A stretch of 64,000 nucleotides of DNA from positions 1 through 64,000 of the forward strand of contig JBDRLL010000020.1 in assembly GCA_043813075.1 (NCBI GenBank). Reading direction: 5' to 3'. Both the position numbers and the translations under genes were made by a program. Every line of letters begins with the position of its first letter. Positions within the stretch are counted from its first letter, which is position 1. The DNA is from Candidatus Altiarchaeota archaeon. Lineage in GTDB: Archaea > Altiarchaeota > Altiarchaeia > IMC4 > SCGC-AAA252-I15. Below the pieces are notes generated by a model. The model was given only the letters and a program-made list of their open reading frames with translations, was not told the origin of the DNA and did not search any database. Positions 1 to 64,000 of the stretch are shown here, in pieces.

Positions 1-1
1 G

Positions 2-1018
2 TCAGGCAGGGTGGTCGGCGTGACAGAACTGGATAAAGGCCTCGAGCTGAGCAGGGTCACAGTGCCCATCGGCGTCATCGGCGCGATATTCGAGTCGAGG
101 CCGAACGTTGTTGTCGACGTCGGCAGCCTTTGCTTGAAGTCCGGTAACGCAGTGTTAATGAAAGGTGGGAGCGAGGCATTGAATTCGAACAGGATTCTAT
201 ACGAGATCATGAAGGAGGCTTCAGAGTCCGCTGGGATACCTGAAGGCTGGATACAATTACTGGAAACTCGCGAGGATGTGAAGCAACTGCTTGGCCTTGA
301 CGAGTATGTGAGCCTTCTGGTTCCGAGGGGCAGCAACGAGTTCGTGAAATACATCCAGGACAACACCAGGATTCCCGTGCTCGGGCATGCATCGGGAATA
401 TGCCATGTTTTTGTTGACCGTGACGCGGACCTGGATATGGCAGAGAAGATAGTGTTTGACGCGAAATGCCAGTACCCTGCAGTATGCAATGCGATGGAGA
501 CACTGCTTGTCGACGAGAAGGTGGCGGTGGAGTTTCTGAAGCGGATTAGCGCGAAGTTCGCTAAGGCAGGAGTCGAGATGAGGGGTGATGAGGGGGTGTG
601 CAGGCTGGCCGACGGCGTGATAAAAGCTGGCGAAGAGGACTGGAGCACCGAATACAACGACCTCATCGTCAACATAAAACTAGTCTCCGATATAAGCGAG
701 GCGATAGAACGCATAAACAAGTACGGTTCAGGCCACACGGACGCCATAGTGACTGAAAACAAGGATACTGCCGAGAAGTTCATGCAGTCTGTGGACTCGT
801 CTAGCGTGATGTGGAACGCCTCAACAAGGTTCAGCGACGGATTCCGGTACGGGTTGGGTGCGGAAGTCGGCATCAGCACCAACAAGATACACGCGAGAGG
901 TCCGGTAGGCCTTGAGGGCCTGGTAATCTACAAGTGGGTTCTGAAGGGTAGTGGGCATGTGGTGGCAGAATACTCCGGGAAAAACGCGAGGAAATTCACG
1001 CACAAGAAGCTGAAATAA
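2..1018 (+). CDS. proA: Gamma-glutamyl phosphate reductase, 5' part outside the window
   Basis: Motifs IFESRPNV, YPAVCNAMETLL (catalytic Cys), HTDAIVT, NASTRFSDG and STNKIHARGPVGL. The frame is open to the window edge. Confidence 0.96.
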   Translation, partial: SGRVVGVTELDKGLELSRVTVPIGVIGAIFESRPNVVVDVGSLCLKSGNAVLMKGGSEALNSNRILYEIMKEASESAGIPEGWIQLLETREDVKQLLGLDEYVSLLVPRGSNEFVKYIQDNTRIPVLGHASGICHVFVDRDADLDMAEKIVFDAKCQYPAVCNAMETLLVDEKVAVEFLKRISAKFAKAGVEMRGDEGVCRLADGVIKAGEEDWSTEYNDLIVNIKLVSDISEAIERINKYGSGHTDAIVTENKDTAEKFMQSVDSSSVMWNASTRFSDGFRYGLGAEVGISTNKIHARGPVGLEGLVIYKWVLKGSGHVVAEYSGKNARKFTHKKLK

Positions 1019-1026
1019 AAAAATTC

Positions 1027-1051
1027 GGGGGCCTCACAGCGTGAAGCCCCC
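1027..1051. terminator. GC-rich hairpin between convergent genes, probably a bidirectional terminator
   Basis: GGGGGCCTCAC-AGC-GTGAAGCCCCC (one mismatch), with an A-run on the left (T-run on the minus strand) and TTT on the right. Confidence 0.6.
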
Positions 1052-1078
1052 TTTCTACGGGTGTGGTGGTTAGACTGA

Positions 1079-2674
1079 TCAGTCCCCTGGTAGTGTCGGC
1101 GGCGTTGGGATAGTCTCACCTACTTTTCCGAGCGTACAGTCTTCCCTAGCCTTCACTACGAATCCGTGGAACACGTCTGACTTGCCGAACTCGTAGTATC
1201 CACTCATCCTCTCCCATGATTGCCTGCTGGAACGCCAGGCGTATGCCCTGTCAAAATCGCAGTCTAAACTAACCTCCTCCAGGCTCTTACCATCCATGTC
1301 ATCAGTCACTGGCACGAAATTCCAGCCCTCCTCAATTGGCAGGCCCGCGTATGTCGTGTACTCTGCCACCCGGAATCTCAGACTGTCTTCGACTGGCGTG
1401 TACACCCAGAACGAGTTTTGCATGAGATACTTCCTGAATCCGTCTGACCCGAGAATCCTCCTCGCATCAGTGAATGACACGAACCTCTTCTCGTCCTTCA
1501 GGTAGATGAAGAAGTACTTCCCGGAATGCATGGTGTCGACCTCTTCCACGGCATATTCCATCTTGGAGTCCACAGCCATGATGCGATATCTAATGTCCCC
1601 GGGCAGGCTTGCTAGATTCCATCCCTTATCCAGCTTTATTATGACCTCCTCTCCGGGCGGTATTGGCGGTACAATCCATCCCACGTTAAGGGTAGCTTTG
1701 CCACTCCCCATCGTACCGTCCTCAGCCTTCACGTATACTTCAAATCGGTATTCTCTCGCGGGTGGCATTCTGGCGACAGCGATATCAGTACTTGCAGTCG
1801 ACTCGGCACCCATCACCTGCTTATCCTCGTATTCATCGGTGTCCACCACAATCTTGAACTCGGCTGTTGAGCCAGGATAAACACTAACGGAATCAGGATA
1901 CTCCAGGCCGAACGGAAGCCCGCTGACGCCCACACTGTACTCCACAGGCTTCTGCAGGCATTTGGATGATGCCCCACCATCAGCCAGCGCAGCACACTTG
2001 TAGACTGGGTGATTGTCCTTCAGCTTGACATAGTACACTGCGGTGCCTCCATGCACGACATTCTGATATGAAGGGTTGACGTACACTTCCGCTTTGTTAC
2101 TGCCCGTATCGTATACGTTCAGTATGGCCTTGTCATATCCTCTCGAACCGTCCTCGCCATAGGCTGAGACTGTGAAGTGATACGGCCTGTTAACAAGACC
2201 GATACTACTAACCTCGGCTTCTCCCTCCTCGCTGTTGGAGTATGCTTTAATGACTTCAGCCCTCATGCTCGTGTCTACGACAAGCTTGAACTCCTCGACT
2301 TCACCCGGCTTCAACTCGATACTGGTTGTATGCTCCAGGCCGAACGGAAGCCCGCTGACGCTTATCCCATACCTGACGGGCTTCAGGTCTATCATGCAAT
2401 TCCTGACAACCTCCGTGTCTGGAGTATCCCTGCAGGTTGGGCGGGGGTGCATGTCCTCAATGGTAATATAATACACTATTGTGTCTCCCTCCCTGACCTT
2501 CTGTTGGGATGGTCTTATGGAAACCTTAACATTGTTTCCATACAATACTGGTTCTGCGACAGCAATGCTGCCGTCCACTTCCACAGCTTTTGCTGTGACT
2601 CCATTCGCAGCCAAGGCCCGCGTTGAAAGCAGGGCCAAGACAAGCAATACAAACGCTTTGTTCAATACTTTCAT
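1079..2674 (-). CDS. Secreted or surface protein with two tandem ~144-aa beta-rich (Ig-like) repeats and a C-terminal GWN-motif domain
   Basis: ATG 2674 follows the RBS GAGGTGA. Signal peptide MKVLNKAFVLLVLALLSTRALA; repeated PS.Q.V..G...YY...D.HP...C...C...VSGLPFGLE...EFK.VVDT; GWNLASLP and GWNFVPV motifs. Confidence 0.8.
   Translation of the reverse strand: MKVLNKAFVLLVLALLSTRALAANGVTAKAVEVDGSIAVAEPVLYGNNVKVSIRPSQQKVREGDTIVYYITIEDMHPRPTCRDTPDTEVVRNCMIDLKPVRYGISVSGLPFGLEHTTSIELKPGEVEEFKLVVDTSMRAEVIKAYSNSEEGEAEVSSIGLVNRPYHFTVSAYGEDGSRGYDKAILNVYDTGSNKAEVYVNPSYQNVVHGGTAVYYVKLKDNHPVYKCAALADGGASSKCLQKPVEYSVGVSGLPFGLEYPDSVSVYPGSTAEFKIVVDTDEYEDKQVMGAESTASTDIAVARMPPAREYRFEVYVKAEDGTMGSGKATLNVGWIVPPIPPGEEVIIKLDKGWNLASLPGDIRYRIMAVDSKMEYAVEEVDTMHSGKYFFIYLKDEKRFVSFTDARRILGSDGFRKYLMQNSFWVYTPVEDSLRFRVAEYTTYAGLPIEEGWNFVPVTDDMDGKSLEEVSLDCDFDRAYAWRSSRQSWERMSGYYEFGKSDVFHGFVVKAREDCTLGKVGETIPTPPTLPGD
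1901..2361. repeat. 29-bp exact direct repeat (1901-1929 and 2333-2361) inside the surface protein gene
   Basis: CTCCAGGCCGAACGGAAGCCCGCTGACGC occurs twice, 432 bp apart. Confidence 0.9.
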
Positions 2675-2790
2675 TTGATTCACCTCGCATAGTTGAACCA
2701 ATGAACCCTATAAAAACATTAGGGTGTACAAGCCTGAACAAGCATGAACAAAGGCTTTTAACTCGCCACTCACATTCAATATTGATTGTC

Positions 2791-3579
2791 ATGAAGGTCG
2801 CTTTTATCGGGGTCGGGAGGATGGGGGGAACCCTTCTGAAATGCCTCATAGATCATGATTTGCTGGCTGCTTCGGACGTGTGCGCCTACGACCTGGATGA
2901 GAAACGCCTTCAAGAACTGCCTGGTGGAGTGGTTAAAGCCCGTACTGCAGGGGATGCTGTCTCACAGTCAGATATACTCTTCCTATGCGTTAAGCCTAAG
3001 GATGTGGGGGCTCTGCTCGATGATATCGGTGAACGCTGTTCCGGAAAGCTCATAGTCTCCATAGCGGCGGGGATATCCACTGGCTTCATCGAGAAATACT
3101 GTCCTGGATCACGGGTGATACGCGTCATGCCGAACACTCCAGCACTCGTCGGCGAGATGGCTGCAGCATACAGTACTGGTTCAAGGGCGGGTCAGGAGGA
3201 CTCCCAGCTTGTTGAACGTCTATTAAAGAGCCTTGGGGTAATAGTCAAAGTGGAAGAGTCTCTAATGGATGCGGTAACAGGACTATCGGGCAGCGGGCCG
3301 GCATATGTGTACTATGTCATAAAGCACTTGGCTGAGGGGGGGGTTGCGGAAGGAATGGACGAGGAGACCGCGCTCCAACTGGCAGTGAAGACTGTTAAGG
3401 GCGCTGCCGTCATGGTCGAGGAGACTGGTATGAGTCCGGACGAGCTTATAGGTATGGTGAAGAGTCCGGGCGGGACGACTGTGGAGGGTCTTAAAACCCT
3501 AGACGAATGCGGTGTTGGAGAAGCCTTGCGTAAGGCTGTTTCAAAAGCATCTAAGAAATCGAAGGAGTTGGGCAAATAA
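2791..3579 (+). CDS. proC: Pyrroline-5-carboxylate reductase
   Basis: MKVAFIGVGRMG Rossmann start, plus LCVKP, SIAAG, RVMPNTP, TGLSGSGPAY and SPGGTT. The start was moved to ATG 2791. Confidence 0.96.
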   Translation: MKVAFIGVGRMGGTLLKCLIDHDLLAASDVCAYDLDEKRLQELPGGVVKARTAGDAVSQSDILFLCVKPKDVGALLDDIGERCSGKLIVSIAAGISTGFIEKYCPGSRVIRVMPNTPALVGEMAAAYSTGSRAGQEDSQLVERLLKSLGVIVKVEESLMDAVTGLSGSGPAYVYYVIKHLAEGGVAEGMDEETALQLAVKTVKGAAVMVEETGMSPDELIGMVKSPGGTTVEGLKTLDECGVGEALRKAVSKASKKSKELGK

Positions 3580-3580
3580 T

Positions 3581-3982
3581 ATGGTTTCAAAGAGGATAGA
3601 GTCTGTGTCAGGGCAACTTCAGGTTGTGTACAGTTACATACATACTTCCGGCAGCAAGGTCACAAGTCTTACGATAAGCATGCCAAAGACTAAGGGCGAC
3701 AGGTTCTGCATGGTGACGTTCAGCGACAAGGTGAATATCATACGCGTGAAACTCAGCATGGACGAGATAGCAGGCCTTGCCGACTCTATCGGGAGGGATG
3801 CTGAATGGAACTGCTACCACACCTTCAAGAGCGCGAAGACTAGTTCAGAGACGAGAATGCAGTACGGCAACAGCTTCATAAACGCCGAGAAGGACCGGAA
3901 CAGGGTGGCGTTAAAACTCACCGGCGACGAGAAGGCGAGCCTGAAGCTCGTGTTTGAAAACATTTTCTCCAGACTGATTTAG
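3581..3982 (+). CDS. Hypothetical protein (133 aa), possibly a Whirly/PC4-like ssDNA-binding fold
   Basis: ATG lies 1 nt after the proC stop. Two beta-strand-plus-helix units end in KLSMDEIAGL and KLTGDEKASL. Confidence 0.65.
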   Translation: MVSKRIESVSGQLQVVYSYIHTSGSKVTSLTISMPKTKGDRFCMVTFSDKVNIIRVKLSMDEIAGLADSIGRDAEWNCYHTFKSAKTSSETRMQYGNSFINAEKDRNRVALKLTGDEKASLKLVFENIFSRLI

Positions 3983-4156
3983 ATGTTCGTCAGAAAGAAG
4001 AGGATTAAGGGCAGGGAATACTACTACCTGGTCAAGAGCGTCCGCAGGGACGGTAGGGTGAGTCAGGAGTTCGTAGAATACCTCGGTTCTGAGGCTCCTT
4101 CCCCCAGACAGCTGGCTGAAGTCAAGACCAGGCACGATAAGGGGCCTAAAGATTGA
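3983..4156 (+). CDS. Small basic protein (57 aa) resembling the N-terminal domain of IS1634-type transposases and archaeal Fic proteins; not in the ORF track
   Basis: Hand translation: MFVRKKRIKGREYYYLVKSVRRDGRVSQEFVEYLGSEAPSPRQLAEVKTRHDKGPKD. The ATG abuts the previous stop. Confidence 0.75.
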   Translation: MFVRKKRIKGREYYYLVKSVRRDGRVSQEFVEYLGSEAPSPRQLAEVKTRHDKGPKD

Positions 4157-4346
4157 ATATCCCCCTCTTCTTCTGCTCTATGGGTGGTGGGGAATCCCCG
4201 CCAGCTATCTTACGCATGTCACTCCTCAAACCCACAATCTCCTTGTTGATTTTACTCAAATATTCCTCAATAGCGTCCAGCTTATACCTGATCGAGTAGA
4301 CTTCGTTGTATATCTCCTGACTATATCCGTCGCCCATCTGATTCAC
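4146..4346 (-). CDS. Small coiled-coil hypothetical protein
   Basis: Heptad pattern IRYKLDAIEEYLSKINKEIVGLRSDMRKI. A TATA-like TTATATT lies ~25-30 nt upstream. Confidence 0.55.
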   Translation of the reverse strand: MNQMGDGYSQEIYNEVYSIRYKLDAIEEYLSKINKEIVGLRSDMRKIAGGDSPPPIEQKKRGIFNL

Positions 4347-4380
4347 CTATTATGATATCGGGTTAGTCCAATATAAGCGC

Positions 4381-5442
4381 TCACAAGGAGCCTATCACCG
4401 CATCCGCCATGTCTCCCGTGCTCTTCCCTGTGACGGGATTCAAGTCAGGCGTCACGTTTTCCCCTATGGAGAGGACTTTCGCGACAGCATCCTCCAGCCT
4501 GACGGCAGCATCCCCCTCACCAATGTGCTTCAGCATCAGGACTCCGCTAAGAATCAATCCTGTAGGATTAGCGATACCCTTCCCCGCGATGTCTGGCGCA
4601 CTGCCGTGCGTGGCCTCAAACACCGCGTAGTCGCCGCCTATGTTGGCGCCGGGCGCGACGCCCAGCCCGCCGACAAGTCCGGCGCAAAGGTCGCTTACAA
4701 TGTCTCCATACAGGTTTGGCATAACCAGCACGTCGAACTGCCGAGGGTCCTGCACCAGCTGCATGCACACCGCGTCGACTAGCCGGTGCTCGTACTTGAT
4801 GTCATAACTGCCAGCCACCTTCTCCGCGGTCTTCATGAACAGGCCGTCACTGTACTTCATTATGTTGGCTTTAGTTACCGCAGTTACCTTAGTCCTGTTG
4901 TTCTTGACCGCATAGTCGAAGGCGAAGTCGGCTATCCTCCTGCTGCAGTATTCTGAAATCGGCTTCAGGCTGACTGCAGAACCATCCCTTATCTCCCTGC
5001 CTGTCTTGTCCTTGACGAAGGCTGCCAGCTCCTTAACGTCACTGCCGCCGGCATCGAACTCTATTCCAGCGTACAGTCCTTCAGTGTTCTCGCGGACGAC
5101 AATCAAGTCGACCCCATCATACCTGCTTTTGACACCCTCATATGTTTTGCATGGTCTGACGCACGCGTACAAGTCAAGTTTCTGCCGCAACTCCACGTTG
5201 ACGCTCCTGAAGCCCTTCCCTATTGGCGTTGTCACCGGAGCCTTAAGCGCCACCTTGTTCTCCATTATGCTGTCCACCACACTGTCTGGCAGCGGCTTGC
5301 CTTCTGACTCGCAGGCTTTGGTTCCAGCCTCCTGCACGTCCCAGTCCACCGACACTCCTGTGGCCTCAATGCATTTGACTGCGGCGTCCGTTATCTCCGG
5401 GCCTATCCCGTCTCCGGGTATTAGGGTTATCCTGTGGCTCAT
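4381..5442 (-). CDS. icd: Isocitrate/isopropylmalate dehydrogenase family enzyme, probably NAD-dependent isocitrate dehydrogenase
   Basis: IPGDGIGPEI, SVNVELRQ, RENTEGLY, KANIMK, NLYGDIVSD and EATHGSAPDIAGKGIANP. It lies downstream of aconitase on the same strand. Confidence 0.85.
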   Translation of the reverse strand: MSHRITLIPGDGIGPEITDAAVKCIEATGVSVDWDVQEAGTKACESEGKPLPDSVVDSIMENKVALKAPVTTPIGKGFRSVNVELRQKLDLYACVRPCKTYEGVKSRYDGVDLIVVRENTEGLYAGIEFDAGGSDVKELAAFVKDKTGREIRDGSAVSLKPISEYCSRRIADFAFDYAVKNNRTKVTAVTKANIMKYSDGLFMKTAEKVAGSYDIKYEHRLVDAVCMQLVQDPRQFDVLVMPNLYGDIVSDLCAGLVGGLGVAPGANIGGDYAVFEATHGSAPDIAGKGIANPTGLILSGVLMLKHIGEGDAAVRLEDAVAKVLSIGENVTPDLNPVTGKSTGDMADAVIGSL

Positions 5443-5475
5443 ATGGATATCTATTGGATTTCAGGTTAAAACCAT

Positions 5476-6102
5476 TCAGCTTGTGCAGCAGCAGATTCTC
5501 CTGTATGTCGAGCAGTCATCGTCCAGGTTAAGCTGATGGTCTCCCTGGGGGCAGCCTCCCTCCTTGCAGTAGTGCCCGTCATACCCCCTCTGGTTGCATT
5601 CGTAGTCGCATTCATTCTCGTATATCCTCACGCACTCTCCTTTGACGCAGTCCTCGTATGTCTCGCACTTGTCAACCACCTCCTGCCTGATTTTTCCAAC
5701 GCACCTGGATGTCGGCGTGCCCCTGTTCTCGCACCTGTATGTTGTAGTGTAATTCCAGATGCTGTTTTTCCTGCATATGAATGTTGACACTACGCCCCCG
5801 CAGTCTTCATCAGAATCACATCTCCTGCCGCTCATGGTTGTGGTCATGCTTGTTGTCGTGACTGTTGTTGTGGTGACTGTTGTCGTGCTGGTCGACGTCG
5901 TCGAAGTGATTGTGGTGGTCGTGGTGGATGTGCTGGTTGTTGTAGTGGTCGTGTTGCGGGGTATCAATTCCACAGCCTTCCTAAAGTGATTCTTCGCGTA
6001 TTCCAGCAGTTTCCCCGGGGAGGCGGTGGATATGGCGAGGAGCATTATTGACGCGGAGATTATCGACAGTATGAGTAGGGCTTCAATCCAGTTCGCCATC
6101 AT
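5476..6102 (-). CDS. Membrane-anchored protein with a Thr-rich stalk and two Cys-rich domains
   Basis: N-terminal hydrophobic helix, a ~40-residue Thr/Ser run, then 16 Cys ending ICCCTS. Confidence 0.8.
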   Translation of the reverse strand: MMANWIEALLILSIISASIMLLAISTASPGKLLEYAKNHFRKAVELIPRNTTTTTTSTSTTTTTITSTTSTSTTTVTTTTVTTTSMTTTMSGRRCDSDEDCGGVVSTFICRKNSIWNYTTTYRCENRGTPTSRCVGKIRQEVVDKCETYEDCVKGECVRIYENECDYECNQRGYDGHYCKEGGCPQGDHQLNLDDDCSTYRRICCCTS

Positions 6103-6117
6103 AGATCATCAACTGGT

Positions 6118-8031
6118 TCATGACCTGTTCTTAGTGTGATTCAGCAGACCGCCAGCCAGGAGTATCTGCACCTGCCTCTTAGAGTAATCGTTTCTCACGA
6201 TGATCTCCCTCTTCTTTGTCTTGTTCTTAACAGTGAACTCCTTCTCACATATCTTGCTCCTCATGTCGTCGAAATCTAGGATATCATCCTGTTCCACCCC
6301 ATCGTAATACTTGTCGTCAGCGAATTCAAGCGGCAGTATCCCGAAGTTTATCAGGTTCGACTTGTGTATCCTGGCGAAAGACTTGGCTATCACGGCCTTG
6401 ACTCCCAGGTACATTGGCGCGAGCGCGGCATGCTCCCTGCTGGAACCCTGCCCATAGTTGGCGCCTCCAACAATGAAACCTCCGCCAGATTCCTTGGCTC
6501 GCATGGGAAACGACTCGTCGACTCTAGTGAACACGTATTCGCTGATGGCGGGTATGTTGCTCCTTAATGGCAGTATCTTCGAGCCTGCGGGCATTATATG
6601 GTCTGTGGTAACGTTATCCCCCGTCTTGAGCAGGACAAAGCCGTTAAAATCATCTTCCATCTCCCTGCCCAACGGAAGCGGCTTGATGTTAGGCCCCCTC
6701 AATACTCTTATCACGCTAGTGTCTGAGGGCGGCTTGATTATCATGCCGTCTTCGACTACGAAGTCTGGGAGTCTGATTTCAGGCGGTTTGCCAAGCGTCC
6801 TTGGATCGGTCAGCTCGCCCTTTAGCGCTGAGGCAACAGCGACTTCAACACTTGAGAGATAGACCTTCGCGTCCGCAGTACCACTCCTCCCCTCGAAATT
6901 CCGGTTGAACGTCCTTATGGAAATCCCTCCAGAATTCGGGCTCTGACCCATCCCTATGCAGGGTCCGCAGGCGGGCTCAAGTATTCTGGCTCCAGCCTTG
7001 ATTAGCGTGGCAAGACCTCCTTCGCGGGCGAGGGTCTCGTAAACCTGCCTCGACCCTGGCGAAACGGTGAAGCTGACGTCAGGGTGTATCGTGCCTCCCT
7101 CAAGCATCCTTGCCGCTGTCATAAGGTCTTTCAGGGAAGAGTTAGTGCACGAGCCTATGCACACTTGATCCACCTTCATGCCCTGGATGTCCGCTACTTT
7201 CGTGACAGCATCCGGGCTGTGTGGTTGAGCAATCAAGGGTTCCACAGAATCCAAGTACAACTCAATGTTTTCCGAGTACTCTTCACCGTCTGCCTCCAGC
7301 CTGGTCCAGTCGCTGGCACGCCCTTGCTTCTCAAGGAATCCCCTTGTTATGTCATCGCTCGGGAATATGGATGTGGTGGCGCCAAGCTCTGCGCCCATAT
7401 TGGTGATGGTGGCGCGTTCAGGCACGCTCAAGTTCCCGACCCCAGGTCCGTGATACTCGAAGATCTTGCCCACACCCCCCTTAACACCAAGCCGCATGAG
7501 GATATCGAGTATGGCGTCTTTAGCCGAGCACCAGTCATTCAAAACACCATCAAGCTTAACGCCGACTATCTCCGGCATACTCGTGTAGAAGGGTCCTCCC
7601 CCCATGGCGACTGCGACGTCAAGGCCTCCAGCACCTATCGCTATCATGCCCATGCCCCCTGACGTGGGCGTGTGGCTGTCTGAGCCTAGCAGCGTTTCAC
7701 CAGGTTTCGCGAACCGTTCGAGGTGTATCTGATGGCATACGCCGTTGCCTGGCCTGCTGAAGAGTATGCCGTATTTTGCGGCGAATGTCTGCAGGAAACG
7801 GTGGTCGTCGGCGTTCCTGTAGTCTGTCTGGAGCGTGTTGTGGTCGACATAGCTGACCGAAAGTCTGGTCTTGACCTTCGGTATCCCCATCGCCTCGAAC
7901 TGGAGGTATGCTAGGGTGCCTGTCGCGTCTTGAGTGAGCGTCTGGTCTATTACGACTCCTATCTCCGAGCCTGATTCCATGGCGCCTTCCACAAGGTGTT
8001 CCCCCAGTATTTTTTCAGCTACGGATGCCAT
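6118..8031 (-). CDS. acnA: Aconitate hydratase (single-chain, short form)
   Basis: QDATG, VDHN, GSDSHT, IGSCTN, CGPCIG, TTDHI and GQGSSREHA. Confidence 0.92.
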   Translation of the reverse strand: MASVAEKILGEHLVEGAMESGSEIGVVIDQTLTQDATGTLAYLQFEAMGIPKVKTRLSVSYVDHNTLQTDYRNADDHRFLQTFAAKYGILFSRPGNGVCHQIHLERFAKPGETLLGSDSHTPTSGGMGMIAIGAGGLDVAVAMGGGPFYTSMPEIVGVKLDGVLNDWCSAKDAILDILMRLGVKGGVGKIFEYHGPGVGNLSVPERATITNMGAELGATTSIFPSDDITRGFLEKQGRASDWTRLEADGEEYSENIELYLDSVEPLIAQPHSPDAVTKVADIQGMKVDQVCIGSCTNSSLKDLMTAARMLEGGTIHPDVSFTVSPGSRQVYETLAREGGLATLIKAGARILEPACGPCIGMGQSPNSGGISIRTFNRNFEGRSGTADAKVYLSSVEVAVASALKGELTDPRTLGKPPEIRLPDFVVEDGMIIKPPSDTSVIRVLRGPNIKPLPLGREMEDDFNGFVLLKTGDNVTTDHIMPAGSKILPLRSNIPAISEYVFTRVDESFPMRAKESGGGFIVGGANYGQGSSREHAALAPMYLGVKAVIAKSFARIHKSNLINFGILPLEFADDKYYDGVEQDDILDFDDMRSKICEKEFTVKNKTKKREIIVRNDYSKRQVQILLAGGLLNHTKNRS

Positions 8032-8182
8032 CGACTATCCTTATTTTAATTTTTTTGGTAAAAAACAGAACCAAAAACGCTATTTGTATAGTATAAGAAA
8101 TGCTTTGTCTCTAATCGACAGGATTTTATATACTGAACTATATATATTAATTGAGGTTGGGGTGGTACTAGAGGCTAGTACC

Positions 8183-8824
8183 ATGAGGCTGGAATCTGAT
8201 TACAGGAGTAGGGTTGGAGGCCAGGGTTTTCTTGGCCGGATTGCTGATGACGTTTCAAGCGACACTTACCGTCCCGTGCCATCCAAGTCAAGCTATTCTC
8301 AACAGCATCTGTCTGGCGGCGACGGGTCCACTCACGTGTTCAGGGCGAAGAAGCCTAGCGTGAATGACGGCGATTCAAGACAGGCCAAGCTGGTTGACGA
8401 CTGCAACATCTTCGGGATGCTTAACTCATCCTCCCCTACCGGGTCTGGTAGTCCGCAGAAGTCTTCTGGCAAGAGTTATTCATGTAATGGTAAGGGCAAC
8501 TATTTCACGCGTCTCTTGGACGAGGTTGACTGCGGTGATAAGCCCAAGAAGTCTTATGAAGTCAAGGACAAGGACAAGTGCAGCGATCTCCAGAGTCGCG
8601 TGAAGTGGCTTGAAACGGCATTCAAGGAAGAGGATTCAGGTTCTAACGTTTCCTGCCTCCGTACGCCTGCTGGTGACGGAGACTGCATGGACATCATAAT
8701 GTCCATGTTCTACCGCATCAAGGCTCTGAGGAGGTATGGCATGCCCCAGCAGGCTTCAAGCGAGCTGGAGCTGATGACCGAGGATTTGAACCAGCTGATG
8801 GGCCTCATGAAGAAGCTTGAATGA
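8183..8824 (+). CDS. Hypothetical protein with a Ser/Lys-rich N-terminal half and a helical C-terminus
   Basis: 213-codon ORF from ATG 8183 after an AT-rich intergenic region with TTTTATATA and TATATATTAA. No family recognised. Confidence 0.6.
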   Translation: MRLESDYRSRVGGQGFLGRIADDVSSDTYRPVPSKSSYSQQHLSGGDGSTHVFRAKKPSVNDGDSRQAKLVDDCNIFGMLNSSSPTGSGSPQKSSGKSYSCNGKGNYFTRLLDEVDCGDKPKKSYEVKDKDKCSDLQSRVKWLETAFKEEDSGSNVSCLRTPAGDGDCMDIIMSMFYRIKALRRYGMPQQASSELELMTEDLNQLMGLMKKLE

Positions 8825-8849
8825 GTCTCTTCATGGTGTCGATGATGCT

Positions 8850-9422
8850 TTAGTTGTGGACTACCTTCAGCATGTCTGCGTTGGTTATTATCCCAATAGT
8901 GTTTCCCTTGTTCTGGACTACCACCGCAGTATTGTTCTCCAATATCGCTGATATGGTGTTCAGTGGCGTCTCCGGGCTTACGGTTGGGAATCCGTCTTCC
9001 ATATAGCTTTTCGCAGGCTCTCTGGAAAAATTTTTCGCGTCAACACCCTTAGATATCTGCCCCAGTATCGCCCTCTCTGATATGGATCCGACAATCTTGT
9101 CGTCGTCTATCACCGGCACCTGCGAGACCCCGTAATGCTTCATTTTTTCAGCCACCGACTCTATGGTGTTCAGGGCGTCGACCATCACAACATCCCTTGT
9201 CATTATGTCCTTGGCTAGGACCTCGCCCCCCTTCTGCCTTTCAGTGAGCTCTCCGAGAGTATCAAAGATTTTGACTATGTTACTGTATCTCGGGTCTACT
9301 GTACCTGATTCTATCCTTGCTATCAGCGACTGGCTTATGCCTGATTTTTCCGCCAGTTCGCTCTGAGTTAGGCTAAGCCGCTTCCTCTGTTTTTTTACCT
9401 CACTAAGTCCAGGCAAATCCAT
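8850..9422 (-). CDS. XRE-type HTH transcriptional regulator with a CBS domain pair (COG3620-like)
   Basis: RKRLSLTQSELAEKSGISQSLIARIESGTVDP HTH, followed by AKDIMT...SQVPV...VGSIS and IGIITNAD CBS motifs. Confidence 0.92.
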   Translation of the reverse strand: MDLPGLSEVKKQRKRLSLTQSELAEKSGISQSLIARIESGTVDPRYSNIVKIFDTLGELTERQKGGEVLAKDIMTRDVVMVDALNTIESVAEKMKHYGVSQVPVIDDDKIVGSISERAILGQISKGVDAKNFSREPAKSYMEDGFPTVSPETPLNTISAILENNTAVVVQNKGNTIGIITNADMLKVVHN

Positions 9423-9483
9423 TTTATTCTATTATGCATAAAACTATACTATTTATATTTAAAAAGGAATAATTATTGCTATC
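9423..9483. promoter_or_regulatory. Divergent promoter region with two palindromes
   Basis: TTATGCATAA (9432-9441), TATA-like TTTATATTT (9452-9460) and AATAATTATT (9468-9477). Confidence 0.5.
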
Positions 9484-10980
9484 ATGAAGTCAATCGCCGA
9501 AATAAACGAGAAAATACGCCGGGGAGAGGCGGTGATAGTCAGGGCCGACGAGATGCCTGAAATCGTATCCAAAAAAGGCCCTGAAAAAGCGGCAGAAAAA
9601 GTGGACGTAGTCACAACCGGAACATTTGGGGCGATGTGCAGTTCCGGCGCATTCCTGAATCTCGGCCACTCAGACCCACCAATCAAGATACAAAAGGCAT
9701 GGCTCAATGACGTTGAAGCATACGCTGGCCTTGCGGCAGTAGACCTGTATGTTGGTGCGACAGAACTGAGCACTGAGAAAGGCATGGACTATGGTGGGGG
9801 GCATGTAATCGAAGACCTCGTAGCTGGGAGGTCGGTGGATGTGAAGGCAAAGTCGTATGGGACGGACTGCTATCCCGCGAAATACCTTGAGACTACTATA
9901 ACTCTGGACGATGTCAACCAGGCAATGCTATTCAATCCGCGGAACAACTACCAGCGTTATAACGCTGCCGCGAACACCAGTGAACGCACGCTATACACTT
10001 ACATGGGCACCCTGCTCCCCAACATGCGGAACATAAATTATGCTGGCACGGGTGAGATAAGCCCTCTCAACAATGATCCAGAATACCTTACCATAGGGAC
10101 GGGCACTAGGATTTTCCTGGGGGGAGCCCAGGGGTATGTCATATCAGAGGGGACGCAGCATTCTCCAAAAACAGGCTTCGGCACAATAGCTGTCTCAGGG
10201 GACCTTAAAGAGATGTCCGCAAAATACCTGCGGGGCGTGTCGATGAAGCAGTACGGAACCTCACTCCTGGTTGGGATAGGCGTACCAATACCCGTCCTAA
10301 ATCCGAAGATAGCGAAATGCACGGCCATACAAAATCCAGACATACGCACAAACATCCTGGACTACAGCGTACCCCGGAGGACAAGACCTGTCCTGAAGAA
10401 TGTGTCATATGACGAGCTCATCTCAGGCAAAGTCTCAATCGGGGACAAGACTGTGAAGACCGCTTCGATGTCCAGCTTCAGGATATCATACGAGATAATG
10501 GAGAAGATGAGGGAATGGATGGAGGCAAAGGAATTCTACCTTACTGAGCCGGTACGGAGGCTGCCCCGCGACACGGTATTCAATCCGATGAGGCAGAAGA
10601 AGAAATCAACTACTGTCGGCAAGCTCATGAGCAAGCCGGTGATAACAGTAAACGTTAAGAGCAAGCTTAATGCAGTATCCCTCGTACTCGTTGAGAACAA
10701 CATAGACCAGGTACCAGTGATCGATGACGATGGCAGGCTGGTGGGCATAGTGACTGCATGGGACATAACAAAGGCTACTGCCGAAAACAGGAGGAAGCTG
10801 AGTGAAGTGATGACTTCGAATGTTATCATGTCCAAGGAAGGCGAGTTCATAGACGAGGTATCACGCAGGCTTGAGAAACACAAGATAAACTCAACACCCA
10901 TTGTCGACGATGAGCGCAGAGTCATCGGCATCATCACGTTGAGTGACATAAACAAGGCCTACAGGGGGTTGAACAAATGA
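9484..10980 (+). CDS. Homocysteine biosynthesis protein / L-aspartate-semialdehyde sulfurtransferase (DUF39 + CBS pair, MJ0100/MA1821 family)
   Basis: KSIAEINEKI, VDVVTTGTFGAMCSSGAF, YGGGHVIEDL, YGTDCYP, NPRNNYQ, and C-terminal CBS domains. Confidence 0.92.
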   Translation: MKSIAEINEKIRRGEAVIVRADEMPEIVSKKGPEKAAEKVDVVTTGTFGAMCSSGAFLNLGHSDPPIKIQKAWLNDVEAYAGLAAVDLYVGATELSTEKGMDYGGGHVIEDLVAGRSVDVKAKSYGTDCYPAKYLETTITLDDVNQAMLFNPRNNYQRYNAAANTSERTLYTYMGTLLPNMRNINYAGTGEISPLNNDPEYLTIGTGTRIFLGGAQGYVISEGTQHSPKTGFGTIAVSGDLKEMSAKYLRGVSMKQYGTSLLVGIGVPIPVLNPKIAKCTAIQNPDIRTNILDYSVPRRTRPVLKNVSYDELISGKVSIGDKTVKTASMSSFRISYEIMEKMREWMEAKEFYLTEPVRRLPRDTVFNPMRQKKKSTTVGKLMSKPVITVNVKSKLNAVSLVLVENNIDQVPVIDDDGRLVGIVTAWDITKATAENRRKLSEVMTSNVIMSKEGEFIDEVSRRLEKHKINSTPIVDDERRVIGIITLSDINKAYRGLNK

Positions 10981-11372
10981 AATACGTGATCAAGTACTCG
11001 CCGGAGAATACGAAAGAGCCGGTGCTGGCTGACGCGATACTAAGCACGAAAGTAAAGGTGAACATACTCACAGCAAGGCTAGACAGCGAGGAAGGCGTTA
11101 TGATACTCGAGGTCCTCGGAGACTCGAAGGATGCAAGAAAGATAGTGTCACACCTGAGGAAGCATGGTCTCCTCGTCGAGAAACTCGATGGCAATGTACT
11201 CAAGGATGATGATTGTTGCGTCGACTGTGGATTGTGCGTCGGCGTCTGCCCGACGGACGCCATCATCATGCACGATAAGCTAATGGAGTTGGACAATAGG
11301 AAATGCATCCTCTGTAGGGCTTGCGTTGAAGTTTGTCCCGTTAAGGCGCTTTCAATCCGTGAAGGCATATGA
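10977..11372 (+). CDS. NIL domain plus 2x[4Fe-4S] ferredoxin (MA1822/MJ0099-like partner subunit)
   Basis: KVNILTA NIL motif, CVDCGLCVGVCP and CILCRACVEVCP. ATGA overlap with the DUF39 gene. Confidence 0.9.
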   Translation: MKYVIKYSPENTKEPVLADAILSTKVKVNILTARLDSEEGVMILEVLGDSKDARKIVSHLRKHGLLVEKLDGNVLKDDDCCVDCGLCVGVCPTDAIIMHDKLMELDNRKCILCRACVEVCPVKALSIREGI

Positions 11373-12043
11373 AATGGTCTGTCGCATACGGTGAAACCGT
11401 ACTGAACATAGAGTGTGATACTGACCTTCGCTCAGAAGTGCTGGACGAAGTTGTGGCGAACTACACCCAACTACTCAACCACATCCATAAGAACCCGTTG
11501 TTCCTGTCGTCATATGAACCAATCGAAGCCAGTGAAGATGACCCAGGGATAGTCCGGATGATGTGCGATGCCTCAGCAAGATGCGGTGTCGGGCCGATGG
11601 CTGCCGTGGCAGGAACATTCTCAGAGATTGTCGGCAGAAAAATACATGAATCCACTTCAGAATACATCGTGGATAACGGGGGAGACATCTACATGAGCAC
11701 TGGCATGGAAAAAGTCGTCGGCGTGCACACGCCATCGGAAAGATTCTCCGACAAGATACGGTTTCTAATCGACTCAAGTGAAACGCCTCTAGGCATATGC
11801 TCCAGCTCATCAAAGATCGGCCATTCAGTGAGCATGGGAAGCGCGGATACTGTTGTCGCCTTCTCAGATTCAGCTGCTGTGGCAGACGCGGCGGCAACGG
11901 CAATAGCGAACAGCGTCAAAGGCCCTGATTCACTAGGGAGCTGCATATCACAGGCATCATGCATCAGAGGCCTTAGGGGAATACTCATCATCGTGGGCGA
12001 CGAGATGGGTGCGTACGGCAGATTGCCTAAAATCGTAGGATAA
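11369..12043 (+). CDS. UPF0280 / COG2122 ApbE-like protein (sulfide assimilation family)
   Basis: VGPMAAVAG, VDNGGDI, GICSSSSKIGHSVSMG and ADAAATAIAN. Confidence 0.9.
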   Translation: MKWSVAYGETVLNIECDTDLRSEVLDEVVANYTQLLNHIHKNPLFLSSYEPIEASEDDPGIVRMMCDASARCGVGPMAAVAGTFSEIVGRKIHESTSEYIVDNGGDIYMSTGMEKVVGVHTPSERFSDKIRFLIDSSETPLGICSSSSKIGHSVSMGSADTVVAFSDSAAVADAAATAIANSVKGPDSLGSCISQASCIRGLRGILIIVGDEMGAYGRLPKIVG

Positions 12044-12061
12044 AGGAGTATTTGTATAATA

Positions 12062-12090
12062 TATAATATAATCATATCAATTATATTATA
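12062..12090. promoter_or_regulatory. 11-bp perfect inverted repeat directly upstream of the giant-gene pair; candidate promoter or operator
   Basis: TATAATATAAT-catatca-ATTATATTATA, ending 2 nt before ATG 12093. Confidence 0.45.
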
Positions 12091-12092
12091 AT

Positions 12093-15000
12093 ATGGTTTC
12101 CCGTTCAAGGCCACGGAAAATCTTACTTCTACTAGCATTTCTGCTATCTCTGGCACTGGTCTTACAGTCAGTATCCGCTGCCCCATCTCCTGACCCTGAC
12201 AAGGGAAAGGCAAGCGACTCGGACGATTTCACAAGGGCTTTTGACGAAGACCTGACACTCAAGTCGTTCGACAACCTGAAGGTGTATAACGGCACATTCA
12301 TGCTGCTACTCCAGGCGCCGGACAACATGACATTCAACCTCAACCATCCTGCAGTTAAAATCCTCGGGAAGCCGATCATGTCCGTAATAATCCCCATATG
12401 GGAATTCCTCATCGCCCTCGTCGGCATATACTACGTTTGGGGCGGGCTTTCCCCAGCGTCAAGGGCTCAGGCAAAGAACATGATGACAAAGCTGATACTC
12501 GGCCTAATATGCTGCAGCCTGGCTTATCCGATATTCAACCTTTTCCTTGACCTGGAGAGGTTTGCGCTAATCAACGTCCTAAGTGCGGGCGGCATCGTGC
12601 CAGACAGCTGGGACCCGTTCACCTCCACGCCTGCATGGGCTGTCGGGACAATCGGTCTCATAAGCTCGATAATAGGTTTGCTGACCTTCGGTTACGGGAT
12701 AGTCCTGTTGTGTCCCACATACTGTGCTCTAATCTCCATGTGGATAATGCCCTACATGATACTCGGCATGCGCAACATAATAGTCCTCGTACTAGGACTG
12801 TTCTTCCCCATCACCATACTCCTACTATCATTCGACTTCACCAAGGGTCTGGGCAACAAGCTGTTGCACATGAGCCTAGTATGGATTTTCGTACCAGTCT
12901 CGATGGCGGTGATGATAGTGCTTGTGGAAGTCCTCTCGCAGACTCCATGCACAACAGGCGTCGACTGCCTTCCACTCGGCCTCGCCACGCTTGCAGCATG
13001 GCTTCTCGTGGCCGCAGCCCCGATGATGATGACCAGCCTGATGGGCGCGGCCGGCGGACTCTTCATCTCCGCCGGGAGGACTACCGGAAATCCGCGTCTC
13101 ATATTCATGGGCGGCGTCATGCGCGGGCAGGGAGCGCAGGCTTTGACCGAGACCGCATACTACAGTCAGATAAGGGAGACGAGGGTGCAGGGCCCGAGGC
13201 CAGTCGCCGGAGACTATGCGAAGGCTGGTTCTGCTGGCCTCAATTCTCCCGACGGTTATGGTGCTCCGCCTCCCGCCTACCTGATTCGTCCGCCGATGGC
13301 TACCGGTAATGCGGGCGCTGGCGGCGGTTCTAGTGGCGGCGGCGCTGGCGGCGGTAAAGGAGGCAAGGGCGCTGGCGGCTCTGGCGGCAAGTCGGCTGGC
13401 GGCCCCGGTGGCGTTGTCACAGGGAGGACGGCTCCAGGATACGAGGGCTACGCTCACAGCAACCTGGCGCGGACTCGCGCGACCGCATGGCTTGCGAAAT
13501 ACGATACTCACGGCGTGTGGGACAGGGGCATATCAGTTGGAGAGCGGTTAAAGCGTTCCATATTCGGGATGGCCGCCGCCGGCGGATTAAGTCTTGAGAA
13601 CATCTCGGCAAGCCAGTACTACCGGCAGAGGGCTGAGGCATTATGGGGTCAGGGTGCTGCCGGCAAGGCGATGGCGGTTGCGTACGGACTCCGCGCTTTG
13701 GGCCATAACCTTGTCGTAACGCCGATGATGTATGGCGTCGGCGAGTTCACTAAGGGCGCTGTCCGATGGACTGTGGACACCCTGCCGATAGGCAAGAGTC
13801 TTATGCATGTGGCAAACCGGATGACTGGAATGTATGAGACGAAGAAGGTTATGGGTGACGACGGGAAGGAACGGGAGGTCGCAGTCTTCAACTACGGGTG
13901 GCAGAGTCACAGGGGCGTAGTCCGCGACCTTGGTAAGAACATCTACAGCCAGGCCCAGAAGGATGACGAGCGGAGGGCTAGGGGCGAGATGGTGTTGGGT
14001 GTTGAAGGCAGGTACGCTATCGGCGCGGCAGTGGGCGTCGGAATCGCCGCGGCATTCTTCGTGCCTTCCGTCGGACTCTCAGTGCCCATGATGGCTGCTG
14101 TCGGTGGCTTCATGTACGCGAGGATGATGAAGGCTGTCGGCAGGGAGATTACGCTGGCGGAGAATAACAAGGAGGCTTTGGACACGTACGATAAGGCTGA
14201 AAAGGATCACAGCAACTGGACTGCCAAGGGTGGTTTGTTCGACAGGATGGCTGCAGCCAAGTCCAGCTCAGACCACACTACCCTAAGGGACCAGGTGTGG
14301 GGTGACCTCACAATGCCTGAGAAGCAGAGCTTCGGCTACAATCCAGGCGACCCGTCCACAGAGGAGGCTGCCAAGAAAAAAGCCTACGACCACTATATGC
14401 CGGCTGCTAAAGTCAAGGACAACGTTTGGGGTGCGATGACCATGGGCGAGAAGATAACGATGGTTTCCGGCGCCAGGACCGGGTCGCGCGCGGGCATGAC
14501 TGTGGGAGACCAGGTGAGGCGCGCCACCGTGAGCGCGACCGCGGAGCAGAGCTTCTTCCCCTACCAGAACCTACTTGAAAGGGAGGCTAAGAGGATGGGC
14601 ATCAGCACTGCCGACGCGGAGGACAATGCGAAGAGGCATGCGTTGGACCGGGTCCGCAGGTCACGGCAGACCAAGATGTTCGGCCTCGCGACTACAACTG
14701 ACCTGGAGCGTGGGGGTAAGACGGTGGCTCCCGATATGATGAGCTTCAATGCGGCAAGATCCACACTCAAGTCTGTGGGCGTCGCATTCACGGACTTGAG
14801 CAAGGCAGAGCAGAAACGCTTCGTCGACGAGCGGGTGGCGAGCACCGGAGAGTCCGAGGATGTTGCCAGGAAGAAACTGGAGGGCACTCGGGTCGACTTC
14901 GACAAGCTATCCTCCTCCGACGAGCAGTATACTGTCATATCCAAGAAGCAGAGGGAGGGTCTCAGCCAGTCTGACGCCGAAGCTGTCGCAAAGTCTGGCA

Positions 15001-17276
15001 GCAGAGGGAGCGGCAGGATAGACTTCCGTTCACTAGACAAGGAGACGCGGGACCGCATCATAAGCCAGGAAGTCAAGGACAATCCCGGCTTGAGCAGGGA
15101 TGCGGCAGCCAAGTCACTATACTCAAGTGGCGTTGAATTCAGCAGGCTTACAGAGGCCGAGCAGGCTGAGATGGTGCAGGACATTCAGAGGCGCGGCCGC
15201 ATGAAGACTTCTAGCGAACGCTGGGTTGAGGAGCATTCCGGCGCCATAGTAACTGGCGTCGCATTGACCGCCCTAGCAGTCCCAATAGCCCTTGGCGCAG
15301 GTCTTCCACTGCTTCCGTCAGCTATTGCCGGTGTTGGAGTGTGGGCTTCCACAACCAAGCCTGCCCAATGGATGAGCAGGAAAGGCGCGGCTGGCACAAG
15401 CTTCGGGGTCAAGCTGCTTCTAGCGTCCGCACTGCCTGGAGGCGCGATAGTCTACCCACTATACGAGGTGTTCAGGCACGGCCAGAAGGCCGGGGCTGAG
15501 AGGGCTCGGAGACGCGCGACCGGGGAGAAGACTGCCACTGAACAGTGGGCTGAGTCGCATCCACGTTTGAGCCGTACCTTGAGGAATGTTGGGGTGGCTG
15601 GCGCAATCGCGTCAGGTTTGGGCGCGTTCATATACGGTGCTCACCGTGCCGGACAGTATTTCGGGGAGCGCGAGGAAACCAGGAAGCTGACGCGGATGGC
15701 TGAATCGCTGAAGTCAGGCCAGTTCGGCATAGGCCGGTTGAATGACGAGACAGCCAACAGGGTGGCGCGAAAGCTCATAGAGTCTGGGGTAGACACTCCA
15801 ATGCACCTGGCGAACATGAACCCCGGAGAATTAAGTGCAACTCTGGCAAATGCTGGATTGAGTGTCGGGGGTGTTGACGCGTCCCAAGTAAGGGCTGCTT
15901 TCCCCAGGTTGATGGCTGCCAGCACTGAGGATGAGAGGCTCAGGGTGTGGGAGAGTCTAGGATTGTCAACTCCTCAGGCAAGACAACTAACCGACTCATC
16001 ATGGCTCAGAAGCCAGAACAACATAGAAGACGCCTTAGAAGCTGAGAGGAGGGGGGGGTTGGATCCGGCTATCGCCGACAAGATAATCTACGAGGAGATG
16101 CAGAAGGCTGGCGTGCAACGCAGCCTCGGTCATTGGGATGCTACTAATGCTGCTAAGGCAGGCCGAGGTTTCAGCGGCCTCGACAGCAAGGGCAATCTAG
16201 TGTCGTTCACTAAGGAGGAGGCTGCTGACATGGCGAAGCAGGAGCCTGACGAGATAGACAAGAGGATCAAGGCCAAGGCAAGCGAGAGAGACCCTGACGC
16301 CACTACCGTGATGCGTGATGAAGTATTGGACCAGATACATGACGGAGCTATCTCCCAATCCAAGACAATGGACCCCACGTTCACTCACGTCACGGAAGCC
16401 CATGAACTCCTAGGGCTAGATGAGTCCGGACTACTCCAACAGTATGGGATACAGCATATGGGCCAGCTGGCTGAGACATCCACCCACAAGCTGGAGCAGA
16501 TATTCCGTTCCGCAGGCTATGAGGAAAAGTGGGGTATAAGACGGGACGACGACGGCAATCCTGTGCTCGACTCCTCAGGCAACACCCAGCGGGACCCGGA
16601 TGAATTCAGGCGGACTGTCCGCGACATACGGGACAACGCGAGCGTTCTATCAGGCCACGGCAGCGTCGACGACATAAAAGGTGTGGACGAAAACATATCA
16701 AGGGGACTGCAGGACCGGGGATACGACACCACAGGCGACATAACCTTCGCGAGGAGGGGTCAGATGATAGAGTCCGGGATAATAGAGCATGCTGAGGCTG
16801 ACGTCATCCGCAGGAACGCTAAGAGGCTTTCAGAGGAGGGGCACACCGCATTAGACGACCGGATGTTCCAGGGAACAAGGCTCACCGCCTCAGAGCAGTC
16901 GTCTGTGATCAGGTCACTGAACTCCAGGGGTATAACCGATACGAGTCAGGTGGCGTCTGCCGCACGCGGAGACCTAACCGACTCAGGCCTGGGAAGCCAG
17001 TCTGAGATGCAGTTAATCCGCAGGAACGCTTCAAACCTTGCGCGCCAGGGGTATGAGCGGCTGGATGCCCGCGTGTTCACCGGCACCAAGCTTGAGGGTG
17101 ATGCCGGAGCACAGGCCGGGATACTCAGGAGGTTGCAGAGGCACAAGGGTGTTACCACGACGTCCGAGCTTGCTGAGGCGTCAATGAGGGATATCCTGGG
17201 GGTGTCTGGGATAAACGAGTCTAACGTTGGTCGAATACAGAAAGAGGCTGCGAAAGTGTATGCGGAGAGCGAATGA
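12093..17276 (+). CDS. Giant membrane protein A (1727 aa): signal peptide, VirB6/TrbL-like multi-TM domain, Gly linker, helical repeats and a C-terminal helix-hairpin-helix array
   Basis: Signal peptide ending VSA; about 6-8 TM helices with IYY...SPASRAQAKNM..KLILG; HhH-like units such as DIKGVDENISRGLQDRGYDT and ILGVSGINESNVGRI. Confidence 0.75.
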   Translation: MVSRSRPRKILLLLAFLLSLALVLQSVSAAPSPDPDKGKASDSDDFTRAFDEDLTLKSFDNLKVYNGTFMLLLQAPDNMTFNLNHPAVKILGKPIMSVIIPIWEFLIALVGIYYVWGGLSPASRAQAKNMMTKLILGLICCSLAYPIFNLFLDLERFALINVLSAGGIVPDSWDPFTSTPAWAVGTIGLISSIIGLLTFGYGIVLLCPTYCALISMWIMPYMILGMRNIIVLVLGLFFPITILLLSFDFTKGLGNKLLHMSLVWIFVPVSMAVMIVLVEVLSQTPCTTGVDCLPLGLATLAAWLLVAAAPMMMTSLMGAAGGLFISAGRTTGNPRLIFMGGVMRGQGAQALTETAYYSQIRETRVQGPRPVAGDYAKAGSAGLNSPDGYGAPPPAYLIRPPMATGNAGAGGGSSGGGAGGGKGGKGAGGSGGKSAGGPGGVVTGRTAPGYEGYAHSNLARTRATAWLAKYDTHGVWDRGISVGERLKRSIFGMAAAGGLSLENISASQYYRQRAEALWGQGAAGKAMAVAYGLRALGHNLVVTPMMYGVGEFTKGAVRWTVDTLPIGKSLMHVANRMTGMYETKKVMGDDGKEREVAVFNYGWQSHRGVVRDLGKNIYSQAQKDDERRARGEMVLGVEGRYAIGAAVGVGIAAAFFVPSVGLSVPMMAAVGGFMYARMMKAVGREITLAENNKEALDTYDKAEKDHSNWTAKGGLFDRMAAAKSSSDHTTLRDQVWGDLTMPEKQSFGYNPGDPSTEEAAKKKAYDHYMPAAKVKDNVWGAMTMGEKITMVSGARTGSRAGMTVGDQVRRATVSATAEQSFFPYQNLLEREAKRMGISTADAEDNAKRHALDRVRRSRQTKMFGLATTTDLERGGKTVAPDMMSFNAARSTLKSVGVAFTDLSKAEQKRFVDERVASTGESEDVARKKLEGTRVDFDKLSSSDEQYTVISKKQREGLSQSDAEAVAKSGSRGSGRIDFRSLDKETRDRIISQEVKDNPGLSRDAAAKSLYSSGVEFSRLTEAEQAEMVQDIQRRGRMKTSSERWVEEHSGAIVTGVALTALAVPIALGAGLPLLPSAIAGVGVWASTTKPAQWMSRKGAAGTSFGVKLLLASALPGGAIVYPLYEVFRHGQKAGAERARRRATGEKTATEQWAESHPRLSRTLRNVGVAGAIASGLGAFIYGAHRAGQYFGEREETRKLTRMAESLKSGQFGIGRLNDETANRVARKLIESGVDTPMHLANMNPGELSATLANAGLSVGGVDASQVRAAFPRLMAASTEDERLRVWESLGLSTPQARQLTDSSWLRSQNNIEDALEAERRGGLDPAIADKIIYEEMQKAGVQRSLGHWDATNAAKAGRGFSGLDSKGNLVSFTKEEAADMAKQEPDEIDKRIKAKASERDPDATTVMRDEVLDQIHDGAISQSKTMDPTFTHVTEAHELLGLDESGLLQQYGIQHMGQLAETSTHKLEQIFRSAGYEEKWGIRRDDDGNPVLDSSGNTQRDPDEFRRTVRDIRDNASVLSGHGSVDDIKGVDENISRGLQDRGYDTTGDITFARRGQMIESGIIEHAEADVIRRNAKRLSEEGHTALDDRMFQGTRLTASEQSSVIRSLNSRGITDTSQVASAARGDLTDSGLGSQSEMQLIRRNASNLARQGYERLDARVFTGTKLEGDAGAQAGILRRLQRHKGVTTTSELAEASMRDILGVSGINESNVGRIQKEAAKVYAESE

Positions 17277-17282
17277 AGTAGG

Positions 17283-20200
17283 ATGAAGAGGCTAGACTTA
17301 AGGACCATACGGGCGGCGAGCATCACGCGTAAAGTACTGGCCCTAATATTCCTCGGTATTATGGGTCTGCCATTGATATCCTCCACTGTGTCTGCCGAAC
17401 TCATCACTGGCGCGATAATAGTGCTGTCGGCGCTGCTCATCAGCATTGCCTTAAGCGCACTCATGGACTTGTTTGCCATGGCGTGTGTCGCACTCATACA
17501 GGATGCTGCGATATACATACAATTGTATCCCTGCGTATATGCTGGCCCAAGCGGCACAGGCACTTGTGGTTCAGGTTCTATCTCAACATTCTTCTCTATC
17601 ATGGGCGTGACCTACACGCAAGACCCTGTGATAAGGGAGATGAATCGCGTGCTCATAGAATGGTGCAGCGGGTTGTTCATGTTGGCGATAGCATACACCG
17701 GGATATACCTGATATTCATGGCAGGTTCCCCGCACGGCAGGTCTCAGGCTAAAGACATGTTCGTGAGGCTGATAGTCGGCATGGTCATGGTCGCAGTCTC
17801 CCCCATGATATTCCAGTGGATGATAGACATAACAACATCAGTCTCCGGAGAGTTGATGAACCAGGCCATAGCCGCATCCCCCCCTGGTACAGTATCATTT
17901 AGGATAGCCTTCTGGAAGAACATAAAATACTGTTGTACATTCATCGTCTTCATGATAATCCTAGTGCTAGCCACTTTCGTGGCTGTGCTCCGTTTCTTTG
18001 CGATATACATACTAGCATGTCTCTGGCCTCTAGCACTCTTCTTCTATTACTTTGAATTCAGGATACCGTTCCTCGAGGATATAATCAATTTTCGTGCTAT
18101 CGGCCAGTCCATGATAAAACTATCTGTCATCACGATACTCACCCAGTTGATTCAGGCATTCTTCCTTGCGATAACGCTCATAAACCTTTCTGTGAACAGC
18201 GGTTCCCAGATGATAGACTTCATACTAATGTGCGCTGGATTCCTGGGTGTCGTATTCACTCCGATGATTGCAATGCAGTTGCTTGGATGGATAGGCGGAC
18301 TCGTGCACATGGCTTCCACAAGGCCGAGTACTGCCGCCACAAGATTCCTTGCGACCATAATGAGGGGTTACTCAATGGGAGATGCGCTGGTGACTTCGAG
18401 CGGTCAGACAATGATTGGTAGGAACCTCGGTACGGGAACTGGTGGTGAGGCTAAGGGTCCTTCAGGAGGTTTTTGGAGTGGCGTGCCCTCTGGCCATTAT
18501 TTCGGTTCAGACTATTCTATGGATGCCGGATTGTTCAGTGGTTCAGGGGACACGAGGGGGACAGGCTTCACGAACCCCATCTGGTCTGGTAAGAGCGGTT
18601 TCGTTGGTGGAGGCTCGTCTTCAGGTGGTTTGGGCGTGTCTGGAATGCCCTTCGCAGGTCGTACTGGTGTGGTGGCGGGGGGGAGTCCAGGTAGGGGGCT
18701 TAGGCGTGGAATGATTTTACCCAAGTCTACTGCTAGGGCGGGTGGTGCTGGTGGTGCTGGTGGTGCTGGTGCTGGTGGTGCTGGTGGTGCTGGTGGTGCT
18801 GCTGGTGCTGGTGGTGCTGGTGCTGGTGGTGCTGGTGCTGGTGGTGCTGGTGCTGGTGGTGCTGGTGCTGGTGGTGCTGGTGCTGGTGCTGGTGGTGCTG
18901 GTGGTGCTGGTGCTGGTGGTGCTGGTGCTGGTGGTGCTGGTGCTGGTGGTGGCGTTATTGCAGCTAAAAGAAGTGGTGGCGGTGTTGGTGGTGGTGCTGG
19001 TGGTGGCGCTGTTGGCGGGCCTGGAGTCGGAGCACCATCGACAGGCGCAATTTCAGGTGGGCGTTCAGGCTCAAGCGAATCAGGTAATGCATCCGCGATG
19101 GATATGGGCACAGAACAAGGCCCCGCTGGAACACAGGGAATGAGGCATGAATGGACGCCCGCCCAAGGTGATGGCGTTAAGCGGGCGGTAAACCGTATGG
19201 ACGACGTCGACAGGGCTGAGGCAGCCCGAATGCGTGAATGGCTCGCATACGACGCCCAACTCAAGCAGGAAGCCGCAGCCAAAGAAGCCGCGTTAAGAAG
19301 GGCTACTGACGCAGAAGAAGCCCAGAAGAAGGCGGCTGCAGAACGACAGGCTATAGGAAGTTCAATAGCCGCATCACAGGCTGCGCACATGAAGAGCGTG
19401 GAATTCAACCGTAACATAGAACAACAAAAGAATGAGGCGATGGCCCAAGCACTCATGCAGGAGGCGAACCTGAACCCAGGTGACGCCAGCTTCGCTATCT
19501 CAGGGCCAAGGATGAAGGACCAGTGGGAGAGCATATTCCGGGATACGAGTTCAAACGGCATGCAGGGCATGCTGAATTCAGTCAACAGTCAGGAACCGCA
19601 GATAGAGAGGGGTGTTGAGGCGAAGGCGGCTTCCGCAGGCAGGACACTCACTCCAGAGGAAAAGAGGAGTGAAGTCAGCAGGGAGAAGGCGAAGATACTC
19701 CGTAGATACGGCGACGACTACGCGAGGAAACAGATGCTAACACAGTCTGGCGACCCGGTTGTCGGAAACAGGATAAACAACTTCAACAGCATAGGATTCC
19801 AAGACCGTCCGAAGGCTTGGAGTAACATGGTCGACATAGCGGAGGCAAAGACTGGTTCATCATCAATGAATGCGTTGAGGACTTACGTGCGAGGCCCGTT
19901 TGACGGTATGGTGGAGAAGGCTCGCATGTCCGGAGACCCTGACGGGTACATACAAAAAGTCCGCGACACTGAGGTCTCAAGGGCATCCGAGATAGGGGTC
20001 CCCGCCAGCTCCGGACTACAGCATGAAAGACCAGTGGAACATCCAATACCAAGACCATCCCCCTCAAGGCCGACAATAGAGCGGGCAACCCCCATGTCAC
20101 AGACGTCTATAGCATCACGTAAGCAGGTGCCGAGGACTGCTGAGGCGGTGAGGATGGAAGAGCGGAGTGTTGGTGCTGGCTTGCCTAAGTCTGTTGGCGG

Positions 20201-23200
20201 TAAGAAGGTTGTTAAGAAACACGTCCCAGAGGCCAGCAGAACGAGGATGCGTGCTGAGACACCTCCAATGCCTGCTGGCTTAAAGCATGAACCACCTTCA
20301 AAGCCTGGAATAGAACCTCAACAGGCTCCTGAAATTCCAGTCATGCCTGCCACCGTTCCGGAGACAGCATACGTTCCTCCTGAAGCAGTCCCACTAAGCA
20401 CTCCACACGAGAGAGAGGCTGTTAGCGAGAACAAGCCTGCGTCTGCTGGAGTGCCTGTGACTCCAGCTGTAATACCTGATTCATCTAAACGCAAGCATCT
20501 GGGGCATACTGTAATACAGGCTAAACGCGACTTACGCGGGAGCATACGGGCAGTCAACAGCCGTCTGGAGGGGTTGAATTCCCCGCTGGAATCGGAGGCT
20601 AACGGAGCCCGCCAGTATCTTGCGGAAGGGTTGAACCGCTTGTATGGCACCAACTTTAGTGCAGACAACTTCAGGGGCGCTTCAATAGGGTCCGACGGCG
20701 TCCTACAATTTGGTGACGGGGGTTCTGCAGGAATTGAGGAGCTTATGTCCAAGACGCCTGAAGGATATGCTGTGGTATCACAGAGGCTGGGAGTATCCGG
20801 TGCTGAAGGATTCGCGGGGAGGGCTGCGGAAGGAGATGCATTCCAGAGGGGGGGTGTTGCCTTCGTGAAGGACAGTGGAGACAAGCACGCGAGACGGCAT
20901 GAGAAAGAGCACAGGGAAGATGTTTTGATGCCGCACAGGCAGGGTATAGACGCTACAGTATCTGAGATAAAGGCGTTCTCACGCAACGTTGAGGACCGGG
21001 AGCTCGGCTGGTCAGACGTCGGGGGGGCACTGCAGACTGAATACATGCCTGACTTCACGGCAGGACGGGATATGACTCGAGAGGAGGAAGAAGCCTCACG
21101 GGCCAAAGTAGACCACGCAGTATCCAATTCCAGGAGATTCGTCCGCCATGCCACACAGGAATTCGAGGCAATGGGGTTAACCCCAGAGAACGCCAGGGCG
21201 CGGGCATTCAAGCGGCTGAGAAACATGTGCGAGAGTTGCGTGCACTTAGACCAGTTCAACGCGATGACAGACCAGGTGCTCGCAGGCCAGATTACGTCAC
21301 GCGATGCGGTTGGCATGGCGCTAGCAGAGTCGGGATCGATAATAGCCCAACCAACAACAGACTACAATGCAACACCACAACAGGCGTATACTGAAGCACT
21401 AGACCATAAGCTGGCTGTAGGCGGATCATACGGCACCCGCACATTACTTGGAGTGGGTTCATCGGAGTTGTCAGTTCTGGAGGGATACAGTATACGCGAG
21501 ATATGCGCTAGGCCAGACCTGACGAGGGAGCAATTGTTAGGCCTCCAGCATTATGGTGCTGGTTTAAGGTCGGCGGCTGTTGAACGCGGTATTGCTGGAG
21601 ACGAACTAGCCTACACCGACAGGGTGGGCAGGGCTATAAGCCAGAGGGCGGTTGCTGAAGGAGTGAGCAGGGGTCTCATAACCCCCGAGGATGTGGGAGT
21701 GACTAGTGCTGCTCTTGAAAGGTCATTCCAGGAGGATTTGGTGAGAGGCTACATACCTGAAGACCAGAAGATTGTCATAAGACAGGCTTTACAGCAGATG
21801 GCTGTCACAGTACCAAAGCCGGCTGCAGAGCCTCCTGCTCCTGCAGGTGTGCGGCCAAGGCCTGGTGTGGAACCAGGAAAGCATGCTCCAGTTAAAAAAC
21901 CTTCTAAGCTGCCATCCGGAAAACCGAAGCCCTCCAGAGAGCCGGTTACCTCCAGTGAAAAACCTACGTCTGGTGAAGGCCCTAAGCCTGGTGGAGTATC
22001 TAGGCCTGTTGAAGCCACTGTCAGAGCATCACCATTACCTAAGACTCCAGGGGTTGATGCGGACAGGATACTGCACGACAGCATACAGCAGGCCACCCAG
22101 GAAGTCGGCTACCAGACCCCTCGGGAACAGCAGGCTTACGCCAGGTCCCAGGATGCATACGAGAAATTCATCGGATCTGACCATACTCCTCGTGACGCGG
22201 AAGTAGTCGCCACTGAAGTAAGGCATGTTATAGACAACAGGGACATGGATCGTTTCGATAAGTGGGTTAGCATAGCAGAGATACTGTCTGTTGGAATGCC
22301 TGAGATACCGGAACCAGAACCTGTTTCATACGAAGAGGCACCGCCTGAAGTCCCGCGAAAAGTTCCTTTCCTCCAGATGAAGGAGACTAAGTCAACCCTC
22401 CTTGGCGGCTCTATGGGTAGGGAAAGGGCTGGCGGCGAATCAGATGCTGGCAGGGGATACGGATGGACTTCCATGGCGGAGAAGCGAGACGGGGAAGCTT
22501 CAGGCGATAAACCATACGGCTTCACTTCAATGGCTGAAAGGCATGCCGGCAAATCAGTGAACGCGTTAGGTGAGACAATGCGTGAGAAGGCTGGAGAATC
22601 ATTAAGCGAGGCCACCACTGCAAGACCAGTCGGCGAGCACCAGGCAGGGGTCTCAGGAGAATCATCTAAAGGGTTCCAGACGATGGTCCGGCACGGGGAA
22701 GGACAGGGCCAACCCATCCACGGAGCAAAACCGTTCATACCCACGACAGTGGCTGCTAAGACAGCAGAGAAAGTGTCTGAGGGAGTCTCAACTCCGGGTG
22801 TAACACCCGCTCCAAAAACGGCTGCCAGCGGGGAGGAGGCGCCTCAAGCCAAACGCAGGCCATCAGCGACTTCAACCGACTCTGACATGGCGATACCCTC
22901 GCCGCCACATCGGTCTCAGCTGCCAAAGCCGGAGATGGGTGATGAGGAATACTCCGCCACCCTCACCAAAATACGTAGGATGGCTCTCGCAAGGTCTCTG
23001 GAACGGGTCTCTGAGGATGTCTTAAGGCGGGAGGTGCGCAGCCTGACCTCAGAAAAGAAAGTCGATGTCGCCGACGAGGTGAACGGCATGCTATCTGAAA
23101 TGCATCACAAATTCCAGGTCATAGGCAGGTATGGTGGTGAGGAATCCAAGAGCAGGCTATCCTCCTTCAAGGACGTTTATGGTAACGCAAGGGGATACGC

Positions 23201-23849
23201 TCTAAACGGGAACTATGCGATGGCTGTTGATGACATATCTGCGATATCCTCTCAGGTAGACACAGTGTACGCTCAGGCGCTTCAGGAGCAGGGGGTAAAG
23301 GTGCAGGCGCAGCAGATGATACATCAGGCTAAAAACGATCTTAACGCGATGATGAACGGGATGGCTTCGGCGCCAGCGTCACTATCCAACGTAGAGTCTG
23401 CGAAGAAAGACATGCAGGCTGCATTAACTGCCGCTGAAGGCCACATGAGGTCTGGCGAATACGAGAGCGCTCTCGCGGAGATATCCAAGCATCAGGGCCC
23501 ACAGCATGCGGATGGTGGGGAGTCCGAGTCTGCGGTGAAGGGGAAGCATGGTGAGGGGGATTCAGCCGATAAGCCTTATGGTTTCACTCCGATGGCTGCA
23601 GCAGGCAAGGTGGAGGAGTCTAGCGTTCCTGGCGAGCCTTCGCAGCCTTCCATCATGGGTGAAAAACACAAGACTGGAATATCCCCTGGCTCACGTAAGT
23701 CCTCACTACATTCGATGATGCGTGACCGCCATAAATCTGGGGATGAACATACGGATGAAGGCGAGTCTGGTGAACCCGGAAGCGGCCTTGGCGGTGACAC
23801 CATGATGCGTAAGAAAGGATCTAAGAAAAAGAAAAAGACCGGGAAATAG
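17283..23849 (+). CDS. Giant membrane protein B (2188 aa): paralogous VirB6/TrbL-like multi-TM domain, Gly/Ala repeat, Pro-rich linkers, HExxH domain and basic C-terminus
   Basis: TM domain with IYL...SPHGRSQAKDM..RLIVG; (GAGGA)n; HEKEH...SEIKAF; C-terminal KKGSKKKKKTGK. It starts 6 nt after gene A. Confidence 0.75.
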   Translation: MKRLDLRTIRAASITRKVLALIFLGIMGLPLISSTVSAELITGAIIVLSALLISIALSALMDLFAMACVALIQDAAIYIQLYPCVYAGPSGTGTCGSGSISTFFSIMGVTYTQDPVIREMNRVLIEWCSGLFMLAIAYTGIYLIFMAGSPHGRSQAKDMFVRLIVGMVMVAVSPMIFQWMIDITTSVSGELMNQAIAASPPGTVSFRIAFWKNIKYCCTFIVFMIILVLATFVAVLRFFAIYILACLWPLALFFYYFEFRIPFLEDIINFRAIGQSMIKLSVITILTQLIQAFFLAITLINLSVNSGSQMIDFILMCAGFLGVVFTPMIAMQLLGWIGGLVHMASTRPSTAATRFLATIMRGYSMGDALVTSSGQTMIGRNLGTGTGGEAKGPSGGFWSGVPSGHYFGSDYSMDAGLFSGSGDTRGTGFTNPIWSGKSGFVGGGSSSGGLGVSGMPFAGRTGVVAGGSPGRGLRRGMILPKSTARAGGAGGAGGAGAGGAGGAGGAAGAGGAGAGGAGAGGAGAGGAGAGGAGAGAGGAGGAGAGGAGAGGAGAGGGVIAAKRSGGGVGGGAGGGAVGGPGVGAPSTGAISGGRSGSSESGNASAMDMGTEQGPAGTQGMRHEWTPAQGDGVKRAVNRMDDVDRAEAARMREWLAYDAQLKQEAAAKEAALRRATDAEEAQKKAAAERQAIGSSIAASQAAHMKSVEFNRNIEQQKNEAMAQALMQEANLNPGDASFAISGPRMKDQWESIFRDTSSNGMQGMLNSVNSQEPQIERGVEAKAASAGRTLTPEEKRSEVSREKAKILRRYGDDYARKQMLTQSGDPVVGNRINNFNSIGFQDRPKAWSNMVDIAEAKTGSSSMNALRTYVRGPFDGMVEKARMSGDPDGYIQKVRDTEVSRASEIGVPASSGLQHERPVEHPIPRPSPSRPTIERATPMSQTSIASRKQVPRTAEAVRMEERSVGAGLPKSVGGKKVVKKHVPEASRTRMRAETPPMPAGLKHEPPSKPGIEPQQAPEIPVMPATVPETAYVPPEAVPLSTPHEREAVSENKPASAGVPVTPAVIPDSSKRKHLGHTVIQAKRDLRGSIRAVNSRLEGLNSPLESEANGARQYLAEGLNRLYGTNFSADNFRGASIGSDGVLQFGDGGSAGIEELMSKTPEGYAVVSQRLGVSGAEGFAGRAAEGDAFQRGGVAFVKDSGDKHARRHEKEHREDVLMPHRQGIDATVSEIKAFSRNVEDRELGWSDVGGALQTEYMPDFTAGRDMTREEEEASRAKVDHAVSNSRRFVRHATQEFEAMGLTPENARARAFKRLRNMCESCVHLDQFNAMTDQVLAGQITSRDAVGMALAESGSIIAQPTTDYNATPQQAYTEALDHKLAVGGSYGTRTLLGVGSSELSVLEGYSIREICARPDLTREQLLGLQHYGAGLRSAAVERGIAGDELAYTDRVGRAISQRAVAEGVSRGLITPEDVGVTSAALERSFQEDLVRGYIPEDQKIVIRQALQQMAVTVPKPAAEPPAPAGVRPRPGVEPGKHAPVKKPSKLPSGKPKPSREPVTSSEKPTSGEGPKPGGVSRPVEATVRASPLPKTPGVDADRILHDSIQQATQEVGYQTPREQQAYARSQDAYEKFIGSDHTPRDAEVVATEVRHVIDNRDMDRFDKWVSIAEILSVGMPEIPEPEPVSYEEAPPEVPRKVPFLQMKETKSTLLGGSMGRERAGGESDAGRGYGWTSMAEKRDGEASGDKPYGFTSMAERHAGKSVNALGETMREKAGESLSEATTARPVGEHQAGVSGESSKGFQTMVRHGEGQGQPIHGAKPFIPTTVAAKTAEKVSEGVSTPGVTPAPKTAASGEEAPQAKRRPSATSTDSDMAIPSPPHRSQLPKPEMGDEEYSATLTKIRRMALARSLERVSEDVLRREVRSLTSEKKVDVADEVNGMLSEMHHKFQVIGRYGGEESKSRLSSFKDVYGNARGYALNGNYAMAVDDISAISSQVDTVYAQALQEQGVKVQAQQMIHQAKNDLNAMMNGMASAPASLSNVESAKKDMQAALTAAEGHMRSGEYESALAEISKHQGPQHADGGESESAVKGKHGEGDSADKPYGFTPMAAAGKVEESSVPGEPSQPSIMGEKHKTGISPGSRKSSLHSMMRDRHKSGDEHTDEGESGEPGSGLGGDTMMRKKGSKKKKKTGK
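18741..18950 (+). repeat. Coding tandem repeat of 70 codons built only from GGT and GCT (Gly/Ala)
   Basis: Continuous GGTGCT/GGTGGTGCT units from 18741 to 18950. Confidence 0.95.
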
Positions 23850-23859
23850 GGGGTAATAC

Positions 23860-25362
23860 CTAATCTATCTCCTCTAGTATGTGCCCGCCAACTCTTATGG
23901 GCTCTGTCTGTTCCGCGAGCTGTATCGCGTCAGTCAGCTTGTTCTCGTGGGTCGAGTAGATTGTGAACAACTTGTCGTCCACGTTAACCTTATCCCCTAC
24001 GCCGACGTGAAGATAGACTCCAGCCTCCTTGTTCTTGGGTGCTCCGGCAGCCCGCGCAACCTTTGATATGAGCTTATTGTCTATGAACTTCACCTTCCCC
24101 CTGATGGTGGACTTGATTTCATACGTCTTATCCCCCACAGGAATGTCCTCAGGTTTAATCTTCATGTCACCGCCCTGTGCCCCTATAATGTCAAGCATCT
24201 TCTCCTTGGCCTTACCTGTCTTAAGTATCCTCTCCGCGAATTTCTTGCCTTCCCCGTGATGGACTTTACCCGACATCTCAAGGAGGGTTGCGGCCAGCTC
24301 GATGCTCTTGTTGACCAGGTCGGTTGGTCCCCTACCGTCAAGCGCAAGCAGAACGTCCCGCGCCTCAAGGGCAGGTCCTATACCGTTCCCTATGGGCGAG
24401 CTACCGTCGGTTATAAGGCACTTGGTCTTGATGTCCAGCCTGTCTCCAAGCTCTATGAACTTCCTGGCGAGTTCATTAGCCTTCTTGGGGTCATCCAGCT
24501 TAGCCCCCCTGCCCACTGGAATGTCTATGACCAGGAAGTCTGAGTCAACACTCTTCTTCTTTGACATAACGCTAGCTAAAACCTGTCCTTCAGGGTCTAT
24601 GGACAGCGGATACTCTACCCGTATTATCTTGTCGTCCGCCGGCGCAAGCTTCACAGAACCCCCCCAGACGATACAGCCGTTAGTCCTCGATACTATGTGC
24701 TTCAACTCTTCTATGTTGAATTCAACGTTCGCGAGCACCTCCATCGTGTCGGCTGTTCCAGCGGGCGAGGTGATGGCCCTGGAACTGGTCTTCGGCATGG
24801 TCATTCCCGCAGCAGTCATTATTGGCACGACGAGCATGGTCGTCCTGTTGCCTGCCACACCCCCGATACAGTGCTTGTCGACGGTGTCATCCCCGAAGTC
24901 GATCTTCTCCCCAGTCTCAACCATGGCCTTGGTGAGTGACACGGTCTCGTCCATGTCGTAGCCATTGATGTATGTCGCAACCATCAGCGCAGTCAGTTCT
25001 ATGTCGCTCAGGTTGTTGTCGACGATGTCTCGCACTATCTCGTTGATCTCGTATCCATGGAGGTGTTGTCCGTGCATCTTCTTCTTTATGGATTCAATGG
25101 ACTTCGGCCTTCCGGATGCTTTAACCTGGACTGTATCCCCGTTTTTCACGTTGAGATCGTCTTTGACCTCTTCAAAGAGACCGATCTCCCTCTCAGCCAC
25201 CATTGTCGTTGTGGCGTCGATTATCGCAGTCACCCTCTTATCGCCGAAGGAAATCTTCACCCTGTCTCCTATGTGAAGTCCCAGTTCCTTTATGTCCTCG
25301 TCATTCAGGACTACGATGGGCTTGCCAGTCTCTATCTCAAAAATCCTTACCTTTGAATCCAT
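23860..25362 (-). CDS. deoA: AMP phosphorylase (archaeal thymidine-phosphorylase family)
   Basis: N-terminal beta-barrel extension, DKHCIGGVAGN, PKTSSRAITSPAGTAD, APADD, ASVMSKK, GIGPALEA and ARAAGAP. Confidence 0.93.
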   Translation of the reverse strand: MDSKVRIFEIETGKPIVVLNDEDIKELGLHIGDRVKISFGDKRVTAIIDATTTMVAEREIGLFEEVKDDLNVKNGDTVQVKASGRPKSIESIKKKMHGQHLHGYEINEIVRDIVDNNLSDIELTALMVATYINGYDMDETVSLTKAMVETGEKIDFGDDTVDKHCIGGVAGNRTTMLVVPIMTAAGMTMPKTSSRAITSPAGTADTMEVLANVEFNIEELKHIVSRTNGCIVWGGSVKLAPADDKIIRVEYPLSIDPEGQVLASVMSKKKSVDSDFLVIDIPVGRGAKLDDPKKANELARKFIELGDRLDIKTKCLITDGSSPIGNGIGPALEARDVLLALDGRGPTDLVNKSIELAATLLEMSGKVHHGEGKKFAERILKTGKAKEKMLDIIGAQGGDMKIKPEDIPVGDKTYEIKSTIRGKVKFIDNKLISKVARAAGAPKNKEAGVYLHVGVGDKVNVDDKLFTIYSTHENKLTDAIQLAEQTEPIRVGGHILEEID

Positions 25363-25383
25363 GTTTATTAATCCCCAATATTC

Positions 25384-26382
25384 TTAATATACTCCCTCCC
25401 TTGAGTCCCTGTATCGTAGTTCAAGGTTGTTTTCCTCCACCACCCTATCCACCAGTCCCGACACTTTTATCCTCCTCGTAAGATAGTCCGCTATCCTTAT
25501 GGGGTACACTTGAGGATGTATGTGGTCCCTGTCATTAATCCAGACCGATACGAGCGACTCCAAGTCCTCCTGAAAGTTGTCGTAATTGAACTCCCATCTA
25601 ACAGTCATCGGGGCAGACTCTCCTGATGGAAGGCTCTCCATCCTCTTTCCAGGGAGCTTTAGGTAGCATACGTTTATCCCCTGCCTTTTGTCCACCACGT
25701 ATTCCATTGGATCCAATGCTATGTCAAAGAGGAGTGTGTTCGTGCAGTTGAAGCCAAGGCTCCTAGACAGGTCTGTCGCGTGACTGTCCTCCACCATGCC
25801 CACAACCCTCTTTTCACTCAGGAGCCTTCTACTAGCATCAACAGCATCCGAATTCTCGGAGCCATTATCCCTAAGCTGCAGGTTGGCGGTGTTGGTGTAA
25901 AGGCTTCCGTCGACCAGCAGGATGTCCGCATCCAAGCCATCCTTCACTTCCAGGAGCGCTGAATACTCCCTAGCGACCCTAAGTGCGTTAGCCCGCTCTT
26001 CAATGTCAGAATAGGGTATGAAGACGCCGAAGTCGACGTAAGACTCATACTTAAGCTCCCTGTAAGGTAGAGTGCCCTCCCCCACTAGCGGGTCACTGTT
26101 CTCACCACCATCGTATTCCGCATAGACGACTACCGTGTGCAAACCCCATAAAGCGTGATACCTCAACTCCCTCTTAATCATGGAAGAGTCGCACGCCAGC
26201 ATCCTTATGACACCAGCATCATCATTGATGGATATCCTCTTGAAATCTCCTCCGGAACCCTCCACCTTACGTCTTATCTCCCCCCTATCAAGATTTCTAT
26301 GCGAGTCAAGACCCTCAATCAAGGCGGACTTCGACTTTAGAACCGATTCATCTAGGGAGAAGTCTGGTCTTAATTCCCTCAT
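25384..26382 (-). CDS. nurA: NurA-family nuclease
   Basis: RNase H-like acidic motifs LACDSS and LLVDGSL, VVGMVEDS, and C-terminal YPIRIAD. Confidence 0.75.
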   Translation of the reverse strand: MRELRPDFSLDESVLKSKSALIEGLDSHRNLDRGEIRRKVEGSGGDFKRISINDDAGVIRMLACDSSMIKRELRYHALWGLHTVVVYAEYDGGENSDPLVGEGTLPYRELKYESYVDFGVFIPYSDIEERANALRVAREYSALLEVKDGLDADILLVDGSLYTNTANLQLRDNGSENSDAVDASRRLLSEKRVVGMVEDSHATDLSRSLGFNCTNTLLFDIALDPMEYVVDKRQGINVCYLKLPGKRMESLPSGESAPMTVRWEFNYDNFQEDLESLVSVWINDRDHIHPQVYPIRIADYLTRRIKVSGLVDRVVEENNLELRYRDSREGVY

Positions 26383-27272
26383 TGTAACCCGTATTCCTTG
26401 AGCTCCCTCTTCAATAAGTGCACCTGCTTTTCATCCAGCGCAGAAGGGTCTATGGATACGACAAGCCTGCTATCGTGCTGTACCACAACATCCTTTACCG
26501 ATTGTATCATCCGTATCACGTCCTCAAACTTGTTGTGCATTATCAGGTATTCAACACCATCCAAGAGCACAATCCCGTCATCTGTCGTTGACACAAACTC
26601 CTTTATGGTCTGGCTCAGTCCTATCATGCTCGTGGGCTCTATACTATCATCATAACCCTTCTCCCTGGTCAGCCATATGATGGGCGTCTTCAATAGATTG
26701 TATTTATCCCTGATTTTTGGCGGGTAATTGCGTGTAATACATAGTCCGTGTATCCCGTGTTTCACAAGGTCTGAGAACAACTCCAGCGCGGAAATGCTCT
26801 CAGGACTAGACTCCTCTATTATGTGGCTTGAACCAGGATTCACCTTATACTTGGCTTCACCGAGACCCTCCTCATCATTCGCACTCTCCACCAGCATGAA
26901 CTTGTATTTCACCTTACTATCCCCCATCCTACTGTAGAGAAGGTAGCCTCCCACTGTTATCGACACCGCTATCAGCGTCCTGCTAACAGACCCTATCATG
27001 CTGAACGTGGAGACATTTACTCTGAAGCTCTGGTAAAGCCCCAAATTCATGTTGGCGCTGCTGAACATCATCGGAAGGTCTGAGAGATTCAACAACAGTA
27101 TCATGAGGACAGACACGAATATCCACACCCACCCTATGTTCTCCTTCCCAGAGAGGTTGAAGTGCTTGAAAAGCCTGGTCCAATAAACCACGGCGAGAAA
27201 AGACAAGAGTATAGTCAGAATATTAAAGTACAATTCCGTATTCGACAGAAGCAAAGACTTGTATACTATCAT
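26379..27272 (-). CDS. Membrane protein with a C-terminal DUF835 (inactive KaiC-like) domain
   Basis: Three N-terminal TM helices, then GLCITR.YP, IIWLT, VLLDGVEYLIMHNKF and IDPSALDEKQVHLL. Confidence 0.88.
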   Translation of the reverse strand: MIVYKSLLLSNTELYFNILTILLSFLAVVYWTRLFKHFNLSGKENIGWVWIFVSVLMILLLNLSDLPMMFSSANMNLGLYQSFRVNVSTFSMIGSVSRTLIAVSITVGGYLLYSRMGDSKVKYKFMLVESANDEEGLGEAKYKVNPGSSHIIEESSPESISALELFSDLVKHGIHGLCITRNYPPKIRDKYNLLKTPIIWLTREKGYDDSIEPTSMIGLSQTIKEFVSTTDDGIVLLDGVEYLIMHNKFEDVIRMIQSVKDVVVQHDSRLVVSIDPSALDEKQVHLLKRELKEYGLQ

Positions 27273-27305
27273 CCCATATTAATTTTAACTTGAACATATT
27301 TAAGC

Positions 27306-27932
27306 ATGAGCTTGATAATAGCCTTAGACTTTGACGGCACCCTCGTGGATTCAGTTGAAAGCATATGGCTAGAGTTCCAGCGCGTCATTGAAGCAATGGA
27401 CCTGCCCAAAATATCCTATGATGACTTCAAACAACAACTCGGCAAGGTATGGGACAATGTACTGACTGGTTTGTGGCCTGGCATAAACATCCAGGAATTC
27501 AACAGGAATTACCGTGTCGAGGCTGAAAAGCCCATCCCCATCCGCGGGGTCCACACTGCGTTAAAAAAGCTTGAAGACCATTATCCGCTCGTAATACTGA
27601 CGTCGAGGGGCGAGGACACTCTAATCAAGCACCTCGAGCTTACGGGATTCACCACAACCGCCTTCGACGGCATATACCACCGCGACAACCTACCCTATCA
27701 CAAGCCTGACCCAGAGGCCTTGCTGTCTGTCTGCGGGGACTACTCTGTTGATGCGGAAGACCTGTTGTATGTTGGGGACTCGCTAGTCGACTTCGAGTGC
27801 GCTATGAATGCTGGAACGCGTTTTGTCGGAGTGCTTACTGGCGCGGCATCAGGCAGCGACTTCACTGAAAAAGGAGTGGCTGACGTCATAGACTCTGTCA
27901 CTTACCTGCCCGGGTTTCTGGGCCTGGAATGA
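27306..27932 (+). CDS. HAD-superfamily hydrolase (phosphoglycolate-phosphatase-like)
   Basis: LDFDGTLVDS, LTSR, KPDP and YVGDS. Confidence 0.92.
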   Translation: MSLIIALDFDGTLVDSVESIWLEFQRVIEAMDLPKISYDDFKQQLGKVWDNVLTGLWPGINIQEFNRNYRVEAEKPIPIRGVHTALKKLEDHYPLVILTSRGEDTLIKHLELTGFTTTAFDGIYHRDNLPYHKPDPEALLSVCGDYSVDAEDLLYVGDSLVDFECAMNAGTRFVGVLTGAASGSDFTEKGVADVIDSVTYLPGFLGLE

Positions 27933-28390
27933 TCCCTCACAGGCTTTCCCCCAGCTCCATCAATGCACCTACTATCCACTCTACCCTCAGAGCCCTCGAA
28001 GATTCTCATAAACTCGCTAGGCTTCACTATCCTCGCTCCAGAAAAAACATCCAGGTCAAGCAGGTGATGGTCGCTAGTCACGATATAATCCGCCCCGGCT
28101 GCCTCAGCCGCCTCCAGGAAACGGTTGTCGCTCTTGTCAGGGCATAAACTCACCCTTCTGGCAGGAACTACCTTCCTCGCATGCTGGTAGTACCTTATCA
28201 CCTTGTCCAGGTACTCCTTCCCCGGCTTCACCTTCTCCAGTATGAACAGGTTCTCATCTTTTATCTCAAAAGTGTAGACAGCGTTCACCTTATCCTCAAG
28301 GACAAGGTCTATTATACTGTTGCTGCTGCTCCTAGGATTCCACCTGCCTGCGATGAAGAGATTAGTGTCCACCACGATAATCGGCTTCAC
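27902..28390 (-). CDS. PIN-domain protein (PIN_3 / putative toxin family)
   Basis: VVDTNLFIAG, DKSDNRFLEAA and YIVTSDHHLL. GTGA overlap with trm1. Confidence 0.88.
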   Translation of the reverse strand: MKPIIVVDTNLFIAGRWNPRSSSNSIIDLVLEDKVNAVYTFEIKDENLFILEKVKPGKEYLDKVIRYYQHARKVVPARRVSLCPDKSDNRFLEAAEAAGADYIVTSDHHLLDLDVFSGARIVKPSEFMRIFEGSEGRVDSRCIDGAGGKPVRDHSRPRNPGR

Positions 28391-29478
28391 TTCAAAACAC
28401 CCTTCAAGTCATTAACCGTCCCCTCGGTCTTCACGCCATTCATGTTATAGTGAGTCCTAAAAGACTTAAAACCGGCCTCTTCAAGACGCTCGAAGATAAC
28501 ATCCCTCCGGGGGACAGACACTCCCGCATTAGAAGCGACCTTATGGACGTCGTAATACGGCTTGAACACGCCCTGCTCCCCACTCACAAGGCCGACAATC
28601 CCAACGGCATCACGTTTAGTGGCGTACTCGCATGCGAGAAGCTCCTCCATCACGCGTTCACAGAGACTCTCATCAGCCGTAGCACCAGCCCATAAGGGCC
28701 CCGCAAAACCCGCTCCACCGCACGAGCAAACAGAATCCCCCCAGCCCAAATACCCCCTCTCAAGGCATTTAAAGCAGTGCTGGAGGTACATCATCGACTT
28801 TAGCGTGCCGTCCACAACACCACCCCGCCGTGAAACCTGGATTATCGACCTCATGTAATGCCTTGTCGAATGCGAGAACAAGACTCTCACCCCGAAGCCA
28901 TGCCTCAAGGCAGTCCTCGCCGCAAAGCCCACCAGTATCCTCAAGCCAACCTCGTTATAACAGTCACTCCTGAGGGGCTGCGCGTCATACTTCCTCCTGC
29001 AGGCCCTAGGGTACGTCCCAGACAATGCCGACGTGTCAGTGGCAGTGAAGGCAACAAAACCCCTGTCCACGATGGACTGGAATACTGAATCCATGAATCC
29101 CACTGGAGGTCCGAAAGGGTCCACGTCGATGAAGCTGAACCTCCTACCCGCGAGAAGCTGCCGAGCGTCCAGCCGCGTGACTTCAGCCTCCACGCCATTC
29201 AACGACAGGTTATCCTCAGCCAGCTTTACGGCGCTAGGGTTAAGGTCGTTTATGACCGCTGGTATCCCAGCCTCGACAACAGCCCTGACGCCCCTCGCTC
29301 CTGACGCAGAGAGCAGGTCGCAGTAGTCCACCGGCTTCAACACCTTCAATGCGGCGACTGTGATGTCCCTGCTCAACTGCATCTCCGGGTTGTAGAACAC
29401 TTCATTGCTCTTCAAAAGCCTGTCCGCTACAGGAACCCTCAGCCTCGTCCCCCCTTCAACGACCGTCGCGTACTCCAT
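28387..29478 (-). CDS. trm1: tRNA (guanine-26 N2) dimethyltransferase
   Basis: VFYNPEMQLSRD, SASGARGVR, NDLN, IDVDPFG, TATDT..L.G, EVGLRIL and GPLWAG. The start was moved to ATG 29478. Confidence 0.93.
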   Translation of the reverse strand: MEYATVVEGGTRLRVPVADRLLKSNEVFYNPEMQLSRDITVAALKVLKPVDYCDLLSASGARGVRAVVEAGIPAVINDLNPSAVKLAEDNLSLNGVEAEVTRLDARQLLAGRRFSFIDVDPFGPPVGFMDSVFQSIVDRGFVAFTATDTSALSGTYPRACRRKYDAQPLRSDCYNEVGLRILVGFAARTALRHGFGVRVLFSHSTRHYMRSIIQVSRRGGVVDGTLKSMMYLQHCFKCLERGYLGWGDSVCSCGGAGFAGPLWAGATADESLCERVMEELLACEYATKRDAVGIVGLVSGEQGVFKPYYDVHKVASNAGVSVPRRDVIFERLEEAGFKSFRTHYNMNGVKTEGTVNDLKGVLK

Positions 29479-29520
29479 CGCTATTATTCTTATACTAACC
29501 ATTTTATATACTAGTTGCAT

Positions 29521-30087
29521 ATGAAAATCGTTGTTGCGATAACAGGAGCTTCAGGCGTTGTGATAGGCCAGCGTCTTCTGGAAGAACTCTCCAAGAAGGG
29601 CGTCGAAACCCACCTAATCGTGTCTTCAGGAGCCGCTGATGTCGCTGAATTCGAGGAATGCGTTGGCGTGGAAGAGATAAAGTCACTTGCCTCCTCAGTA
29701 TACGACGAGCACGACCTTACGTCCAGGCTCGCGAGCTCCTCCTTCATAGTCGACGCCATGGTCATCGTGCCATGTAGCATGAAGACGCTTTCCGCTGTAG
29801 CCAACGGCTTCTCAGACAACCTGATAACCCGCGCGGCAGAGAACGTGTTGAAGATGAAGTGGAAGATGATAGTGGTCCCGAGGGACACCCCACTATCCCT
29901 AGCGGCCATAGAGAACATGAGGAAACTCAAACTTTCAGGTGCGATTATAATGCCCCCAAACCTCGCGTACTACAGCAAGCCCAAGACGATGTCTGACGCA
30001 ACCGACTTCATTGTCGGCAAGATAATGGATGCGCTCGGCATAGGGCACAGCCTCTACCTAAAGTGGGGTGATTCAGACGAGCCCTGA
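29521..30087 (+). CDS. ubiX: Flavin prenyltransferase
   Basis: VAITGASG, LASSS, PCSMKTLS, DNLITRAA, RDTP and IMPP. Confidence 0.93.
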   Translation: MKIVVAITGASGVVIGQRLLEELSKKGVETHLIVSSGAADVAEFEECVGVEEIKSLASSVYDEHDLTSRLASSSFIVDAMVIVPCSMKTLSAVANGFSDNLITRAAENVLKMKWKMIVVPRDTPLSLAAIENMRKLKLSGAIIMPPNLAYYSKPKTMSDATDFIVGKIMDALGIGHSLYLKWGDSDEP

Positions 30088-30658
30088 AGAAAGGTTCAGG
30101 CTCCTGCTTGAGAAGGCGGAGACAGAGTCAGCGAAGGCGGAGCACATATCACCAGCCCACGGCGCAGACCACCTACAGAGGGTGTGGAACAGGTGCATGA
30201 CACTGTCAGAGAAGTTAGGGGGAGACCTTGAAGTCCTGGCTGCAGCGGCAGCACTACACGACCTAGGGCGGCATTATGGTCTGGAAGTCCACGGCGAGAA
30301 GAGCGCTGAACTCGCCGCTCCAATACTGTCTAAAACCGGGTTCCCGCGCGAGAAGACTCTCCTCGTCTTGGATGCCATACGCTTCCATGACGTGACCACC
30401 CCGCCAGGGAGCCGTAAGAGCATGGAGTCCAGGATACTATACGACGCTGATAAATTGGACAGTTTCGGGGTTCTAGGTGTGATACGGCACATAGTATTCT
30501 ACTACCAGAAGGGGGCTGGAGTCGACTACATACTGGACACGCTCTCAAAGAGGTGGGTGAACCTGCATTTCGAACAGACGCGTGAGATGGGGCGGGAAGA
30601 CTACGAGTACGTCCTGGACTTCTTCAAGAAACTCGGTGACATAGAGGGTGGATGTTAA
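30068..30658 (+). CDS. HD-domain phosphohydrolase
   Basis: HGADHLQRV, ALHDLG, HGEKSA, IRFH and DADKLD. Confidence 0.9.
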   Translation: MIQTSPEERFRLLLEKAETESAKAEHISPAHGADHLQRVWNRCMTLSEKLGGDLEVLAAAAALHDLGRHYGLEVHGEKSAELAAPILSKTGFPREKTLLVLDAIRFHDVTTPPGSRKSMESRILYDADKLDSFGVLGVIRHIVFYYQKGAGVDYILDTLSKRWVNLHFEQTREMGREDYEYVLDFFKKLGDIEGGC

Positions 30659-31319
30659 GGCGGTAGTGTTTGACCTTGAGGGAACGCTCGTCGACATGTT
30701 CGACTCCCACGTCAAAGCATTCAACGAGGTTATGGCCCGGCATTACAACCTCGGGTTCAAAAGCCAAGACCTTCTCATTGGATACGGGATGCATGCCGGC
30801 GACATAATGAGAATATTCCTAAGGCGTAATGGCGTGGATTGTGCTGACTGCACCACTCTTGTAGAAGAGAAGCAGGGGATACTGCGCAGCAAGTATGCTG
30901 GCGACCTCAAAGTGCTGCCGGGCGCCAGACAAATATTGGATGCCCTAAGAAAATCCGGTTTTAAAATCGGCCTGGCATCCAGCTCGCCAGGCAGGAACGT
31001 TGAATTCATGCTCAGGAACCCTGGCTTAAGGCCTTACTTCGACGCTGTTGCGGTGGCGGAGGACGTGGAAAAAGCCAAGCCCAACCCGGCCGTATTCCTC
31101 AAGGCCGCTGAACTGCTTGGCTTGAACCCCCGTGAGTGCGTGGCTGTGGAAGACTCTGTTCATGGCGTTGAAGCAGCCAAAAAAGCGGGGATGATGGTTA
31201 TAGGGGTAACAACCGGGCAGGGCACGATGGAAGAGCTTGATGCGGCGGGCGCAGACTTGATTGTAGCGTCCCTAGAGTCCCTGACAGCCGAAGCGGTGGC
31301 ATCCATCGGCTTTAAATAA
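30648..31319 (+). CDS. HAD-superfamily phosphatase (beta-PGM/CbbY-like)
   Basis: FDLEGTLVD, LASSS, KPNP and VEDS.HGVEAA. Confidence 0.92.
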   Translation: MDVKAVVFDLEGTLVDMFDSHVKAFNEVMARHYNLGFKSQDLLIGYGMHAGDIMRIFLRRNGVDCADCTTLVEEKQGILRSKYAGDLKVLPGARQILDALRKSGFKIGLASSSPGRNVEFMLRNPGLRPYFDAVAVAEDVEKAKPNPAVFLKAAELLGLNPRECVAVEDSVHGVEAAKKAGMMVIGVTTGQGTMEELDAAGADLIVASLESLTAEAVASIGFK

Positions 31320-31342
31320 ACCCGCTCTCATGAATTAACACA

Positions 31343-31492
31343 ATGGCTTCTGACAAATCAGTAGTCGAACCCTGGAAGTGTTCATTCTGCGGGAACACCA
31401 ACCCTCCAGGCTCCAAGACTTGCGGCATATGCCGGTCAGGCAAGGACGAGTCAGACAAGTATGTGAGCAAAGGTGGTGTAGGCCGTTTCTAA
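31343..31492 (+). CDS. RanBP2-type zinc-finger microprotein (49 aa); not in the ORF track
   Basis: Hand translation MASDKSVVEPWKCSFCGNTNPPGSKTCGICRSGKDESDKYVSKGGVGRF matches W-x-C-x2-C-x3-N-x6-C-x2-C. TTTAAATA lies at 31311-31318. Confidence 0.85.
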   Translation: MASDKSVVEPWKCSFCGNTNPPGSKTCGICRSGKDESDKYVSKGGVGRF

Positions 31493-31528
31493 CCCTTTTA
31501 TTACCATATCATCCAATGGTTAATCGTC

Positions 31529-32005
31529 ATGGAGTTCAACGCCCTTGAAGTCCTCGAGACTGCTATGCGTCTGGAAAAGGATGGACTTAGATTCTACAAG
31601 CAGGCTTCTGAAATGTTCGACGACACGCTCGTGAAGTCTGTGTTCAAGAAGCTCGCGGAAGACGAGAAGCATCATCTCGACACCCTCGAAGCCCAGTACG
31701 AGTCGCTCGCAAGATTCGAGACATGGATGGTGTTCCAGGAGTTGTACAAGGGTGATGAGGAGTCTGAGGCAGTGAAGCCTAAGATACTAGACGAGGAAAA
31801 GCTCCACCACATGATAAGCGACGGAATGACTCCCAAACAGGCCGTTAAGGTGGGTATCAAGCTGGAGGAGGATTCCCTACACTACTACTCTAAGAATGCC
31901 AGGGATTGTGACGAGGAGCAGGGCAGGGAGATGTTTAAAAAGCTTGTCGAATTCGAGAAGCAGCATCTGGATGAACTGAAGAAGCTTCTTAAGAAGATGG
32001 GGTGA
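31529..32005 (+). CDS. Ferritin-like / rubrerythrin-family protein without a rubredoxin domain
   Basis: Duplicated E..G..FY...EKHH and E..S..YY...EKQH diiron motifs. Confidence 0.88.
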   Translation: MEFNALEVLETAMRLEKDGLRFYKQASEMFDDTLVKSVFKKLAEDEKHHLDTLEAQYESLARFETWMVFQELYKGDEESEAVKPKILDEEKLHHMISDGMTPKQAVKVGIKLEEDSLHYYSKNARDCDEEQGREMFKKLVEFEKQHLDELKKLLKKMG

Positions 32006-32233
32006 TCACTGCCCCTTCTCAGCCACCACATGTCCTTCAGACCATTTTGGCGCTAATTTCTCCATCTTACCGGTGAATCCTTCGGTTCTGACAGGCTTGG
32101 AGTCTGGCCTAGTCACGTTCCTCAAGTCCATCACATAGTGGGTCTCCTCTGTCTCCGGAACGTTCTTAAGCTTGTCTGAGAACTCGTCTATTATCCTCAT
32201 GCCCTCCTTCCTTATCTTCTCAGGATCTAGCAT
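32006..32233 (-). CDS. gatC: Asp-tRNA(Asn)/Glu-tRNA(Gln) amidotransferase subunit C, archaeal type
   Basis: EKIRKEG..IIDEFS..L, ETHYV.DL.NVTRPD and APK...GHVVAEKG. Confidence 0.8.
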   Translation of the reverse strand: MLDPEKIRKEGMRIIDEFSDKLKNVPETEETHYVMDLRNVTRPDSKPVRTEGFTGKMEKLAPKWSEGHVVAEKGQ

Positions 32234-32262
32234 CAAATACTTATCGCAGTGAGCGTTAAAAA

Positions 32263-32505
32263 CTATTCGTAGATTATTCTGTCGATGATGCAGTCGCTCC
32301 CATCAACCAGCTCTATGCTCAAGGAGACCCCATCCAGCGGAGTGTCATGTGCGACTAGCTTGTACGCCTCCTCAAGTTCGCTGGCGTCAGTGAACACGCG
32401 TCTCCCGCATTTGACTCGTATCTCCCTTATCCTCCTGCCGCCCGTATCCCTACACCCACCAATCACTTTCCTGACAAGTTCCTCGGCTATGGAGAATCCG
32501 TGCAT
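32263..32505 (-). CDS. hypA: Short HypA-like nickel chaperone lacking the zinc-finger domain
   Basis: MHGFSIAEEL start, IREIRVKCG, TPLDGVSLSIE and C-terminal G...IDRIIYE. No CxxC pairs. Confidence 0.7.
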   Translation of the reverse strand: MHGFSIAEELVRKVIGGCRDTGGRRIREIRVKCGRRVFTDASELEEAYKLVAHDTPLDGVSLSIELVDGSDCIIDRIIYE

Positions 32506-32538
32506 GGTATTTAATGGGTGTGTCGTTAAATAAAGTCT

Positions 32539-33006
32539 ATGACTGATTTGGAAGTCCTCTTCTCAGGGAGGGTCAGCGTAGTGTGCGTTGGCAACGAGTT
32601 GAACGGCGACGACGCATTCGGGCCGCAAGTCTTCAGATTACTCCAACCAATCGATGATGATGAAATGCAGTTGATACCCGCATCAACTGTTCCCGAGAAC
32701 TTCATCGGCGAGATAATGGACTTCAAGCCAGCCCGTGTTGTGGTAATCGATGCTGGCGACTTTGGCGGCAGTCCAGGTGAATTAAGGTCCTTTGAAGTGG
32801 GCGAGCTAGAGGCCTTCAACGTGTCCACCCACAGGATGCCGTTGAAGCTGTTTACAAGGCGTTTCACTGACAATGGCATAAGCGTCCACTTTATCAGCGT
32901 CCAGGCCTCCAGGACTGTCGTTGGAGAGCCTCTGAGTCATGAAGTAGGGAAATCAGCCGCGATACTATCGGATTTGATCGAAAAAACAAGGGAAAAGCAG
33001 CGGTAG
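32539..33006 (+). CDS. hycI: Hydrogenase maturation endopeptidase (HycI type)
   Basis: VGNELNGDDAFG, TVPEN, VIDA and STHRMPL. Confidence 0.9.
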   Translation: MTDLEVLFSGRVSVVCVGNELNGDDAFGPQVFRLLQPIDDDEMQLIPASTVPENFIGEIMDFKPARVVVIDAGDFGGSPGELRSFEVGELEAFNVSTHRMPLKLFTRRFTDNGISVHFISVQASRTVVGEPLSHEVGKSAAILSDLIEKTREKQR

Positions 33007-33061
33007 AAGCCATCCGGGTCATTTATTTTTTCTTAATTAAATACTATCTCAGGTGATTGAG

Positions 33062-33778
33062 ATGACTAATCTATCAGACATATCAGGATCCGGGAAACTG
33101 GTTGAAATACTGCGTGAACACGTCGTAGAGCCGATAAAAAACAACGAACCCGGCGCCGGAAGGAGGATTATAATATACGGCCCGCCTGGAACCGGGAAGA
33201 CGTTTGTCGCAAAAGCGATAGCAGGCGAACTCGGGCTTGAATTCATGAGGATAAGCCCCTCAGACAGCCCCCAATACGTCGGCGACACTGTAGCGTCCGC
33301 GTCAAACAGGACACTCCTCTTCTACGACGAGATTGAGAAGGTAATGGATAATCCCCTGCTCACCGACTCCATACGGCAGATGCCCAAGGATGTCACAGTA
33401 ATCGGGGCCACAAACTTTCCCTGGAAGATAAGCAGACTCGCCAATGAAGGCTTCAACAGCCTAGTCTTCCTGCCTGAACCAGACTTCGAGGCCCGTAAAG
33501 GCATACTGAAACACTTCCTGAAGGATGATGCGGAATCCGTCGACTTGGACCGGATAGCTGAGATGACTGAAGGATGCACTGCCGCAGGCCTATACAAGAT
33601 ATGCAACCTGGCTAAAGGCAAGGAAACTATAATCTCCGAGAGCGTGTACGAGACGGCTTCGAACTACACCCCGACCACCATAAAGAACTGGCTTATCGAG
33701 CTGAAGGCTAACAAGGGAAGCATGGACGAAGAGTCTTTCAAGCCAATGTTCGACTGGCTTAAAAAGAAGTCCGGCTAA
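33062..33778 (+). CDS. Minimal single-domain AAA ATPase (Vps4/Cdc48-like core)
   Basis: Walker A GPPGTGKT, Walker B LFYDE and sensor-1 GATNFPW. RBS AGGTGA precedes the start (GTG 33053 is an alternative). Confidence 0.82.
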   Translation: MTNLSDISGSGKLVEILREHVVEPIKNNEPGAGRRIIIYGPPGTGKTFVAKAIAGELGLEFMRISPSDSPQYVGDTVASASNRTLLFYDEIEKVMDNPLLTDSIRQMPKDVTVIGATNFPWKISRLANEGFNSLVFLPEPDFEARKGILKHFLKDDAESVDLDRIAEMTEGCTAAGLYKICNLAKGKETIISESVYETASNYTPTTIKNWLIELKANKGSMDEESFKPMFDWLKKKSG

Positions 33779-33830
33779 ACCATCCTTACTGAAGCGAGAT
33801 AAGAGGGGGCGGTCCAAAGCATAGTGTTCA

Positions 33831-34124
33831 CTAGCAGCGAGGCGGACCAGTATGCCCATTGCATGCTGACCCCGACGACAGAACCGCATAATTTATCGAA
33901 TGGAATACCACAACTCCCGTAAGCCCTGGAGGGAAGAATAACGCCGGCAAGACTAGACTGGCGTAACCCCCCATGCTGCAGGCGCTAGACAACCTAAGTG
34001 CAAAGCTGTCAAAGACGATGCCCGCGCAGTCTGTCATGAAACGGTTCCAGAATACTAGAAAACCAAGCAGACCATACAACCCGCCGAACAGCATGTAGAA
34101 CCTAGTCCCCAAGACGTTCACCAA
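33831..34124 (-). CDS. Small membrane protein at the distal end of the hydrogenase operon
   Basis: Two or three hydrophobic stretches; overlaps the ehbP-like gene; start uncertain. Confidence 0.45.
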   Translation of the reverse strand: MVNVLGTRFYMLFGGLYGLLGFLVFWNRFMTDCAGIVFDSFALRLSSACSMGGYASLVLPALFFPPGLTGVVVFHSINYAVLSSGSACNGHTGPPRC

Positions 34125-34371
34125 CCCTAGCCTTCATCCCATCCAGCTTGTCTTTAAGCGAATCACCATCCCTCACGTATTCGACCAGAAGGCCCTTATC
34201 CGCCAAGTCGTCTATCATACGCCTGCTCAGCATCGGGGCGTCAATCTTCACGTCCTCCCCCAACGGGTTTCCGACGACCACGTCTATGAAATCCATGTCG
34301 CTTATCCTGCTTTCAATAACATATCCCCCCAGGTTGAAGACCAAACCAGATTCAACGATAATCTTGGTCAT
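34102..34371 (-). CDS. ehbP: Energy-converting hydrogenase B subunit P-like
   Basis: NLGGYVIE...DVVVGNP..EDVKIDAP motif; last conserved gene of the operon. Confidence 0.8.
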   Translation of the reverse strand: MTKIIVESGLVFNLGGYVIESRISDMDFIDVVVGNPLGEDVKIDAPMLSRRMIDDLADKGLLVEYVRDGDSLKDKLDGMKARVGERLGD

Positions 34372-35363
34372 AATACCCCTCCAGTCAAAACTGTCAGCAG
34401 CAGTGCAATCAAGCCCACTAAAGTGGATGCAAAAGATACCTTATAAATCTGCTTGAATGTGAAGACCGGGCTGAACGCCCTCATTACTGCAGAGCATGCT
34501 GGCAGCATGATGACCAGGAAAAGATGGGGTAACAGCAGCCCCGGCGACATGAAGTCAAGCGGGATGCCAGCGAATATAGTCACAAAGAGGCTGGACAGGG
34601 TGAAGGATAGCAATCCGCTGAACAAATAATACATGCCCCTCCAGGATGCCGCATACTCCATTAGAGGGCCCTCTATGATGTCGACCTTCGGCTTTATGAT
34701 GTCGAACGGACGGTTGTTCGTGAGTATGTTGAATCCTATGAAATACACTGCCGCAGCGATGATGCCTGGTAGTGAAACAATTGCTGGAGCATCCAGTGAG
34801 AGAACGTCCGGAATGCTGACGCTTTTAGCCATCACAAAAGGCACGAATAATGCGATGTAGAACGGGAAGGAGCCCAACGTAATCATCTTAAGCGCCCTCG
34901 AAGCCCCAACCTCCTCGAAATACCTCGAAGGCACGCCAGAGAACGAAGCGTGCTTGGCCCTGTCGCCACAAGACATTCCCGCGGACATGACAGACCTTGA
35001 GAAGGAGCCCATGGAAACATAGGATGCCTCCTCCACCTTGAGAAGGCCGACCACCCCCAGTATTGAGGAGAAGCCGAGTATGCCCCACCAGTAGGGGGTT
35101 GAGAACAATAGCACCAGGGAGATGCACAGCATCGAGACGATGAGCGAGGCATAGTATACCACTGCATTAGGTGAATTAATCCTAACCCCCCTCTTGAACA
35201 TGAACTTGAGGATGTTCCAGAAGCCTGGCGTAGTTATGGGCGGGCCGTAACGCCGCTGTATCCTCGCGTGTATCTTACGCTCTACCCCCGGGATAATGGT
35301 GGCATAGGCGATGCCGACGACCATCGTCATCACAGAACCTGCTATTACGCTAGCCAGATTCAT
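34368..35363 (-). CDS. ehbO: Hydrogenase membrane subunit, NuoH/HycD-like
   Basis: PGVERKIHARIQRRYGPPITTPG, RPFDI and EGPLMEY; multi-TM. Confidence 0.87.
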   Translation of the reverse strand: MNLASVIAGSVMTMVVGIAYATIIPGVERKIHARIQRRYGPPITTPGFWNILKFMFKRGVRINSPNAVVYYASLIVSMLCISLVLLFSTPYWWGILGFSSILGVVGLLKVEEASYVSMGSFSRSVMSAGMSCGDRAKHASFSGVPSRYFEEVGASRALKMITLGSFPFYIALFVPFVMAKSVSIPDVLSLDAPAIVSLPGIIAAAVYFIGFNILTNNRPFDIIKPKVDIIEGPLMEYAASWRGMYYLFSGLLSFTLSSLFVTIFAGIPLDFMSPGLLLPHLFLVIMLPACSAVMRAFSPVFTFKQIYKVSFASTLVGLIALLLTVLTGGVL

Positions 35364-36505
35364 CCTAAAGCACCCCCGTTAAAGTCCACGATCCTCTCGC
35401 CTCCAGTCTTAGCGTCCACTACGATAGCCCGGTTCGCGCAGCAGAGGCACGGGTCGCATGAGACCACTGTGAGCATGCCATCAGTAAGATGGTCTCCCAC
35501 ACAAGCCTTCTCCACTGCGCCGAGATTGGTTGTCGTCGGAGTCCTGATGCGGTAGTTCCTCACTTTCCCGCCGGCATCAACCTTAAGCGAATGGTACAGC
35601 TCCCCCCTCGGAGCCTCCATGTATGATGATGCGAATTCAGTGTCTAACTCTGGTTTATCATAGCTGACTATCGGGCCTGACGGAACACCCTCCAACACCT
35701 GCCTGATGACCTTCATGGACTCCATCATCTCAAGCCCTCTGGACACTATCCTCGCCTTGTTGTCCCCCTCCTTCAACACCACCACGTTGAAGTCGAAGTC
35801 CTCGTACTCTGGAATCTCCTTCCTCCAGTCGTCCTTTAAGCCCGAGGAACGCGCCACCGGCCCAACTGCATGCGTCTCATCAGCAATCTTCCCGCTCAAG
35901 ACCCCGGTCCCGGAAACCCGGGACATCACCAGCGGGTCGTCCAGAACCCTTTCGACAAACGACTTTAGTCCAGACTCCAGGCCGTCCACCATCACCCCTA
36001 TCCTCTTGACTAGCTGGTCATCCAGGTCGCACCTGGGTCTTATACCTCCGATGACCGGCACCGCATAGTGGACCCTGTTTCCTGAGAACTCGTGCATTAT
36101 GCCCATAACCGACTCCCTGAGCGCGAAGGAACGGTAGGAGAACGTCTCCTGACCAAGGACTTCGAACGCATGCCCGAAGAAAAGGAGGTGCGAGTGAAGC
36201 CTCTCAAGCTCCGCAGCCATCACCCTCACGTAGTTAGCCCTCTCAGGCACGTTTATCTGGCAGGTCTTCTCAGTCACCCTGCATGAACTCCACAAGTGTA
36301 TGTGCGAGCATATCCCGCATACCCTCTCCGTCACGATGTTCGCGTTTTTTATGGGCAGACCCTCCAGTATCCTCTCAACACCCTTGTGGGCTGCGTTGAA
36401 TGTTATCTCACAGTCCTCTATGACCTCGTCTTCCACGAGGAAGCGTATCCTGAACGGCTCAAGCAAAGCCGGGTGGACCACTCCAACAGGCACGTCAATC
36501 TTCAT
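35360..36505 (-). CDS. ehbN: Group 4 [NiFe]-hydrogenase large subunit
   Basis: [18 protein letters not shown] (L1), [18 protein letters not shown] and DPCLCCANR (L2) followed by a cleavable C-terminal extension. Confidence 0.92.
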
Positions 36506-36951
36506 CCCTCATCCTCCAGAATCTTCGGCAAAGCCGCGACAACGCCAGCTATCATGTCTTCAGGCCTCGGCGGGCATCCTGTCACATTCCCGTCCACCGG
36601 GATTATCTTCGCTAAAGGCCCTTCAATATGGTCTCCAGGACCGAGTTCCCCGTACACGTTCAAGTACACGCAGCCCTTTATCGCGCACGATCCCACAGCC
36701 AACACCGCCTTAGGTTCTGGTATGCTCTCATATATCTCCTTAAGTGGTTCGAGGGTTCTCTTTGTGACAGGTCCTGTGACAGCCAGCACGTCAGCCTCCC
36801 TGGGATTCCACGTCAGGAACACCCTGTACTGCTCCAGGTCATAGTACGGCGACAGAAGGGCGTTAACCATCTCTATGTCACAGCCGTTGCATCCGCCAGT
36901 GTACACGAGCATCACGTGAACCGACCTCCTTCTCGAACAATTCTTAAGCAT
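36502..36951 (-). CDS. ehbM: Group 4 [NiFe]-hydrogenase small subunit (NuoB-like)
   Basis: [20 protein letters not shown] and GCPPRP. ATG 36951 follows GGTGA (alternative start 36963). Confidence 0.92.
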
Positions 36952-37375
36952 TCGAATCACCATCCGCCCTCTTGAAGAGGTCCCTGGCCTTAACGCCAGT
37001 CACCTTCACACCCCTCGGGTGTATCGAGCCCGCAATCTTGTGGAGCGTGAACGTCGGGCAGTTGTCATGGCACTGGAAGCAGTAAACGCACTTCATGTGG
37101 TCTATCTCCGGCACCTTCTCCTTAAACCTCTTGTCAGTCAACTCTATCCTCTCTTCAAGCGGCCTCATTGTTATCGCCTTTGTGGGGCATATGTGGCTGC
37201 AGACCCCGCAGCCCAGACAAAGGTCTTCATCAACTGTCACAAGGGGGGGTATGCTGTTGGACAGTATGTTCCTCCTCATCTCCATGTCTGTGAGTCTTGA
37301 GGTGCCGAAGAGTATCTTCGGTATGTTATGCACTCCGAATGCCACGTGCTTCAATATCCTCAGCAGAGACCTCAT
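36944..37375 (-). CDS. ehbL: 2x[4Fe-4S] hydrogenase subunit (NuoI-like)
   Basis: [12 protein letters not shown] and [12 protein letters not shown]. Confidence 0.85.
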
Positions 37376-37590
37376 CTTCCCCTCCGAATCATTGAGCCCA
37401 AAGCCAGGCCTGCGAGAGCAGACAGTATTATGCCTGAAAAAGGATGCTGCCCATAGTACGGGTAATCCTTGACAAGCAATGCCATGGTCAAGGACAATAC
37501 GGCGAGAGCACTGCCACTGCCCTTAAACCTTATCCTGCTGCCGTATAAAACACCGATTCCCGCTGATATGATGAATGGCGCGATAATCAA
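37372..37590 (-). CDS. ehbJ: Small membrane subunit, EhbJ-like
   Basis: Three short TM helices with a YPYY motif; operon position. Confidence 0.6.
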   Translation of the reverse strand: MIIAPFIISAGIGVLYGSRIRFKGSGSALAVLSLTMALLVKDYPYYGQHPFSGIILSALAGLALGSMIRRGR

Positions 37591-38336
37591 TCCCTCACCT
37601 CCAGCAGAACTAGTAGTATGGTCATCAAGCCAGCTGAAACCTTAAGCATTATGGCGATATTCAGGTACGGGAGTATCCCCGACTTCAGCGAGTCAGGATA
37701 ATCGAGGAGGTACTCGACAGAAGAAGGAGCGACACCATATATGTCCGAGCCAACGTTATACAAATAGTAGCCTCCAGCAAACAATCCAACAAGTCCGAGA
37801 GTCAGGTATGCGAGCAGGCCAAACGACTCCATCAAGACGAGGAACTCATGCGTCATCCTATACATATGCCCCCTCCCGTATACTACCAGGGATATCAGCC
37901 CGCCTGCCGCTATTATCGCACCGCCCTGGAAGCCGCCTCCAGGCGTTATATGCCCTCCGAGCGTCACGTATATCCCATACGCGGTAGTCAACACTATCAT
38001 GAACGGCGTCGCATAGTCAAGTATTACGCCCGGCTTAACGTCTTCACCGGTATCCCCCCGTTTCTCAACAGCATCAACCAGCCCCCCTCTACCATACAAC
38101 ATCGATACTGCGAGAACTCCTGTAACCAGCACAAGGCACTCGCCCAGGGTGTCGAAGCCCCTCCAGTCGAGTATGACCGACGCCACCACGTTAGGCGATA
38201 TCCTCGTGCCCTCCAGTATGTACACGAGATTAATGCCTGGATCAACCGTCACCATAGACAGGCTGTACATGAGGGTGAAACACAAGACGCTGAAGAAAAC
38301 AAATGCGACGATACTCCTGTCTACCATGGCCTCCAC
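37587..38336 (-). CDS. MnhB-like membrane subunit, apparent EhbH-EhbI fusion
   Basis: N-terminal VILDWRGFDTLGE plus C-terminal HITPGGGFQGGA. Confidence 0.82.
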   Translation of the reverse strand: MEAMVDRSIVAFVFFSVLCFTLMYSLSMVTVDPGINLVYILEGTRISPNVVASVILDWRGFDTLGECLVLVTGVLAVSMLYGRGGLVDAVEKRGDTGEDVKPGVILDYATPFMIVLTTAYGIYVTLGGHITPGGGFQGGAIIAAGGLISLVVYGRGHMYRMTHEFLVLMESFGLLAYLTLGLVGLFAGGYYLYNVGSDIYGVAPSSVEYLLDYPDSLKSGILPYLNIAIMLKVSAGLMTILLVLLEVRD

Positions 38337-38626
38337 CCCACGAGCAGCACGACAGCAGTAATGGCAGCGAGGAAGTAGAACAACAGGTTCTGGAACCTGT
38401 CGTTGTTCTCACTGAAGACGCTGAACGAGAGGACGCTGCCCCTCAACATGAGTAATGTTACTGCGGAGGCGATGACACCCCCAACCAATCCGAAGAGAAC
38501 CCTGAACAACAGGAAAACGAACAGCACGAGTGCGGTGGCCAGCTGGAATTCAGTCGCCAAGACCGAGGACACTCTAGCAGAGTCCTTCACCCCCTCCCCC
38601 CCGTATAGCTCATCGTAGCCCATCAC
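38321..38626 (-). CDS. ehbG: Small membrane subunit, EhbG-like
   Basis: Three hydrophobic helices; lies between the MnhD-like and MnhB-like genes. Confidence 0.55.
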   Translation of the reverse strand: MMGYDELYGGEGVKDSARVSSVLATEFQLATALVLFVFLLFRVLFGLVGGVIASAVTLLMLRGSVLSFSVFSENNDRFQNLLFYFLAAITAVVLLVGWRPW

Positions 38627-40083
38627 TTAACACTCCACAACAATCCTACCTCCTCAGCAAGAGGCCGTATGTATTGCACCGCAAGCTCAGGGTAAACCCC
38701 CAGTATGACGCACAATGCCACAAGCACGAACAATGCTACCACATGAGTGACCGGCACTCCCTCATCAATGGACTCGACGTCATTCCTCCTCAAGTATATC
38801 ATGTAGAACGCCTTCATCATCGACACGAACGTCGCTATGCTGACGAGGATCATCACTACAGCGATTTCAGGGAGGCCGACGTCCAACGCGGACTTCAGCA
38901 GCAGCAGCTTGCTCTGGAAACCGTTGAAAGGCGGTATCCCAGATATCGCGAACTTGGCGCCAAGAACGAGAACACCCACAAAAGGTATTGCCGTCAAGGC
39001 GCCACCCAACCTGTGGAAGTCGGTTGTCCTGCTCCTGTACTTGACGCACTCACACCCCACGAACAACGCCGACTTGTACAGTGCGTTGTTGACTGCGTGA
39101 AATATCCCTGCGACAATCCCCAAGGGCGTGCCGATGCTCAGTCCGGAGGCAACGTAGCCTGCCTGGCTTACGGCGTGATAAGAAAGCAGCCTCTTGTAGT
39201 CGTCCTGCCTCAATGCCATCACGACGCCGAAGACCATGGCGCCCATTGACAGCGCGAGCATGACGGGCCTCACGGAATCCACCCCCCTGAATAGCCTCAA
39301 GAGTATGAGCGCGAAGGAGACGAGTATGAACTTGGTCTGCGTCTGTATCAGGCCTGCCGCGTGGGGTTCTGCGCTGCCGTACAACTCAGACTTGATGTTA
39401 TGGAACGGGTACAGGCCTGAAGCGTAAGCCCATCCAAAGACCAGCAGTCCGCAGGCAAGCATCAGGACAGGGCTAGAGTATATTCCAGGGCCCATCGACT
39501 TCAGATGGTTCTCTATGTCAGTCACGTTGAGGGAGCCTGCTGACGACAATAGGAGCGCTGCACCCAACAGTATCATGTTGGCTGCTATGTTGCCGACCAC
39601 CAGGTATTTGAGCGACGCCTTTATGGACTCCAGTGTCCCTGTGGCTATCACCAAGGCGACCTGCGTTATGAGTGCTATCTCAAGGAACACGTAGAAGTTG
39701 AATATGTCGTCGGTCAGCACTGCCGCAGTGCAGGATGCGACGCCCAGCACCATAAAGCTAAGGTAGACTCCAGACGGATTCTTGAAGGCCCCCAGGTAGG
39801 AGACTACCGACAGATAGGCGATAAGGCACAATACAAGTATGACAATCATCTTCTGCGTGTTGAACAGGTATACTATCCCCGGAACGATGCTCGTCCCATA
39901 AGCCTCCCTCGTGTGGGCGCCGAACGTATGGCTCCCATAGGCGATGAACAAAGGCAGGAGGACTAACACAAACCCGAGGGACAGTATGACGTGCTTGACG
40001 AAGACCCTACCGTGAAGGAGGTTCAATATTACCGCGGTTATTAGGGGGAACACGACCATCAACGGTATGAACGTGGATTCCAC
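38623..40083 (-). CDS. ehbF: Antiporter-like ion-translocating subunit (MnhD/NuoM-N family)
   Basis: TDDIFNFYVFLEI, ASLKY, RLLSYHAVSQAGY, HAVNNALYKSALF and GIPPFNGFQSK. Confidence 0.9.
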   Translation of the reverse strand: MESTFIPLMVVFPLITAVILNLLHGRVFVKHVILSLGFVLVLLPLFIAYGSHTFGAHTREAYGTSIVPGIVYLFNTQKMIVILVLCLIAYLSVVSYLGAFKNPSGVYLSFMVLGVASCTAAVLTDDIFNFYVFLEIALITQVALVIATGTLESIKASLKYLVVGNIAANMILLGAALLLSSAGSLNVTDIENHLKSMGPGIYSSPVLMLACGLLVFGWAYASGLYPFHNIKSELYGSAEPHAAGLIQTQTKFILVSFALILLRLFRGVDSVRPVMLALSMGAMVFGVVMALRQDDYKRLLSYHAVSQAGYVASGLSIGTPLGIVAGIFHAVNNALYKSALFVGCECVKYRSRTTDFHRLGGALTAIPFVGVLVLGAKFAISGIPPFNGFQSKLLLLKSALDVGLPEIAVVMILVSIATFVSMMKAFYMIYLRRNDVESIDEGVPVTHVVALFVLVALCVILGVYPELAVQYIRPLAEEVGLLWSVK

Positions 40084-40440
40084 TCACCCCTCACCCCACA
40101 TCTTCCTAGCGCTCAGGCTGTTGCACTGGCAGTAGGCCTTGATGCACAAGCCCAGTATAAGCGTGATGGTTGAGACGCTGATGACTATGGCGGTCAGCAC
40201 CAGAGCCATCGTCAGAGGGTATGCTGAGAGGGATGTGAAAGTGGCGCCACCAATCTCTGGGGTCAGTATTGGCACGATGCCCCCCTCTCTGTAGCCCATC
40301 GCTATGAGCACGAGGTTAACGCCGTCTGAAATGAACACGAGTCCCATAACCTTCTTTATCATGTTGTCTATGAACACGACTGCGAACAATCCTATGGCAA
40401 TTAATGCTCCTGCGGTCATGAAAGACGCCGTCTGTATCAC
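40084..40440 (-). CDS. ehbE: MnhC-like subunit
   Basis: NMIKKVMGL...GVNL and PLTMALVLTAIVI. Confidence 0.85.
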   Translation of the reverse strand: MIQTASFMTAGALIAIGLFAVVFIDNMIKKVMGLVFISDGVNLVLIAMGYREGGIVPILTPEIGGATFTSLSAYPLTMALVLTAIVISVSTITLILGLCIKAYCQCNSLSARKMWGEG

Positions 40441-40673
40441 TCCTCAAACCTCCTGGTCTTGTACACGGTGATCACGAATATCGCCGGCAGTATGGTCGAG
40501 CAGATTATGGCCTGCGTCAACGCGACGTCGGGTGCCAGCAGCTTCTGGAACAGGAATGCGAGTGCCAGACCCTCTATGCCGGTGCCTATTATCACCGCCT
40601 TCATAAGGTCTTTCGGCAGCAGTGAGGCTATCGCCACTATCACCGCTGAAAACATCAGCACGTACTCTATCAT
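40437..40673 (-). CDS. ehbD: DUF4040 / EhbD-like subunit
   Basis: KDLMKAVI...LLAPDVALTQAI. Confidence 0.85.
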   Translation of the reverse strand: MIEYVLMFSAVIVAIASLLPKDLMKAVIIGTGIEGLALAFLFQKLLAPDVALTQAIICSTILPAIFVITVYKTRRFEE

Positions 40674-40924
40674 GCCTCAACCTCCCTATGGTATCTGGTG
40701 TTAGCCACCGCGTGAGCGACGATGGGGGCCAGCAGCAGGTAGGACAATGCTATAAGATAATACCCCATGCTGGCCATAGCTATGATGCATGCCACGTCCA
40801 CGACTCCCGCAATATGGAGTCTAGCGTACTCTATGTTCCTCCTCTCTCCGAACCTTATCAGTCCGACCGACCCTATCAGGACGCCCATCCCGCATGCTAT
40901 CAGCACCACATCAACAACAGTCAC
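40670..40924 (-). CDS. ehbC: MnhG-like subunit
   Basis: GLIRF...YARLHIAGVVD...APIVAHAVANT. Confidence 0.82.
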   Translation of the reverse strand: MTVVDVVLIACGMGVLIGSVGLIRFGERRNIEYARLHIAGVVDVACIIAMASMGYYLIALSYLLLAPIVAHAVANTRYHREVEA

Positions 40925-41178
40925 TTGAACAACCCTCCCCTAAGCATCTTAGCGTACATTATGGAGCCTACGGCTCCCGGAAGTATGAGTACGAAGGCTA
41001 TGTCGGAGCTGAAGCCCAATCCATAGTACTCCTGCAGCAGCGCAAGCCCTGTGACAGCGCATATCAGGGCGACGTTCAAGCCGATTATGGAGTTCTCACT
41101 TCTTCCAGTCAGAACCAGTTGGGTTCCGGCTATGACCCCCACCGCAAGGCAAGCCATCAGGAACAGCGCTGGTATCAC
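40921..41178 (-). CDS. ehbB: MnhF-like subunit
   Basis: Three TM helices with DIAFVL...GAVGSIMYAKML. Confidence 0.75.
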   Translation of the reverse strand: MIPALFLMACLAVGVIAGTQLVLTGRSENSIIGLNVALICAVTGLALLQEYYGLGFSSDIAFVLILPGAVGSIMYAKMLRGGLFK

Positions 41179-41486
41179 TCAAACACACCCCCTATAAACC
41201 GTTCGAACGGTATGACTTCCACCTGCTCTTTAGGCTTTATGACAGCGACCTTAAGGACCCTCCTGCTGGAGTCCACTTCGACAGTCAGGGTGCCAGGCGT
41301 GAGGGTTATCGAGTTTGCTAGGAAGAAGTGTGAGATAGGCTTCTCTAGGACGGTCTTGACCTCCATAACCTCCGGTTCCACATCCCCCTTCAAGACAAGG
41401 TAGGATACGTTAAACGCTGATTTAAGTATATTGTACCCTAGGTTAAGCACATACAGGACTGCATAGTATAATCTCTTGACAATCAA
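41175..41486 (-). CDS. ehbA: MnhE-like subunit
   Basis: LANSITLTPGTLTVEVD and IPFE. Confidence 0.87.
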   Translation of the reverse strand: MIVKRLYYAVLYVLNLGYNILKSAFNVSYLVLKGDVEPEVMEVKTVLEKPISHFFLANSITLTPGTLTVEVDSSRRVLKVAVIKPKEQVEVIPFERFIGGVFE

Positions 41487-41542
41487 TTTGATATTAATTA
41501 GAATCCTAATAGAAAAACACTACGGTGTCTTCCGGGAAACCG

Positions 41543-42745
41543 TCATGAAAGGAATTTCCTGGCCAACGGCAGTAGTTTAGGCGCCTTTGCCACGAAAATC
41601 TTGAGCAGGTACTTGTAGTCTCCGGACATGACCTTCAGCACATCCTCTCCCGACACTATGTCTGCTATGCCCTCAAAGTCGTTGTCATCGCACTTCTCGA
41701 GGAAGAGCCTTATCCTCATCAGCTTCTCCAGGTATGCCCCATCCTTCTCGTGCCAGACCCTCTCATACTCTGAAAGCCTCTCCCTAGAAACATCCCCCTC
41801 CCTTATCGCCTCTGCTGCAATGCCCGCAGCCAGTTTGGCGGCGTCCATGGCCAAGCCTATGCCGCCACCGTGTATGGGGTTTACCTGCTGTGCCGCGTCC
41901 CCGACCACCATGAATCCGTCAAGTACGAACGTGTCTACCGCGGCGCTGACCGGTATGCCTCCGGCGTTAACCTCAATGGGGCTGGCTCCCTCGAATATCT
42001 CCGGATGATTCTCTATGAACCTGTCCAAATAGTCTCTCGCACGACTGCCTTCATCTGACCTGGTGCCGACTATCCCTATCCCAACGTTCGCCGTACGGTT
42101 GCCTTTCGGGAATATCCACACATAACCCTTCGGAGCCACATCATTCCCGAAATATATGGCGAGAGTCTGCTCGTCAAAGTTCTTCAACCCACCCATCTCA
42201 TACTGGAATCCGGAATGATAGTCCTTCAGGTGGTTTAGAGTGTTTATGCCTGCCTTCTTCGCCATCAGGGAGTCAACGCCGTCGGCGGCTATGACTATCC
42301 TCGATGAGACGCTGAACTCCTCACCCAAGTATTCCGCCCTAACACCCCTAACGCCGCCGCCGTCAATAACCACGTCTGTGACAAGCGTCTTGACCATGTA
42401 CCTCGCCCCAGCCTTTATAGCTTCCGCAGCCAAATGCTTCTCAAAATTCTTCCTCTCCAGCACAAAACCCTCCGTAGTCTGGTTCTGGACGAGTATCCTC
42501 TTACCACTCGGAGAATATAGTGAAGCACTCACAATCCTCTGCACAGCCCAACGAGGGTTAGGATCAATACCATGCTTCTTCAAGCTCATTATGTTCAGGC
42601 CTTCCGCACACCTCTTGGGTGCGCCTATCTCCTGCCTCTTCTCCAGGACGAGCACGTCGACGCCTGCCTTAGCCAGGTTGACTGCCGCGATGCTTCCAGC
42701 AGGGCCTGCACCCACTATCACAACGTCTACAGTAAGGTCTTTCAT
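41543..42745 (-). CDS. Digeranylgeranylglycerophospholipid (geranylgeranyl) reductase
   Basis: VGAGPAG, EIGAPKRCAEG, AADG, APKGYVWIFPKG, ANVGIG and GDAA.QVNPIHGGGI. Confidence 0.92.
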   Translation of the reverse strand: MKDLTVDVVIVGAGPAGSIAAVNLAKAGVDVLVLEKRQEIGAPKRCAEGLNIMSLKKHGIDPNPRWAVQRIVSASLYSPSGKRILVQNQTTEGFVLERKNFEKHLAAEAIKAGARYMVKTLVTDVVIDGGGVRGVRAEYLGEEFSVSSRIVIAADGVDSLMAKKAGINTLNHLKDYHSGFQYEMGGLKNFDEQTLAIYFGNDVAPKGYVWIFPKGNRTANVGIGIVGTRSDEGSRARDYLDRFIENHPEIFEGASPIEVNAGGIPVSAAVDTFVLDGFMVVGDAAQQVNPIHGGGIGLAMDAAKLAAGIAAEAIREGDVSRERLSEYERVWHEKDGAYLEKLMRIRLFLEKCDDNDFEGIADIVSGEDVLKVMSGDYKYLLKIFVAKAPKLLPLARKFLS

Positions 42746-42918
42746 CTCTTACCCTCCTTGACCATTGCACCTGCAGGACAGAACTTAAAACATAGTCCGC
42801 AGTCGTTGCATTTATCCTGGTCTATGTCGATGAGGGTCTCCCTGAGTTCTATGGCATTCTGGGGGCATACTCCAACGCACCCGCCGCAATACAAGCATAC
42901 CCTCCTGTTGACTTGCAT
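42742..42918 (-). CDS. 2x[4Fe-4S] ferredoxin (58 aa) coupled to the geranylgeranyl reductase; not in the ORF track
   Basis: Hand translation MQVNRRVCLYCGGCVGVCPQNAIELRETLIDIDQDKCNDCGLCFKFCPAGAMVKEGKR. ATGA overlap with the reductase. Confidence 0.92.
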   Translation of the reverse strand: MQVNRRVCLYCGGCVGVCPQNAIELRETLIDIDQDKCNDCGLCFKFCPAGAMVKEGKR

Positions 42919-43025
42919 TTTAGTCTATAAAATAGTTTTATACCTTATTAAGCTTGCTTATAATATATAAATAATCGTATTATGGGTGTCTTTTACACTC
43001 TCGTCAGAAGGGTTGGTTGAAGAGA

Positions 43026-43754
43026 ATGAAGCATGATGTTAACATAATACTCCTGGGTTTGGTACTGTTCCTCGTAGTCTCCATGATAGCGTTGGTCGTG
43101 TACTACAGGATAACATACGAGCAGTTGAACGAGGACTACAGGACAAAGAAGACGGAACTCCAGAATCTGACGTACTCCCTAAATTCCACAATGATGCGGG
43201 TTCAGGCCCGGGATGAGGAGCTTGCAAGGATCGAAAAGCAGCTGAGGGACTTCGCAGACCAGTTGAACCTGTCCAAGACGAGGGAGTCCGCCCTCGGAGA
43301 GCATTTCACTGAACTGAAGGGCGAGAAGGGGGAGCTTTCAGACGATCTGAACAAGACTATGACCGAGCGTGCGAGATATGAGAAGCTATACAACCAGTAC
43401 TACACCGACTACCGGGTATGCAAGCAGGACTACGAGCACAAGGTGACTGAACTCACCAACGCGAACAACCGTATGAACACGATGATATCGCAGGCAGCTC
43501 AGATAGACGAGAAGGCGTACTACCTTGACACCAGGATTAACAGCATACCAGACAAGCTGAGCGCGATATACAAGAAAGCGGACGACATAGACGACCTCGC
43601 TGGCGGGATAGCCAACAAATCGATTAAAGGCGACATAGAAGACTCTGCGAGAGACATAAAGAGCCTTAGGGGTGAGGTAAACGACGTTGTGACCTCCATA
43701 GAGGGAACGTCCAACGCCATCGCGACGCTAGCAGCTGCCATAAAGAATGGATGA
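43026..43754 (+). CDS. Single-pass membrane protein with a long coiled coil
   Basis: TM ILLGLVLFLVVSMIALVVYY, then ~200 aa of heptad repeats. TTG 43017 is an alternative start. Confidence 0.78.
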   Translation: MKHDVNIILLGLVLFLVVSMIALVVYYRITYEQLNEDYRTKKTELQNLTYSLNSTMMRVQARDEELARIEKQLRDFADQLNLSKTRESALGEHFTELKGEKGELSDDLNKTMTERARYEKLYNQYYTDYRVCKQDYEHKVTELTNANNRMNTMISQAAQIDEKAYYLDTRINSIPDKLSAIYKKADDIDDLAGGIANKSIKGDIEDSARDIKSLRGEVNDVVTSIEGTSNAIATLAAAIKNG

Positions 43755-44658
43755 CCTCATAAGCAAGCTAAGGGAGGCTACCGCCGTATACGCGGGCCTC
43801 AGGGCATACAAGCTGGTGTTAGACCTCGCCATCAGCTTCCTCGCCGCATCCATACTGCTGCAGATAATCGGCTTCCAGATGATATACTCCCTCATACCCG
43901 CAGGCATATACGTGCTAATCCAACTGGCCTTAGAACTCAGGAGGATGAACGTCATCAAGAGGATAGGCGGCAGGTACCATGGCCTCGACGAGAGCCTGGA
44001 GACCGCCTACGAGTACCGGGACGCTGACAACATAATCGTCCAGAGCCTTATGTCAGACGTCTCTAAGGAGATGGACAACGTGGAGTCGTCCACCTTCTTC
44101 GACCAGCGTGAGATAACCCGGCGGGTGATTGTGACGATAGTGCTATTGTTCGTGATGATGACGATAACAGTACTGGACTTGAGGGGTGCTTTGATAGATT
44201 TCATGGTGGACAACACAAATCTGGGCAGGGACTTGAACGACAAGTACGGTGATGCGAAAAACCAGTTCCAGACCATGTTCGGGGACCGGTGGGAGCAGAG
44301 CAACTGGACTACCGACAAGGAGAAGGAGAAGCTTGGCGCGGAGTCAGGGGGCGACAGGCCTGGGATAAGCGAGGGCCCAATACCCGGCACTGGAGGTGGT
44401 GTAGGCAGCGACTCTGGTAAAGACATATACGGGAAGGCTTCTTCAGCCAACATAAACGGGGAGAACGTACAATTTCAATTGCATCCCGAGTATGGTGGTG
44501 AGATAGAGATACGCGAGTCCGGGGGTCGTATAGTGCAGAACAAGTTCGAGCTCGCGACCGTGGAATCAGCCGAGACGTGTGATGAATGCGTTATAGGGCC
44601 TGAGCACGAGGAGGTTGTGCGCAAGTACTTCGAGAAGATACTCGCGGAAAATAAATGA
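43747..44658 (+). CDS. Membrane protein associated with the MoxR/vWA operon
   Basis: Three TM helices, L.E.LETAY motif, Gly-rich linker and C-terminal EEVVRKYFEKI. Confidence 0.78.
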   Translation: MDDLISKLREATAVYAGLRAYKLVLDLAISFLAASILLQIIGFQMIYSLIPAGIYVLIQLALELRRMNVIKRIGGRYHGLDESLETAYEYRDADNIIVQSLMSDVSKEMDNVESSTFFDQREITRRVIVTIVLLFVMMTITVLDLRGALIDFMVDNTNLGRDLNDKYGDAKNQFQTMFGDRWEQSNWTTDKEKEKLGAESGGDRPGISEGPIPGTGGGVGSDSGKDIYGKASSANINGENVQFQLHPEYGGEIEIRESGGRIVQNKFELATVESAETCDECVIGPEHEEVVRKYFEKILAENK

Positions 44659-44686
44659 GGTTAAATACAATTATCATAGGTGTTTA

Positions 44687-45742
44687 ATGATGGCAACTGG
44701 AGGAAAAAGCATCTGGGATTCGGCAGACGACTCCCAGACTTCGAAGCAAAGGAAATCAGAGAGACGGGAGGAGGAGCTGGATTTAAAGGCAGTCTACTCC
44801 CAGATGGGCGGTACCTACTCGAGCATCAAGGAGGAGGTAGGCAAGGTGATAGTCGGTCAGGACGACATATTAGAGCAGCTTCTGATAGCCATATTCACGG
44901 ACAGTCACGCGCTGCTGGAGGGATTCCCTGGGCTGGGCAAGACCATGATGGTTAGGACGCTATCGAGCGTGATGGACATGAAGTTCCGCCGCATACAGTG
45001 CACTCCAGACCTGATGCCTTCAGACATCACCGGAACCCACATAGTGGAGGAGGACGCGGACGGCAGGAAGCGCTTCCGATTCGAGGAGGGTCCGGTGTTC
45101 ACCAACATACTTCTGGCGGACGAGATAAACCGTGCGACGCCAAAATCACAGTCCGCCCTGCTCGAGAGCATGCAGGAGCGGCAGGTTACCATGGGCAACA
45201 CCACCCACAAGCTGGACCGCCCGTTTTTCGTGCTCGCAACCCAGAACCCCATAGAGATGGAGGGAACATACCCGCTGCCCGAAGCCCAGATAGACCGTTT
45301 CCTGCTGAAGATCATGGTGGGCTACCCGACGAAAGACCAGGAAGACAGGATAATAGAACGGTATACCAGTGAGATATCCCCCACAGTAAGGCGCGTCCTA
45401 AAGAAGGAGCAGGTCCTGGCCATACAGGAGCTGGCTAAGAAGATGCCGATATCCCGGGAAGTGAGGGAATACGCCCTTAACATAGTGACTGCGTCAAGGC
45501 CTGACAACGACGGGGCAGCGTCATCCTACCTCGACTACGGCGCCTCACCGAGGGCTTCCATCGGCCTCGTCCTAGCCGCAAAGGCGATGGCGCTGCTGAG
45601 GGGCAGGAACTACGTGAGCAGGGATGACGTGAAGGCCATGTCCTACCCTGTCCTAAGGCATAGGATAATCCTGAACTTCGAGTCCGAGAGGAAGGGCATG
45701 AGCACCGACGACGTGATAAACGAAATCCTTAAGGAAGTATAG
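44687..45742 (+). CDS. moxR: MoxR-family AAA+ ATPase
   Basis: GFPGLGKT, RIQCTPDLMPSDITG, LADEINRATPK.QSALLE, ATQNPIE.EGTYPLPEAQ.DRF and GASPR. Confidence 0.95.
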   Translation: MMATGGKSIWDSADDSQTSKQRKSERREEELDLKAVYSQMGGTYSSIKEEVGKVIVGQDDILEQLLIAIFTDSHALLEGFPGLGKTMMVRTLSSVMDMKFRRIQCTPDLMPSDITGTHIVEEDADGRKRFRFEEGPVFTNILLADEINRATPKSQSALLESMQERQVTMGNTTHKLDRPFFVLATQNPIEMEGTYPLPEAQIDRFLLKIMVGYPTKDQEDRIIERYTSEISPTVRRVLKKEQVLAIQELAKKMPISREVREYALNIVTASRPDNDGAASSYLDYGASPRASIGLVLAAKAMALLRGRNYVSRDDVKAMSYPVLRHRIILNFESERKGMSTDDVINEILKEV

Positions 45743-45747
45743 CCAGA

Positions 45748-46626
45748 ATGATTGACCCGTCCTTCCTTGACGAGCTTAAGGAGCTTAACTTCATGCTTAA
45801 GAAGAGGGTTTCCTCAGCATACTCTGGGGGAAGGCCTTCAGTAAAGCATGGGAAGGGCATTGAGGTGGTCGACTACCGGGAGTATTTCCCTGGAGACGAC
45901 TTTCGCCTGATAGACTGGAGGGTTTACGGAAGGACTGAGAAACTCTACATCCGCCGTTTCGAGGAGGAACGCAACCTTGTCCTCCACATAATGGTGGACT
46001 GCAGCTCCAGCATGGACTTCAAGACCATAGCGATGAGCAAGTTCGACTACGCCGGCAGCCTGGCTGTCGGCTTCGGATTCCTCGCAGTCAACCACCACGA
46101 AAAGTTCGCGACAGCACTTTACTCCAACAGGCTGAAGTTCGTCCAGCAGCCGAAGAAGGGGAGGAAGACGCTATTCGACACCATAAACCTTATGAACAAC
46201 ATGAAGCTTGAGGGCGAGACCCGTTTTGGGGAGTGTAGCGGCCAGTACAGCAAGATGATAAAATCCAAGGCATTCAGTGTCGTGATATCCGACTTCCTCG
46301 AGCCGATAGAATCCATCAAGGAGGGCATATACCGGATGGCGAAGCACAGCAAGGAGTTGTTCGTCATACAGGTCCTAGACCCGTGGGAGGTCGACCTCGG
46401 ATGGAGGAATGACATAGAGTTCGAGGACATAGAGACAGGAGACCGGAAGAGGAGCTTCCTAAGCCCCTCATTCAAGAGGGACTACAATAGGAACCTCAGG
46501 GAACACATAGCCAGTATACACGAGACTTGTGATGATGTGGGCGTCAACTTTGTTTCAGTTACGACCAATGTACCCTTGATAGACACTTTCGTTAACCTTG
46601 TGGGTGGAGGTAGGAGGCATGGCTGA
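45748..46626 (+). CDS. DUF58 (vWA-like) protein
   Basis: G.EVVDYREYFPGDDFRLIDW, EEER, DCSSSM and ISDF. Confidence 0.93.
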   Translation: MIDPSFLDELKELNFMLKKRVSSAYSGGRPSVKHGKGIEVVDYREYFPGDDFRLIDWRVYGRTEKLYIRRFEEERNLVLHIMVDCSSSMDFKTIAMSKFDYAGSLAVGFGFLAVNHHEKFATALYSNRLKFVQQPKKGRKTLFDTINLMNNMKLEGETRFGECSGQYSKMIKSKAFSVVISDFLEPIESIKEGIYRMAKHSKELFVIQVLDPWEVDLGWRNDIEFEDIETGDRKRSFLSPSFKRDYNRNLREHIASIHETCDDVGVNFVSVTTNVPLIDTFVNLVGGGRRHG

Positions 46627-48571
46627 CCTGCCCCTCTCGTCCATATTGGGGAATCCCATGGCGCTCGCAGCCATGAGCCTGATACTACCCGTCATAATAC
46701 TCTACCTCCTGCGTCCCAAGCCGAAGCACGTGATATTCCCCTCCACAATGTTCATATTCGTCACCGAAAAGCAGAAGAGGTTCTCAAGCTTCCTGCAGAA
46801 GTTCATACGGGACCCTCTCCTACTCCTCCAGGTCATGATAATAACTGTAATAGTGCTCTCCCTCGCAAACCCTTTCACGACTTCCATGGATGTCGTCCGT
46901 GGCAAGGAGTCGATAGCGATAATACTGGATGCGTCGGCGAGCATGCAGGCCACGGACACGACCCCCACACGTTTCTCCAATGCAATTGACTCTGCCCAGA
47001 GGATAGTCTCTGACATGCAGCGTGACGATGAAGTCTCAATCATACTGGCGGAGAACATACCTGTCTCAGTATTGTCGAGGGGCGAGCGGCAGGAGGCGAG
47101 GAACGTTTTAGGAGACCTCTATGCGTCAGACACGCCATCCAACGTCGGGGACGCCATACTACTAGCCAGGGACCTGCTGTCAACGTCAAAATCCAAGAAG
47201 AAGATATACGTGATATCTGATTTCGCTGACTCGGACGGCCTGGACCCTGTTTTGGCCAGGAAAATTGCTGCCCTCAGGGGAGTTGAGGTCGAATTCATAC
47301 GCGTCGGCGGCAGGTCTGATAATGTGGGCATAGTCAGCTTTAGCGCGAGGAGGTCTGTCGTGGATGAGGACCGTTTGTTTGCGACCGCCAGCGTCAGGAA
47401 CTATGGCGCAAGGAAGAGCGTTAAAATCGACATCCTGTCCGGGGATAAGGTGTTGAATTCTTCAGAGAAGCTCATAGAATCCGGCAGCGAGGAGTTTTTC
47501 ACTTTCAGCCCGGAGATAAAATGGGATGAGCAGGTGATAACAGCGAGGATAGACGGCAAGGACTATCTGGCTGTCGACGACAGGGCGTACAGTTACGTGC
47601 CTTCAGTGAGGGTGATAAAGATACTGTTGATAACGGGGGAGGCTGACACCGACAAATACCTCCGGCTCATGCTCCAGTCTCTAAGGAACATTGAGTTGTC
47701 CGTGAACATACCGCCGCAGCCGCTCAGGGACTTCAGCAACTTCGACATAATCATCCTGGGTAACGCTGAGAGCGACAACATACTGCCCGGCACATTCATA
47801 GACATGAAGCCGTCATTGAGCAGGGGGTCGGACCTGATAGTCCTCGCGACAGGCAACCTGTGGACTCTGACAAACCAGAACCTCTGGAACATGATGCCCG
47901 CAGGCATAAGCGACTGGGGTCCTCCGGAAGCGGAAGTCCATGTGCTGGAGGAGCATGAGATACTGGATGACGTCGTATTCGACAACCTGGTTGCGAACAA
48001 GTACTTCAAAATCCAGTTGGATGATGAGAGTGCCGCGAGGATACTGGGCACAGGCGGTGACAATCCGACAACACTCTTCGCATACCGGATGATGGGGGAG
48101 GGCCACGTGGTGTTCATGGGATTGAATCCTGATCCGGAGTGGACTAACATGTACTACAGTTCTTCATTCCCCATATTCTGGTCCCAGCTCATCAAGTACC
48201 TTACTAGGGACGTTTACTCAGAGTCCATGCAAGACTATGTTTCAGGAGTATACCTGCCGTTGACGGAGTCTACGGAAGTTAGGACGCCTTCAGGCATGAC
48301 CGTCAACACCAAAAACATTTTCCTGGACAAGACCGGCGTCTACGAAGTCAACCACCCCTCAAAGAAGTCCAAGATAACAGTCAGCCTGCTGAACACCAGG
48401 GAGTCCAACATCACTTCAGGAGAGGTTGAGAAATCCATCAACGAGGACGAGTTCACTACCGAACGCGAGAAGATCGAGGTGAAGCACGAATACTATAGGA
48501 TACTGTTGGCGGTCATGCTCGTAGTATTCATGATAGAAATGCTGGCCTATCGTTGGAGGGGTCTGCTATGA
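46619..48571 (+). CDS. BatA-domain / vWA membrane protein
   Basis: N-terminal LPVIILYLLRPKP...FPS BatA motif, MIDAS DASASM, ISDF and a C-terminal TM. RBS GGAGG precedes ATG 46619. Confidence 0.9.
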   Translation: MADLPLSSILGNPMALAAMSLILPVIILYLLRPKPKHVIFPSTMFIFVTEKQKRFSSFLQKFIRDPLLLLQVMIITVIVLSLANPFTTSMDVVRGKESIAIILDASASMQATDTTPTRFSNAIDSAQRIVSDMQRDDEVSIILAENIPVSVLSRGERQEARNVLGDLYASDTPSNVGDAILLARDLLSTSKSKKKIYVISDFADSDGLDPVLARKIAALRGVEVEFIRVGGRSDNVGIVSFSARRSVVDEDRLFATASVRNYGARKSVKIDILSGDKVLNSSEKLIESGSEEFFTFSPEIKWDEQVITARIDGKDYLAVDDRAYSYVPSVRVIKILLITGEADTDKYLRLMLQSLRNIELSVNIPPQPLRDFSNFDIIILGNAESDNILPGTFIDMKPSLSRGSDLIVLATGNLWTLTNQNLWNMMPAGISDWGPPEAEVHVLEEHEILDDVVFDNLVANKYFKIQLDDESAARILGTGGDNPTTLFAYRMMGEGHVVFMGLNPDPEWTNMYYSSSFPIFWSQLIKYLTRDVYSESMQDYVSGVYLPLTESTEVRTPSGMTVNTKNIFLDKTGVYEVNHPSKKSKITVSLLNTRESNITSGEVEKSINEDEFTTEREKIEVKHEYYRILLAVMLVVFMIEMLAYRWRGLL

Positions 48572-51147
48572 ACGTAACAACCGTATTGACCGGCGCCATG
48601 AGCATGGCTGGCAGGGTTTCAAGTGTTATACCCTCAGAGTACGGGTTCAAGAACCCAATATACCTCCTGTTCTCACTGCCATTCATACTATTCGTACTGA
48701 TGTACGTGAGGAAGGGTGGCGTGTCCAGGAGGCATATCGCGTTCATGGCAGTCCGCGTACTTGTGATAATGCTTGTCGCTATTGCCATAGCGTCTCCAGT
48801 CGAGTATTCGAGCCGGACTGAGGTTAAGGAATTCTCCCCCATAGTCGTCGTCTCAGATGTTTCAGGAAGCATGTCCCTGTCTAACGGCTCCAGGGATGTC
48901 TCGACAATGGTTTTCAACGACATACGTGGTCTGGTGGGCAACATCACCGGGAAGACGGACAACATCCTCATAGACTTTTTCGGTGACGGAAATTCGACCG
49001 GGATAGGCGATGCGTTGAACCGGAACCTGGTCCAGAGCGAGGGCAGTTCCACAATAATGGTGTTGGTGAGCGACGGGAGGAACAACATCGGCAGGAACCC
49101 TGTTGACGTCGCCAAGGCGGTGGCAGAAGCGAATTCAACCATCTATGTGGTGAAACCGCATAAGACAGGGGACGACGTCTCCATACAGTATGTCCTGGGA
49201 GACCGTAAGATACCGTCGAACACCGAATACGAAATCCTGATTGGAGTAGGCAACACAGGCTTCGCGAGCATCAGCTACGATCTTGAGGTCAGCGTAGACA
49301 ACGTCAGGAAATTCAACAAGCATCTCACGCAGACAGAGTTCGAGAAGCAGGTCCAACTCCAGTTGAGGTTCGAGAATCCGGGCGTATACCAGATACGCGT
49401 CGACCTGAGACCAGAGTCCGACACGATACCGGAAAACAACGTCTATTACAAGACTGTGGAGGTCGTTGAAAAGCCGTCCATACTAGTCATCACGTCGAAC
49501 GTCACATCACCCCTGACGAACGTCCTCTCGAGACTATACAACGTCGACATAAAGAGCCAGGTGAACGTCGACTACAAGCCATACTCCGCAGTATTCCTGG
49601 ACAACATCCACGCAGACAATCTTAACCGTGACCGCGTCAACAAGCTGCGGGAATACGTTCTTCAAGGAAACGGCCTAGTCGTCGTCGGCGGCAAGAACAG
49701 TTACGAGTACGGCAAGTACAACAACAGTTTCATAGAAAACCTGCTGCCAGTAAAGTCCACTGAAAAGCCGGAGGAGAGGAGGAAGAGGATAGCGGTCCTA
49801 TTCCTCATAGACATCTCACAGAGCACCGAGTACGGCATGGGCGAGGACTCTAAGATAGACGTTGAGAAAGCGCTCGCACTCAACATGCTGAGGAACCTGG
49901 ACAACAACGATACTGTGGGCGTAATAGCCTTCAACACAGTGCCCTATGTTGTCTCAGGAATGAGCCCCCTGGGGCCTAAACGGGCTGAGGTCGAGGATAG
50001 CCTGCTCAGACTGCGTTTCGTGGGCGGTACGGACATGGTCCCTGCCCTCGAGTCTGCCATAAGGACGCTGGACGGCTACACCATACCAAAATACGTCATA
50101 CTCCTGTCTGACGGCGTCATACCCCGTTCAAAAGCACCGATAGTATTCAGCAAAGTAACCGCTTTGAAAGATATGGACGTCACCATATACAGTGTTGGGG
50201 TGGGTTTTGACACTGACGTCCAGTTGATGAGCGAGATAGCCCGTACTGGCGGTGGCATATACTTCCAGCCTGAAGACTATCAGCGGCTTAAGATAGAGTT
50301 CGGCGACAAACTAGAGGAGGATAATCCGGAACGTGTGCCGATAATAGTCAGGGACCAGCACCACTTCATAACAAGGAGCATAACAGGTTGGAATGATGAG
50401 AGGCCTCCCTCAAGAGGATATAACCAGGTTTACGAGAAGTCTGTCGCCCAAGTACCGTTCTCGACGAAGGGTGGGAGTCCCGCCCTCGCGGTCTGGCGTT
50501 TCGGACTCGGCCGTGTGGCTTCACTACTCATCGACAACGGGCTTGTGTGGGGTCGCGACGTTTACGCCGCGAAGAATGGCAAGATGGTTTCAGCCATGAC
50601 GAACTGGGCTATCGGAGACCTTGAGAAGACCAAGAAGGTGCGCATAACGACTTCAGACATCAGCATAGGCGAGACCGCGTCACTCGACGTCCGCTCATCC
50701 AATAAGCCTGACATCCTCTTGCAGGGTGGGGTCATAGGTGGCGCGCCAAAGATTTCCGTCACAAGGACTAACGTGGAGACGTATACGGCAGTGTTCACTC
50801 CAGAGACCGTCGGCTTCTACGGCGTGAAGGCGTCTTCAACCGACGGCCAGGACCTGGATGCTGTCGCAGTCAACTATCCGCAGGAATACGCTTCTCTGGG
50901 CGTTGACGACGCAGTGCTCGAGAGGATGGCTTACGTGACAAACGGCCGCGTCTACGATTCAACCCAGATGAGTCAGCTGGAGGATGACTTGATAAAGCAC
51001 GCCACAATGGAGGCCACTCAGGAGATCATCGACGAACGGGAGTTATGGCAGTATTTCGCGGCAATAGCGCTGATAATATACTTCATTGATGTGGTGGTCC
51101 GCAGGATAGTGGAGATCGTACTCTTGAGCAGGGCTCCTAGGGAATGA
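48568..51147 (+). CDS. Double-vWA membrane protein with Ig-like and amidotransferase-like domains
   Basis: DVSGSM and DISQST MIDAS motifs, two SDG motifs, PENN, GLVVVGG, WRFGLGRV and terminal TMs. ATGA overlap. Confidence 0.88.
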   Translation: MNVTTVLTGAMSMAGRVSSVIPSEYGFKNPIYLLFSLPFILFVLMYVRKGGVSRRHIAFMAVRVLVIMLVAIAIASPVEYSSRTEVKEFSPIVVVSDVSGSMSLSNGSRDVSTMVFNDIRGLVGNITGKTDNILIDFFGDGNSTGIGDALNRNLVQSEGSSTIMVLVSDGRNNIGRNPVDVAKAVAEANSTIYVVKPHKTGDDVSIQYVLGDRKIPSNTEYEILIGVGNTGFASISYDLEVSVDNVRKFNKHLTQTEFEKQVQLQLRFENPGVYQIRVDLRPESDTIPENNVYYKTVEVVEKPSILVITSNVTSPLTNVLSRLYNVDIKSQVNVDYKPYSAVFLDNIHADNLNRDRVNKLREYVLQGNGLVVVGGKNSYEYGKYNNSFIENLLPVKSTEKPEERRKRIAVLFLIDISQSTEYGMGEDSKIDVEKALALNMLRNLDNNDTVGVIAFNTVPYVVSGMSPLGPKRAEVEDSLLRLRFVGGTDMVPALESAIRTLDGYTIPKYVILLSDGVIPRSKAPIVFSKVTALKDMDVTIYSVGVGFDTDVQLMSEIARTGGGIYFQPEDYQRLKIEFGDKLEEDNPERVPIIVRDQHHFITRSITGWNDERPPSRGYNQVYEKSVAQVPFSTKGGSPALAVWRFGLGRVASLLIDNGLVWGRDVYAAKNGKMVSAMTNWAIGDLEKTKKVRITTSDISIGETASLDVRSSNKPDILLQGGVIGGAPKISVTRTNVETYTAVFTPETVGFYGVKASSTDGQDLDAVAVNYPQEYASLGVDDAVLERMAYVTNGRVYDSTQMSQLEDDLIKHATMEATQEIIDERELWQYFAAIALIIYFIDVVVRRIVEIVLLSRAPRE

Positions 51148-51151
51148 GAAC

Positions 51152-51436
51152 CTAGTCGTCTACGCAACCGATCACTCCCGGCTTGGGAGTGTATATCAGG
51201 CCCTTCTTCTCTAAGTCCTTCAGGATAAGCTTCAGTTCGCTGGATTCGATGTCCGCCTTCTCGACCTCCTCCCTGAGGCTCCTAATCCTAAGAGAGTGGA
51301 GTCTGTGGATGATGTTGTACACCGTCTGGCGTTTGCCGGCGTTCTGGAGAGAAGTGTTCCTCCTCACAGCAGGCCTTTCATAGCGTGTCCTCGATGGCCC
51401 GCCATTATTATTAATTGGTTTTTTGTTAGAAACCAT
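51152..51436 (-). CDS. Small winged-helix protein resembling the MCM C-terminal wHTH
   Basis: VYNIIHRL...LKDLEKKGLIYTPKPGVI. A TATA-like TTTAAG lies upstream. Confidence 0.65.
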   Translation of the reverse strand: MVSNKKPINNNGGPSRTRYERPAVRRNTSLQNAGKRQTVYNIIHRLHSLRIRSLREEVEKADIESSELKLILKDLEKKGLIYTPKPGVIGCVDD

Positions 51437-51525
51437 GTTCCACCCCGTACACATAATTGAACGTCGTAGCTTAAATACTTTTTGCCGACAACATTGCTTT
51501 TATACTTGTTTGCATATGTGTCTGC

Positions 51526-53763
51526 TCACTTCCTGTAGCCTGTGTATGTGAGGTTGTGTCCAAGCCTGCGTCTAGTCGTCTTTATAATGCCCTTATTCCT
51601 GGGTTTCTCCTCGGCGGGTGGTTCTTTCTCAGCTGGTGGTGGCGTGGGCTTTCTATCCTCAACAACCTTTCTCCTTACCGTGGTATCTGTCTTCTTCTCT
51701 GCGGGAGCATACGCCCTCCTCCTTGGAGTATGCTTATTATCCAGTGGCGTATGTTTCTTCTCTGTCGGCGTATGCTTCCTCCCTGTTCCATCAACCTTCG
51801 ACTGCGCATAAGCCCTATTTCTCGGCTTGTCCAGCTTAAGCCGTGGCATCTTGAGCCTCTGCCATGCTATGATGGATATGGCAGTCAGCACGCCTATCAT
51901 GCTTATGAGTATTATCACGCCAAGTACGTACGAAAGGCTTATGTACTTCATGAATGAAGGCATCCCCAGGCGATTCCCCCCCTCATCCACCTTATTAGCG
52001 TCATCTCCCACGCCTGCCGCAATGGTTATGTTCTCAACGAGTAGTGCGGCTTCATCGGCATTTTCCCTGTCGCCGGCAAGCCGGTATAGGCTCTCCGCCT
52101 TCTTTGCATTCATCAAGGCTGATTCATAATTCTTTTCCTTGTATTCGGAGAGTGACTTATTGTAGATGATGCTTGCATTAAGTCTTAGCACCGCACCCGA
52201 CTCGTTTATCCTCCTATCGCATTCGTCTATCGCGAGCCTGTCGTTCAGCTGTGGCGACGCGTACTTGCTGCGCGCTATGCTCGCGTTCCGTATCGCGCTC
52301 TCATAGTCCTGGTTGATGTACGCGTGTTTGGAGAGGTTGAGGGCGCTGTCAGCCTCCCGCTTCAAAGACTCCACCTGCTCTCCTATGCTGTTTAACCCGT
52401 CCAACTCGTTTATGCAGTCCGAGACCCTGTCCATCAACCCAAGCTGACTGTACAGGCTCTTCGAGTCCTCAAGGCATTCGATGGACAACTCGATGTTCTT
52501 CTGGCTCTTGTACGCCATCGCCTTGCTGAACAGCTCGTCCGCCCTCAGCTTCTTCGCATACTCCTGTGTCTTGAAGTAGTAAACGTTTTTCACAGCACCT
52601 GCTACAATCTCCCCGTAGTTGTCTGCGTCCATGTCCCTCGCATGGACGTAGTCTACTGTCGTGAGGTAGGCGCTCTCCCACTTCGGCTTACCGTCCCTGT
52701 CGAACACGTACACTTTGTTCGAGCCGACGACTATCTCAGGGTATCCGTCATTATCCAGGTCTCCCGCGTCAATCGAGTACACCCTCGACCCGGTTAAACC
52801 CACCCACTTGCTCTTGCCCTTTGAGTCCAAAACCTTCAGATCGCTCAAAGCAAGGCCTATCTCCGCTTCCCCGTCCCCATCCAGGTCTTCCACAATACCC
52901 GCTCCCGCGGCGTCGTTCACGTCAGTCTGCCATATATGGGCTCCGTCCTTGCTTAGCGCGTAAACGTAGGGTTTCGAGGATACTATGACGTTGTTGTCGC
53001 CGTCACCGTTGATGTCTGCAATCTTCACCCATGTTACTCCGCCCGCGGTGCCGGACTCCCACATGACCTCCCCGGTATTGCTTAAGGCTATGATCTTTGA
53101 AGGCAGGTCGATGTTGGGGTTGCATGACGACTTGTAGGTCACCTTCGCCCTGTAGATCAAGCCTACTACCACGTCCGCCTTACCGTCCCCGTTCAAGTCT
53201 CCAGCGTCAATCGCGACTGGAAGGTCGTCCCCGCTCAGAGTGTGCTTCCAAATGGTGTTCGGCGGATACGTTGACGCGTCTATCGCGTATATCGTCGCGC
53301 TCTTGCATTCGTCCTTCTTGTAGGTTGATACCACGACATCATTCTTCCCGTCTCCATTCAAGTCCGCATGATCTATGACCTGCACGTGCTTTAATGAGGT
53401 GGAGTACTTCCAAAGTTCGGAACCGGACTCTGATATGCCTATTGCGTGGCTCCCATACCCTGCTATAACCTCGCTCCTCCCATCGGAATTCAAGTCCGCT
53501 GCAGATAATTCAAAGACGTAGCCCGACATCCTGTACGGCTTACTCCAGTACTCTGTTCCCCTGTTGTTGAGACTGTATACCGCACCCTCCTGCGATGTTG
53601 CCACTAGTATCTCGTAAACCCCGTTACCATCCAAGTCTGCGACGTCAAGCCCGCTTATCACCTCCTTGGCCGTGTAATTCCACATTGACTGCATGTACTC
53701 GTCAGAGAAAGAGGATGCCGTAGTGGCCAGGCATACGAGCAGGAGGGCTGTGACATACTTCAT
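51526..53763 (-). CDS. Cell-surface protein: FG-GAP/VCBS beta-propeller, helical stalk, TM and basic cytoplasmic tail
   Basis: Signal peptide; eight D-[LIM]-[DN]-x-[DN]-[GN] Ca-binding loops; TM YVLGVIILISMIGVLTAISIIAW; KHTP repeats. Confidence 0.85.
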   Translation of the reverse strand: MKYVTALLLVCLATTASSFSDEYMQSMWNYTAKEVISGLDVADLDGNGVYEILVATSQEGAVYSLNNRGTEYWSKPYRMSGYVFELSAADLNSDGRSEVIAGYGSHAIGISESGSELWKYSTSLKHVQVIDHADLNGDGKNDVVVSTYKKDECKSATIYAIDASTYPPNTIWKHTLSGDDLPVAIDAGDLNGDGKADVVVGLIYRAKVTYKSSCNPNIDLPSKIIALSNTGEVMWESGTAGGVTWVKIADINGDGDNNVIVSSKPYVYALSKDGAHIWQTDVNDAAGAGIVEDLDGDGEAEIGLALSDLKVLDSKGKSKWVGLTGSRVYSIDAGDLDNDGYPEIVVGSNKVYVFDRDGKPKWESAYLTTVDYVHARDMDADNYGEIVAGAVKNVYYFKTQEYAKKLRADELFSKAMAYKSQKNIELSIECLEDSKSLYSQLGLMDRVSDCINELDGLNSIGEQVESLKREADSALNLSKHAYINQDYESAIRNASIARSKYASPQLNDRLAIDECDRRINESGAVLRLNASIIYNKSLSEYKEKNYESALMNAKKAESLYRLAGDRENADEAALLVENITIAAGVGDDANKVDEGGNRLGMPSFMKYISLSYVLGVIILISMIGVLTAISIIAWQRLKMPRLKLDKPRNRAYAQSKVDGTGRKHTPTEKKHTPLDNKHTPRRRAYAPAEKKTDTTVRRKVVEDRKPTPPPAEKEPPAEEKPRNKGIIKTTRRRLGHNLTYTGYRK

Positions 53764-53800
53764 GACATATATTATTTACCGTAGATTATTTAAGGATACA

Positions 53801-55747
53801 ATGTCTAGGGGCTTTTACAAGGGCTTCATATTCATGGCCGTGCCTTCACTTTTACTTGCAGCATATGTCACTCTCACGGCTGTCGCATCTCCCGGATTGA
53901 CGGTCATACTCTTAAACACTCTTCTCGTGAATCTGGTGGTCCTATCCTACTCATCAATCCCCCTCTACTTCTACTTCCGTCCGTCTGGCAGGCTGTCTGG
54001 CAGTTTCCGCAGGCACGTCACGGTGATAATGGTCTACACGAACCTTGCTTTGTTGATGACGTACCCTCTGGTAGCGCATCTCCACGATGCCGTTCCTGGG
54101 GAGGATGACGTGTGGAAGATGATGTGGTACCTATGGTGGGGCGGGGAATCCCTCTCATCCTTCAAGAACCCGTACCACACCGACCTATGGTTCGCACCAT
54201 ACGGGAAAAGCCTGGTCTTCCACTCTAACATACTCTCCCTATCGCTGCTATCACTGCCCTTGCAGCATCTCCTCTCGCTTGCCGCGTCATACAATATGCT
54301 CTGCATAATGGCCTTCGCATTCTCAGGGTACGGTATGTACCTGTTGGTCCGGCGTCTGACCGGGAATGACAAGGCATCTCTCGTTTCAGGCCTGATATTC
54401 GCCTTCACGCCCCTCCGTTTCACGCGTTTGCTCGGCCATCTGAATCTTGTAAGCACCCAGTGGATTCCGTTCTACATACTCTTCTTACTGAGGACGCTCG
54501 ACAATGATGACCGCAGGGACCCGGTTCTAGCAGGGATATTCTTCGCTCTCATCTCGGCCACATTCCTCTTTCAGTCTGTGGTCGCATTCATCATCACCCT
54601 GGCGCTAATCGCGGAAAGGATTGTGTGGGACAGGGAAAAAACCATGAAAACGGTTATTATACGGCGGTTGGGTTTTGCGGTCTTGACAGCATCAGTACTG
54701 ATCTCCCCCTTAATCCTGGAGGTGTTCTCGAATTACGGCCGCGGCATCATGCCTGGTGCTGGCGTATCATCTGTCTTCAATTCCGCAGACCTCCTGGCTT
54801 ACGCCACACCCCCCCAAAGCCATCCCATACTATCCGGCTTTTTCTCAGGTAGGCGGGTGTTCTACAGTGGCGGCAGCATGGAGTCTCAAGTCTTCATAGG
54901 GTTCACTGTGATAAGCCTATCCCTCCTTTCAACGTTCCTGGTGTGGAAGTCACGTCAACTGAGGGTGTGGCTACTCATAGCAGTAATCTTCATTACGCTG
55001 TCTCTCGGGCCTTTCTTGAGGATGGGCGGCGTCGTGGTAGTATACAAGAACCAGGTTCCTGACGGAGCCTTCATGGGTGACAAGAAGGTTTCCTCCAGCA
55101 TGATATACGGATTCTACCGGCTTTTGGGTGGACTGGCGGAATATCCTGAAAGCTATTCCCCCACCAGTGAATACTCCTACGCCTACCTGCCGTACACGCT
55201 GGTTGACGGCCTTCCTTTCATGGACCTGTCCCGCACGCCAAGCCGTTTCAGCCTAGGTCTCATAGTGGCAGTCTCAGTTCTCTCCGGATTCACCCTATCA
55301 TGGATTCTCGGGAGGGGCGGTCGCCCCTGGCTGATGCCGCTTATCACCGCGCTAATACTCTTCGAGTCACTGGCCTTGCCGATACCGTTATCCCATCTCC
55401 CTGAGACTTCTGGAGTATACGGGATAATCGGGGATGATCCTGGCGACTTCATAATCCACGAGAAGCCTTACGGCAACTTCTTCCACACCCAGACATTGCA
55501 CGGCAAGAAGATACTGTCCGGCTACGTTAAGTCAGAGGCTCCCTCAAAGGCACGGATTCTATCCGGCAACGCCGACGAATCAGTCTATCCCAGCCTAAAC
55601 GATTTCTGTGCTGAAAAGAATGTGAGATACCTCATAGTCCATAAGGATGTGCTCTCTGAAAATGAGGTTTCACGCATCATGGCTTCGATGAATAACCCCC
55701 CATTTTATAGTGATGGTCTGGTGGTCGCCTACCGTATTGAAGCCTAG
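53801..55747 (+). CDS. Polytopic membrane protein, GT-C glycosyltransferase-like (YfhO-related)
   Basis: More than 10 TM helices, MTYP...D...WYLWW, FAP.G.SL.F, AFTP.R...GHLNL and RTPSRF. The start was moved to ATG 53801. Confidence 0.68.
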   Translation: MSRGFYKGFIFMAVPSLLLAAYVTLTAVASPGLTVILLNTLLVNLVVLSYSSIPLYFYFRPSGRLSGSFRRHVTVIMVYTNLALLMTYPLVAHLHDAVPGEDDVWKMMWYLWWGGESLSSFKNPYHTDLWFAPYGKSLVFHSNILSLSLLSLPLQHLLSLAASYNMLCIMAFAFSGYGMYLLVRRLTGNDKASLVSGLIFAFTPLRFTRLLGHLNLVSTQWIPFYILFLLRTLDNDDRRDPVLAGIFFALISATFLFQSVVAFIITLALIAERIVWDREKTMKTVIIRRLGFAVLTASVLISPLILEVFSNYGRGIMPGAGVSSVFNSADLLAYATPPQSHPILSGFFSGRRVFYSGGSMESQVFIGFTVISLSLLSTFLVWKSRQLRVWLLIAVIFITLSLGPFLRMGGVVVVYKNQVPDGAFMGDKKVSSSMIYGFYRLLGGLAEYPESYSPTSEYSYAYLPYTLVDGLPFMDLSRTPSRFSLGLIVAVSVLSGFTLSWILGRGGRPWLMPLITALILFESLALPIPLSHLPETSGVYGIIGDDPGDFIIHEKPYGNFFHTQTLHGKKILSGYVKSEAPSKARILSGNADESVYPSLNDFCAEKNVRYLIVHKDVLSENEVSRIMASMNNPPFYSDGLVVAYRIEA

Positions 55748-55791
55748 TTTTTAATCGTGGGGAGTATATTCTAAGCAGGTTAGGTGATGCA

Positions 55792-56280
55792 ATGGTTTTA
55801 GGCAAGTCTGAGATACTGGCTTTGGTGGAGGGCAAGGGCCTCATCGATAATTTTTCCCCAGAATCGCTTGGCGGAGCCGGCTATGACCTGCGTTTGGACA
55901 GGATTTACCGGCTTACGTCCGACAGCTTCCTCGGAGTCTCTGACCGTAGGACTCCTGGCGTGGAGGAAGTTGAGTTCGACTCATATGCCATGAAGCCAGG
56001 AGAGTATGTTCTGGTGGAGACGTTGGAGAGAGTCAACATGCCTTCCAACGTGGCTGCGAGAGTTCTTAACCGTTCGACACTATTCCGTTGCGGGTGCAGC
56101 CTATACAATGCGCTAGTGGATCCCGGATTCATGGGGACTCTCACGTTCGGCATGAAGAATCTGTCTGAAAAAGAATTCACGGTTGAACGCGGCGCGCGGA
56201 TAGCGCAGATAGTCTTCGAGAGAGTCCACGGGGAAGCAGAGGAATACGACGGAAAATATCAGGGCGGGAAAGTCGTCTAG
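55792..56280 (+). CDS. dut: dUTPase / dCTP-deaminase family protein, probably the archaeal dUTPase
   Basis: GYDLRL, RSTLFRCG, VDPGF.G, ARIAQIVF and YDGKYQ. Confidence 0.8.
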   Translation: MVLGKSEILALVEGKGLIDNFSPESLGGAGYDLRLDRIYRLTSDSFLGVSDRRTPGVEEVEFDSYAMKPGEYVLVETLERVNMPSNVAARVLNRSTLFRCGCSLYNALVDPGFMGTLTFGMKNLSEKEFTVERGARIAQIVFERVHGEAEEYDGKYQGGKVV

Positions 56281-56304
56281 CATACGGGGTGCGTATTATA
56301 CTAC

Positions 56305-57558
56305 TTAATCTATGTCTATGCTCTCCCCTATCTCTGGCACGTGCACGTTGAATCCTGGCAGCATGGATGCGAGCGTCTCGCAGGATTCGCCGTCACCATG
56401 CACTAGCACCACATCCTCGGGCTTCATGGCCTCTATTGTCTTCACCAGGTCCTTCTGGTCGCTGTGTGCGCTGAAGTCGAATTGGGAGAGCCTCATGTTG
56501 ACCTTGAACTTCCTTCCTGAAATCTCGTCCACTATGAATCCTTCGTCCATTAGAAGCCTGCCGTTGCAGTCCTCAACCTGGTATCCCGTAAGTATGACAC
56601 TGCTGTTCGCGTCCCTGTGGAGTCTGCCAAGGTAGTCGAGCACAGGCCCTCCCTCTAACATTCCTGCAGTGGTGACTATGACACAGGGTTTCTGTGTTAT
56701 CTCCTTCCTCATCTGCCTGCCCTTCACCCATATGCTGTTGCTCACAACCTCATGCAGCTTATCGTATTCCTTGACGCATCCCTCATGGTTTAATATGGTC
56801 TGGGACGCCTTTTTCGCCATGCCGTCAAGGTATATGTCGTATCCTATGTCCCTCAGCACAAGCAGCAGCTCCTGGGCTCGTCCTATCGCGAATGCGGGAA
56901 TCAATGCTATACCGTCCCTCTCAAGCGTAGACTCTACTTCAGCAAGGAATTCCCTTTCAACATCCCTGCGGTCAGTGTGCGTCCTATTACCGTATGTGGA
57001 CTCGCATATCAGCACGTCAGTACTTTCAGGATACTCTGCGGCAGGCTGGAGTCTCGTCTCAGTAGCCTTAGTGTCTCCCGTGTAGAACACCCTCTTCCCA
57101 TCCACTTCCATCTGTATCCCTGCGCTGCCTGGAATATGGCCTGCGTCGTAGAATGTCATGATGGCGCCTTCAGGGATGGTGTATTCCCTCCCGTATTCCA
57201 CTAACTTCTCTTTTGTTGCTAGGTCTTCAATGTCATCGTCGATGTATCTGAGCGGATGCCCCTTCAGCTTGTCTATCTTCAGGGAGTCGTGTTGTAGCAT
57301 GTGGCTCAGCTCCTGGGTGACTCCCGTAAGGTATACTGGCATGTGTTCCTGCCTGAATACCGTCGGTATGTTCCCGCAGTGGTCTAGGTGAGCGTGCGAG
57401 AGTATGAGGGCGTCCACCTCTTCCACAGGCAGAGGGTATGTGGGAGGTTCGTCGAGTTTCAACCCGGAATCCATGATGAGTTGCAGTCCGTTGGATTCAA
57501 GGAGTATGGATGATTTGCCGACTTCTCTGGCGCCTCCGAGGAATGTGAGTTTGACCAT
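56305..57558 (-). CDS. Metallo-beta-lactamase / beta-CASP ribonuclease without an N-terminal KH domain
   Basis: FLGGAREVGKS, SHAHLDH, AGHIPG, YTGD, ESTYG, FSAHSD and LVHGD. Confidence 0.92.
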   Translation of the reverse strand: MVKLTFLGGAREVGKSSILLESNGLQLIMDSGLKLDEPPTYPLPVEEVDALILSHAHLDHCGNIPTVFRQEHMPVYLTGVTQELSHMLQHDSLKIDKLKGHPLRYIDDDIEDLATKEKLVEYGREYTIPEGAIMTFYDAGHIPGSAGIQMEVDGKRVFYTGDTKATETRLQPAAEYPESTDVLICESTYGNRTHTDRRDVEREFLAEVESTLERDGIALIPAFAIGRAQELLLVLRDIGYDIYLDGMAKKASQTILNHEGCVKEYDKLHEVVSNSIWVKGRQMRKEITQKPCVIVTTAGMLEGGPVLDYLGRLHRDANSSVILTGYQVEDCNGRLLMDEGFIVDEISGRKFKVNMRLSQFDFSAHSDQKDLVKTIEAMKPEDVVLVHGDGESCETLASMLPGFNVHVPEIGESIDID

Positions 57559-57611
57559 GTCTACTAATCTGTTTCACCGTATTTAAGCATGTCTTGGAAA
57601 GACTATTGACG

Positions 57612-58472
57612 ATGGATGATGTTGACTCCATTCTGGGCGAGTTAAGCACCCTCCTGTCAAGCGCGGTCGAGGGGTTGTGTGAGGAGAAGACGGGGGTGGT
57701 GTTCTCGTCAGGTGTTGACAGCGCGTTGATAGCCTCCCTGGCGGCTGAATGCTGTGAAATCATGGCGTATGCTGTTGGATTCGAGGGTTCGCCTGACGTG
57801 GACTGCGCGAGGTCGGTTGAGTCTGAATTGGGATTCCCTGTAGAGTACGTTAGTCTATCCCATGATATGATCGAGGATGCTGTTCCGGAAATCCTGGGGA
57901 TTGTCGGCGAGCCTAATCCGGTTAAGGTGGGCGTCGGCATACCCTTCTATTACGCCTCTAAAAAGGCTTTTGAGGACGGTTTCAGCGTGATGCTGTGCGG
58001 GCAGGGTGGGGACGAACTTTTCGGCGGCTACTGGCGGTATGTGGACGCATATGTGTCTGAAGGTGGTGGAAAGGTCGTTGAGATGATGAAGAGCGATGTC
58101 AAGACAGCAGATGACGACAACCTGGATCGAGACCGCGCTGTATGCAGGCACAATGGCGTGGAACTGAGGATACCCTACATAGGGGAAAAATTCATGGAGT
58201 ATGTTGAGGGCCTTCCCATCGACTTGAAGGTTCGCGAGGTCGACCAGTCTTTCAGCGAATTCACGTGCATAGACGAGGTTGAAGGCCGTAGGTTTGTCCG
58301 CAAGTACGTGCTCCGTCTTCTCGCACGGAAGCATGGTCTGCCCGAGCGGGTCATCAACAGGAGTAAGAAGGCTGCGCAGTACGGTAGCGCTGTGAACAAG
58401 CATTTGGAGAAGATTGCAAGGAAGAACGGTTTCCAGCACACGCGGGAGTACCTGGAGTCATTCAAAATATAG
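57612..58472 (+). CDS. Asparagine-synthase C-terminal (ATP pyrophosphatase) domain without a glutaminase domain
   Basis: FSSGVDS, GQGGDELFGGY, ELRIPY, RKYVLR and KKAAQYGS. TTG 57594 is an alternative start. Confidence 0.85.
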   Translation: MDDVDSILGELSTLLSSAVEGLCEEKTGVVFSSGVDSALIASLAAECCEIMAYAVGFEGSPDVDCARSVESELGFPVEYVSLSHDMIEDAVPEILGIVGEPNPVKVGVGIPFYYASKKAFEDGFSVMLCGQGGDELFGGYWRYVDAYVSEGGGKVVEMMKSDVKTADDDNLDRDRAVCRHNGVELRIPYIGEKFMEYVEGLPIDLKVREVDQSFSEFTCIDEVEGRRFVRKYVLRLLARKHGLPERVINRSKKAAQYGSAVNKHLEKIARKNGFQHTREYLESFKI

Positions 58473-58484
58473 CCGGCATATTCC

Positions 58485-58754
58485 TCATTTCATCCCGAAT
58501 GAGCCTTTTGTCATACCATCCAAGATTCTTTGCGCGTCATTCAAGTATCCCATGCGTCCCGCATAGTACAATGCTGCCAAGAGTATCAGCAGGAGCACTC
58601 CATAGTACGCCATCGTCCGCGCGGTCTTCCAGCCATCATCCCCGCTATTATCGGGCTGTTCTTCATCTCCCATCACTGTTCCCTTCTCATCAGCATCTGT
58701 TTTCAATGGTTTTTCGGTTTTTTCAGGTTCTCTAACGTCCATGCCATTATCCAT
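58485..58754 (-). CDS. Small single-pass membrane protein
   Basis: Acidic N-terminus followed by TM YYGVLLLILLAALYYA. Confidence 0.6.
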   Translation of the reverse strand: MDNGMDVREPEKTEKPLKTDADEKGTVMGDEEQPDNSGDDGWKTARTMAYYGVLLLILLAALYYAGRMGYLNDAQRILDGMTKGSFGMK

Positions 58755-58764
58755 TCCACCCGCA

Positions 58765-58806
58765 CATATTTAATAATATGCTCCCCCCATATTACTCTAA
58801 TAATAT
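58765..58806. promoter_or_regulatory. Two related inverted repeats upstream of the RHH gene; candidate operator
   Basis: CATATT-taat-AATATG (58765-58780) and ATATTA-ctctaa-TAATAT (58789-58806). Confidence 0.45.
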
Positions 58807-58818
58807 CAGGATAATAAC

Positions 58819-58989
58819 ATGGCTAAGGTTAGCGTTGATATACCCCGGGAGATACTCGACGACATACGGAATCATGTAGGGCCTGACAAGAAGTTCGTGA
58901 ACGTGAGCGACGCGATACGCACCGCATGCAGGAAACTACTGGACCAGCTGGACGAGATAGACCGAAAGCACGGGAGGATAAGAGAGTGA
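58819..58989 (+). CDS. Ribbon-helix-helix (CopG/Arc) regulator, 56 aa; not in the ORF track
   Basis: Hand translation MAKVSVDIPREILDDIRNHVGPDKKFVNVSDAIRTACRKLLDQLDEIDRKHGRIRE: a beta-strand, a helix, then the N.SDAIR.A helix. Confidence 0.88.
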   Translation: MAKVSVDIPREILDDIRNHVGPDKKFVNVSDAIRTACRKLLDQLDEIDRKHGRIRE

Positions 58990-59909
58990 CCAACACAATG
59001 AGAACGCATTCAAGCAAACCGCTGGTGGTCATGCTGTGCAATGATTCCGGCCGACGCTTCAGGGAGAGTATTGGCGAGGAGATAAGGGAGCATAAACTGC
59101 CTGTTTCAGAAGGCGAACTCAGGGACATGCTGGACAAAGAGCTGGGGGGGCTAATGGAAAAACCCAAACTCATGGTTCCCATCGGCCCGATACCTGTGCT
59201 AGTCCATTCCATGCGTTCCTTCACATGGCAGCAGCATTCCAACTTCATGTTCCTGACGACAGAGCCCAACGCCCCACTCCAGCAATACCTTTCCACAGGG
59301 GAATTCGCTGGGACAGGTAAGGAATTCATAAATCAGGAAGCAGGCAAACCAACCCTAGACGTTCTTATGGGAATCAAGGACCGTCTGGGCGGACACTGCA
59401 TAATCGCAATGCCCGACGTCCTATCCGACACTGACGCAAACCAGTTAATGCGCGTCCATGTCGCGCAAGGCAACGACGTCACCGCGGCAGTGCTCGGCGA
59501 CAAGGCCGTAACCTTTGCAGGCGTTGCCGCGCTAAAGACAAGCTCCCTAACACCAGAGCTAATCGAAGGCATAGAGCGGGGGGCGGCAGGACATGAATCC
59601 AGCGTAGTCCAAAGCCCGAACAGCAGCCTGCTCAAATTGTTGCGAAGCGGCCGCACCGCCCGCTGTCAATGCGCATCCCATGCCCAGAGGATGTCCAACG
59701 CGGAAGACCTGATTAACCTGCGTTTGATGTGGGTTAGGGGCGACGCCTTCTGGCCTGGCGCATACTCATCCCTGCCTTCCAAGCCTGACGGCCCTGATCA
59801 ATTCCCCCTCCGGCTCTCACCCCACGATTTGATGGCTAAACTTGGTGATGACGCACGGCGCCTGGGGGTGCCATACGAATACAAGAATCTGAGGAGGACC
59901 ACGCAATGA
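58986..59909 (+). CDS. Degenerate nucleotidyltransferase-like protein (NTP_transferase fold)
   Basis: VMLCNDSGRRF replaces the usual LAGG.G.R; KPKLMVPIG..PVL and MPDVL are retained. GTGA overlap with the RHH stop (alternative ATG 58998). Confidence 0.6.
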   Translation: MTNTMRTHSSKPLVVMLCNDSGRRFRESIGEEIREHKLPVSEGELRDMLDKELGGLMEKPKLMVPIGPIPVLVHSMRSFTWQQHSNFMFLTTEPNAPLQQYLSTGEFAGTGKEFINQEAGKPTLDVLMGIKDRLGGHCIIAMPDVLSDTDANQLMRVHVAQGNDVTAAVLGDKAVTFAGVAALKTSSLTPELIEGIERGAAGHESSVVQSPNSSLLKLLRSGRTARCQCASHAQRMSNAEDLINLRLMWVRGDAFWPGAYSSLPSKPDGPDQFPLRLSPHDLMAKLGDDARRLGVPYEYKNLRRTTQ

Positions 59910-60247
59910 AGGCATGCAGGACATTCTATTTTGACGCAGCACACCATCTGCCTGACTACAAGGGGGGTTGCGAGCACGTGCACGGGCACACCTACCGGCT
60001 GGAGGTGGAGGTCGAAGGCGATATCAAGGATGACGGGATGGTGTTGGACTTCAATGACCTCAAGAAAGTCGTGAACAAGGAGGTTATAGACGAGTTGGAC
60101 CACAGCGACCTGAACAAGATACTGGACAATCCGACCGCGGAGAACATAACGCAATGGATATGGGACTGTCTTGAAGGCAAAATCATGGTCTCGAGAATAA
60201 GGCTTTGGGAGGGCGACCGGAAATGGGTGGAGAAGCAAAGGCAGTAA
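59906..60247 (+). CDS. queD: 6-carboxy-5,6,7,8-tetrahydropterin synthase
   Basis: FDAAHHL...CEHVHGHTY, GMVLDF, LDH..LN and PTAENI. Confidence 0.95.
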   Translation: MKACRTFYFDAAHHLPDYKGGCEHVHGHTYRLEVEVEGDIKDDGMVLDFNDLKKVVNKEVIDELDHSDLNKILDNPTAENITQWIWDCLEGKIMVSRIRLWEGDRKWVEKQRQ

Positions 60248-60900
60248 TCCTGCTGTCTGGGGGGATGGACAGTGCAGTGACTGCATACAAGGCAAAGTCC
60301 GACGGCAACATGATACACGCACTGACCGTGAACTACGGGCAACGCCACACGCGCGAGCTGGAGAGTGCTGTGAAGATAGCGGAGTCGCTTGGCGTGGAAG
60401 AGCACAAGATCGTTGAAGTAGACCCCACGTTATTCAGGGGCAGCGCCCTCACAGACTATAAGATAGACGTCCCAGAGCAAGCAGGCTCGGGAATCCCTGT
60501 CACATACGTTCCAGCGAGAAACACGATCATGCTGTCACTCGCCCTCGCATACGCGGAGACCATTAACGCTGGAAGCATATACGCTGGAATGAATGCGGTA
60601 GACTACAGCGGATACCCTGACTGCAGGCCCGAATACATCCAAGCATTCCAGGAGCTCGCGAACCTGGCGACGAAAAGGGCTGTTGAAGGCAACCCAGTTC
60701 AAATACGCGCACCCCTAGTGAAACTATCCAAGAAGGACATAGTCAACCTGGGTTCAGAGCTTAACGTACCCTTCCAGCATACGTGGAGCTGCTACAACGG
60801 CAGGGATAAGGCGTGCGGCCGATGTGACAGCTGTAGGCTCAGGCTAAAGGGCTTTGAGGAGGCGGGTATGAAGGATCCGGTAGACTATGAGAGACATTAG
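60223..60900 (+). CDS. queC: 7-cyano-7-deazaguanine (preQ0) synthase
   Basis: LLSGGMDS, YGQRH, TYVPARN, YSGYPDCR and TWSCY...CGRCDSC. Confidence 0.96.
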   Translation: MGGEAKAVILLSGGMDSAVTAYKAKSDGNMIHALTVNYGQRHTRELESAVKIAESLGVEEHKIVEVDPTLFRGSALTDYKIDVPEQAGSGIPVTYVPARNTIMLSLALAYAETINAGSIYAGMNAVDYSGYPDCRPEYIQAFQELANLATKRAVEGNPVQIRAPLVKLSKKDIVNLGSELNVPFQHTWSCYNGRDKACGRCDSCRLRLKGFEEAGMKDPVDYERH

Positions 60901-61369
60901 GCCAGACTCTGATGACTGTTGCGTGCGCGCCGAAGTCTTCATGAGGCGTGGTGAGATGGGTTATGCAGTCGAATACTATCTGAAGGCACTTGAGCTCGAC
61001 CCCAAGTCTGTGGCAGCTCATCTTAACCTGGCCATAATCTACGAGGACAATGACATCTCCAAGAGCATAGTCCACTATAATGAAGTCCTTAAGGTGGAGT
61101 CAAAGAATGTTGAGGCGCTTTACGGCCTCGGCAGGGTCTACGGCATGGAAGGAAACATAGACGAGTCCATAAAGTACTTCAAGGAGTGCATACGATTCGA
61201 CTCATTCGACAGCAGGCCGTATTGCGGTCTGGGGGTGGCCTACAGCATACAAAAGGATTACGGCAAGTCTATCGCATCTTTCGAGAAGGCGCTGGAGTTA
61301 AACCCATTCGACTTCAAGGCGATGAAACTGCTCGGCCAGGTCAGGGATGAGATGGGTGATGTGGAATGA
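60887..61369 (+). CDS. TPR-repeat protein
   Basis: About four TPR units (ALELDP...AHLNLA; ALYGLG; YCGLG...ALELNP). Confidence 0.9.
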   Translation: MRDIRPDSDDCCVRAEVFMRRGEMGYAVEYYLKALELDPKSVAAHLNLAIIYEDNDISKSIVHYNEVLKVESKNVEALYGLGRVYGMEGNIDESIKYFKECIRFDSFDSRPYCGLGVAYSIQKDYGKSIASFEKALELNPFDFKAMKLLGQVRDEMGDVE

Positions 61370-61992
61370 AGGGTCGATGGTATGAAAAATTCAGGGATGA
61401 CGGTAAACTATACTTCAACGACGACTCCTACCCCCTCATTGAGTCCATGATGGACGAGGACATGGTGGTATACTCCAAGCATGTCCCTGAAGGCGGGAGC
61501 ATCCTCGAATGCTGTTGCGGTCCGGGATACACTGCGATACCATTGTCCAAGCACTATGACGTGACCGCGTTCGACAGGGATGACATGGTACTGGATGCTG
61601 CGAGGCAGAACGCATTGAAATACGGGGGCGACGTAAGGTTTGATAAGGAAGAATTCTCCAACATATTGGTGAGGTATGGTCCGGACAGTTTTGATGCAGC
61701 GAGTTCTGGCGGAGTGCTCGAGCACTTCACGAAGCCTGAAATACGCGAGCTAGTAAAGCTGCAGTTGACTGTCGCGCCCATAGTATTCGCCCAGATGCCT
61801 CTGCATGATGAAGGCGGTGGCAGGCCAATAGAAATGGGTCATGGCATCGGCTTATACGCTTATGGCCGGGAAGACTGGCTTAACGACATACTCGCAGGAT
61901 TTAACCTGCTTGACTCGCGTAGGCTGCCTGAAAAGCCTGAGATAGCGCGATTCAGGGAGTTTATGGTGGTCATAGGGAGGGATGGAGAATGA
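61366..61992 (+). CDS. Class I SAM-dependent methyltransferase
   Basis: Motif I ILECCCGPG, motif II TAFD, and SFD...GVLEHF. Confidence 0.87.
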   Translation: MKGRWYEKFRDDGKLYFNDDSYPLIESMMDEDMVVYSKHVPEGGSILECCCGPGYTAIPLSKHYDVTAFDRDDMVLDAARQNALKYGGDVRFDKEEFSNILVRYGPDSFDAASSGGVLEHFTKPEIRELVKLQLTVAPIVFAQMPLHDEGGGRPIEMGHGIGLYAYGREDWLNDILAGFNLLDSRRLPEKPEIARFREFMVVIGRDGE

Positions 61993-62594
61993 ATGTGATA
62001 GAGATATTCTCAAGCATACAGGGAGAGGGCAAATACATCGGAAAGCCGACAGTATTCATAAGGCTTGCGGGATGCAACCTCCGGTGCGTATGGTGCGACA
62101 CAAAATATGCGCTAACAGGCGGCACAGACATCAGTGTCCCGGAGATAATCCGGCTTGTGAACCAGCAGGGCATAGGCACGGTCTGCATAACCGGGGGAGA
62201 GCCGATGCTTCAGATAGACGAGCTGAAGAAACTGGTTAAGGGGCTTAAAGACGTTGGATACCGCATTGTCTTGGAGACCAATGGCACGCTATACGATGAA
62301 TGGGTTTTCGAGAACGTTGACTGCGTCAGCCTAGACATGAAGCCCCCCAGCAGCGGGATGAAGAGCAGCGAGGGAATACTCAAGAAGCTGGTTGAAAAAG
62401 ACCAGGTGAAGGTTGTGATCTCAGACGACAGGGACTACGAGTACGCGAAGGAAATACTAAAGAAGACTTCAGTGGAAGTCATAATACAGCCTCTAGGCGG
62501 CACAAGACTGGAGGAGATAGCCGGGAAAGTTGTCGCGGAAAAAATAGATGTGAGGGTGCTGCCGCAACTCCACAAGATTATTGACGTGAAGTAG
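61989..62594 (+). CDS. queE: 7-carboxy-7-deazaguanine synthase (radical SAM)
   Basis: EIFSSIQGEG, GCNLRCVWCDT, ITGGEP, ETNG and LPQLHK. Confidence 0.95.
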   Translation: MNVIEIFSSIQGEGKYIGKPTVFIRLAGCNLRCVWCDTKYALTGGTDISVPEIIRLVNQQGIGTVCITGGEPMLQIDELKKLVKGLKDVGYRIVLETNGTLYDEWVFENVDCVSLDMKPPSSGMKSSEGILKKLVEKDQVKVVISDDRDYEYAKEILKKTSVEVIIQPLGGTRLEEIAGKVVAEKIDVRVLPQLHKIIDVK

Positions 62595-62595
62595 G

Positions 62596-63396
62596 ATGAA
62601 TAAAAAAGACACTCAAGACGAGAAGCCTGATGTCAGGGAAGACCTGCACAGGGTGGGCGTAACACACCTCAGGACGATAGTCCAGACCGAATGGAGGGGC
62701 CACAGGTACAAGTTCATACCAAGGATACGTTTAACCGTCGACCTGCCTAAAGACCGGAAGGGGGCTCACATGAGCCGTCTGGTGGAGGCGATAACCGAGT
62801 CGATTGAAGAGGAGAGCGGTCAAGTCTACGGCAGCCTTGAACTGCTAGAGCGCCGGATACTCGAAAGGCTGCTGGAAAAACACCCTTACACTCGCGGGGA
62901 GGTCAGCTTTAACACAGAGCTTGTTGTCGAACGCAAGACCCCCAAGACTGGGAGGAAGACGATGGAAGCCCACGACGTTTTTGTGACTGTGATAAAGGAG
63001 AATGGCGTGTTCAAGAAAAAACTAAAGGTTAGGGTCGTCGGCAATACGGTATGCCCCCACAGCATGGAGAATACCGGCGGTAAGCCCCACATACAGCGTG
63101 CTGTCGCCGAACTCACGGTGGAGTCAGACATAAGCTCTGACATACCCTTAGAGTCTATGATACGGGTCTGCGAGGACTCATTCTCAAGCCCCGTATACAC
63201 GCTTCTCAAGACCGAGGATGAGGCGAAGGTGGTTGAAGACATGTATGCGAACCCCAAGTTCGTGGAGGACGTCGCCCGCGAGATCATAGAGTGCGCTAGA
63301 ACACAGTTCAAGAACGCTAATATACTCGCCCGCGTCACAAGCATGGAGAGCATACACCGACATGATGTGATGGCTGAAGGAAGAATACAGACCTAA
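62596..63396 (+). CDS. folE2: GTP cyclohydrolase, FolE2/MptA family
   Basis: DTQ, RVGV, KGAHMSRL, VCP, HIQR, LLK..DE, NPKFVED and ESIH.HD. Confidence 0.92.
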   Translation: MNKKDTQDEKPDVREDLHRVGVTHLRTIVQTEWRGHRYKFIPRIRLTVDLPKDRKGAHMSRLVEAITESIEEESGQVYGSLELLERRILERLLEKHPYTRGEVSFNTELVVERKTPKTGRKTMEAHDVFVTVIKENGVFKKKLKVRVVGNTVCPHSMENTGGKPHIQRAVAELTVESDISSDIPLESMIRVCEDSFSSPVYTLLKTEDEAKVVEDMYANPKFVEDVAREIIECARTQFKNANILARVTSMESIHRHDVMAEGRIQT

Positions 63397-64000
63397 GCCT
63401 CATAGGACACGACATCCTTCCTCTGGGCCATCTGATATCCTATAACAACCCTCTGGTAGCCGCTTAATTCCTTATCCAGGCATGCATCTCCAGTATCCAC
63501 CCTCAAATACCTTGTCTCAGATAGTTTGTGGGGTGTCGCCACAATGATTATGTTCCTAACACCAGCCTTCCTTATCACTTCAGGGCTTATCTGCTGGTTT
63601 CCCCTGCCGAACACGAAACCCTGAGCGCCAATGGGGCTTACCATGATCTTCACCCTGTCAAAACCCTCCATCAATCCAAGCAGCTCTCTCTCACCGACGT
63701 CTCTAGCAATCAGCTTACCGTCCTTCACGACATCAACGCCGAGAAGCGTCTTTTCAACTCCTAGCCTGTCGGCAATTGCATTAACCGTTGTTCCTGCACC
63801 GAGTATGTATGCGGACCCGTCTCTCATGAACTCTGCCGCAAACTCTGCGATACCCCTCTTAGCCTCCTCCTCACCCCCGCCAGAGTAAATAGTCTTCGAG
63901 TCCTGGACCAGCATCGGCTTATACGGTGTCACTGCATAGCCGTAAACCCTTGTCTCCAGCCTATTGCTCCTGTACGCCTCCTCGTCAACGTCCATCACCT
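63393..64000 (-). CDS. ATP-NAD kinase family protein (COG3199-like), 5' part outside the window
   Basis: VMDVDE..YR, ILG.GTT, TLLGVD, GFVFGRGNQQIS and LRVDTGD. Confidence 0.85.
   Translation of the reverse strand, partial: VMDVDEEAYRSNRLETRVYGYAVTPYKPMLVQDSKTIYSGGGEEEAKRGIAEFAAEFMRDGSAYILGAGTTVNAIADRLGVEKTLLGVDVVKDGKLIARDVGERELLGLMEGFDRVKIMVSPIGAQGFVFGRGNQQISPEVIRKAGVRNIIIVATPHKLSETRYLRVDTGDACLDKELSGYQRVVIGYQMAQRKDVVSYEA

Follow-up and report, generated by a model that had tools for sequence, protein, structure and literature searches.

In Sulfolobales and Thermoproteales, the Ced and Ted DNA import systems are described as archaeal, chromosomal and apparently domesticated T4SS-like machines, in which a VirB4-like ATPase and VirB2-like pilins are accompanied by a VirB6-like polytopic protein, CedA or TedA, with a pilin-like N-terminus (PMC9905601); no relaxase is described for them. 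A pilin-like N-terminal start has been described for CedA/CedA1 and VirB6/VirB2 (Beltran et al. 2023, PMC9905601). In Rickettsiales, VirB6-domain genes occur as several tandem copies encoding RvhB6a-e (674-1154 aa); their long flanking regions differ strongly from one paralogue to the next and vary more than any other part of the system (PMC2653234). The F-type TraG joins a VirB6-like polytopic N-domain to a large C-terminal domain with its own task, mating-pair stabilisation and entry exclusion (PMC7555446). The MPF-FATA T4SS of Patescibacteria (CPR) is chromosomal, with VirB4, VirB3/PrgI-like and VirB6-like genes, divergent gene arrays of Pfam PF18895 pilins and usually no relaxase; the passages drawn on here make no mention of giant VirB6 tails (PMC12102498). 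Finally, the 'SPEARE'-type proteins of Nanohaloarchaeota, assigned to a type IV secretion-like system, are archaeal, giant and membrane-anchored, the fused T4SS part being a VirB4/TraG-like ATPase domain and the tail an array of Ig-like repeats (PMC10266531).

The system reported here is likewise archaeal, chromosomal and apparently domesticated, with a VirB4-like ATPase, VirB2-like pilins and VirB6-like polytopic proteins with a pilin-like N-terminus. It has tandem VirB6-domain genes with divergent long regions in common with RvhB6, a VirB6-like N-domain bearing a large C-terminal part in common with TraG, arrays of PF18895 pilin genes in common with Patescibacteria, and giant membrane-anchored proteins in common with the 'SPEARE' type. 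Its lineage differs from that of Ced/Ted, the relatives that carry it being named Candidatus Altiarchaeota/Altiarchaeales, and each genome has five VirB6-like paralogues with tails mostly of 400 to 1800 aa; CedA/TedA and TraG are likened to them by description. TraG is plasmid-borne with a single conserved VirB8-like C-domain, and the Patescibacteria system is bacterial. RvhB6 proteins are also bacterial, pass Pfam TrbL and have conserved orthologues (12-15% amino-acid divergence in the genus), whereas the two proteins at our locus are archaeal, do not pass TrbL, are up to twice as long, lie outside the main T4SS gene cluster and have tails barely alignable within a genus. In contrast to the 'SPEARE' type, the fused part here is a VirB6-like membrane domain and the tails are without Ig repeats.

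The window, the 64,000-nt stretch of DNA that was analysed, contains two ORFs on the + strand, P0001 (12093..17276, 1727 aa) and P0002 (17283..23849, 2188 aa), both beginning with ATG. The TGA stop of P0001 is followed by 6 nt and then the start of P0002, and together they span 11,757 nt; coordinates and translations thus bear out the co-oriented giant pair reported by the first-pass annotation. Both share a layout of a ~350-aa multi-TM N-domain, a Gly-rich linker and a tail, and each forms a singleton cluster (P0001 at 90% identity). From translation and clade membership, and for P0001 also from syntenic orthologues, we designate them 'A-type' (P0001) and 'B-type' (P0002) giant VirB6-like proteins. 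Directly upstream, an AT-rich, TATA-like intergenic region (12044..12092, +) is, from its composition, a candidate archaeal promoter of P0001. The flanks are housekeeping genes, as first noted: aconitase, HcyBio, NIL/Fer4, an AMP-phosphorylase-like gene, NurA, DUF835 and HAD. The window had also been read as devoid of a VirB4-type ATPase and of pilins. In searches of the contig carrying the pair (C20), AAA_10 gave no match and the pilin model matched only inside P0001 and P0002 themselves.

The N-domains of P0001 (aa 1-370; 12093..13202, +; about 6 TM helices besides a signal-like and an ecto segment) and P0002 (aa 1-390; 17283..18452, +; assigned by homology and hydropathy) follow one plan: behind a signal-like segment comes a VirB2-pilin-like hairpin, its loop reading SPxxRxxAK, and then a further four TM helices bearing R...FP...FDFTK motifs. 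Hydropathy gave a signal-like segment and about 6 TM segments in residues 1-340 of each protein. Both N-domain motifs quoted earlier were found in the translations (GIYYVWGGLSPASRAQAKNMMTKLILG and GMRNIIVLVLGLFFPITILLL in P0001, GIYLIFMAGSPHGRSQAKDMFVRLIVG and VLRFFAIYILACLWPLALFF in P0002). Conserved residues in P0001 are P121, R124, A127, D153, R227, P239, F247, G254, P310 and G321, and the N-domain of P0002 is 51% identical to that of its same-genus orthologue. BLASTP of the full proteins against each other gave no match (best E 2.3). However, phmmer searches of the genome's full ORF set, with the N-domains as queries, linked the two (E 1e-5 and 5e-6), over residues 85-347 of one and 114-364 of the other, and both also matched three paralogues on contig C10 (E 1e-25 to 1.5e-7). 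Fourteen columns are invariant across the genome's five N-domains. Judged from sequence, the likeness exceeds chance, and these matches and columns, together with the tree, uphold the proposed homology of the two N-domains.

At E<=1e-3 the family defined by this domain has 1822 representatives, of which 218 remain at E<=1e-30; members occur in 48 of the 49 genomes of the window's order. Among the 150 best matches, the domain is N-terminal in 137 and the protein at least 1000 aa long in 70; of the 143 members whose tail is at least 60 aa, 93 have a Gly-rich linker.

Evidence for kinship with type IV secretion components comes in part from the hairpin. In P0001 (aa 93-155; 12369..12557, +) it is supported by hhalign, in which 150 family N-domains were compared with the genome's seven VirB2-like pilins (Prob 92.6%, E 4.5e-7; P0001 residues 94-147 aligned); a PF18895 match in the genome search (E 0.0016) was under the cut-off. 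In P0002 (aa 123-183; 17649..17831, +), residues 131-179 matched Pfam T4SS_pilin with E 0.0015, and the genome search gave 26.5 bits, or 27.1 when adjacent in-frame matches were added, at a cut-off of 26.6. Since the hairpin is homologous to the cognate pilins, and since seven pilin genes are kept in arrays, as described for Patescibacteria (PMC12102498), the hairpin might let these proteins act as minor pilins or substrates that enter the pilus or channel, the giant tails being displayed on, or delivered by, a T4SS-like pilus. The architecture is VirB6/CedA-like rather than pilin-like, however, and all 150 members examined have four conserved TM helices after the hairpin, which argues against extraction from the membrane; we regard such a cargo role as extremely improbable.

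In a first Pfam census of 56 family members, TrbL (14 members at E<=0.01, best 3.1e-6, all below the curated cut-off) and T4SS_pilin (12 members) were the families most often matched; HHH_5 was found in two and ten other listed families in one member apiece. TrbL also matched three of seven further members, again sub-threshold, with residues ~180-320, in the later helices, aligned to profile positions 79-212 of 215, and residues 201-305 of a 770-aa C10 paralogue are co-linear with the same stretch. One close homologue carries a precomputed TrbL_3 label; a search of this genome for TrbL_3 gave no match. Pfam TrbL did not match P0001 or P0002 at E<=1, and hhalign comparisons of the family with R388 TrwI (E 0.08, Prob 0.7%) and with 120 of its relatives (E 0.24) were not significant. 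The family profile likewise found no match in the R388 record (HMMER) or among PDB sequences. That every TrbL match is sub-threshold and that the TrwI comparisons failed is what would be expected of an unrelated multi-TM family, its TrbL and pilin likeness a compositional artefact of hydrophobic helices with no link to type IV secretion. Such an artefact fits poorly with a hairpin match that takes in the polar loop (d/s)P..R..AK besides hydrophobic residues, with the lead of TrbL and T4SS_pilin over Pfam families found in one or two members, and with the conserved gene order described below, and we consider it very improbable. The VirB6-like claim of the first-pass annotation is thus supported in part: its link to canonical VirB6 is indirect, through the pilin homology of the hairpin and repeated, co-linear TrbL matches, and does not extend to a TrbL match in the pair or to detectable likeness to R388 TrwI; from these comparisons, P0001 and P0002 are probably VirB6-type homologues. 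Their proposed role as channel subunits is one that we infer.

A search of the genome for VirB4 and pilin partners, proposed earlier, identified a VirB4-like ATPase, the seven VirB2-like pilin genes and a VirB3-like gene. Of the three family paralogues on contig C10, two lie inside a conserved T4SS-like core locus, where a pilin gene (T4SS_pilin E 7.6e-12, TrbC E 1e-5) is followed by 2125-aa and 770-aa family members occupying the VirB6 position. The locus also encodes a 294-aa VirB3-like protein that matches the VirB4 N-terminal region and a 759-aa VirB4 (conju_CD1110 E 1.7e-88, VirB4_CagE E 7e-33), after which come two more pilin genes. The ATPase is split into two genes and, in contrast to that of Ced/Ted, resembles the CD1110 and Mycoplasma-ICE VirB4 models (E 5.6e-73 for the latter) more than CedB (E 1.2e-15). 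Of 41 relatives, 38 gave a VirB4 match; the 32 full-length copies from other genomes show 59-82% identity and two partial copies 85-87%. A family member lies about 10 kb or nearer to VirB4 in at least 18 of the 38 VirB4-bearing genomes, and at least 18 genomes repeat the arrangement alongside VirB4, VirB3-like and pilin genes. Searches for a coupling protein revealed none, TraG-D_C giving no match and T4SS-DNA_transf weak P-loop matches in HerA-like ORFs only. P0001 and P0002 do not share a contig with VirB4 and have no T4SS gene adjoining; on balance we lean slightly towards the pair working with the C10 machine.

The Gly-rich linkers read from the sequence are borne out by residue composition in both proteins. 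That of P0001 (about aa 395-450; 13275..13442, +) falls in a region with 31 G in residues 401-500. The Gly/Ala-rich linker of P0002 (about aa 385-600; 18435..19082, +) has 32 G in residues 401-500 and 52 in 501-600, and part of it is encoded by a 9/15-nt DNA tandem repeat at 18741-18951. The tails beyond them are of low complexity, with much Pro, Gly, Ser and Glu, and unrelated as claimed, phmmer (E<=0.01) finding no match between them or elsewhere among the genome's ORFs. Neither is enriched in N-glycosylation sequons (6 observed versus 4.9 expected; 3 versus 5.1).

Further hydrophobic segments lie in the P0001 tail. An A-type conserved mid-domain (aa 471-800; 13503..14492, +), with a hydrophobic hairpin inside it (aa 640-671), matched P0070, P0049 and P0072 in phmmer (E 1.7e-21 to 3.5e-19) and was found by tblastn, at 25-39% identity, at four of five syntenic loci. 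At the C-terminus are three tandem ~70-aa helix-hairpin-helix (HhH) repeats (aa 1515-1724; 16635..17264, +), matching Pfam HHH_5 (E 6e-6, 27.1 bits, cut-off 27) and, in NCBIfam, the RadA N-terminal region (E 5.5e-6) and the NusA C-terminal repeat (E 3.5e-4). The array is present in two of the 49 genomes of the order, only in P0001's genus, and is therefore not the conserved function of the locus. Thus the DNA-binding array first reported is real as three HhH repeats of one genus; that this tail handles DNA is a tentative suggestion. In P0002, a zincin-like domain (aa 1070-1400; 20490..21482, +) was recognised from homologous copies, two of them in P0095 and others in three other genomes of the order; no match was found in Pfam, NCBIfam or PDB sequences. 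Its HExxH(R.D)-x17-E motif (H1206, E1207, H1210, D1213, R1219 and E1228; 20898..20966, +) came from alignment: HExxH and the downstream Glu are invariant in all nine aligned copies, and H137, E138, H141, D144, R150, E159 and W174 are invariant in alignment A4 (7 sequences). The domain occurs in four of 49 genomes, this one included, and therefore cannot be the conserved function of the locus. The possible protease noticed at first accordingly has an invariant motif, while its protease role would be a further step; an active protease is conceivable, though we would not favour it. A C-terminal helical module of P0002 (aa 1893-2069; 22959..23489, +) is 31% identical to a stand-alone 215-aa ORF downstream of the same-genus orthologue.

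Five other genomes, from four genera, have the pair at this chromosomal site. In G001, G012, G004 and G013 it lies between HcyBio/NIL-Fer4/224-aa ORF and AMP-phosphorylase/NurA/DUF835; the G019 contig includes the right flank only. Four of the five syntenic A-type copies form a clade with one further G002 copy (support 100/99), and all six syntenic B-type copies form another (100/98). Comparison among relatives, as suggested earlier, showed conserved N-domain anchors and unconserved tails: flanking genes are 47-79% identical between loci, and the P0002 tail is almost unalignable even in the same genus, so that tail divergence far outpaces that of adjoining genes. This divergence, the low-complexity composition, the position of the pair away from any T4SS gene and the location of the arrays hundreds of kb from VirB4 in the order's one single-contig genome could also be read as pointing to giant membrane-anchored proteins that work on their own, independent of the VirB4 machine, in cell contact, adhesion or kin recognition. 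The N-domain would then be a mere VirB6/pilin-derived anchor and the tails would face outward, meeting neighbours, viruses or symbionts; giant membrane-anchored nanohaloarchaea proteins with a proposed host-contact role offer a described parallel (PMC10266531). We think this unlikely: in the conserved core locus, both genes at the VirB6 position start with this domain, sequons are not enriched, HhH repeats are typical of intracellular nucleic-acid binders, and the charge pattern favours cytoplasmic tails. Family-wide, loop 1 carries 3.3 K+R, and the region beyond the last TM 2.0 K+R versus 1.0 D+E, values that would be compatible with an inside tail, as in a VirB6-like topology, if the TMc-Arg-TMd stretch makes a single membrane crossing.

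We therefore favour, with modest confidence, a model in which P0001 and P0002 are anciently duplicated, vertically inherited accessory VirB6/CedA-type paralogues of an order-wide chromosomal T4SS-like apparatus. We predict that their N-domains join the VirB4-powered machine, inserted in it or alongside it, and serve as alternative or auxiliary platform subunits, and that the Gly-rich linkers tether lineage-specific tails there. P0001 would, in its genus, add a membrane-associated mid-domain and three HhH repeats binding nucleic acid non-specifically, for DNA handling at the channel of a system without a coupling protein, and the zincin-like HExxH...E domain on the long low-complexity tail of P0002 may process a partner, a substrate or the envelope. 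If Ced and Ted are a guide, the machine would most likely let cells in contact exchange DNA or other macromolecules. The shared VirB6-like anchor and the fast-changing tails suggest that Altiarchaeales have a contact or DNA-exchange system not described before.

Two giant open reading frames, encoding a 1727-aa protein (P0001, the A-type giant; 12093-17276, + strand) and a 2188-aa protein (P0002, the B-type giant; 17283-23849, + strand), are co-oriented and separated by TGA and six bases, and inspection of the sequence places a 49-nt AT-rich, TATA-like spacer ahead of the P0001 gene. By hydropathy, both proteins begin with a signal-like segment followed by about six hydrophobic helices, all inside residues 1-340, and both continue from this N-domain through a Gly-rich linker, which in P0002 reaches 52 Gly per 100 residues and owes part of its coding sequence to a 9/15-nt repeat, into a long tail. 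The first-pass annotation had described a tandem pair of giants with kindred N-domains, unrelated tails and housekeeping genes on both flanks, and this observation is confirmed: the N-domain motifs that it quoted are found in both translations, a phmmer search against all ORFs of the genome links the two N-domains (E 1e-5 and 5e-6 over ~260 residues), a phmmer search with the tails (E<=0.01) links them neither to one another nor to any further ORF of this genome, and the genes on both flanks are indeed housekeeping genes. A whole-protein BLASTP comparison of P0001 with P0002 saw no similarity. The phmmer search also ties both N-domains to three ORFs of 770, 1736 and 2125 aa on another contig, C10, and 14 columns are invariant among these five N-domains, including P121, R124, A127, R227, P239, F247 and P310 (P0001 numbering).

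At 90% identity, P0001 and P0002 each form a singleton cluster among about 15 billion sequences. PADLOC gave no match, PHROGs returned a single weak match to a family of unknown function, a word-index search with the P0001 tail recovered P0001 itself and nothing else, and a related-locus search started from P0001 found no relative. The nearest neighbours of the HcyBio gene belong to distant taxa alone, at about 50% identity. Among public sequencing runs, no RNA run matched and one DNA run did, with 0.20 of words; the contigs from that run are short and of low depth, 27 of 64 at 99% or more, and are uninformative as to variation or expression. The genome as a whole contains 24 ORFs that reach 1000 aa or more, the longest of 3444 aa, and the VirB6-like N-domain is carried by only four of these, the fifth paralogue being the 770-aa protein; further large-ORF sites lie on C19 (42636-52970), C40 (4841-12436), C33, C35 and C25. 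In the window, a NurA-domain gene and, after it, a DUF835 gene occupy 25384-27272 without an adjoining HerA gene; HerA-like ORFs (~510 aa) sit on other contigs, C25 and C3.

To place the N-domain, a profile built from the five sequences was searched against 1.84 billion proteins, and 1822 cluster representatives reached E<=1e-3, 218 of them with E<=1e-30. The N-domain stands at the N-terminus in 137 of the best 150 matches; these have a median length of 917 aa, with 70 members of 1000 aa or more and 33 of 1500 aa or more, and a Gly-rich linker follows the N-domain in 93 of the 143 with a tail. Named close homologues are 'Candidatus Altiarchaeota/Altiarchaeales archaeon' records. The family is present in 40 of 41 relatives, and across the phylum in 48 of 61 genomes (48/49 of the window's order, 0/12 in two other families of the class), with 2-18 N-domain matches per genome, frequently in tandem. 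Within the order, giant tails are mostly confined to the window's own family; in f5, the order's second large family, most N-domain copies are short (~330-460 aa), tail-less and set in tandem arrays of 3-5 genes, for example at 86786-89752 and 1246560-1249203 of contig C1 of the relative G026, and in one single-contig f5 genome the arrays lie hundreds of kb away from VirB4.

The relationship of this N-domain to VirB6 was assessed first at its start. The first hairpin (P0001 residues 94-147, with the loop SPxxRxxAK), taken from 150 N-domains, aligns in hhalign with the genome's seven small VirB2-like pilins (Prob 92.6%, E 4.5e-7). The Pfam family T4SS_pilin is matched weakly in P0002 (E 0.0015, reaching the cut-off in the genome search), in 12 of 56 family members, and weakly in two of five full-length syntenic orthologues. 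Passages of Beltran et al. describe the N-terminus of CedA, the VirB6-like protein of the archaeal DNA importer Ced, as homologous to the pilin CedA1, and VirB6 likewise as homologous to VirB2 (PMC9905601). Judged from these alignments, the N-domain appears to be of the VirB6 type, its N-terminal hairpin being homologous to the system's own VirB2-type pilin. The Pfam family TrbL (PF04610) is matched by 14 of the 56 members at E<=0.01 (best 3.1e-6), by three of seven further members at 21.7-23.4 bits and by the 770-aa C10 protein at 22.6 bits in the genome search and 16.3 bits in hmmscan, every one of these matches falling short of the curated cut-off of 25.9 bits. In the three further members and the 770-aa paralogue, residues ~180-320 align with TrbL profile positions 79-212 of 215. 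TrbL and T4SS_pilin are the most-matched families in the census of 56; HHH_5 occurs in two members and ten other listed families in one member each. P0001 and P0002 themselves have no Pfam TrbL match at E<=1, and TrbL_3 (PF19590), a clan relative, has no match in this genome; one homologue bears a precomputed TrbL_3 label.

Direct comparison with bacterial VirB6 gave no significant match. The family was aligned by hhalign with TrwI, the VirB6 of plasmid R388, alone (E 0.081, Prob 0.7%) and together with 120 TrwI relatives (E 0.24), and both runs, non-significant as they are, align the same helix pair with its conserved Pro (P0001 residues 223-284 with TrwI 165-226). The family profile found no candidate in the R388 record with HMMER, and a search of PDB sequences with it was empty. 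Bacterial VirB6 is described in part of one source as having an invariant Trp in its TM/cytoplasmic region (PMC2653234). No equivalent of this residue was found: a family Trp (in WIF, W264 of P0001) is frequent, is absent from P0002, lies outside the invariant and nearly invariant columns and is out of register with the TrwI Trp in the 120-relative comparison. An unrelated membrane family is the reading on whose side the TrwI and R388 comparisons and the sub-threshold scores of the TrbL matches would stand, and with the pilin hairpin, the lead of TrbL and T4SS_pilin in the census and the gene context on the other side we consider it improbable. On this same balance of evidence the family is treated here as VirB6/CedA-like by architecture and context and is not filed as a proven member of Pfam TrbL.

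Membrane topology was judged from hydropathy together with family-wide loop charges. Across 150 members, the stretch ahead of the hairpin is acidic, as are loops 2 and 5; the basic parts are loop 1 (K+R 3.3), loop 4 (K+R 2.8) and the region that follows the last helix (K+R 2.0, D+E 1.0). This pattern fits a polytopic protein of 5 or more TM segments, with a predicted outside N-terminus, an external loop after the second TM and either 5 or 6 crossings. In the five-crossing model of Agrobacterium tumefaciens VirB6, the N-terminus is outside and the C-terminus cytoplasmic. The charges would fit that model only if the TMc-Arg-TMd stretch crosses once; otherwise the tail would lie outside. The five-crossing model is itself one of two competing models in the portion of the literature consulted (PMC2653234). 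The tails show no enrichment of N-glycosylation sequons. With their pilin-like hairpin, the giants could also be read as cargo borne on a pilus, which we regard as quite improbable.

The channel role proposed in the first-pass annotation had been tied to a VirB4-like ATPase and pilins elsewhere in the genome, and both turned up: VirB4 on C10, with three pilin genes on C10 and four on contig C36. The C10 core locus (21286-36268; L016 1286-16268), identified by profile matches, has all its genes in one direction. It opens with a 115-aa pilin (T4SS_pilin E 7.6e-12, TrbC E 1e-5), after which come two family members, that of 2125 aa and, beyond a Zn-ribbon protein, that of 770 aa. A 402-aa ORF that matched nothing, a 294-aa protein and a 759-aa VirB4 are next, and two more pilin genes end the locus; an O-phosphoseryl-tRNA synthetase-like gene lies directly after it. 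The VirB4 (C10 32189-35353; L016:12189-15353) is split and of the monoderm (MPF-FATA-like) kind, because the 294-aa protein, which has a PrgI/VirB3-like start, matches in its body the N-terminal region of the VirB4 model (E 2.6e-15, model positions 83-277), and the 759-aa protein matches best the models conju_CD1110 (E 1.7e-88) and Mycoplasma-ICE VirB4 (E 5.6e-73), ahead of VirB4_CagE (E 7e-33) and CedB (E 1.2e-15). On C36, four tandem VirB2-like pilin genes (99-108 aa; 84741-86031, locus L018) adjoin an AglB/STT3 oligosaccharyltransferase gene, a neighbour hinting that these pilins may be glycosylated. The fifth VirB6-like giant (1736 aa) heads a run of co-oriented ORFs of 148, 1502, 266 and 871 aa (C10 78558-92178, locus L017) in which no Pfam family was matched except for a weak M23-peptidase hint; this run may be another accessory module. 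For a coupling protein, TraG-D_C had no match in the genome, and the matches to T4SS-DNA_transf were confined to weak P-loop similarity in two HerA-like ORFs (~510 aa).

VirB4 is found in 38 of the 41 relatives, with 32 full-length copies of other genomes 59-82% identical and two partial copies 85-87% identical, a spread that fits vertical inheritance and not a mobile element. At least 18 of these genomes have a family member no more than about 10 kb from VirB4. Among the VirB4-neighbour loci, 13 of 24 come from Candidatus Altiarchaeota/Altiarchaeales archaeon, the other 11 being titled 'uncultured archaeon', 'Euryarchaeota archaeon' or 'Methanobacteriota archaeon'. Co-location with VirB4, VirB3 and VirB2 genes is seen for the two C10 core paralogues and not for P0001 and P0002, whose flanks are housekeeping genes. 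The pair could be read as contact or recognition proteins that act on their own and are anchored by a domain derived from VirB6, set apart from any machine yet sharing their N-domain with its core subunits; we hold this to be possible but rather unlikely. The explanation that we favor as the most likely, with some confidence, is that the pair encodes accessory VirB6/CedA-type subunits that would dock to the VirB4 machine and tether their lineage-specific tails there.

The history of the locus was followed in relatives. The pair is syntenic in four further genomes (G001, which is of the same genus, G012, G004 and G013), with HcyBio, NIL-Fer4 and 224-aa genes on the left and AMP-phosphorylase, NurA and DUF835 genes on the right; in G019 the pair is present with only the right flank on its contig, for a total of five genomes of four genera. 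In a tree of 24 N-domain sequences, from which one row with fewer than 230 profile positions was omitted, all six B-type copies form one clade (support 100/98), four of the five A-type copies form another together with a copy from the relative G002 (100/99), the G019 copy falling outside on a long branch, and all nine core short copies form a third (100/99). Recent insertion by a mobile element was considered and is ruled out by the synteny in four genera and the clade structure. Relative to the same-genus genome, identity is 47-79% for flanking proteins; in P0001 it is about 57% over the N-domain and 18-47% in 100-residue windows of the tail, and in P0002 it is 51% over the N-domain, with no more than two pieces of the tail alignable. 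In the other genera, nothing is detected but the N-domains (29-39% identity) and the A-type mid-domain (25-32%). The core paralogues behave similarly, with N-domains 30-44% identical and the tail of the giant aligning only proximally, against 78-79% for VirB4 of the same genomes. Taken together, these comparisons indicate that the locus of the pair is old and fixed and that the tails change fast.

The two tails differ in content. In P0001, a mid-domain (aa 471-800) containing a hydrophobic hairpin is common to other family members, more hydrophobic segments follow at aa 1049-1083, and the C-terminus holds three ~70-aa HhH repeats (aa 1515-1724). Residues 1684-1720 pass the cut-off of 27 bits for HHH_5 (PF14520; 27.1 bits, E 6e-6), and the HhH region matches the N-terminal region of RadA (E 5.5e-6); PDB sequences gave weak matches only (NusA E 0.075, RAD51 E 0.51). 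The P0002 tail is of low complexity, high in Gly, Ala, Pro, Ser, Glu and Lys, apart from a folded-looking region at aa 1070-1400 that is present in two copies in P0095, a 2584-aa family member, and also in three other genomes. An HExxH motif with a Glu 17 residues past the second His (HExxH-x17-E) is invariant in all nine aligned copies of this domain and in a further alignment of seven sequences, a spacing known from gluzincins; the region had no match in Pfam, NCBIfam or PDB sequences, and Pfam detected no tail domain in the five full-length syntenic orthologues. The first-pass annotation had labeled one tail a DNA-binding array and the other a possible protease. Since the HhH array occurs in 2/49 genomes of the order (this one and G001) and the zincin-like domain in 4/49 including this one, these labels are reasonable for modules of this genus and do not extend to functions of the whole locus. 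A motif private to P0002, (K)PYG(F/W)T(S/P)MA, occurs in three copies (aa 1726, 1745 and 2099; window 22458-22532 and 23577-23594); its Y-G-F/W-T-S/P-M form is absent from the other 270 stored proteins and occurs in one other, unrelated ORF of the genome. In G001, the helical module that ends P0002 here (C-terminal, aa 1893-2069) has an ORF of its own, of 215 aa (L031:4721-5368, contig C29), downstream of a shorter, 1720-aa P0002 orthologue, so that this module appears to be a fission/fusion difference between close relatives.

To our knowledge, domesticated chromosomal T4SS-like machines in archaea have so far been described for two crenarchaeal orders (Ced and Ted). The system considered here resembles these in being chromosomal and vertically inherited, with VirB4-, VirB6- and VirB2-like genes and no coupling protein detected. 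Unlike in Ced, the ATPase reaches only 57 bits against the CedB model (cut-off 700; E 1.2e-15) and 297.7 bits against conju_CD1110, and orthology of the VirB4 ATPase to CedB is not supported by these scores. The near cases for the giants are CedA/TedA and, from the parts of the respective sources consulted, the tandem extended RvhB6 proteins of Rickettsia (PMC2653234), F-type TraG (PMC7555446), the pilin-array T4SS of Patescibacteria (PMC12102498) and the nanohaloarchaeal giant VirB4-fused proteins (PMC10266531). A search of one literature library found no paper joining Altiarchae* with VirB4; among papers retrieved with Altiarchae* and 'type IV secretion', neither term appears in any title or abstract and the passages checked are unrelated, and an Altiarchaeum transcriptome paper nowhere mentions secretion, pili or conjug*.

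The locus of the pair and the C10 core locus point to a third domesticated archaeal T4SS-like system, conserved across the order (48 of 49 genomes), whose closest models are monoderm-type conjugation machines. Its VirB6-like subunit has been multiplied and fused to tails that are very long and change rapidly, a natural experiment in what can be carried by the least understood T4SS subunit, and the locus provides a handle on material exchange in these archaea, which form biofilms and also host episymbionts. As a more speculative proposal, which we rate as unlikely on present evidence, Altiarchaeales may run a domesticated T4SS-like machine with interchangeable VirB6-type base subunits, whose giant hypervariable tails (here an HhH DNA-binding array and a zincin-like domain) would act as modules for specificity or cargo; this would make the A/B pair a polymorphic locus choosing exchange partners for DNA or proteins among biofilm kin, episymbionts or competitors, and tail turnover would reflect self/non-self discrimination or an arms race. 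If the tails do serve as specificity or cargo modules, this would be a new way to diversify a secretion machine.

Follow-up and report, generated by a model that had tools for sequence, protein, structure and literature searches.

Tandem RadA/Rad51-type helix-hairpin-helix units at the end of a giant, putatively VirB6-like membrane protein of an uncultured archaeal order

The giant membrane protein encoded by gene A ends in a tandem repeat of (HhH)2-type units, whose sequence profiles and predicted fold make them kin to the N-terminal domain of RadA. We tentatively propose, with a probability of about 40%, that this protein is an extended-VirB6 subunit of a T4SS, in which the helix-hairpin-helix (HhH) array would act as a DNA clamp at the channel. 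The RadA/Rad51 N-terminal (HHH_5) character of the units had been put forward in a preliminary description of this DNA, and was borne out here by both profile and predicted fold.

Gene A occupies positions 12093–17276 (+) of the window, i.e., of the whole stretch of 64,000 nucleotides that was analysed, and encodes 1727 residues; all features of gene A given below lie on the same strand. Its full-length ortholog P0003 shares 33% identity with it over 99% of the query. A probable signal peptide, residues 1–29 (12093–12179), was recognized from a hydrophobic peak at residues 5–32, with a putative cleavage site between SVSA and AP. The polytopic VirB6/TrbL-like membrane domain, residues 41–345 (12213–13127), is common to a paralog family and was delimited by its hydrophobic segments and by the family alignment A3; it contains a VirB2/T4SS-pilin-like helical hairpin, residues 96–150 (12378–12542), with a sub-threshold match to Pfam T4SS_pilin and a conserved SPxxRxxAK loop. 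Further downstream, the translation showed a Gly-rich low-complexity linker, residues 403–441 (13299–13415), which is missing in P0003, and two hydrophobic hairpin-like segments. The first, residues 639–678 (14007–14126), forms a 36-aa hydropathy peak and is kept in P0003, and the second, residues 1047–1085 (15231–15347), was seen in hydropathy and sequence; two weaker stretches of hydrophobic residues come after it, reaching about residue 1185. All five peptides quoted earlier from the tail, as well as the shared string IRRNA..L...G...LD.R.F.GT.L, were retrieved in the translation of gene A; translation from 15727, the tail start given formerly, meets 34 stops, the in-frame codon beginning one base earlier, at 15726.

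The preliminary description counted about five HhH-like modules in the tail. Three of them are clear, namely U1 (residues 1511–1583, 16623–16841), U2 (residues 1584–1653, 16842–17051) and U3 (residues 1654–1727, 17052–17273), and together they constitute a true tandem repeat of about 70 residues per unit over residues 1511–1727. By windowed Smith-Waterman, the 70-aa windows starting at 1531 and 1601 aligned without gaps over 64 columns with a score of 129; shuffled sequences gave 24.0 +/- 4.9, and at most 55 in 2000 trials. An independent repeat-only HMM, built solely from the four units of P0003, found exactly three units in A, at 1537–1589, 1593–1659 and 1662–1722 (iE 1.5e-9, 3.9e-12 and 1.4e-12 at Z=1). 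The two upstream modules are probable only: U-1 (residues 1205–1280, 15705–15932), which is divergent, and U0 (residues 1428–1495, 16374–16577) were missed by this HMM (iE 0.1–0.2, or nothing). Both stand in register with the other units in alignment A4, and U-1 gave Pfam matches to DUF4332 (E 0.02) and HhH-GPD (E 0.03), both under the cut-off; the two modules thus have sub-threshold support only as HhH-like units. The pattern L...G[IVY]....[LIV], from which the modules had been read, occurs just twice in the tail, 0.08 occurrences being expected from shuffles (P 0.003), and the case for HhH units is made by profile and fold and not by the literal pattern. BLASTP of A against itself printed no off-diagonal match, and no DNA-level tandem repeat was detected, TRF giving only one row of 9 bp in 2 copies.

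Among the Pfam families considered, HHH_5 (PF14520) reached its cut-off of 27 bits in a single unit, U3, at residues 1684–1720 (27.1 bits with the whole protein, 33.4 bits with the tail alone), whereas DUF4332 stayed under its own (15.5 bits vs 23.2, E 0.02, tail residues 16–43). When single units were scanned with HHH_5, one of seven matched (E 8.8e-4), and A was not listed in a genome-wide HHH_5 scan at E <= 0.001. Positions 6–63 of the NCBIfam RadA model PRK04301 matched A residues 1524–1581 with an E of 5.5e-6, within U1. Against PDB sequences, the unit profiles placed DMC1, RAD51, RadA and NusA first (E 0.0034–0.1), and phmmer with the tail gave no match at E <= 10. The unit profile was matched in 36 of the 41 related genomes; besides A and its ortholog, the 50 matches listed were mostly one ORF of 303–378 aa per genome, and the two of these that were checked were both RadA. 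Of the four HHH_5 proteins encoded by the organism's own genome, the unit profile picked RadA only.

The AF2 model of U2, computed from an 11-unit alignment, was confident (pLDDT 90.2, pTM 0.77) and consisted of five helices (6–9, 16–28, 34–39, 42–46 and 53–69), the same five-helix fold as in the N-domain of RadA, Rad51 and DMC1. In a VIA comparison with 48,161 chains, for which a Z of about 8 is the tool's own caution line, its best match was the HhH C-domain of AF1548 (Z 8.3, rmsd 2.0, 60 aa), followed by the N-domain of yeast Rad51 (Z 8.0, rmsd 2.4, 61 of 70 residues). The lower rows contained NusA AR, the RAD51B and RAD51C N-domains, PolQ, DisA, UvrC and SAM domains, and the rows that were read were HhH or SAM proteins; the expected HhH/SAM-like fold was therefore recovered for this unit. 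Foldseek listed RadA, Rad51, HhH-GPD, NusA and SAM at the top, none at E <= 0.001, and we take these rows as a qualitative list only. Judging from alignment A4, the other units probably adopt the same five-helix (HhH)2 fold. A 516-aa model of the whole tail, computed from a two-sequence alignment, was of low confidence (pLDDT 62.4) and gave nothing at E <= 0.001 by Foldseek against the PDB; its residues 217–315, corresponding to U0, matched a PolQ helicase-like domain (Z 7.5), the Rad51 N-domain (Z 6.9, rmsd 2.5, 63 aa), AF1548 and NusA. In this same model U1 and U2 matched the winged-helix N-domains of Rex and IdeR (Z 6.1 and 4.2), which we set aside in view of the confident single-unit model of U2. 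ESM Atlas returned no usable match for residues 1200–1727.

RadA and the A units share a second hairpin of G-I/L-S/N type. However, the first hairpin reads F-x-G-T in A instead of P-G-V-G, and the units form, in 3 to 5 copies, the C-terminal end of a membrane protein, whereas the RadA/Rad51 domain is single and precedes the recombinase core. The Gly-hydrophobic-Gly (G-h-G) hairpin signature contacts phosphates. It is present in hairpin 2 of U2 (GLG) and in hairpin 1 of U-1 (GIG); the other hairpins read G-T-x, G-V-D, G-I-I and G-I-N, and the canonical motif is mostly degenerate. This degeneracy is one argument for another function of the tail, as a docking scaffold in which acidic (HhH)2/SAM-like modules would recruit or cluster the ATPase, RadA or other subunits with no DNA contact. 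We consider such a role rather unlikely. It would agree with the acidity of the tail (pI 5.26, net −18) and of most units (charges −1, −7, −5, +1 and 0), with the high rank of many SAM domains and of NusA AR1/AR2 in the structural comparison (Z 6.0–6.5; 6.2–6.5 for U2 against NusA), and with the profile matches of the NusA C-terminal repeat TIGR01954 on U3 (E 3.5e-4, 20.6 bits vs a cut-off of 48.15) and of SAM_EPH on the tail (E 3.9e-4). NusA AR1/AR2 are likewise tandem acidic (HhH)2 modules, but they bind proteins and not DNA, and the units of A are not attached to NusA. Against a scaffold, the nearest sequence relatives of the units are the N-domains of RadA, Rad51 and DMC1, not NusA, and the N-domain of the organism's own RadA is acidic too (net −7). 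Moreover, P0006, a protein of the same kind, bears a basic and canonical HhH region (net +6) after an Arg-rich linker, a combination which looks like nucleic-acid binding.

Contacts between proteins can likewise be made by (HhH)2 and SAM folds, the AR modules of NusA being one case. This speaks against a DNA clamp, as do the acidic tail, the degenerate hairpins, the single unit at the HHH_5 cut-off, the VIA Z values near the caution line and the Foldseek searches with no match at E <= 0.001. The TrbL matches under the cut-off, the genomic surroundings of A and the narrow distribution of its tail, all described below, also weigh against the extended-VirB6 clamp as a whole.

The membrane part of A comprises six to seven hydrophobic segments at residues 90–320, followed by about 1400 mostly hydrophilic residues. 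By the definition of a recent review (PMC12857230), VirB6 proteins have five or more hydrophobic helices and a large hydrophilic C-proximal domain, and the hydropathy of A shows this layout. T4SS_pilin (PF18895) matched A with an E of 0.012 (16.1 bits, cut-off 26.6), the 1736-aa paralog of the same genome with 26.4 bits, and 11 of the 16 aligned family members with a best E of 6.3e-7; the hairpin residues P121 and R124 are nearly invariant in the family alignment. TrbL (PF04610, cut-off 25.9 bits) had no match in A at E <= 1, and matched three of the 16 members, all under the Pfam cut-off (best E 0.002; 16.3 bits for paralog P0005). Taken together, these data weakly suggest that the N-terminus of A combines a VirB2-pilin-like hairpin with a polytopic VirB6/TrbL-like domain. 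The membrane domain was matched in 39 of the 41 related genomes; the family profile A3 found no match among PDB sequences, and a word-indexed search detected no short homologs of residues 60–345.

We tentatively class A among the extended VirB6 proteins, as a variant with an HhH tail. Like the VirB6 paralogs of Rickettsiales, the MPF-FA systems and CedA/TedA, A has a polytopic N-terminal domain and a very large hydrophilic C-proximal extension, and as for extended VirB6 proteins there are several paralogs per genome, some of them beside a VirB4-like ATPase. It differs from them by a TrbL/VirB6 similarity that lies under the Pfam cut-off, by the recognisable HhH domains of its extension, and by a location away from the ATPase cluster. 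CedA and TedA are described as VirB6-like, the CedA N-terminus resembling its pilin (PMC9905601); A likewise has a putative pilin-like hairpin near its N-terminus. The 2025 review states that the role of extended VirB6 hydrophilic domains is 'not yet known' (PMC12857230). A single literature search on VirB6 together with helix-hairpin-helix found no paper on topic, judging by title and opening of the abstract.

The side of the membrane on which the tail lies was approached through charge. The number of membrane crossings of A is ambiguous in hydropathy and in the family alignment. The segment that follows the membrane domain is strongly basic (net +15, pI 9.96), and so is the linker of P0006 (21 K/R vs 1 D/E); by the positive-inside rule, these segments favour a cytoplasmic tail. 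The preliminary description had proposed a membrane-tethered DNA receptor fused to a translocation channel. We did find an HhH array joined to a channel-like protein, but the basic post-membrane segments and the acidic tail argue against a receptor turned outward, which, as a ComEA-like multivalent device, would capture environmental or donor DNA and feed it to the fused channel. The absence of Cys from the 1400-aa extension, the N-glycosylation sequons at chance level (6 observed vs 5.2 expected) and the absence of HHH_3, the ComEA type, from the six families found for the tail by the Pfam scan at E <= 10 point in the same direction. ComEA is also membrane-anchored, with a C-terminal HhH in a context of DNA transport, and the notion of a DNA-binding ratchet on a tether would fit both; however, it has one basic, outward (HhH)2 module, whereas A has 3 to 5 acidic-to-neutral units that are probably cytoplasmic. 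Apart from the joining of an HhH array to a T4SS-like channel domain, an outward tail would find some support in P0004, a weak relative (E 5.5e-4) that starts with a signal-peptide-like sequence and has seven repeats of a similar kind, and in VirB6 of R388, which the review gives as mostly periplasmic (PMC12857230), making a C-terminus outside the cell conceivable. Overall, we judge the outward receptor quite improbable.

Gene B (17283–23849, +; 2188 aa) starts 6 bases downstream of A, probably in the same operon. It is a distant paralog of the A membrane domain, as indicated by tblastn of A residues 84–345 (20% identity, E 1e-7) and by a profile comparison that was also significant, whereas BLASTP of A against B was not (E 2.3). 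T4SS_pilin matched B with an E of 0.0015, and the HhH unit profile (A4) did not match it. No ATPase or other T4SS gene was detected beside A and B within the 64-kb window. Contig C10 encodes a VirB4-like ATPase of 759 aa (P-loop_TraG, 7.1e-26), and the roughly 12 kb upstream of it contain two paralogs, of 2125 aa and 770 aa; the 770-aa paralog is nearest to the ATPase, separated by a 402-aa ORF and a PrgI/TraC-like ORF of 294 aa, the latter adjoining the ATPase. This ATPase was matched in 38 of the 41 relatives, the near-full-length matches having 59–87% identity, and VirB6-like paralogs usually lie nearby. The membrane-domain family is thus genomically linked to a VirB4-like ATPase, and A may cooperate with the ATPase cluster located on the other contig. 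As candidates for a coupling protein (PF02534), two ORFs of about 510 aa were rejected as matching only the first ~60–100 positions of the profile. The 224-aa ORF upstream of A (11369–12043), which has no Pfam match, was rejected as a partner of A; it may be UPF0280/ApbE-like and belong to one group with its neighbours, the HcyBio and NIL-ferredoxin genes. The gene mcrA was not found in this genome, which is 89% complete.

The distribution of the tail is narrow. Among 1.84 billion representatives, P0003 alone matched it at E 1.6e-34, which confines it to one genus, and the orthologs of A in other genera (1093–1455 aa) have no match to A beyond about residue 880. These observations, together with an identity of about 30% and a unit number that changes from 3 in A to 4 in P0003, could be explained by a decayed array lacking a specific ligand, that is, a genus-specific and fast-evolving spacer that remained after domains had accreted on a giant protein of variable make-up. 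We give this explanation very little credence: the foldable core of the unit, as modelled above from 11 units, is kept in both orthologs, and the frame is open over 1727 codons in A and 1653 in P0003. In addition, two VirB6-like paralogs in two other genera bear HhH tails of their own, P0006 with two HHH_5 stretches (8.1e-19; A3 domain E 1e-54) and a 708-aa protein of genome G011 (HHH_5 3.1e-4; A3 domain E 3e-58). P0006 had only 3 homologs, two of them with unrelated architecture, and no tail of its type was found elsewhere among 49 genomes of the order. The occurrence of HhH tails on VirB6-like paralogs in at least 3 genera suggests selection for the combination, as something useful and not an accident.

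The extended-VirB6 clamp may be pictured as follows. In a T4SS-derived machine that is chromosomal across this archaeal order, the product of gene A would be a subunit of the 'extended VirB6' type, its VirB2-like hairpin and polytopic VirB6-like domain contributing to the translocon within the membrane. At the end of its long hydrophilic extension, the RadA/Rad51-N-type (HhH)2 array of three clear and two divergent units would then be a flexible and multivalent clamp on the DNA backbone, sequence-independent and tethered at the channel. We infer both DNA binding and the side of the membrane: the most likely location of the array is the cytoplasmic side, and there it may hold or ratchet the DNA that enters or leaves the channel. 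Topoisomerase V likewise carries many tandem (HhH)2 domains in an archaeal protein and gave a weak structural echo of the tail (Z 4.8 with the 516-aa model, Foldseek E ~1); however, A is membrane-bound and has no topoisomerase or repair domain.

A further-reaching hypothesis, which we hold to be unlikely, is that Ced and Ted would be joined by a third DNA-exchange machine, T4SS-derived, chromosomal and present throughout this lineage. Several giant VirB6-like paralogs would form its translocon, and RadA-N-type HhH arrays would replace the missing coupling protein or relaxase, grip DNA at the cytoplasmic mouth and pass it to RadA for recombination. The machine resembles Ced and Ted solely in its components, namely a VirB4-like ATPase and a VirB6-like protein whose N-terminus is pilin-like, and in being chromosomal and lineage-wide.

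With this protein, one extended-VirB6 extension gains a recognisable and testable domain type, the tandem (HhH)2 array. Our data also point towards conservation of a VirB4/VirB6-like apparatus in this uncultured order, which does not belong to the lineages from which Ced and Ted are described. Should the array bind DNA, it would illustrate substrate handling by a minimal archaeal T4SS that does without a coupling protein.

Gene A, which encodes a VirB6-like giant protein, is a 1727-codon ORF at window positions 12093-17276 on the forward strand, and its last 520 codons make up the helix-hairpin-helix (HhH) tail. The preliminary description had started the tail at 15727, which is out of frame by one base and gives 34 stops; 15726 reads through. 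All five peptides that it quoted are present in the translation, as is the shared string IRRNA...F.GT.L. In windowed Smith-Waterman self-comparison of the tail, windows spaced by about 70 residues within residues 1511-1727 reached a score of 129, against a shuffled null of 24.0 +/- 4.9 (maximum 55 in 2000 trials), and unit-versus-unit alignment covered 64 gap-free columns. The repeat itself is thus borne out by self-alignment and profile, but the literal pattern L...G(I/V/Y)....(L/I/V) proposed for it matched only twice. No repeat was found at the DNA level in the tail region.

The only full-length relative of gene A found was P0003, an ortholog of 1653 aa from the same genus, with 33% identity over 99% of the query and four repeat units versus three in gene A. 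A repeat-only HMM whose sole input was the four P0003 units, scored at Z=1, recovered exactly three units of gene A, at residues 1537-1589, 1593-1659 and 1662-1722 (iE 1.5e-9, 3.9e-12 and 1.4e-12). It also matched the bona fide Pfam HHH_5 in the unrelated VirB6-like paralog P0006 (iE 3.6e-8). Two upstream units, at residues ~1205-1280 and ~1428-1495, were missed by this HMM (iE 0.1-0.2 or none) and are in register with the other units when aligned. The first has sub-threshold Pfam matches to DUF4332 (E 0.02) and HhH-GPD (E 0.03), the second structural matches only, from a low-confidence model. Of the array of about five units that had been described, three are therefore solid and the upstream two probable.

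Pfam HHH_5 scored the last unit at 27.1 bits in the whole protein and 33.4 bits in the tail alone (cut-off 27). Positions 6-63 of the NCBIfam RadA model matched residues 1524-1581 (E 5.5e-6) and the NusA C-terminal repeat matched residues 1685-1719 (E 3.5e-4), both far below the whole-family cut-offs, as is expected when a single domain matches. When PDB sequences were compared with the unit profiles, the top matches were DMC1, RAD51, RadA (1pzn) and NusA AR, with E values from 0.0034 to about 0.1. The whole-tail model, made from two sequences, was poor (pLDDT 62.4), and Foldseek returned nothing significant for it. Unit U2 (residues 1584-1653), modelled from an alignment of all 11 units of both orthologs, gave five helices with pLDDT 90.2 and pTM 0.77. 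Its best structural match among 48,161 representative chains was the C-terminal HhH domain of AF1548 (Z 8.3, rmsd 2.0, 60 residues), followed by the N-terminal domain of yeast Rad51 (Z 8.0, rmsd 2.4, 61 residues), although a Z of about 8 may reflect a common helical arrangement. The next matches were NusA AR, the N-domains of RAD51B and RAD51C, PolQ domain 5, DisA and UvrC, and further ones included Pol X, HhH-GPD glycosylases and many SAM domains. Foldseek gave no match to the U2 model at E <= 0.001, as is common with models of only 70 residues, and its top rows held the same families (probability up to 0.96, TM 0.46-0.63). Given the uniform families among the matches and their agreement with the sequence profiles, we accept a predicted (HhH)2/SAM-like fold for the units, in line with the HhH-type assignment made earlier.

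The 11-unit profile, searched against 41 related genomes, had matches in 36. Among the 50 matches listed, those besides gene A and its ortholog were mostly single ORFs of 303-378 aa, one in each genome, with the match close to the N-terminus. In the source genome this ORF is RadA (Rad51 6.8e-96; HHH_5 at residues 3-55), a second match that was checked is a RadA bearing an intein, and we infer that the remaining ones are RadA, given their size and their coincidence with HHH_5 matches. Genome G034 carries a RadA split by an intein that contains a LAGLIDADG domain, at L039:2-2338 on the reverse strand (Intein_splicing 6.1e-19). As RadA alone was picked by the unit profile among the four HHH_5 proteins of the source genome, the tail units belong, on sequence grounds, to the RadA-N subtype.

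A search of the tail against 1.84 billion representatives returned itself, P0003 (1.6e-34) and a weak match to the repeat protein P0004 (5.5e-4); judged from sequence, the tail has almost no relatives. P0004 (543 aa) combines a signal-peptide-like N-terminus with seven near-identical repeats of ~70 aa, which have Pfam matches to RNA_pol_A_CTD, RAD51D_N and SAM_2 and a weak likeness to the tail units; the protein could represent an HhH-like array that is secreted. Nothing like gene A was found in the available main texts searched on VirB6 with HhH, Ced/Ted and uncultured archaea with VirB4/VirB6; the one paper returned for VirB6 with HhH seemed off-topic by its title and the opening of its abstract. 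A review (PMC12857230) presents the roles of extended VirB6 hydrophilic domains as unknown. We class gene A as an extended VirB6 in which the HhH array is the added domain.

At the N-terminus of the gene A protein, a signal-peptide-like segment precedes six or seven hydrophobic segments, the last of which ends by residue 320, and further hydrophobic hairpins lie past this membrane domain. Of 41 related genomes, 39 have a match to the domain, frequently in multiple and tandem copies, and the proteins with it span ~300 to >2400 aa. Pfam T4SS_pilin was detected in 11 of 16 aligned family members (best 6.3e-7) and TrbL/VirB6 in three of 16 (best 0.002), every TrbL score being under the cut-off. 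Gene B (17283-23849, forward strand), a giant ORF of 2188 aa starting six bases 3' of gene A, shares the membrane domain (tblastn E 1e-7); in the aligned core, the two differ by one hydrophobic segment, and the crossing number is ambiguous. Gene B also has a ~90-residue Gly/Ala low-complexity stretch and, in its C-terminal half, three copies of a (K/G)(P/Y)YG(F/W)T(S/P)MA-like motif. Its C-terminus is polybasic, a feature that the VirB6-like paralogs P0005 and P0006 share and gene A lacks.

In Pfam scans of the window, the surroundings of genes A and B were archaeal housekeeping genes, with neither a secretion ATPase nor an integrase or any other gene of mobile elements among the matches. On the 5' side are HcyBio, NIL-ferredoxin and CBS/HTH regulator genes. 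Directly 5' of gene A, both genomes of the genus conserve a 224-aa ORF with no Pfam match (11369-12043, forward; L018:6573-7250, reverse); this ORF presumably resembles a UPF0280/ApbE-like protein, and it probably groups with the HcyBio/NIL-ferredoxin genes. On the 3' side are an AMP-phosphorylase-like gene, NurA, DUF835, HAD hydrolase and Trm1. The NurA-domain gene is directly followed by the DUF835 gene (25384-27272, reverse), and no HerA-type partner was found when the larger ORFs of the window were scanned with Pfam. Farther along are Mbh/Mrp-type hydrogenase subunits, a geranylgeranyl reductase and a MoxR-DUF58-VWA set. This set (44615-51147, forward) consists of consecutive genes for a MoxR AAA ATPase, a DUF58 protein and two VWA/BatA-like proteins, adjoined by an FG-GAP beta-propeller gene on the opposite strand. 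Also, genes for an aconitase-family protein and for an isocitrate/isopropylmalate dehydrogenase flank a 208-aa ORF (5476-6102, reverse) whose low-complexity matches are mucin-like (Thr/Pro-rich).

Three more membrane-domain paralogs of the source genome all lie on another contig, C10, which bears a T4SS-like cluster (L016:7776-19998 and L024:940-5354). VirB6-like paralogs of 2125 and 770 aa are located at most ~12 kb upstream of the ATPase gene, and the 770-aa one is followed by a 402-aa ORF, a 294-aa ORF that weakly matches PrgI and TraC, and a 759-aa VirB4-like ATPase (P-loop_TraG 7.1e-26, AAA_10, DUF87); the cluster also includes a 156-aa zinc-ribbon-like ORF. The ATPase was matched in 38 of 41 related genomes (near-full-length matches at 59-87% identity), usually ~10 kb or less from mid-size and giant VirB6-like paralogs. 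The cluster looks like a vertically kept, chromosomal, domesticated T4SS-derived apparatus. No convincing candidate for a VirD4-type coupling protein was found in the source genome. The parts list resembles that of the DNA-import systems Ced, which DNA damage induces, and Ted, a likeness at the level of parts. CedA and TedA are described as VirB6-like, with a CedA N-terminus similar to its pilin (PMC9905601), and CedE as a dispersed CedA paralog that is also required (PMC11868833).

We hypothesize that the HhH array, tethered at the translocon and most likely cytoplasmic, would clamp DNA multivalently and independent of sequence, a reading to which we give a probability of about 0.4. For the cytoplasm speak the hydrophilic segment directly after the gene A membrane domain (net +15, pI 9.96), the corresponding P0006 linker (K/R 21 vs D/E 1), the zero cysteine count in the 1400-residue gene A extension and N-glycosylation sequons at chance (observed 6, expected 5.2). 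Against it stand the ambiguous number of membrane crossings, the later hydrophobic hairpins and, as a review states, the mostly periplasmic R388 VirB6 (PMC12857230). The outward-facing DNA receptor of the preliminary description seems to us improbable. DNA binding itself is opposed by the acidity of the tail (pI 5.26, net -18), although the RadA N-domain of the same genome is likewise acidic (net -7), by the absence of G-h-G from most hairpins, and by the NusA AR and SAM domains, which share the fold and bind protein. A protein-docking scaffold is a serious, if rather unlikely, alternative to the cytoplasmic DNA clamp.

The A orthologs of other genera are shorter (1093-1455 aa), their similarity to A ends at about residue 880 and the unit profile has no match in them; the tail was thus gained within one genus. 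Two more VirB6-like paralogs, from different genera, bear their own HhH tails: P0006 (743 aa; two stretches of HHH_5 at 8.1e-19 that follow an Arg-rich linker, HhH region at residues 525-680) and a 708-aa protein of genome G011 (HHH_5 3.1e-4). Their membrane domains match the profile of the paralog family with E 1e-54 and 3e-58, and the P0006 tail has no relative elsewhere among 49 genomes of the order. That the gene A tail is a decayed spacer we regard as very doubtful. HhH domains were attached independently to this channel-like family, which is the strongest argument that the combination is functional.
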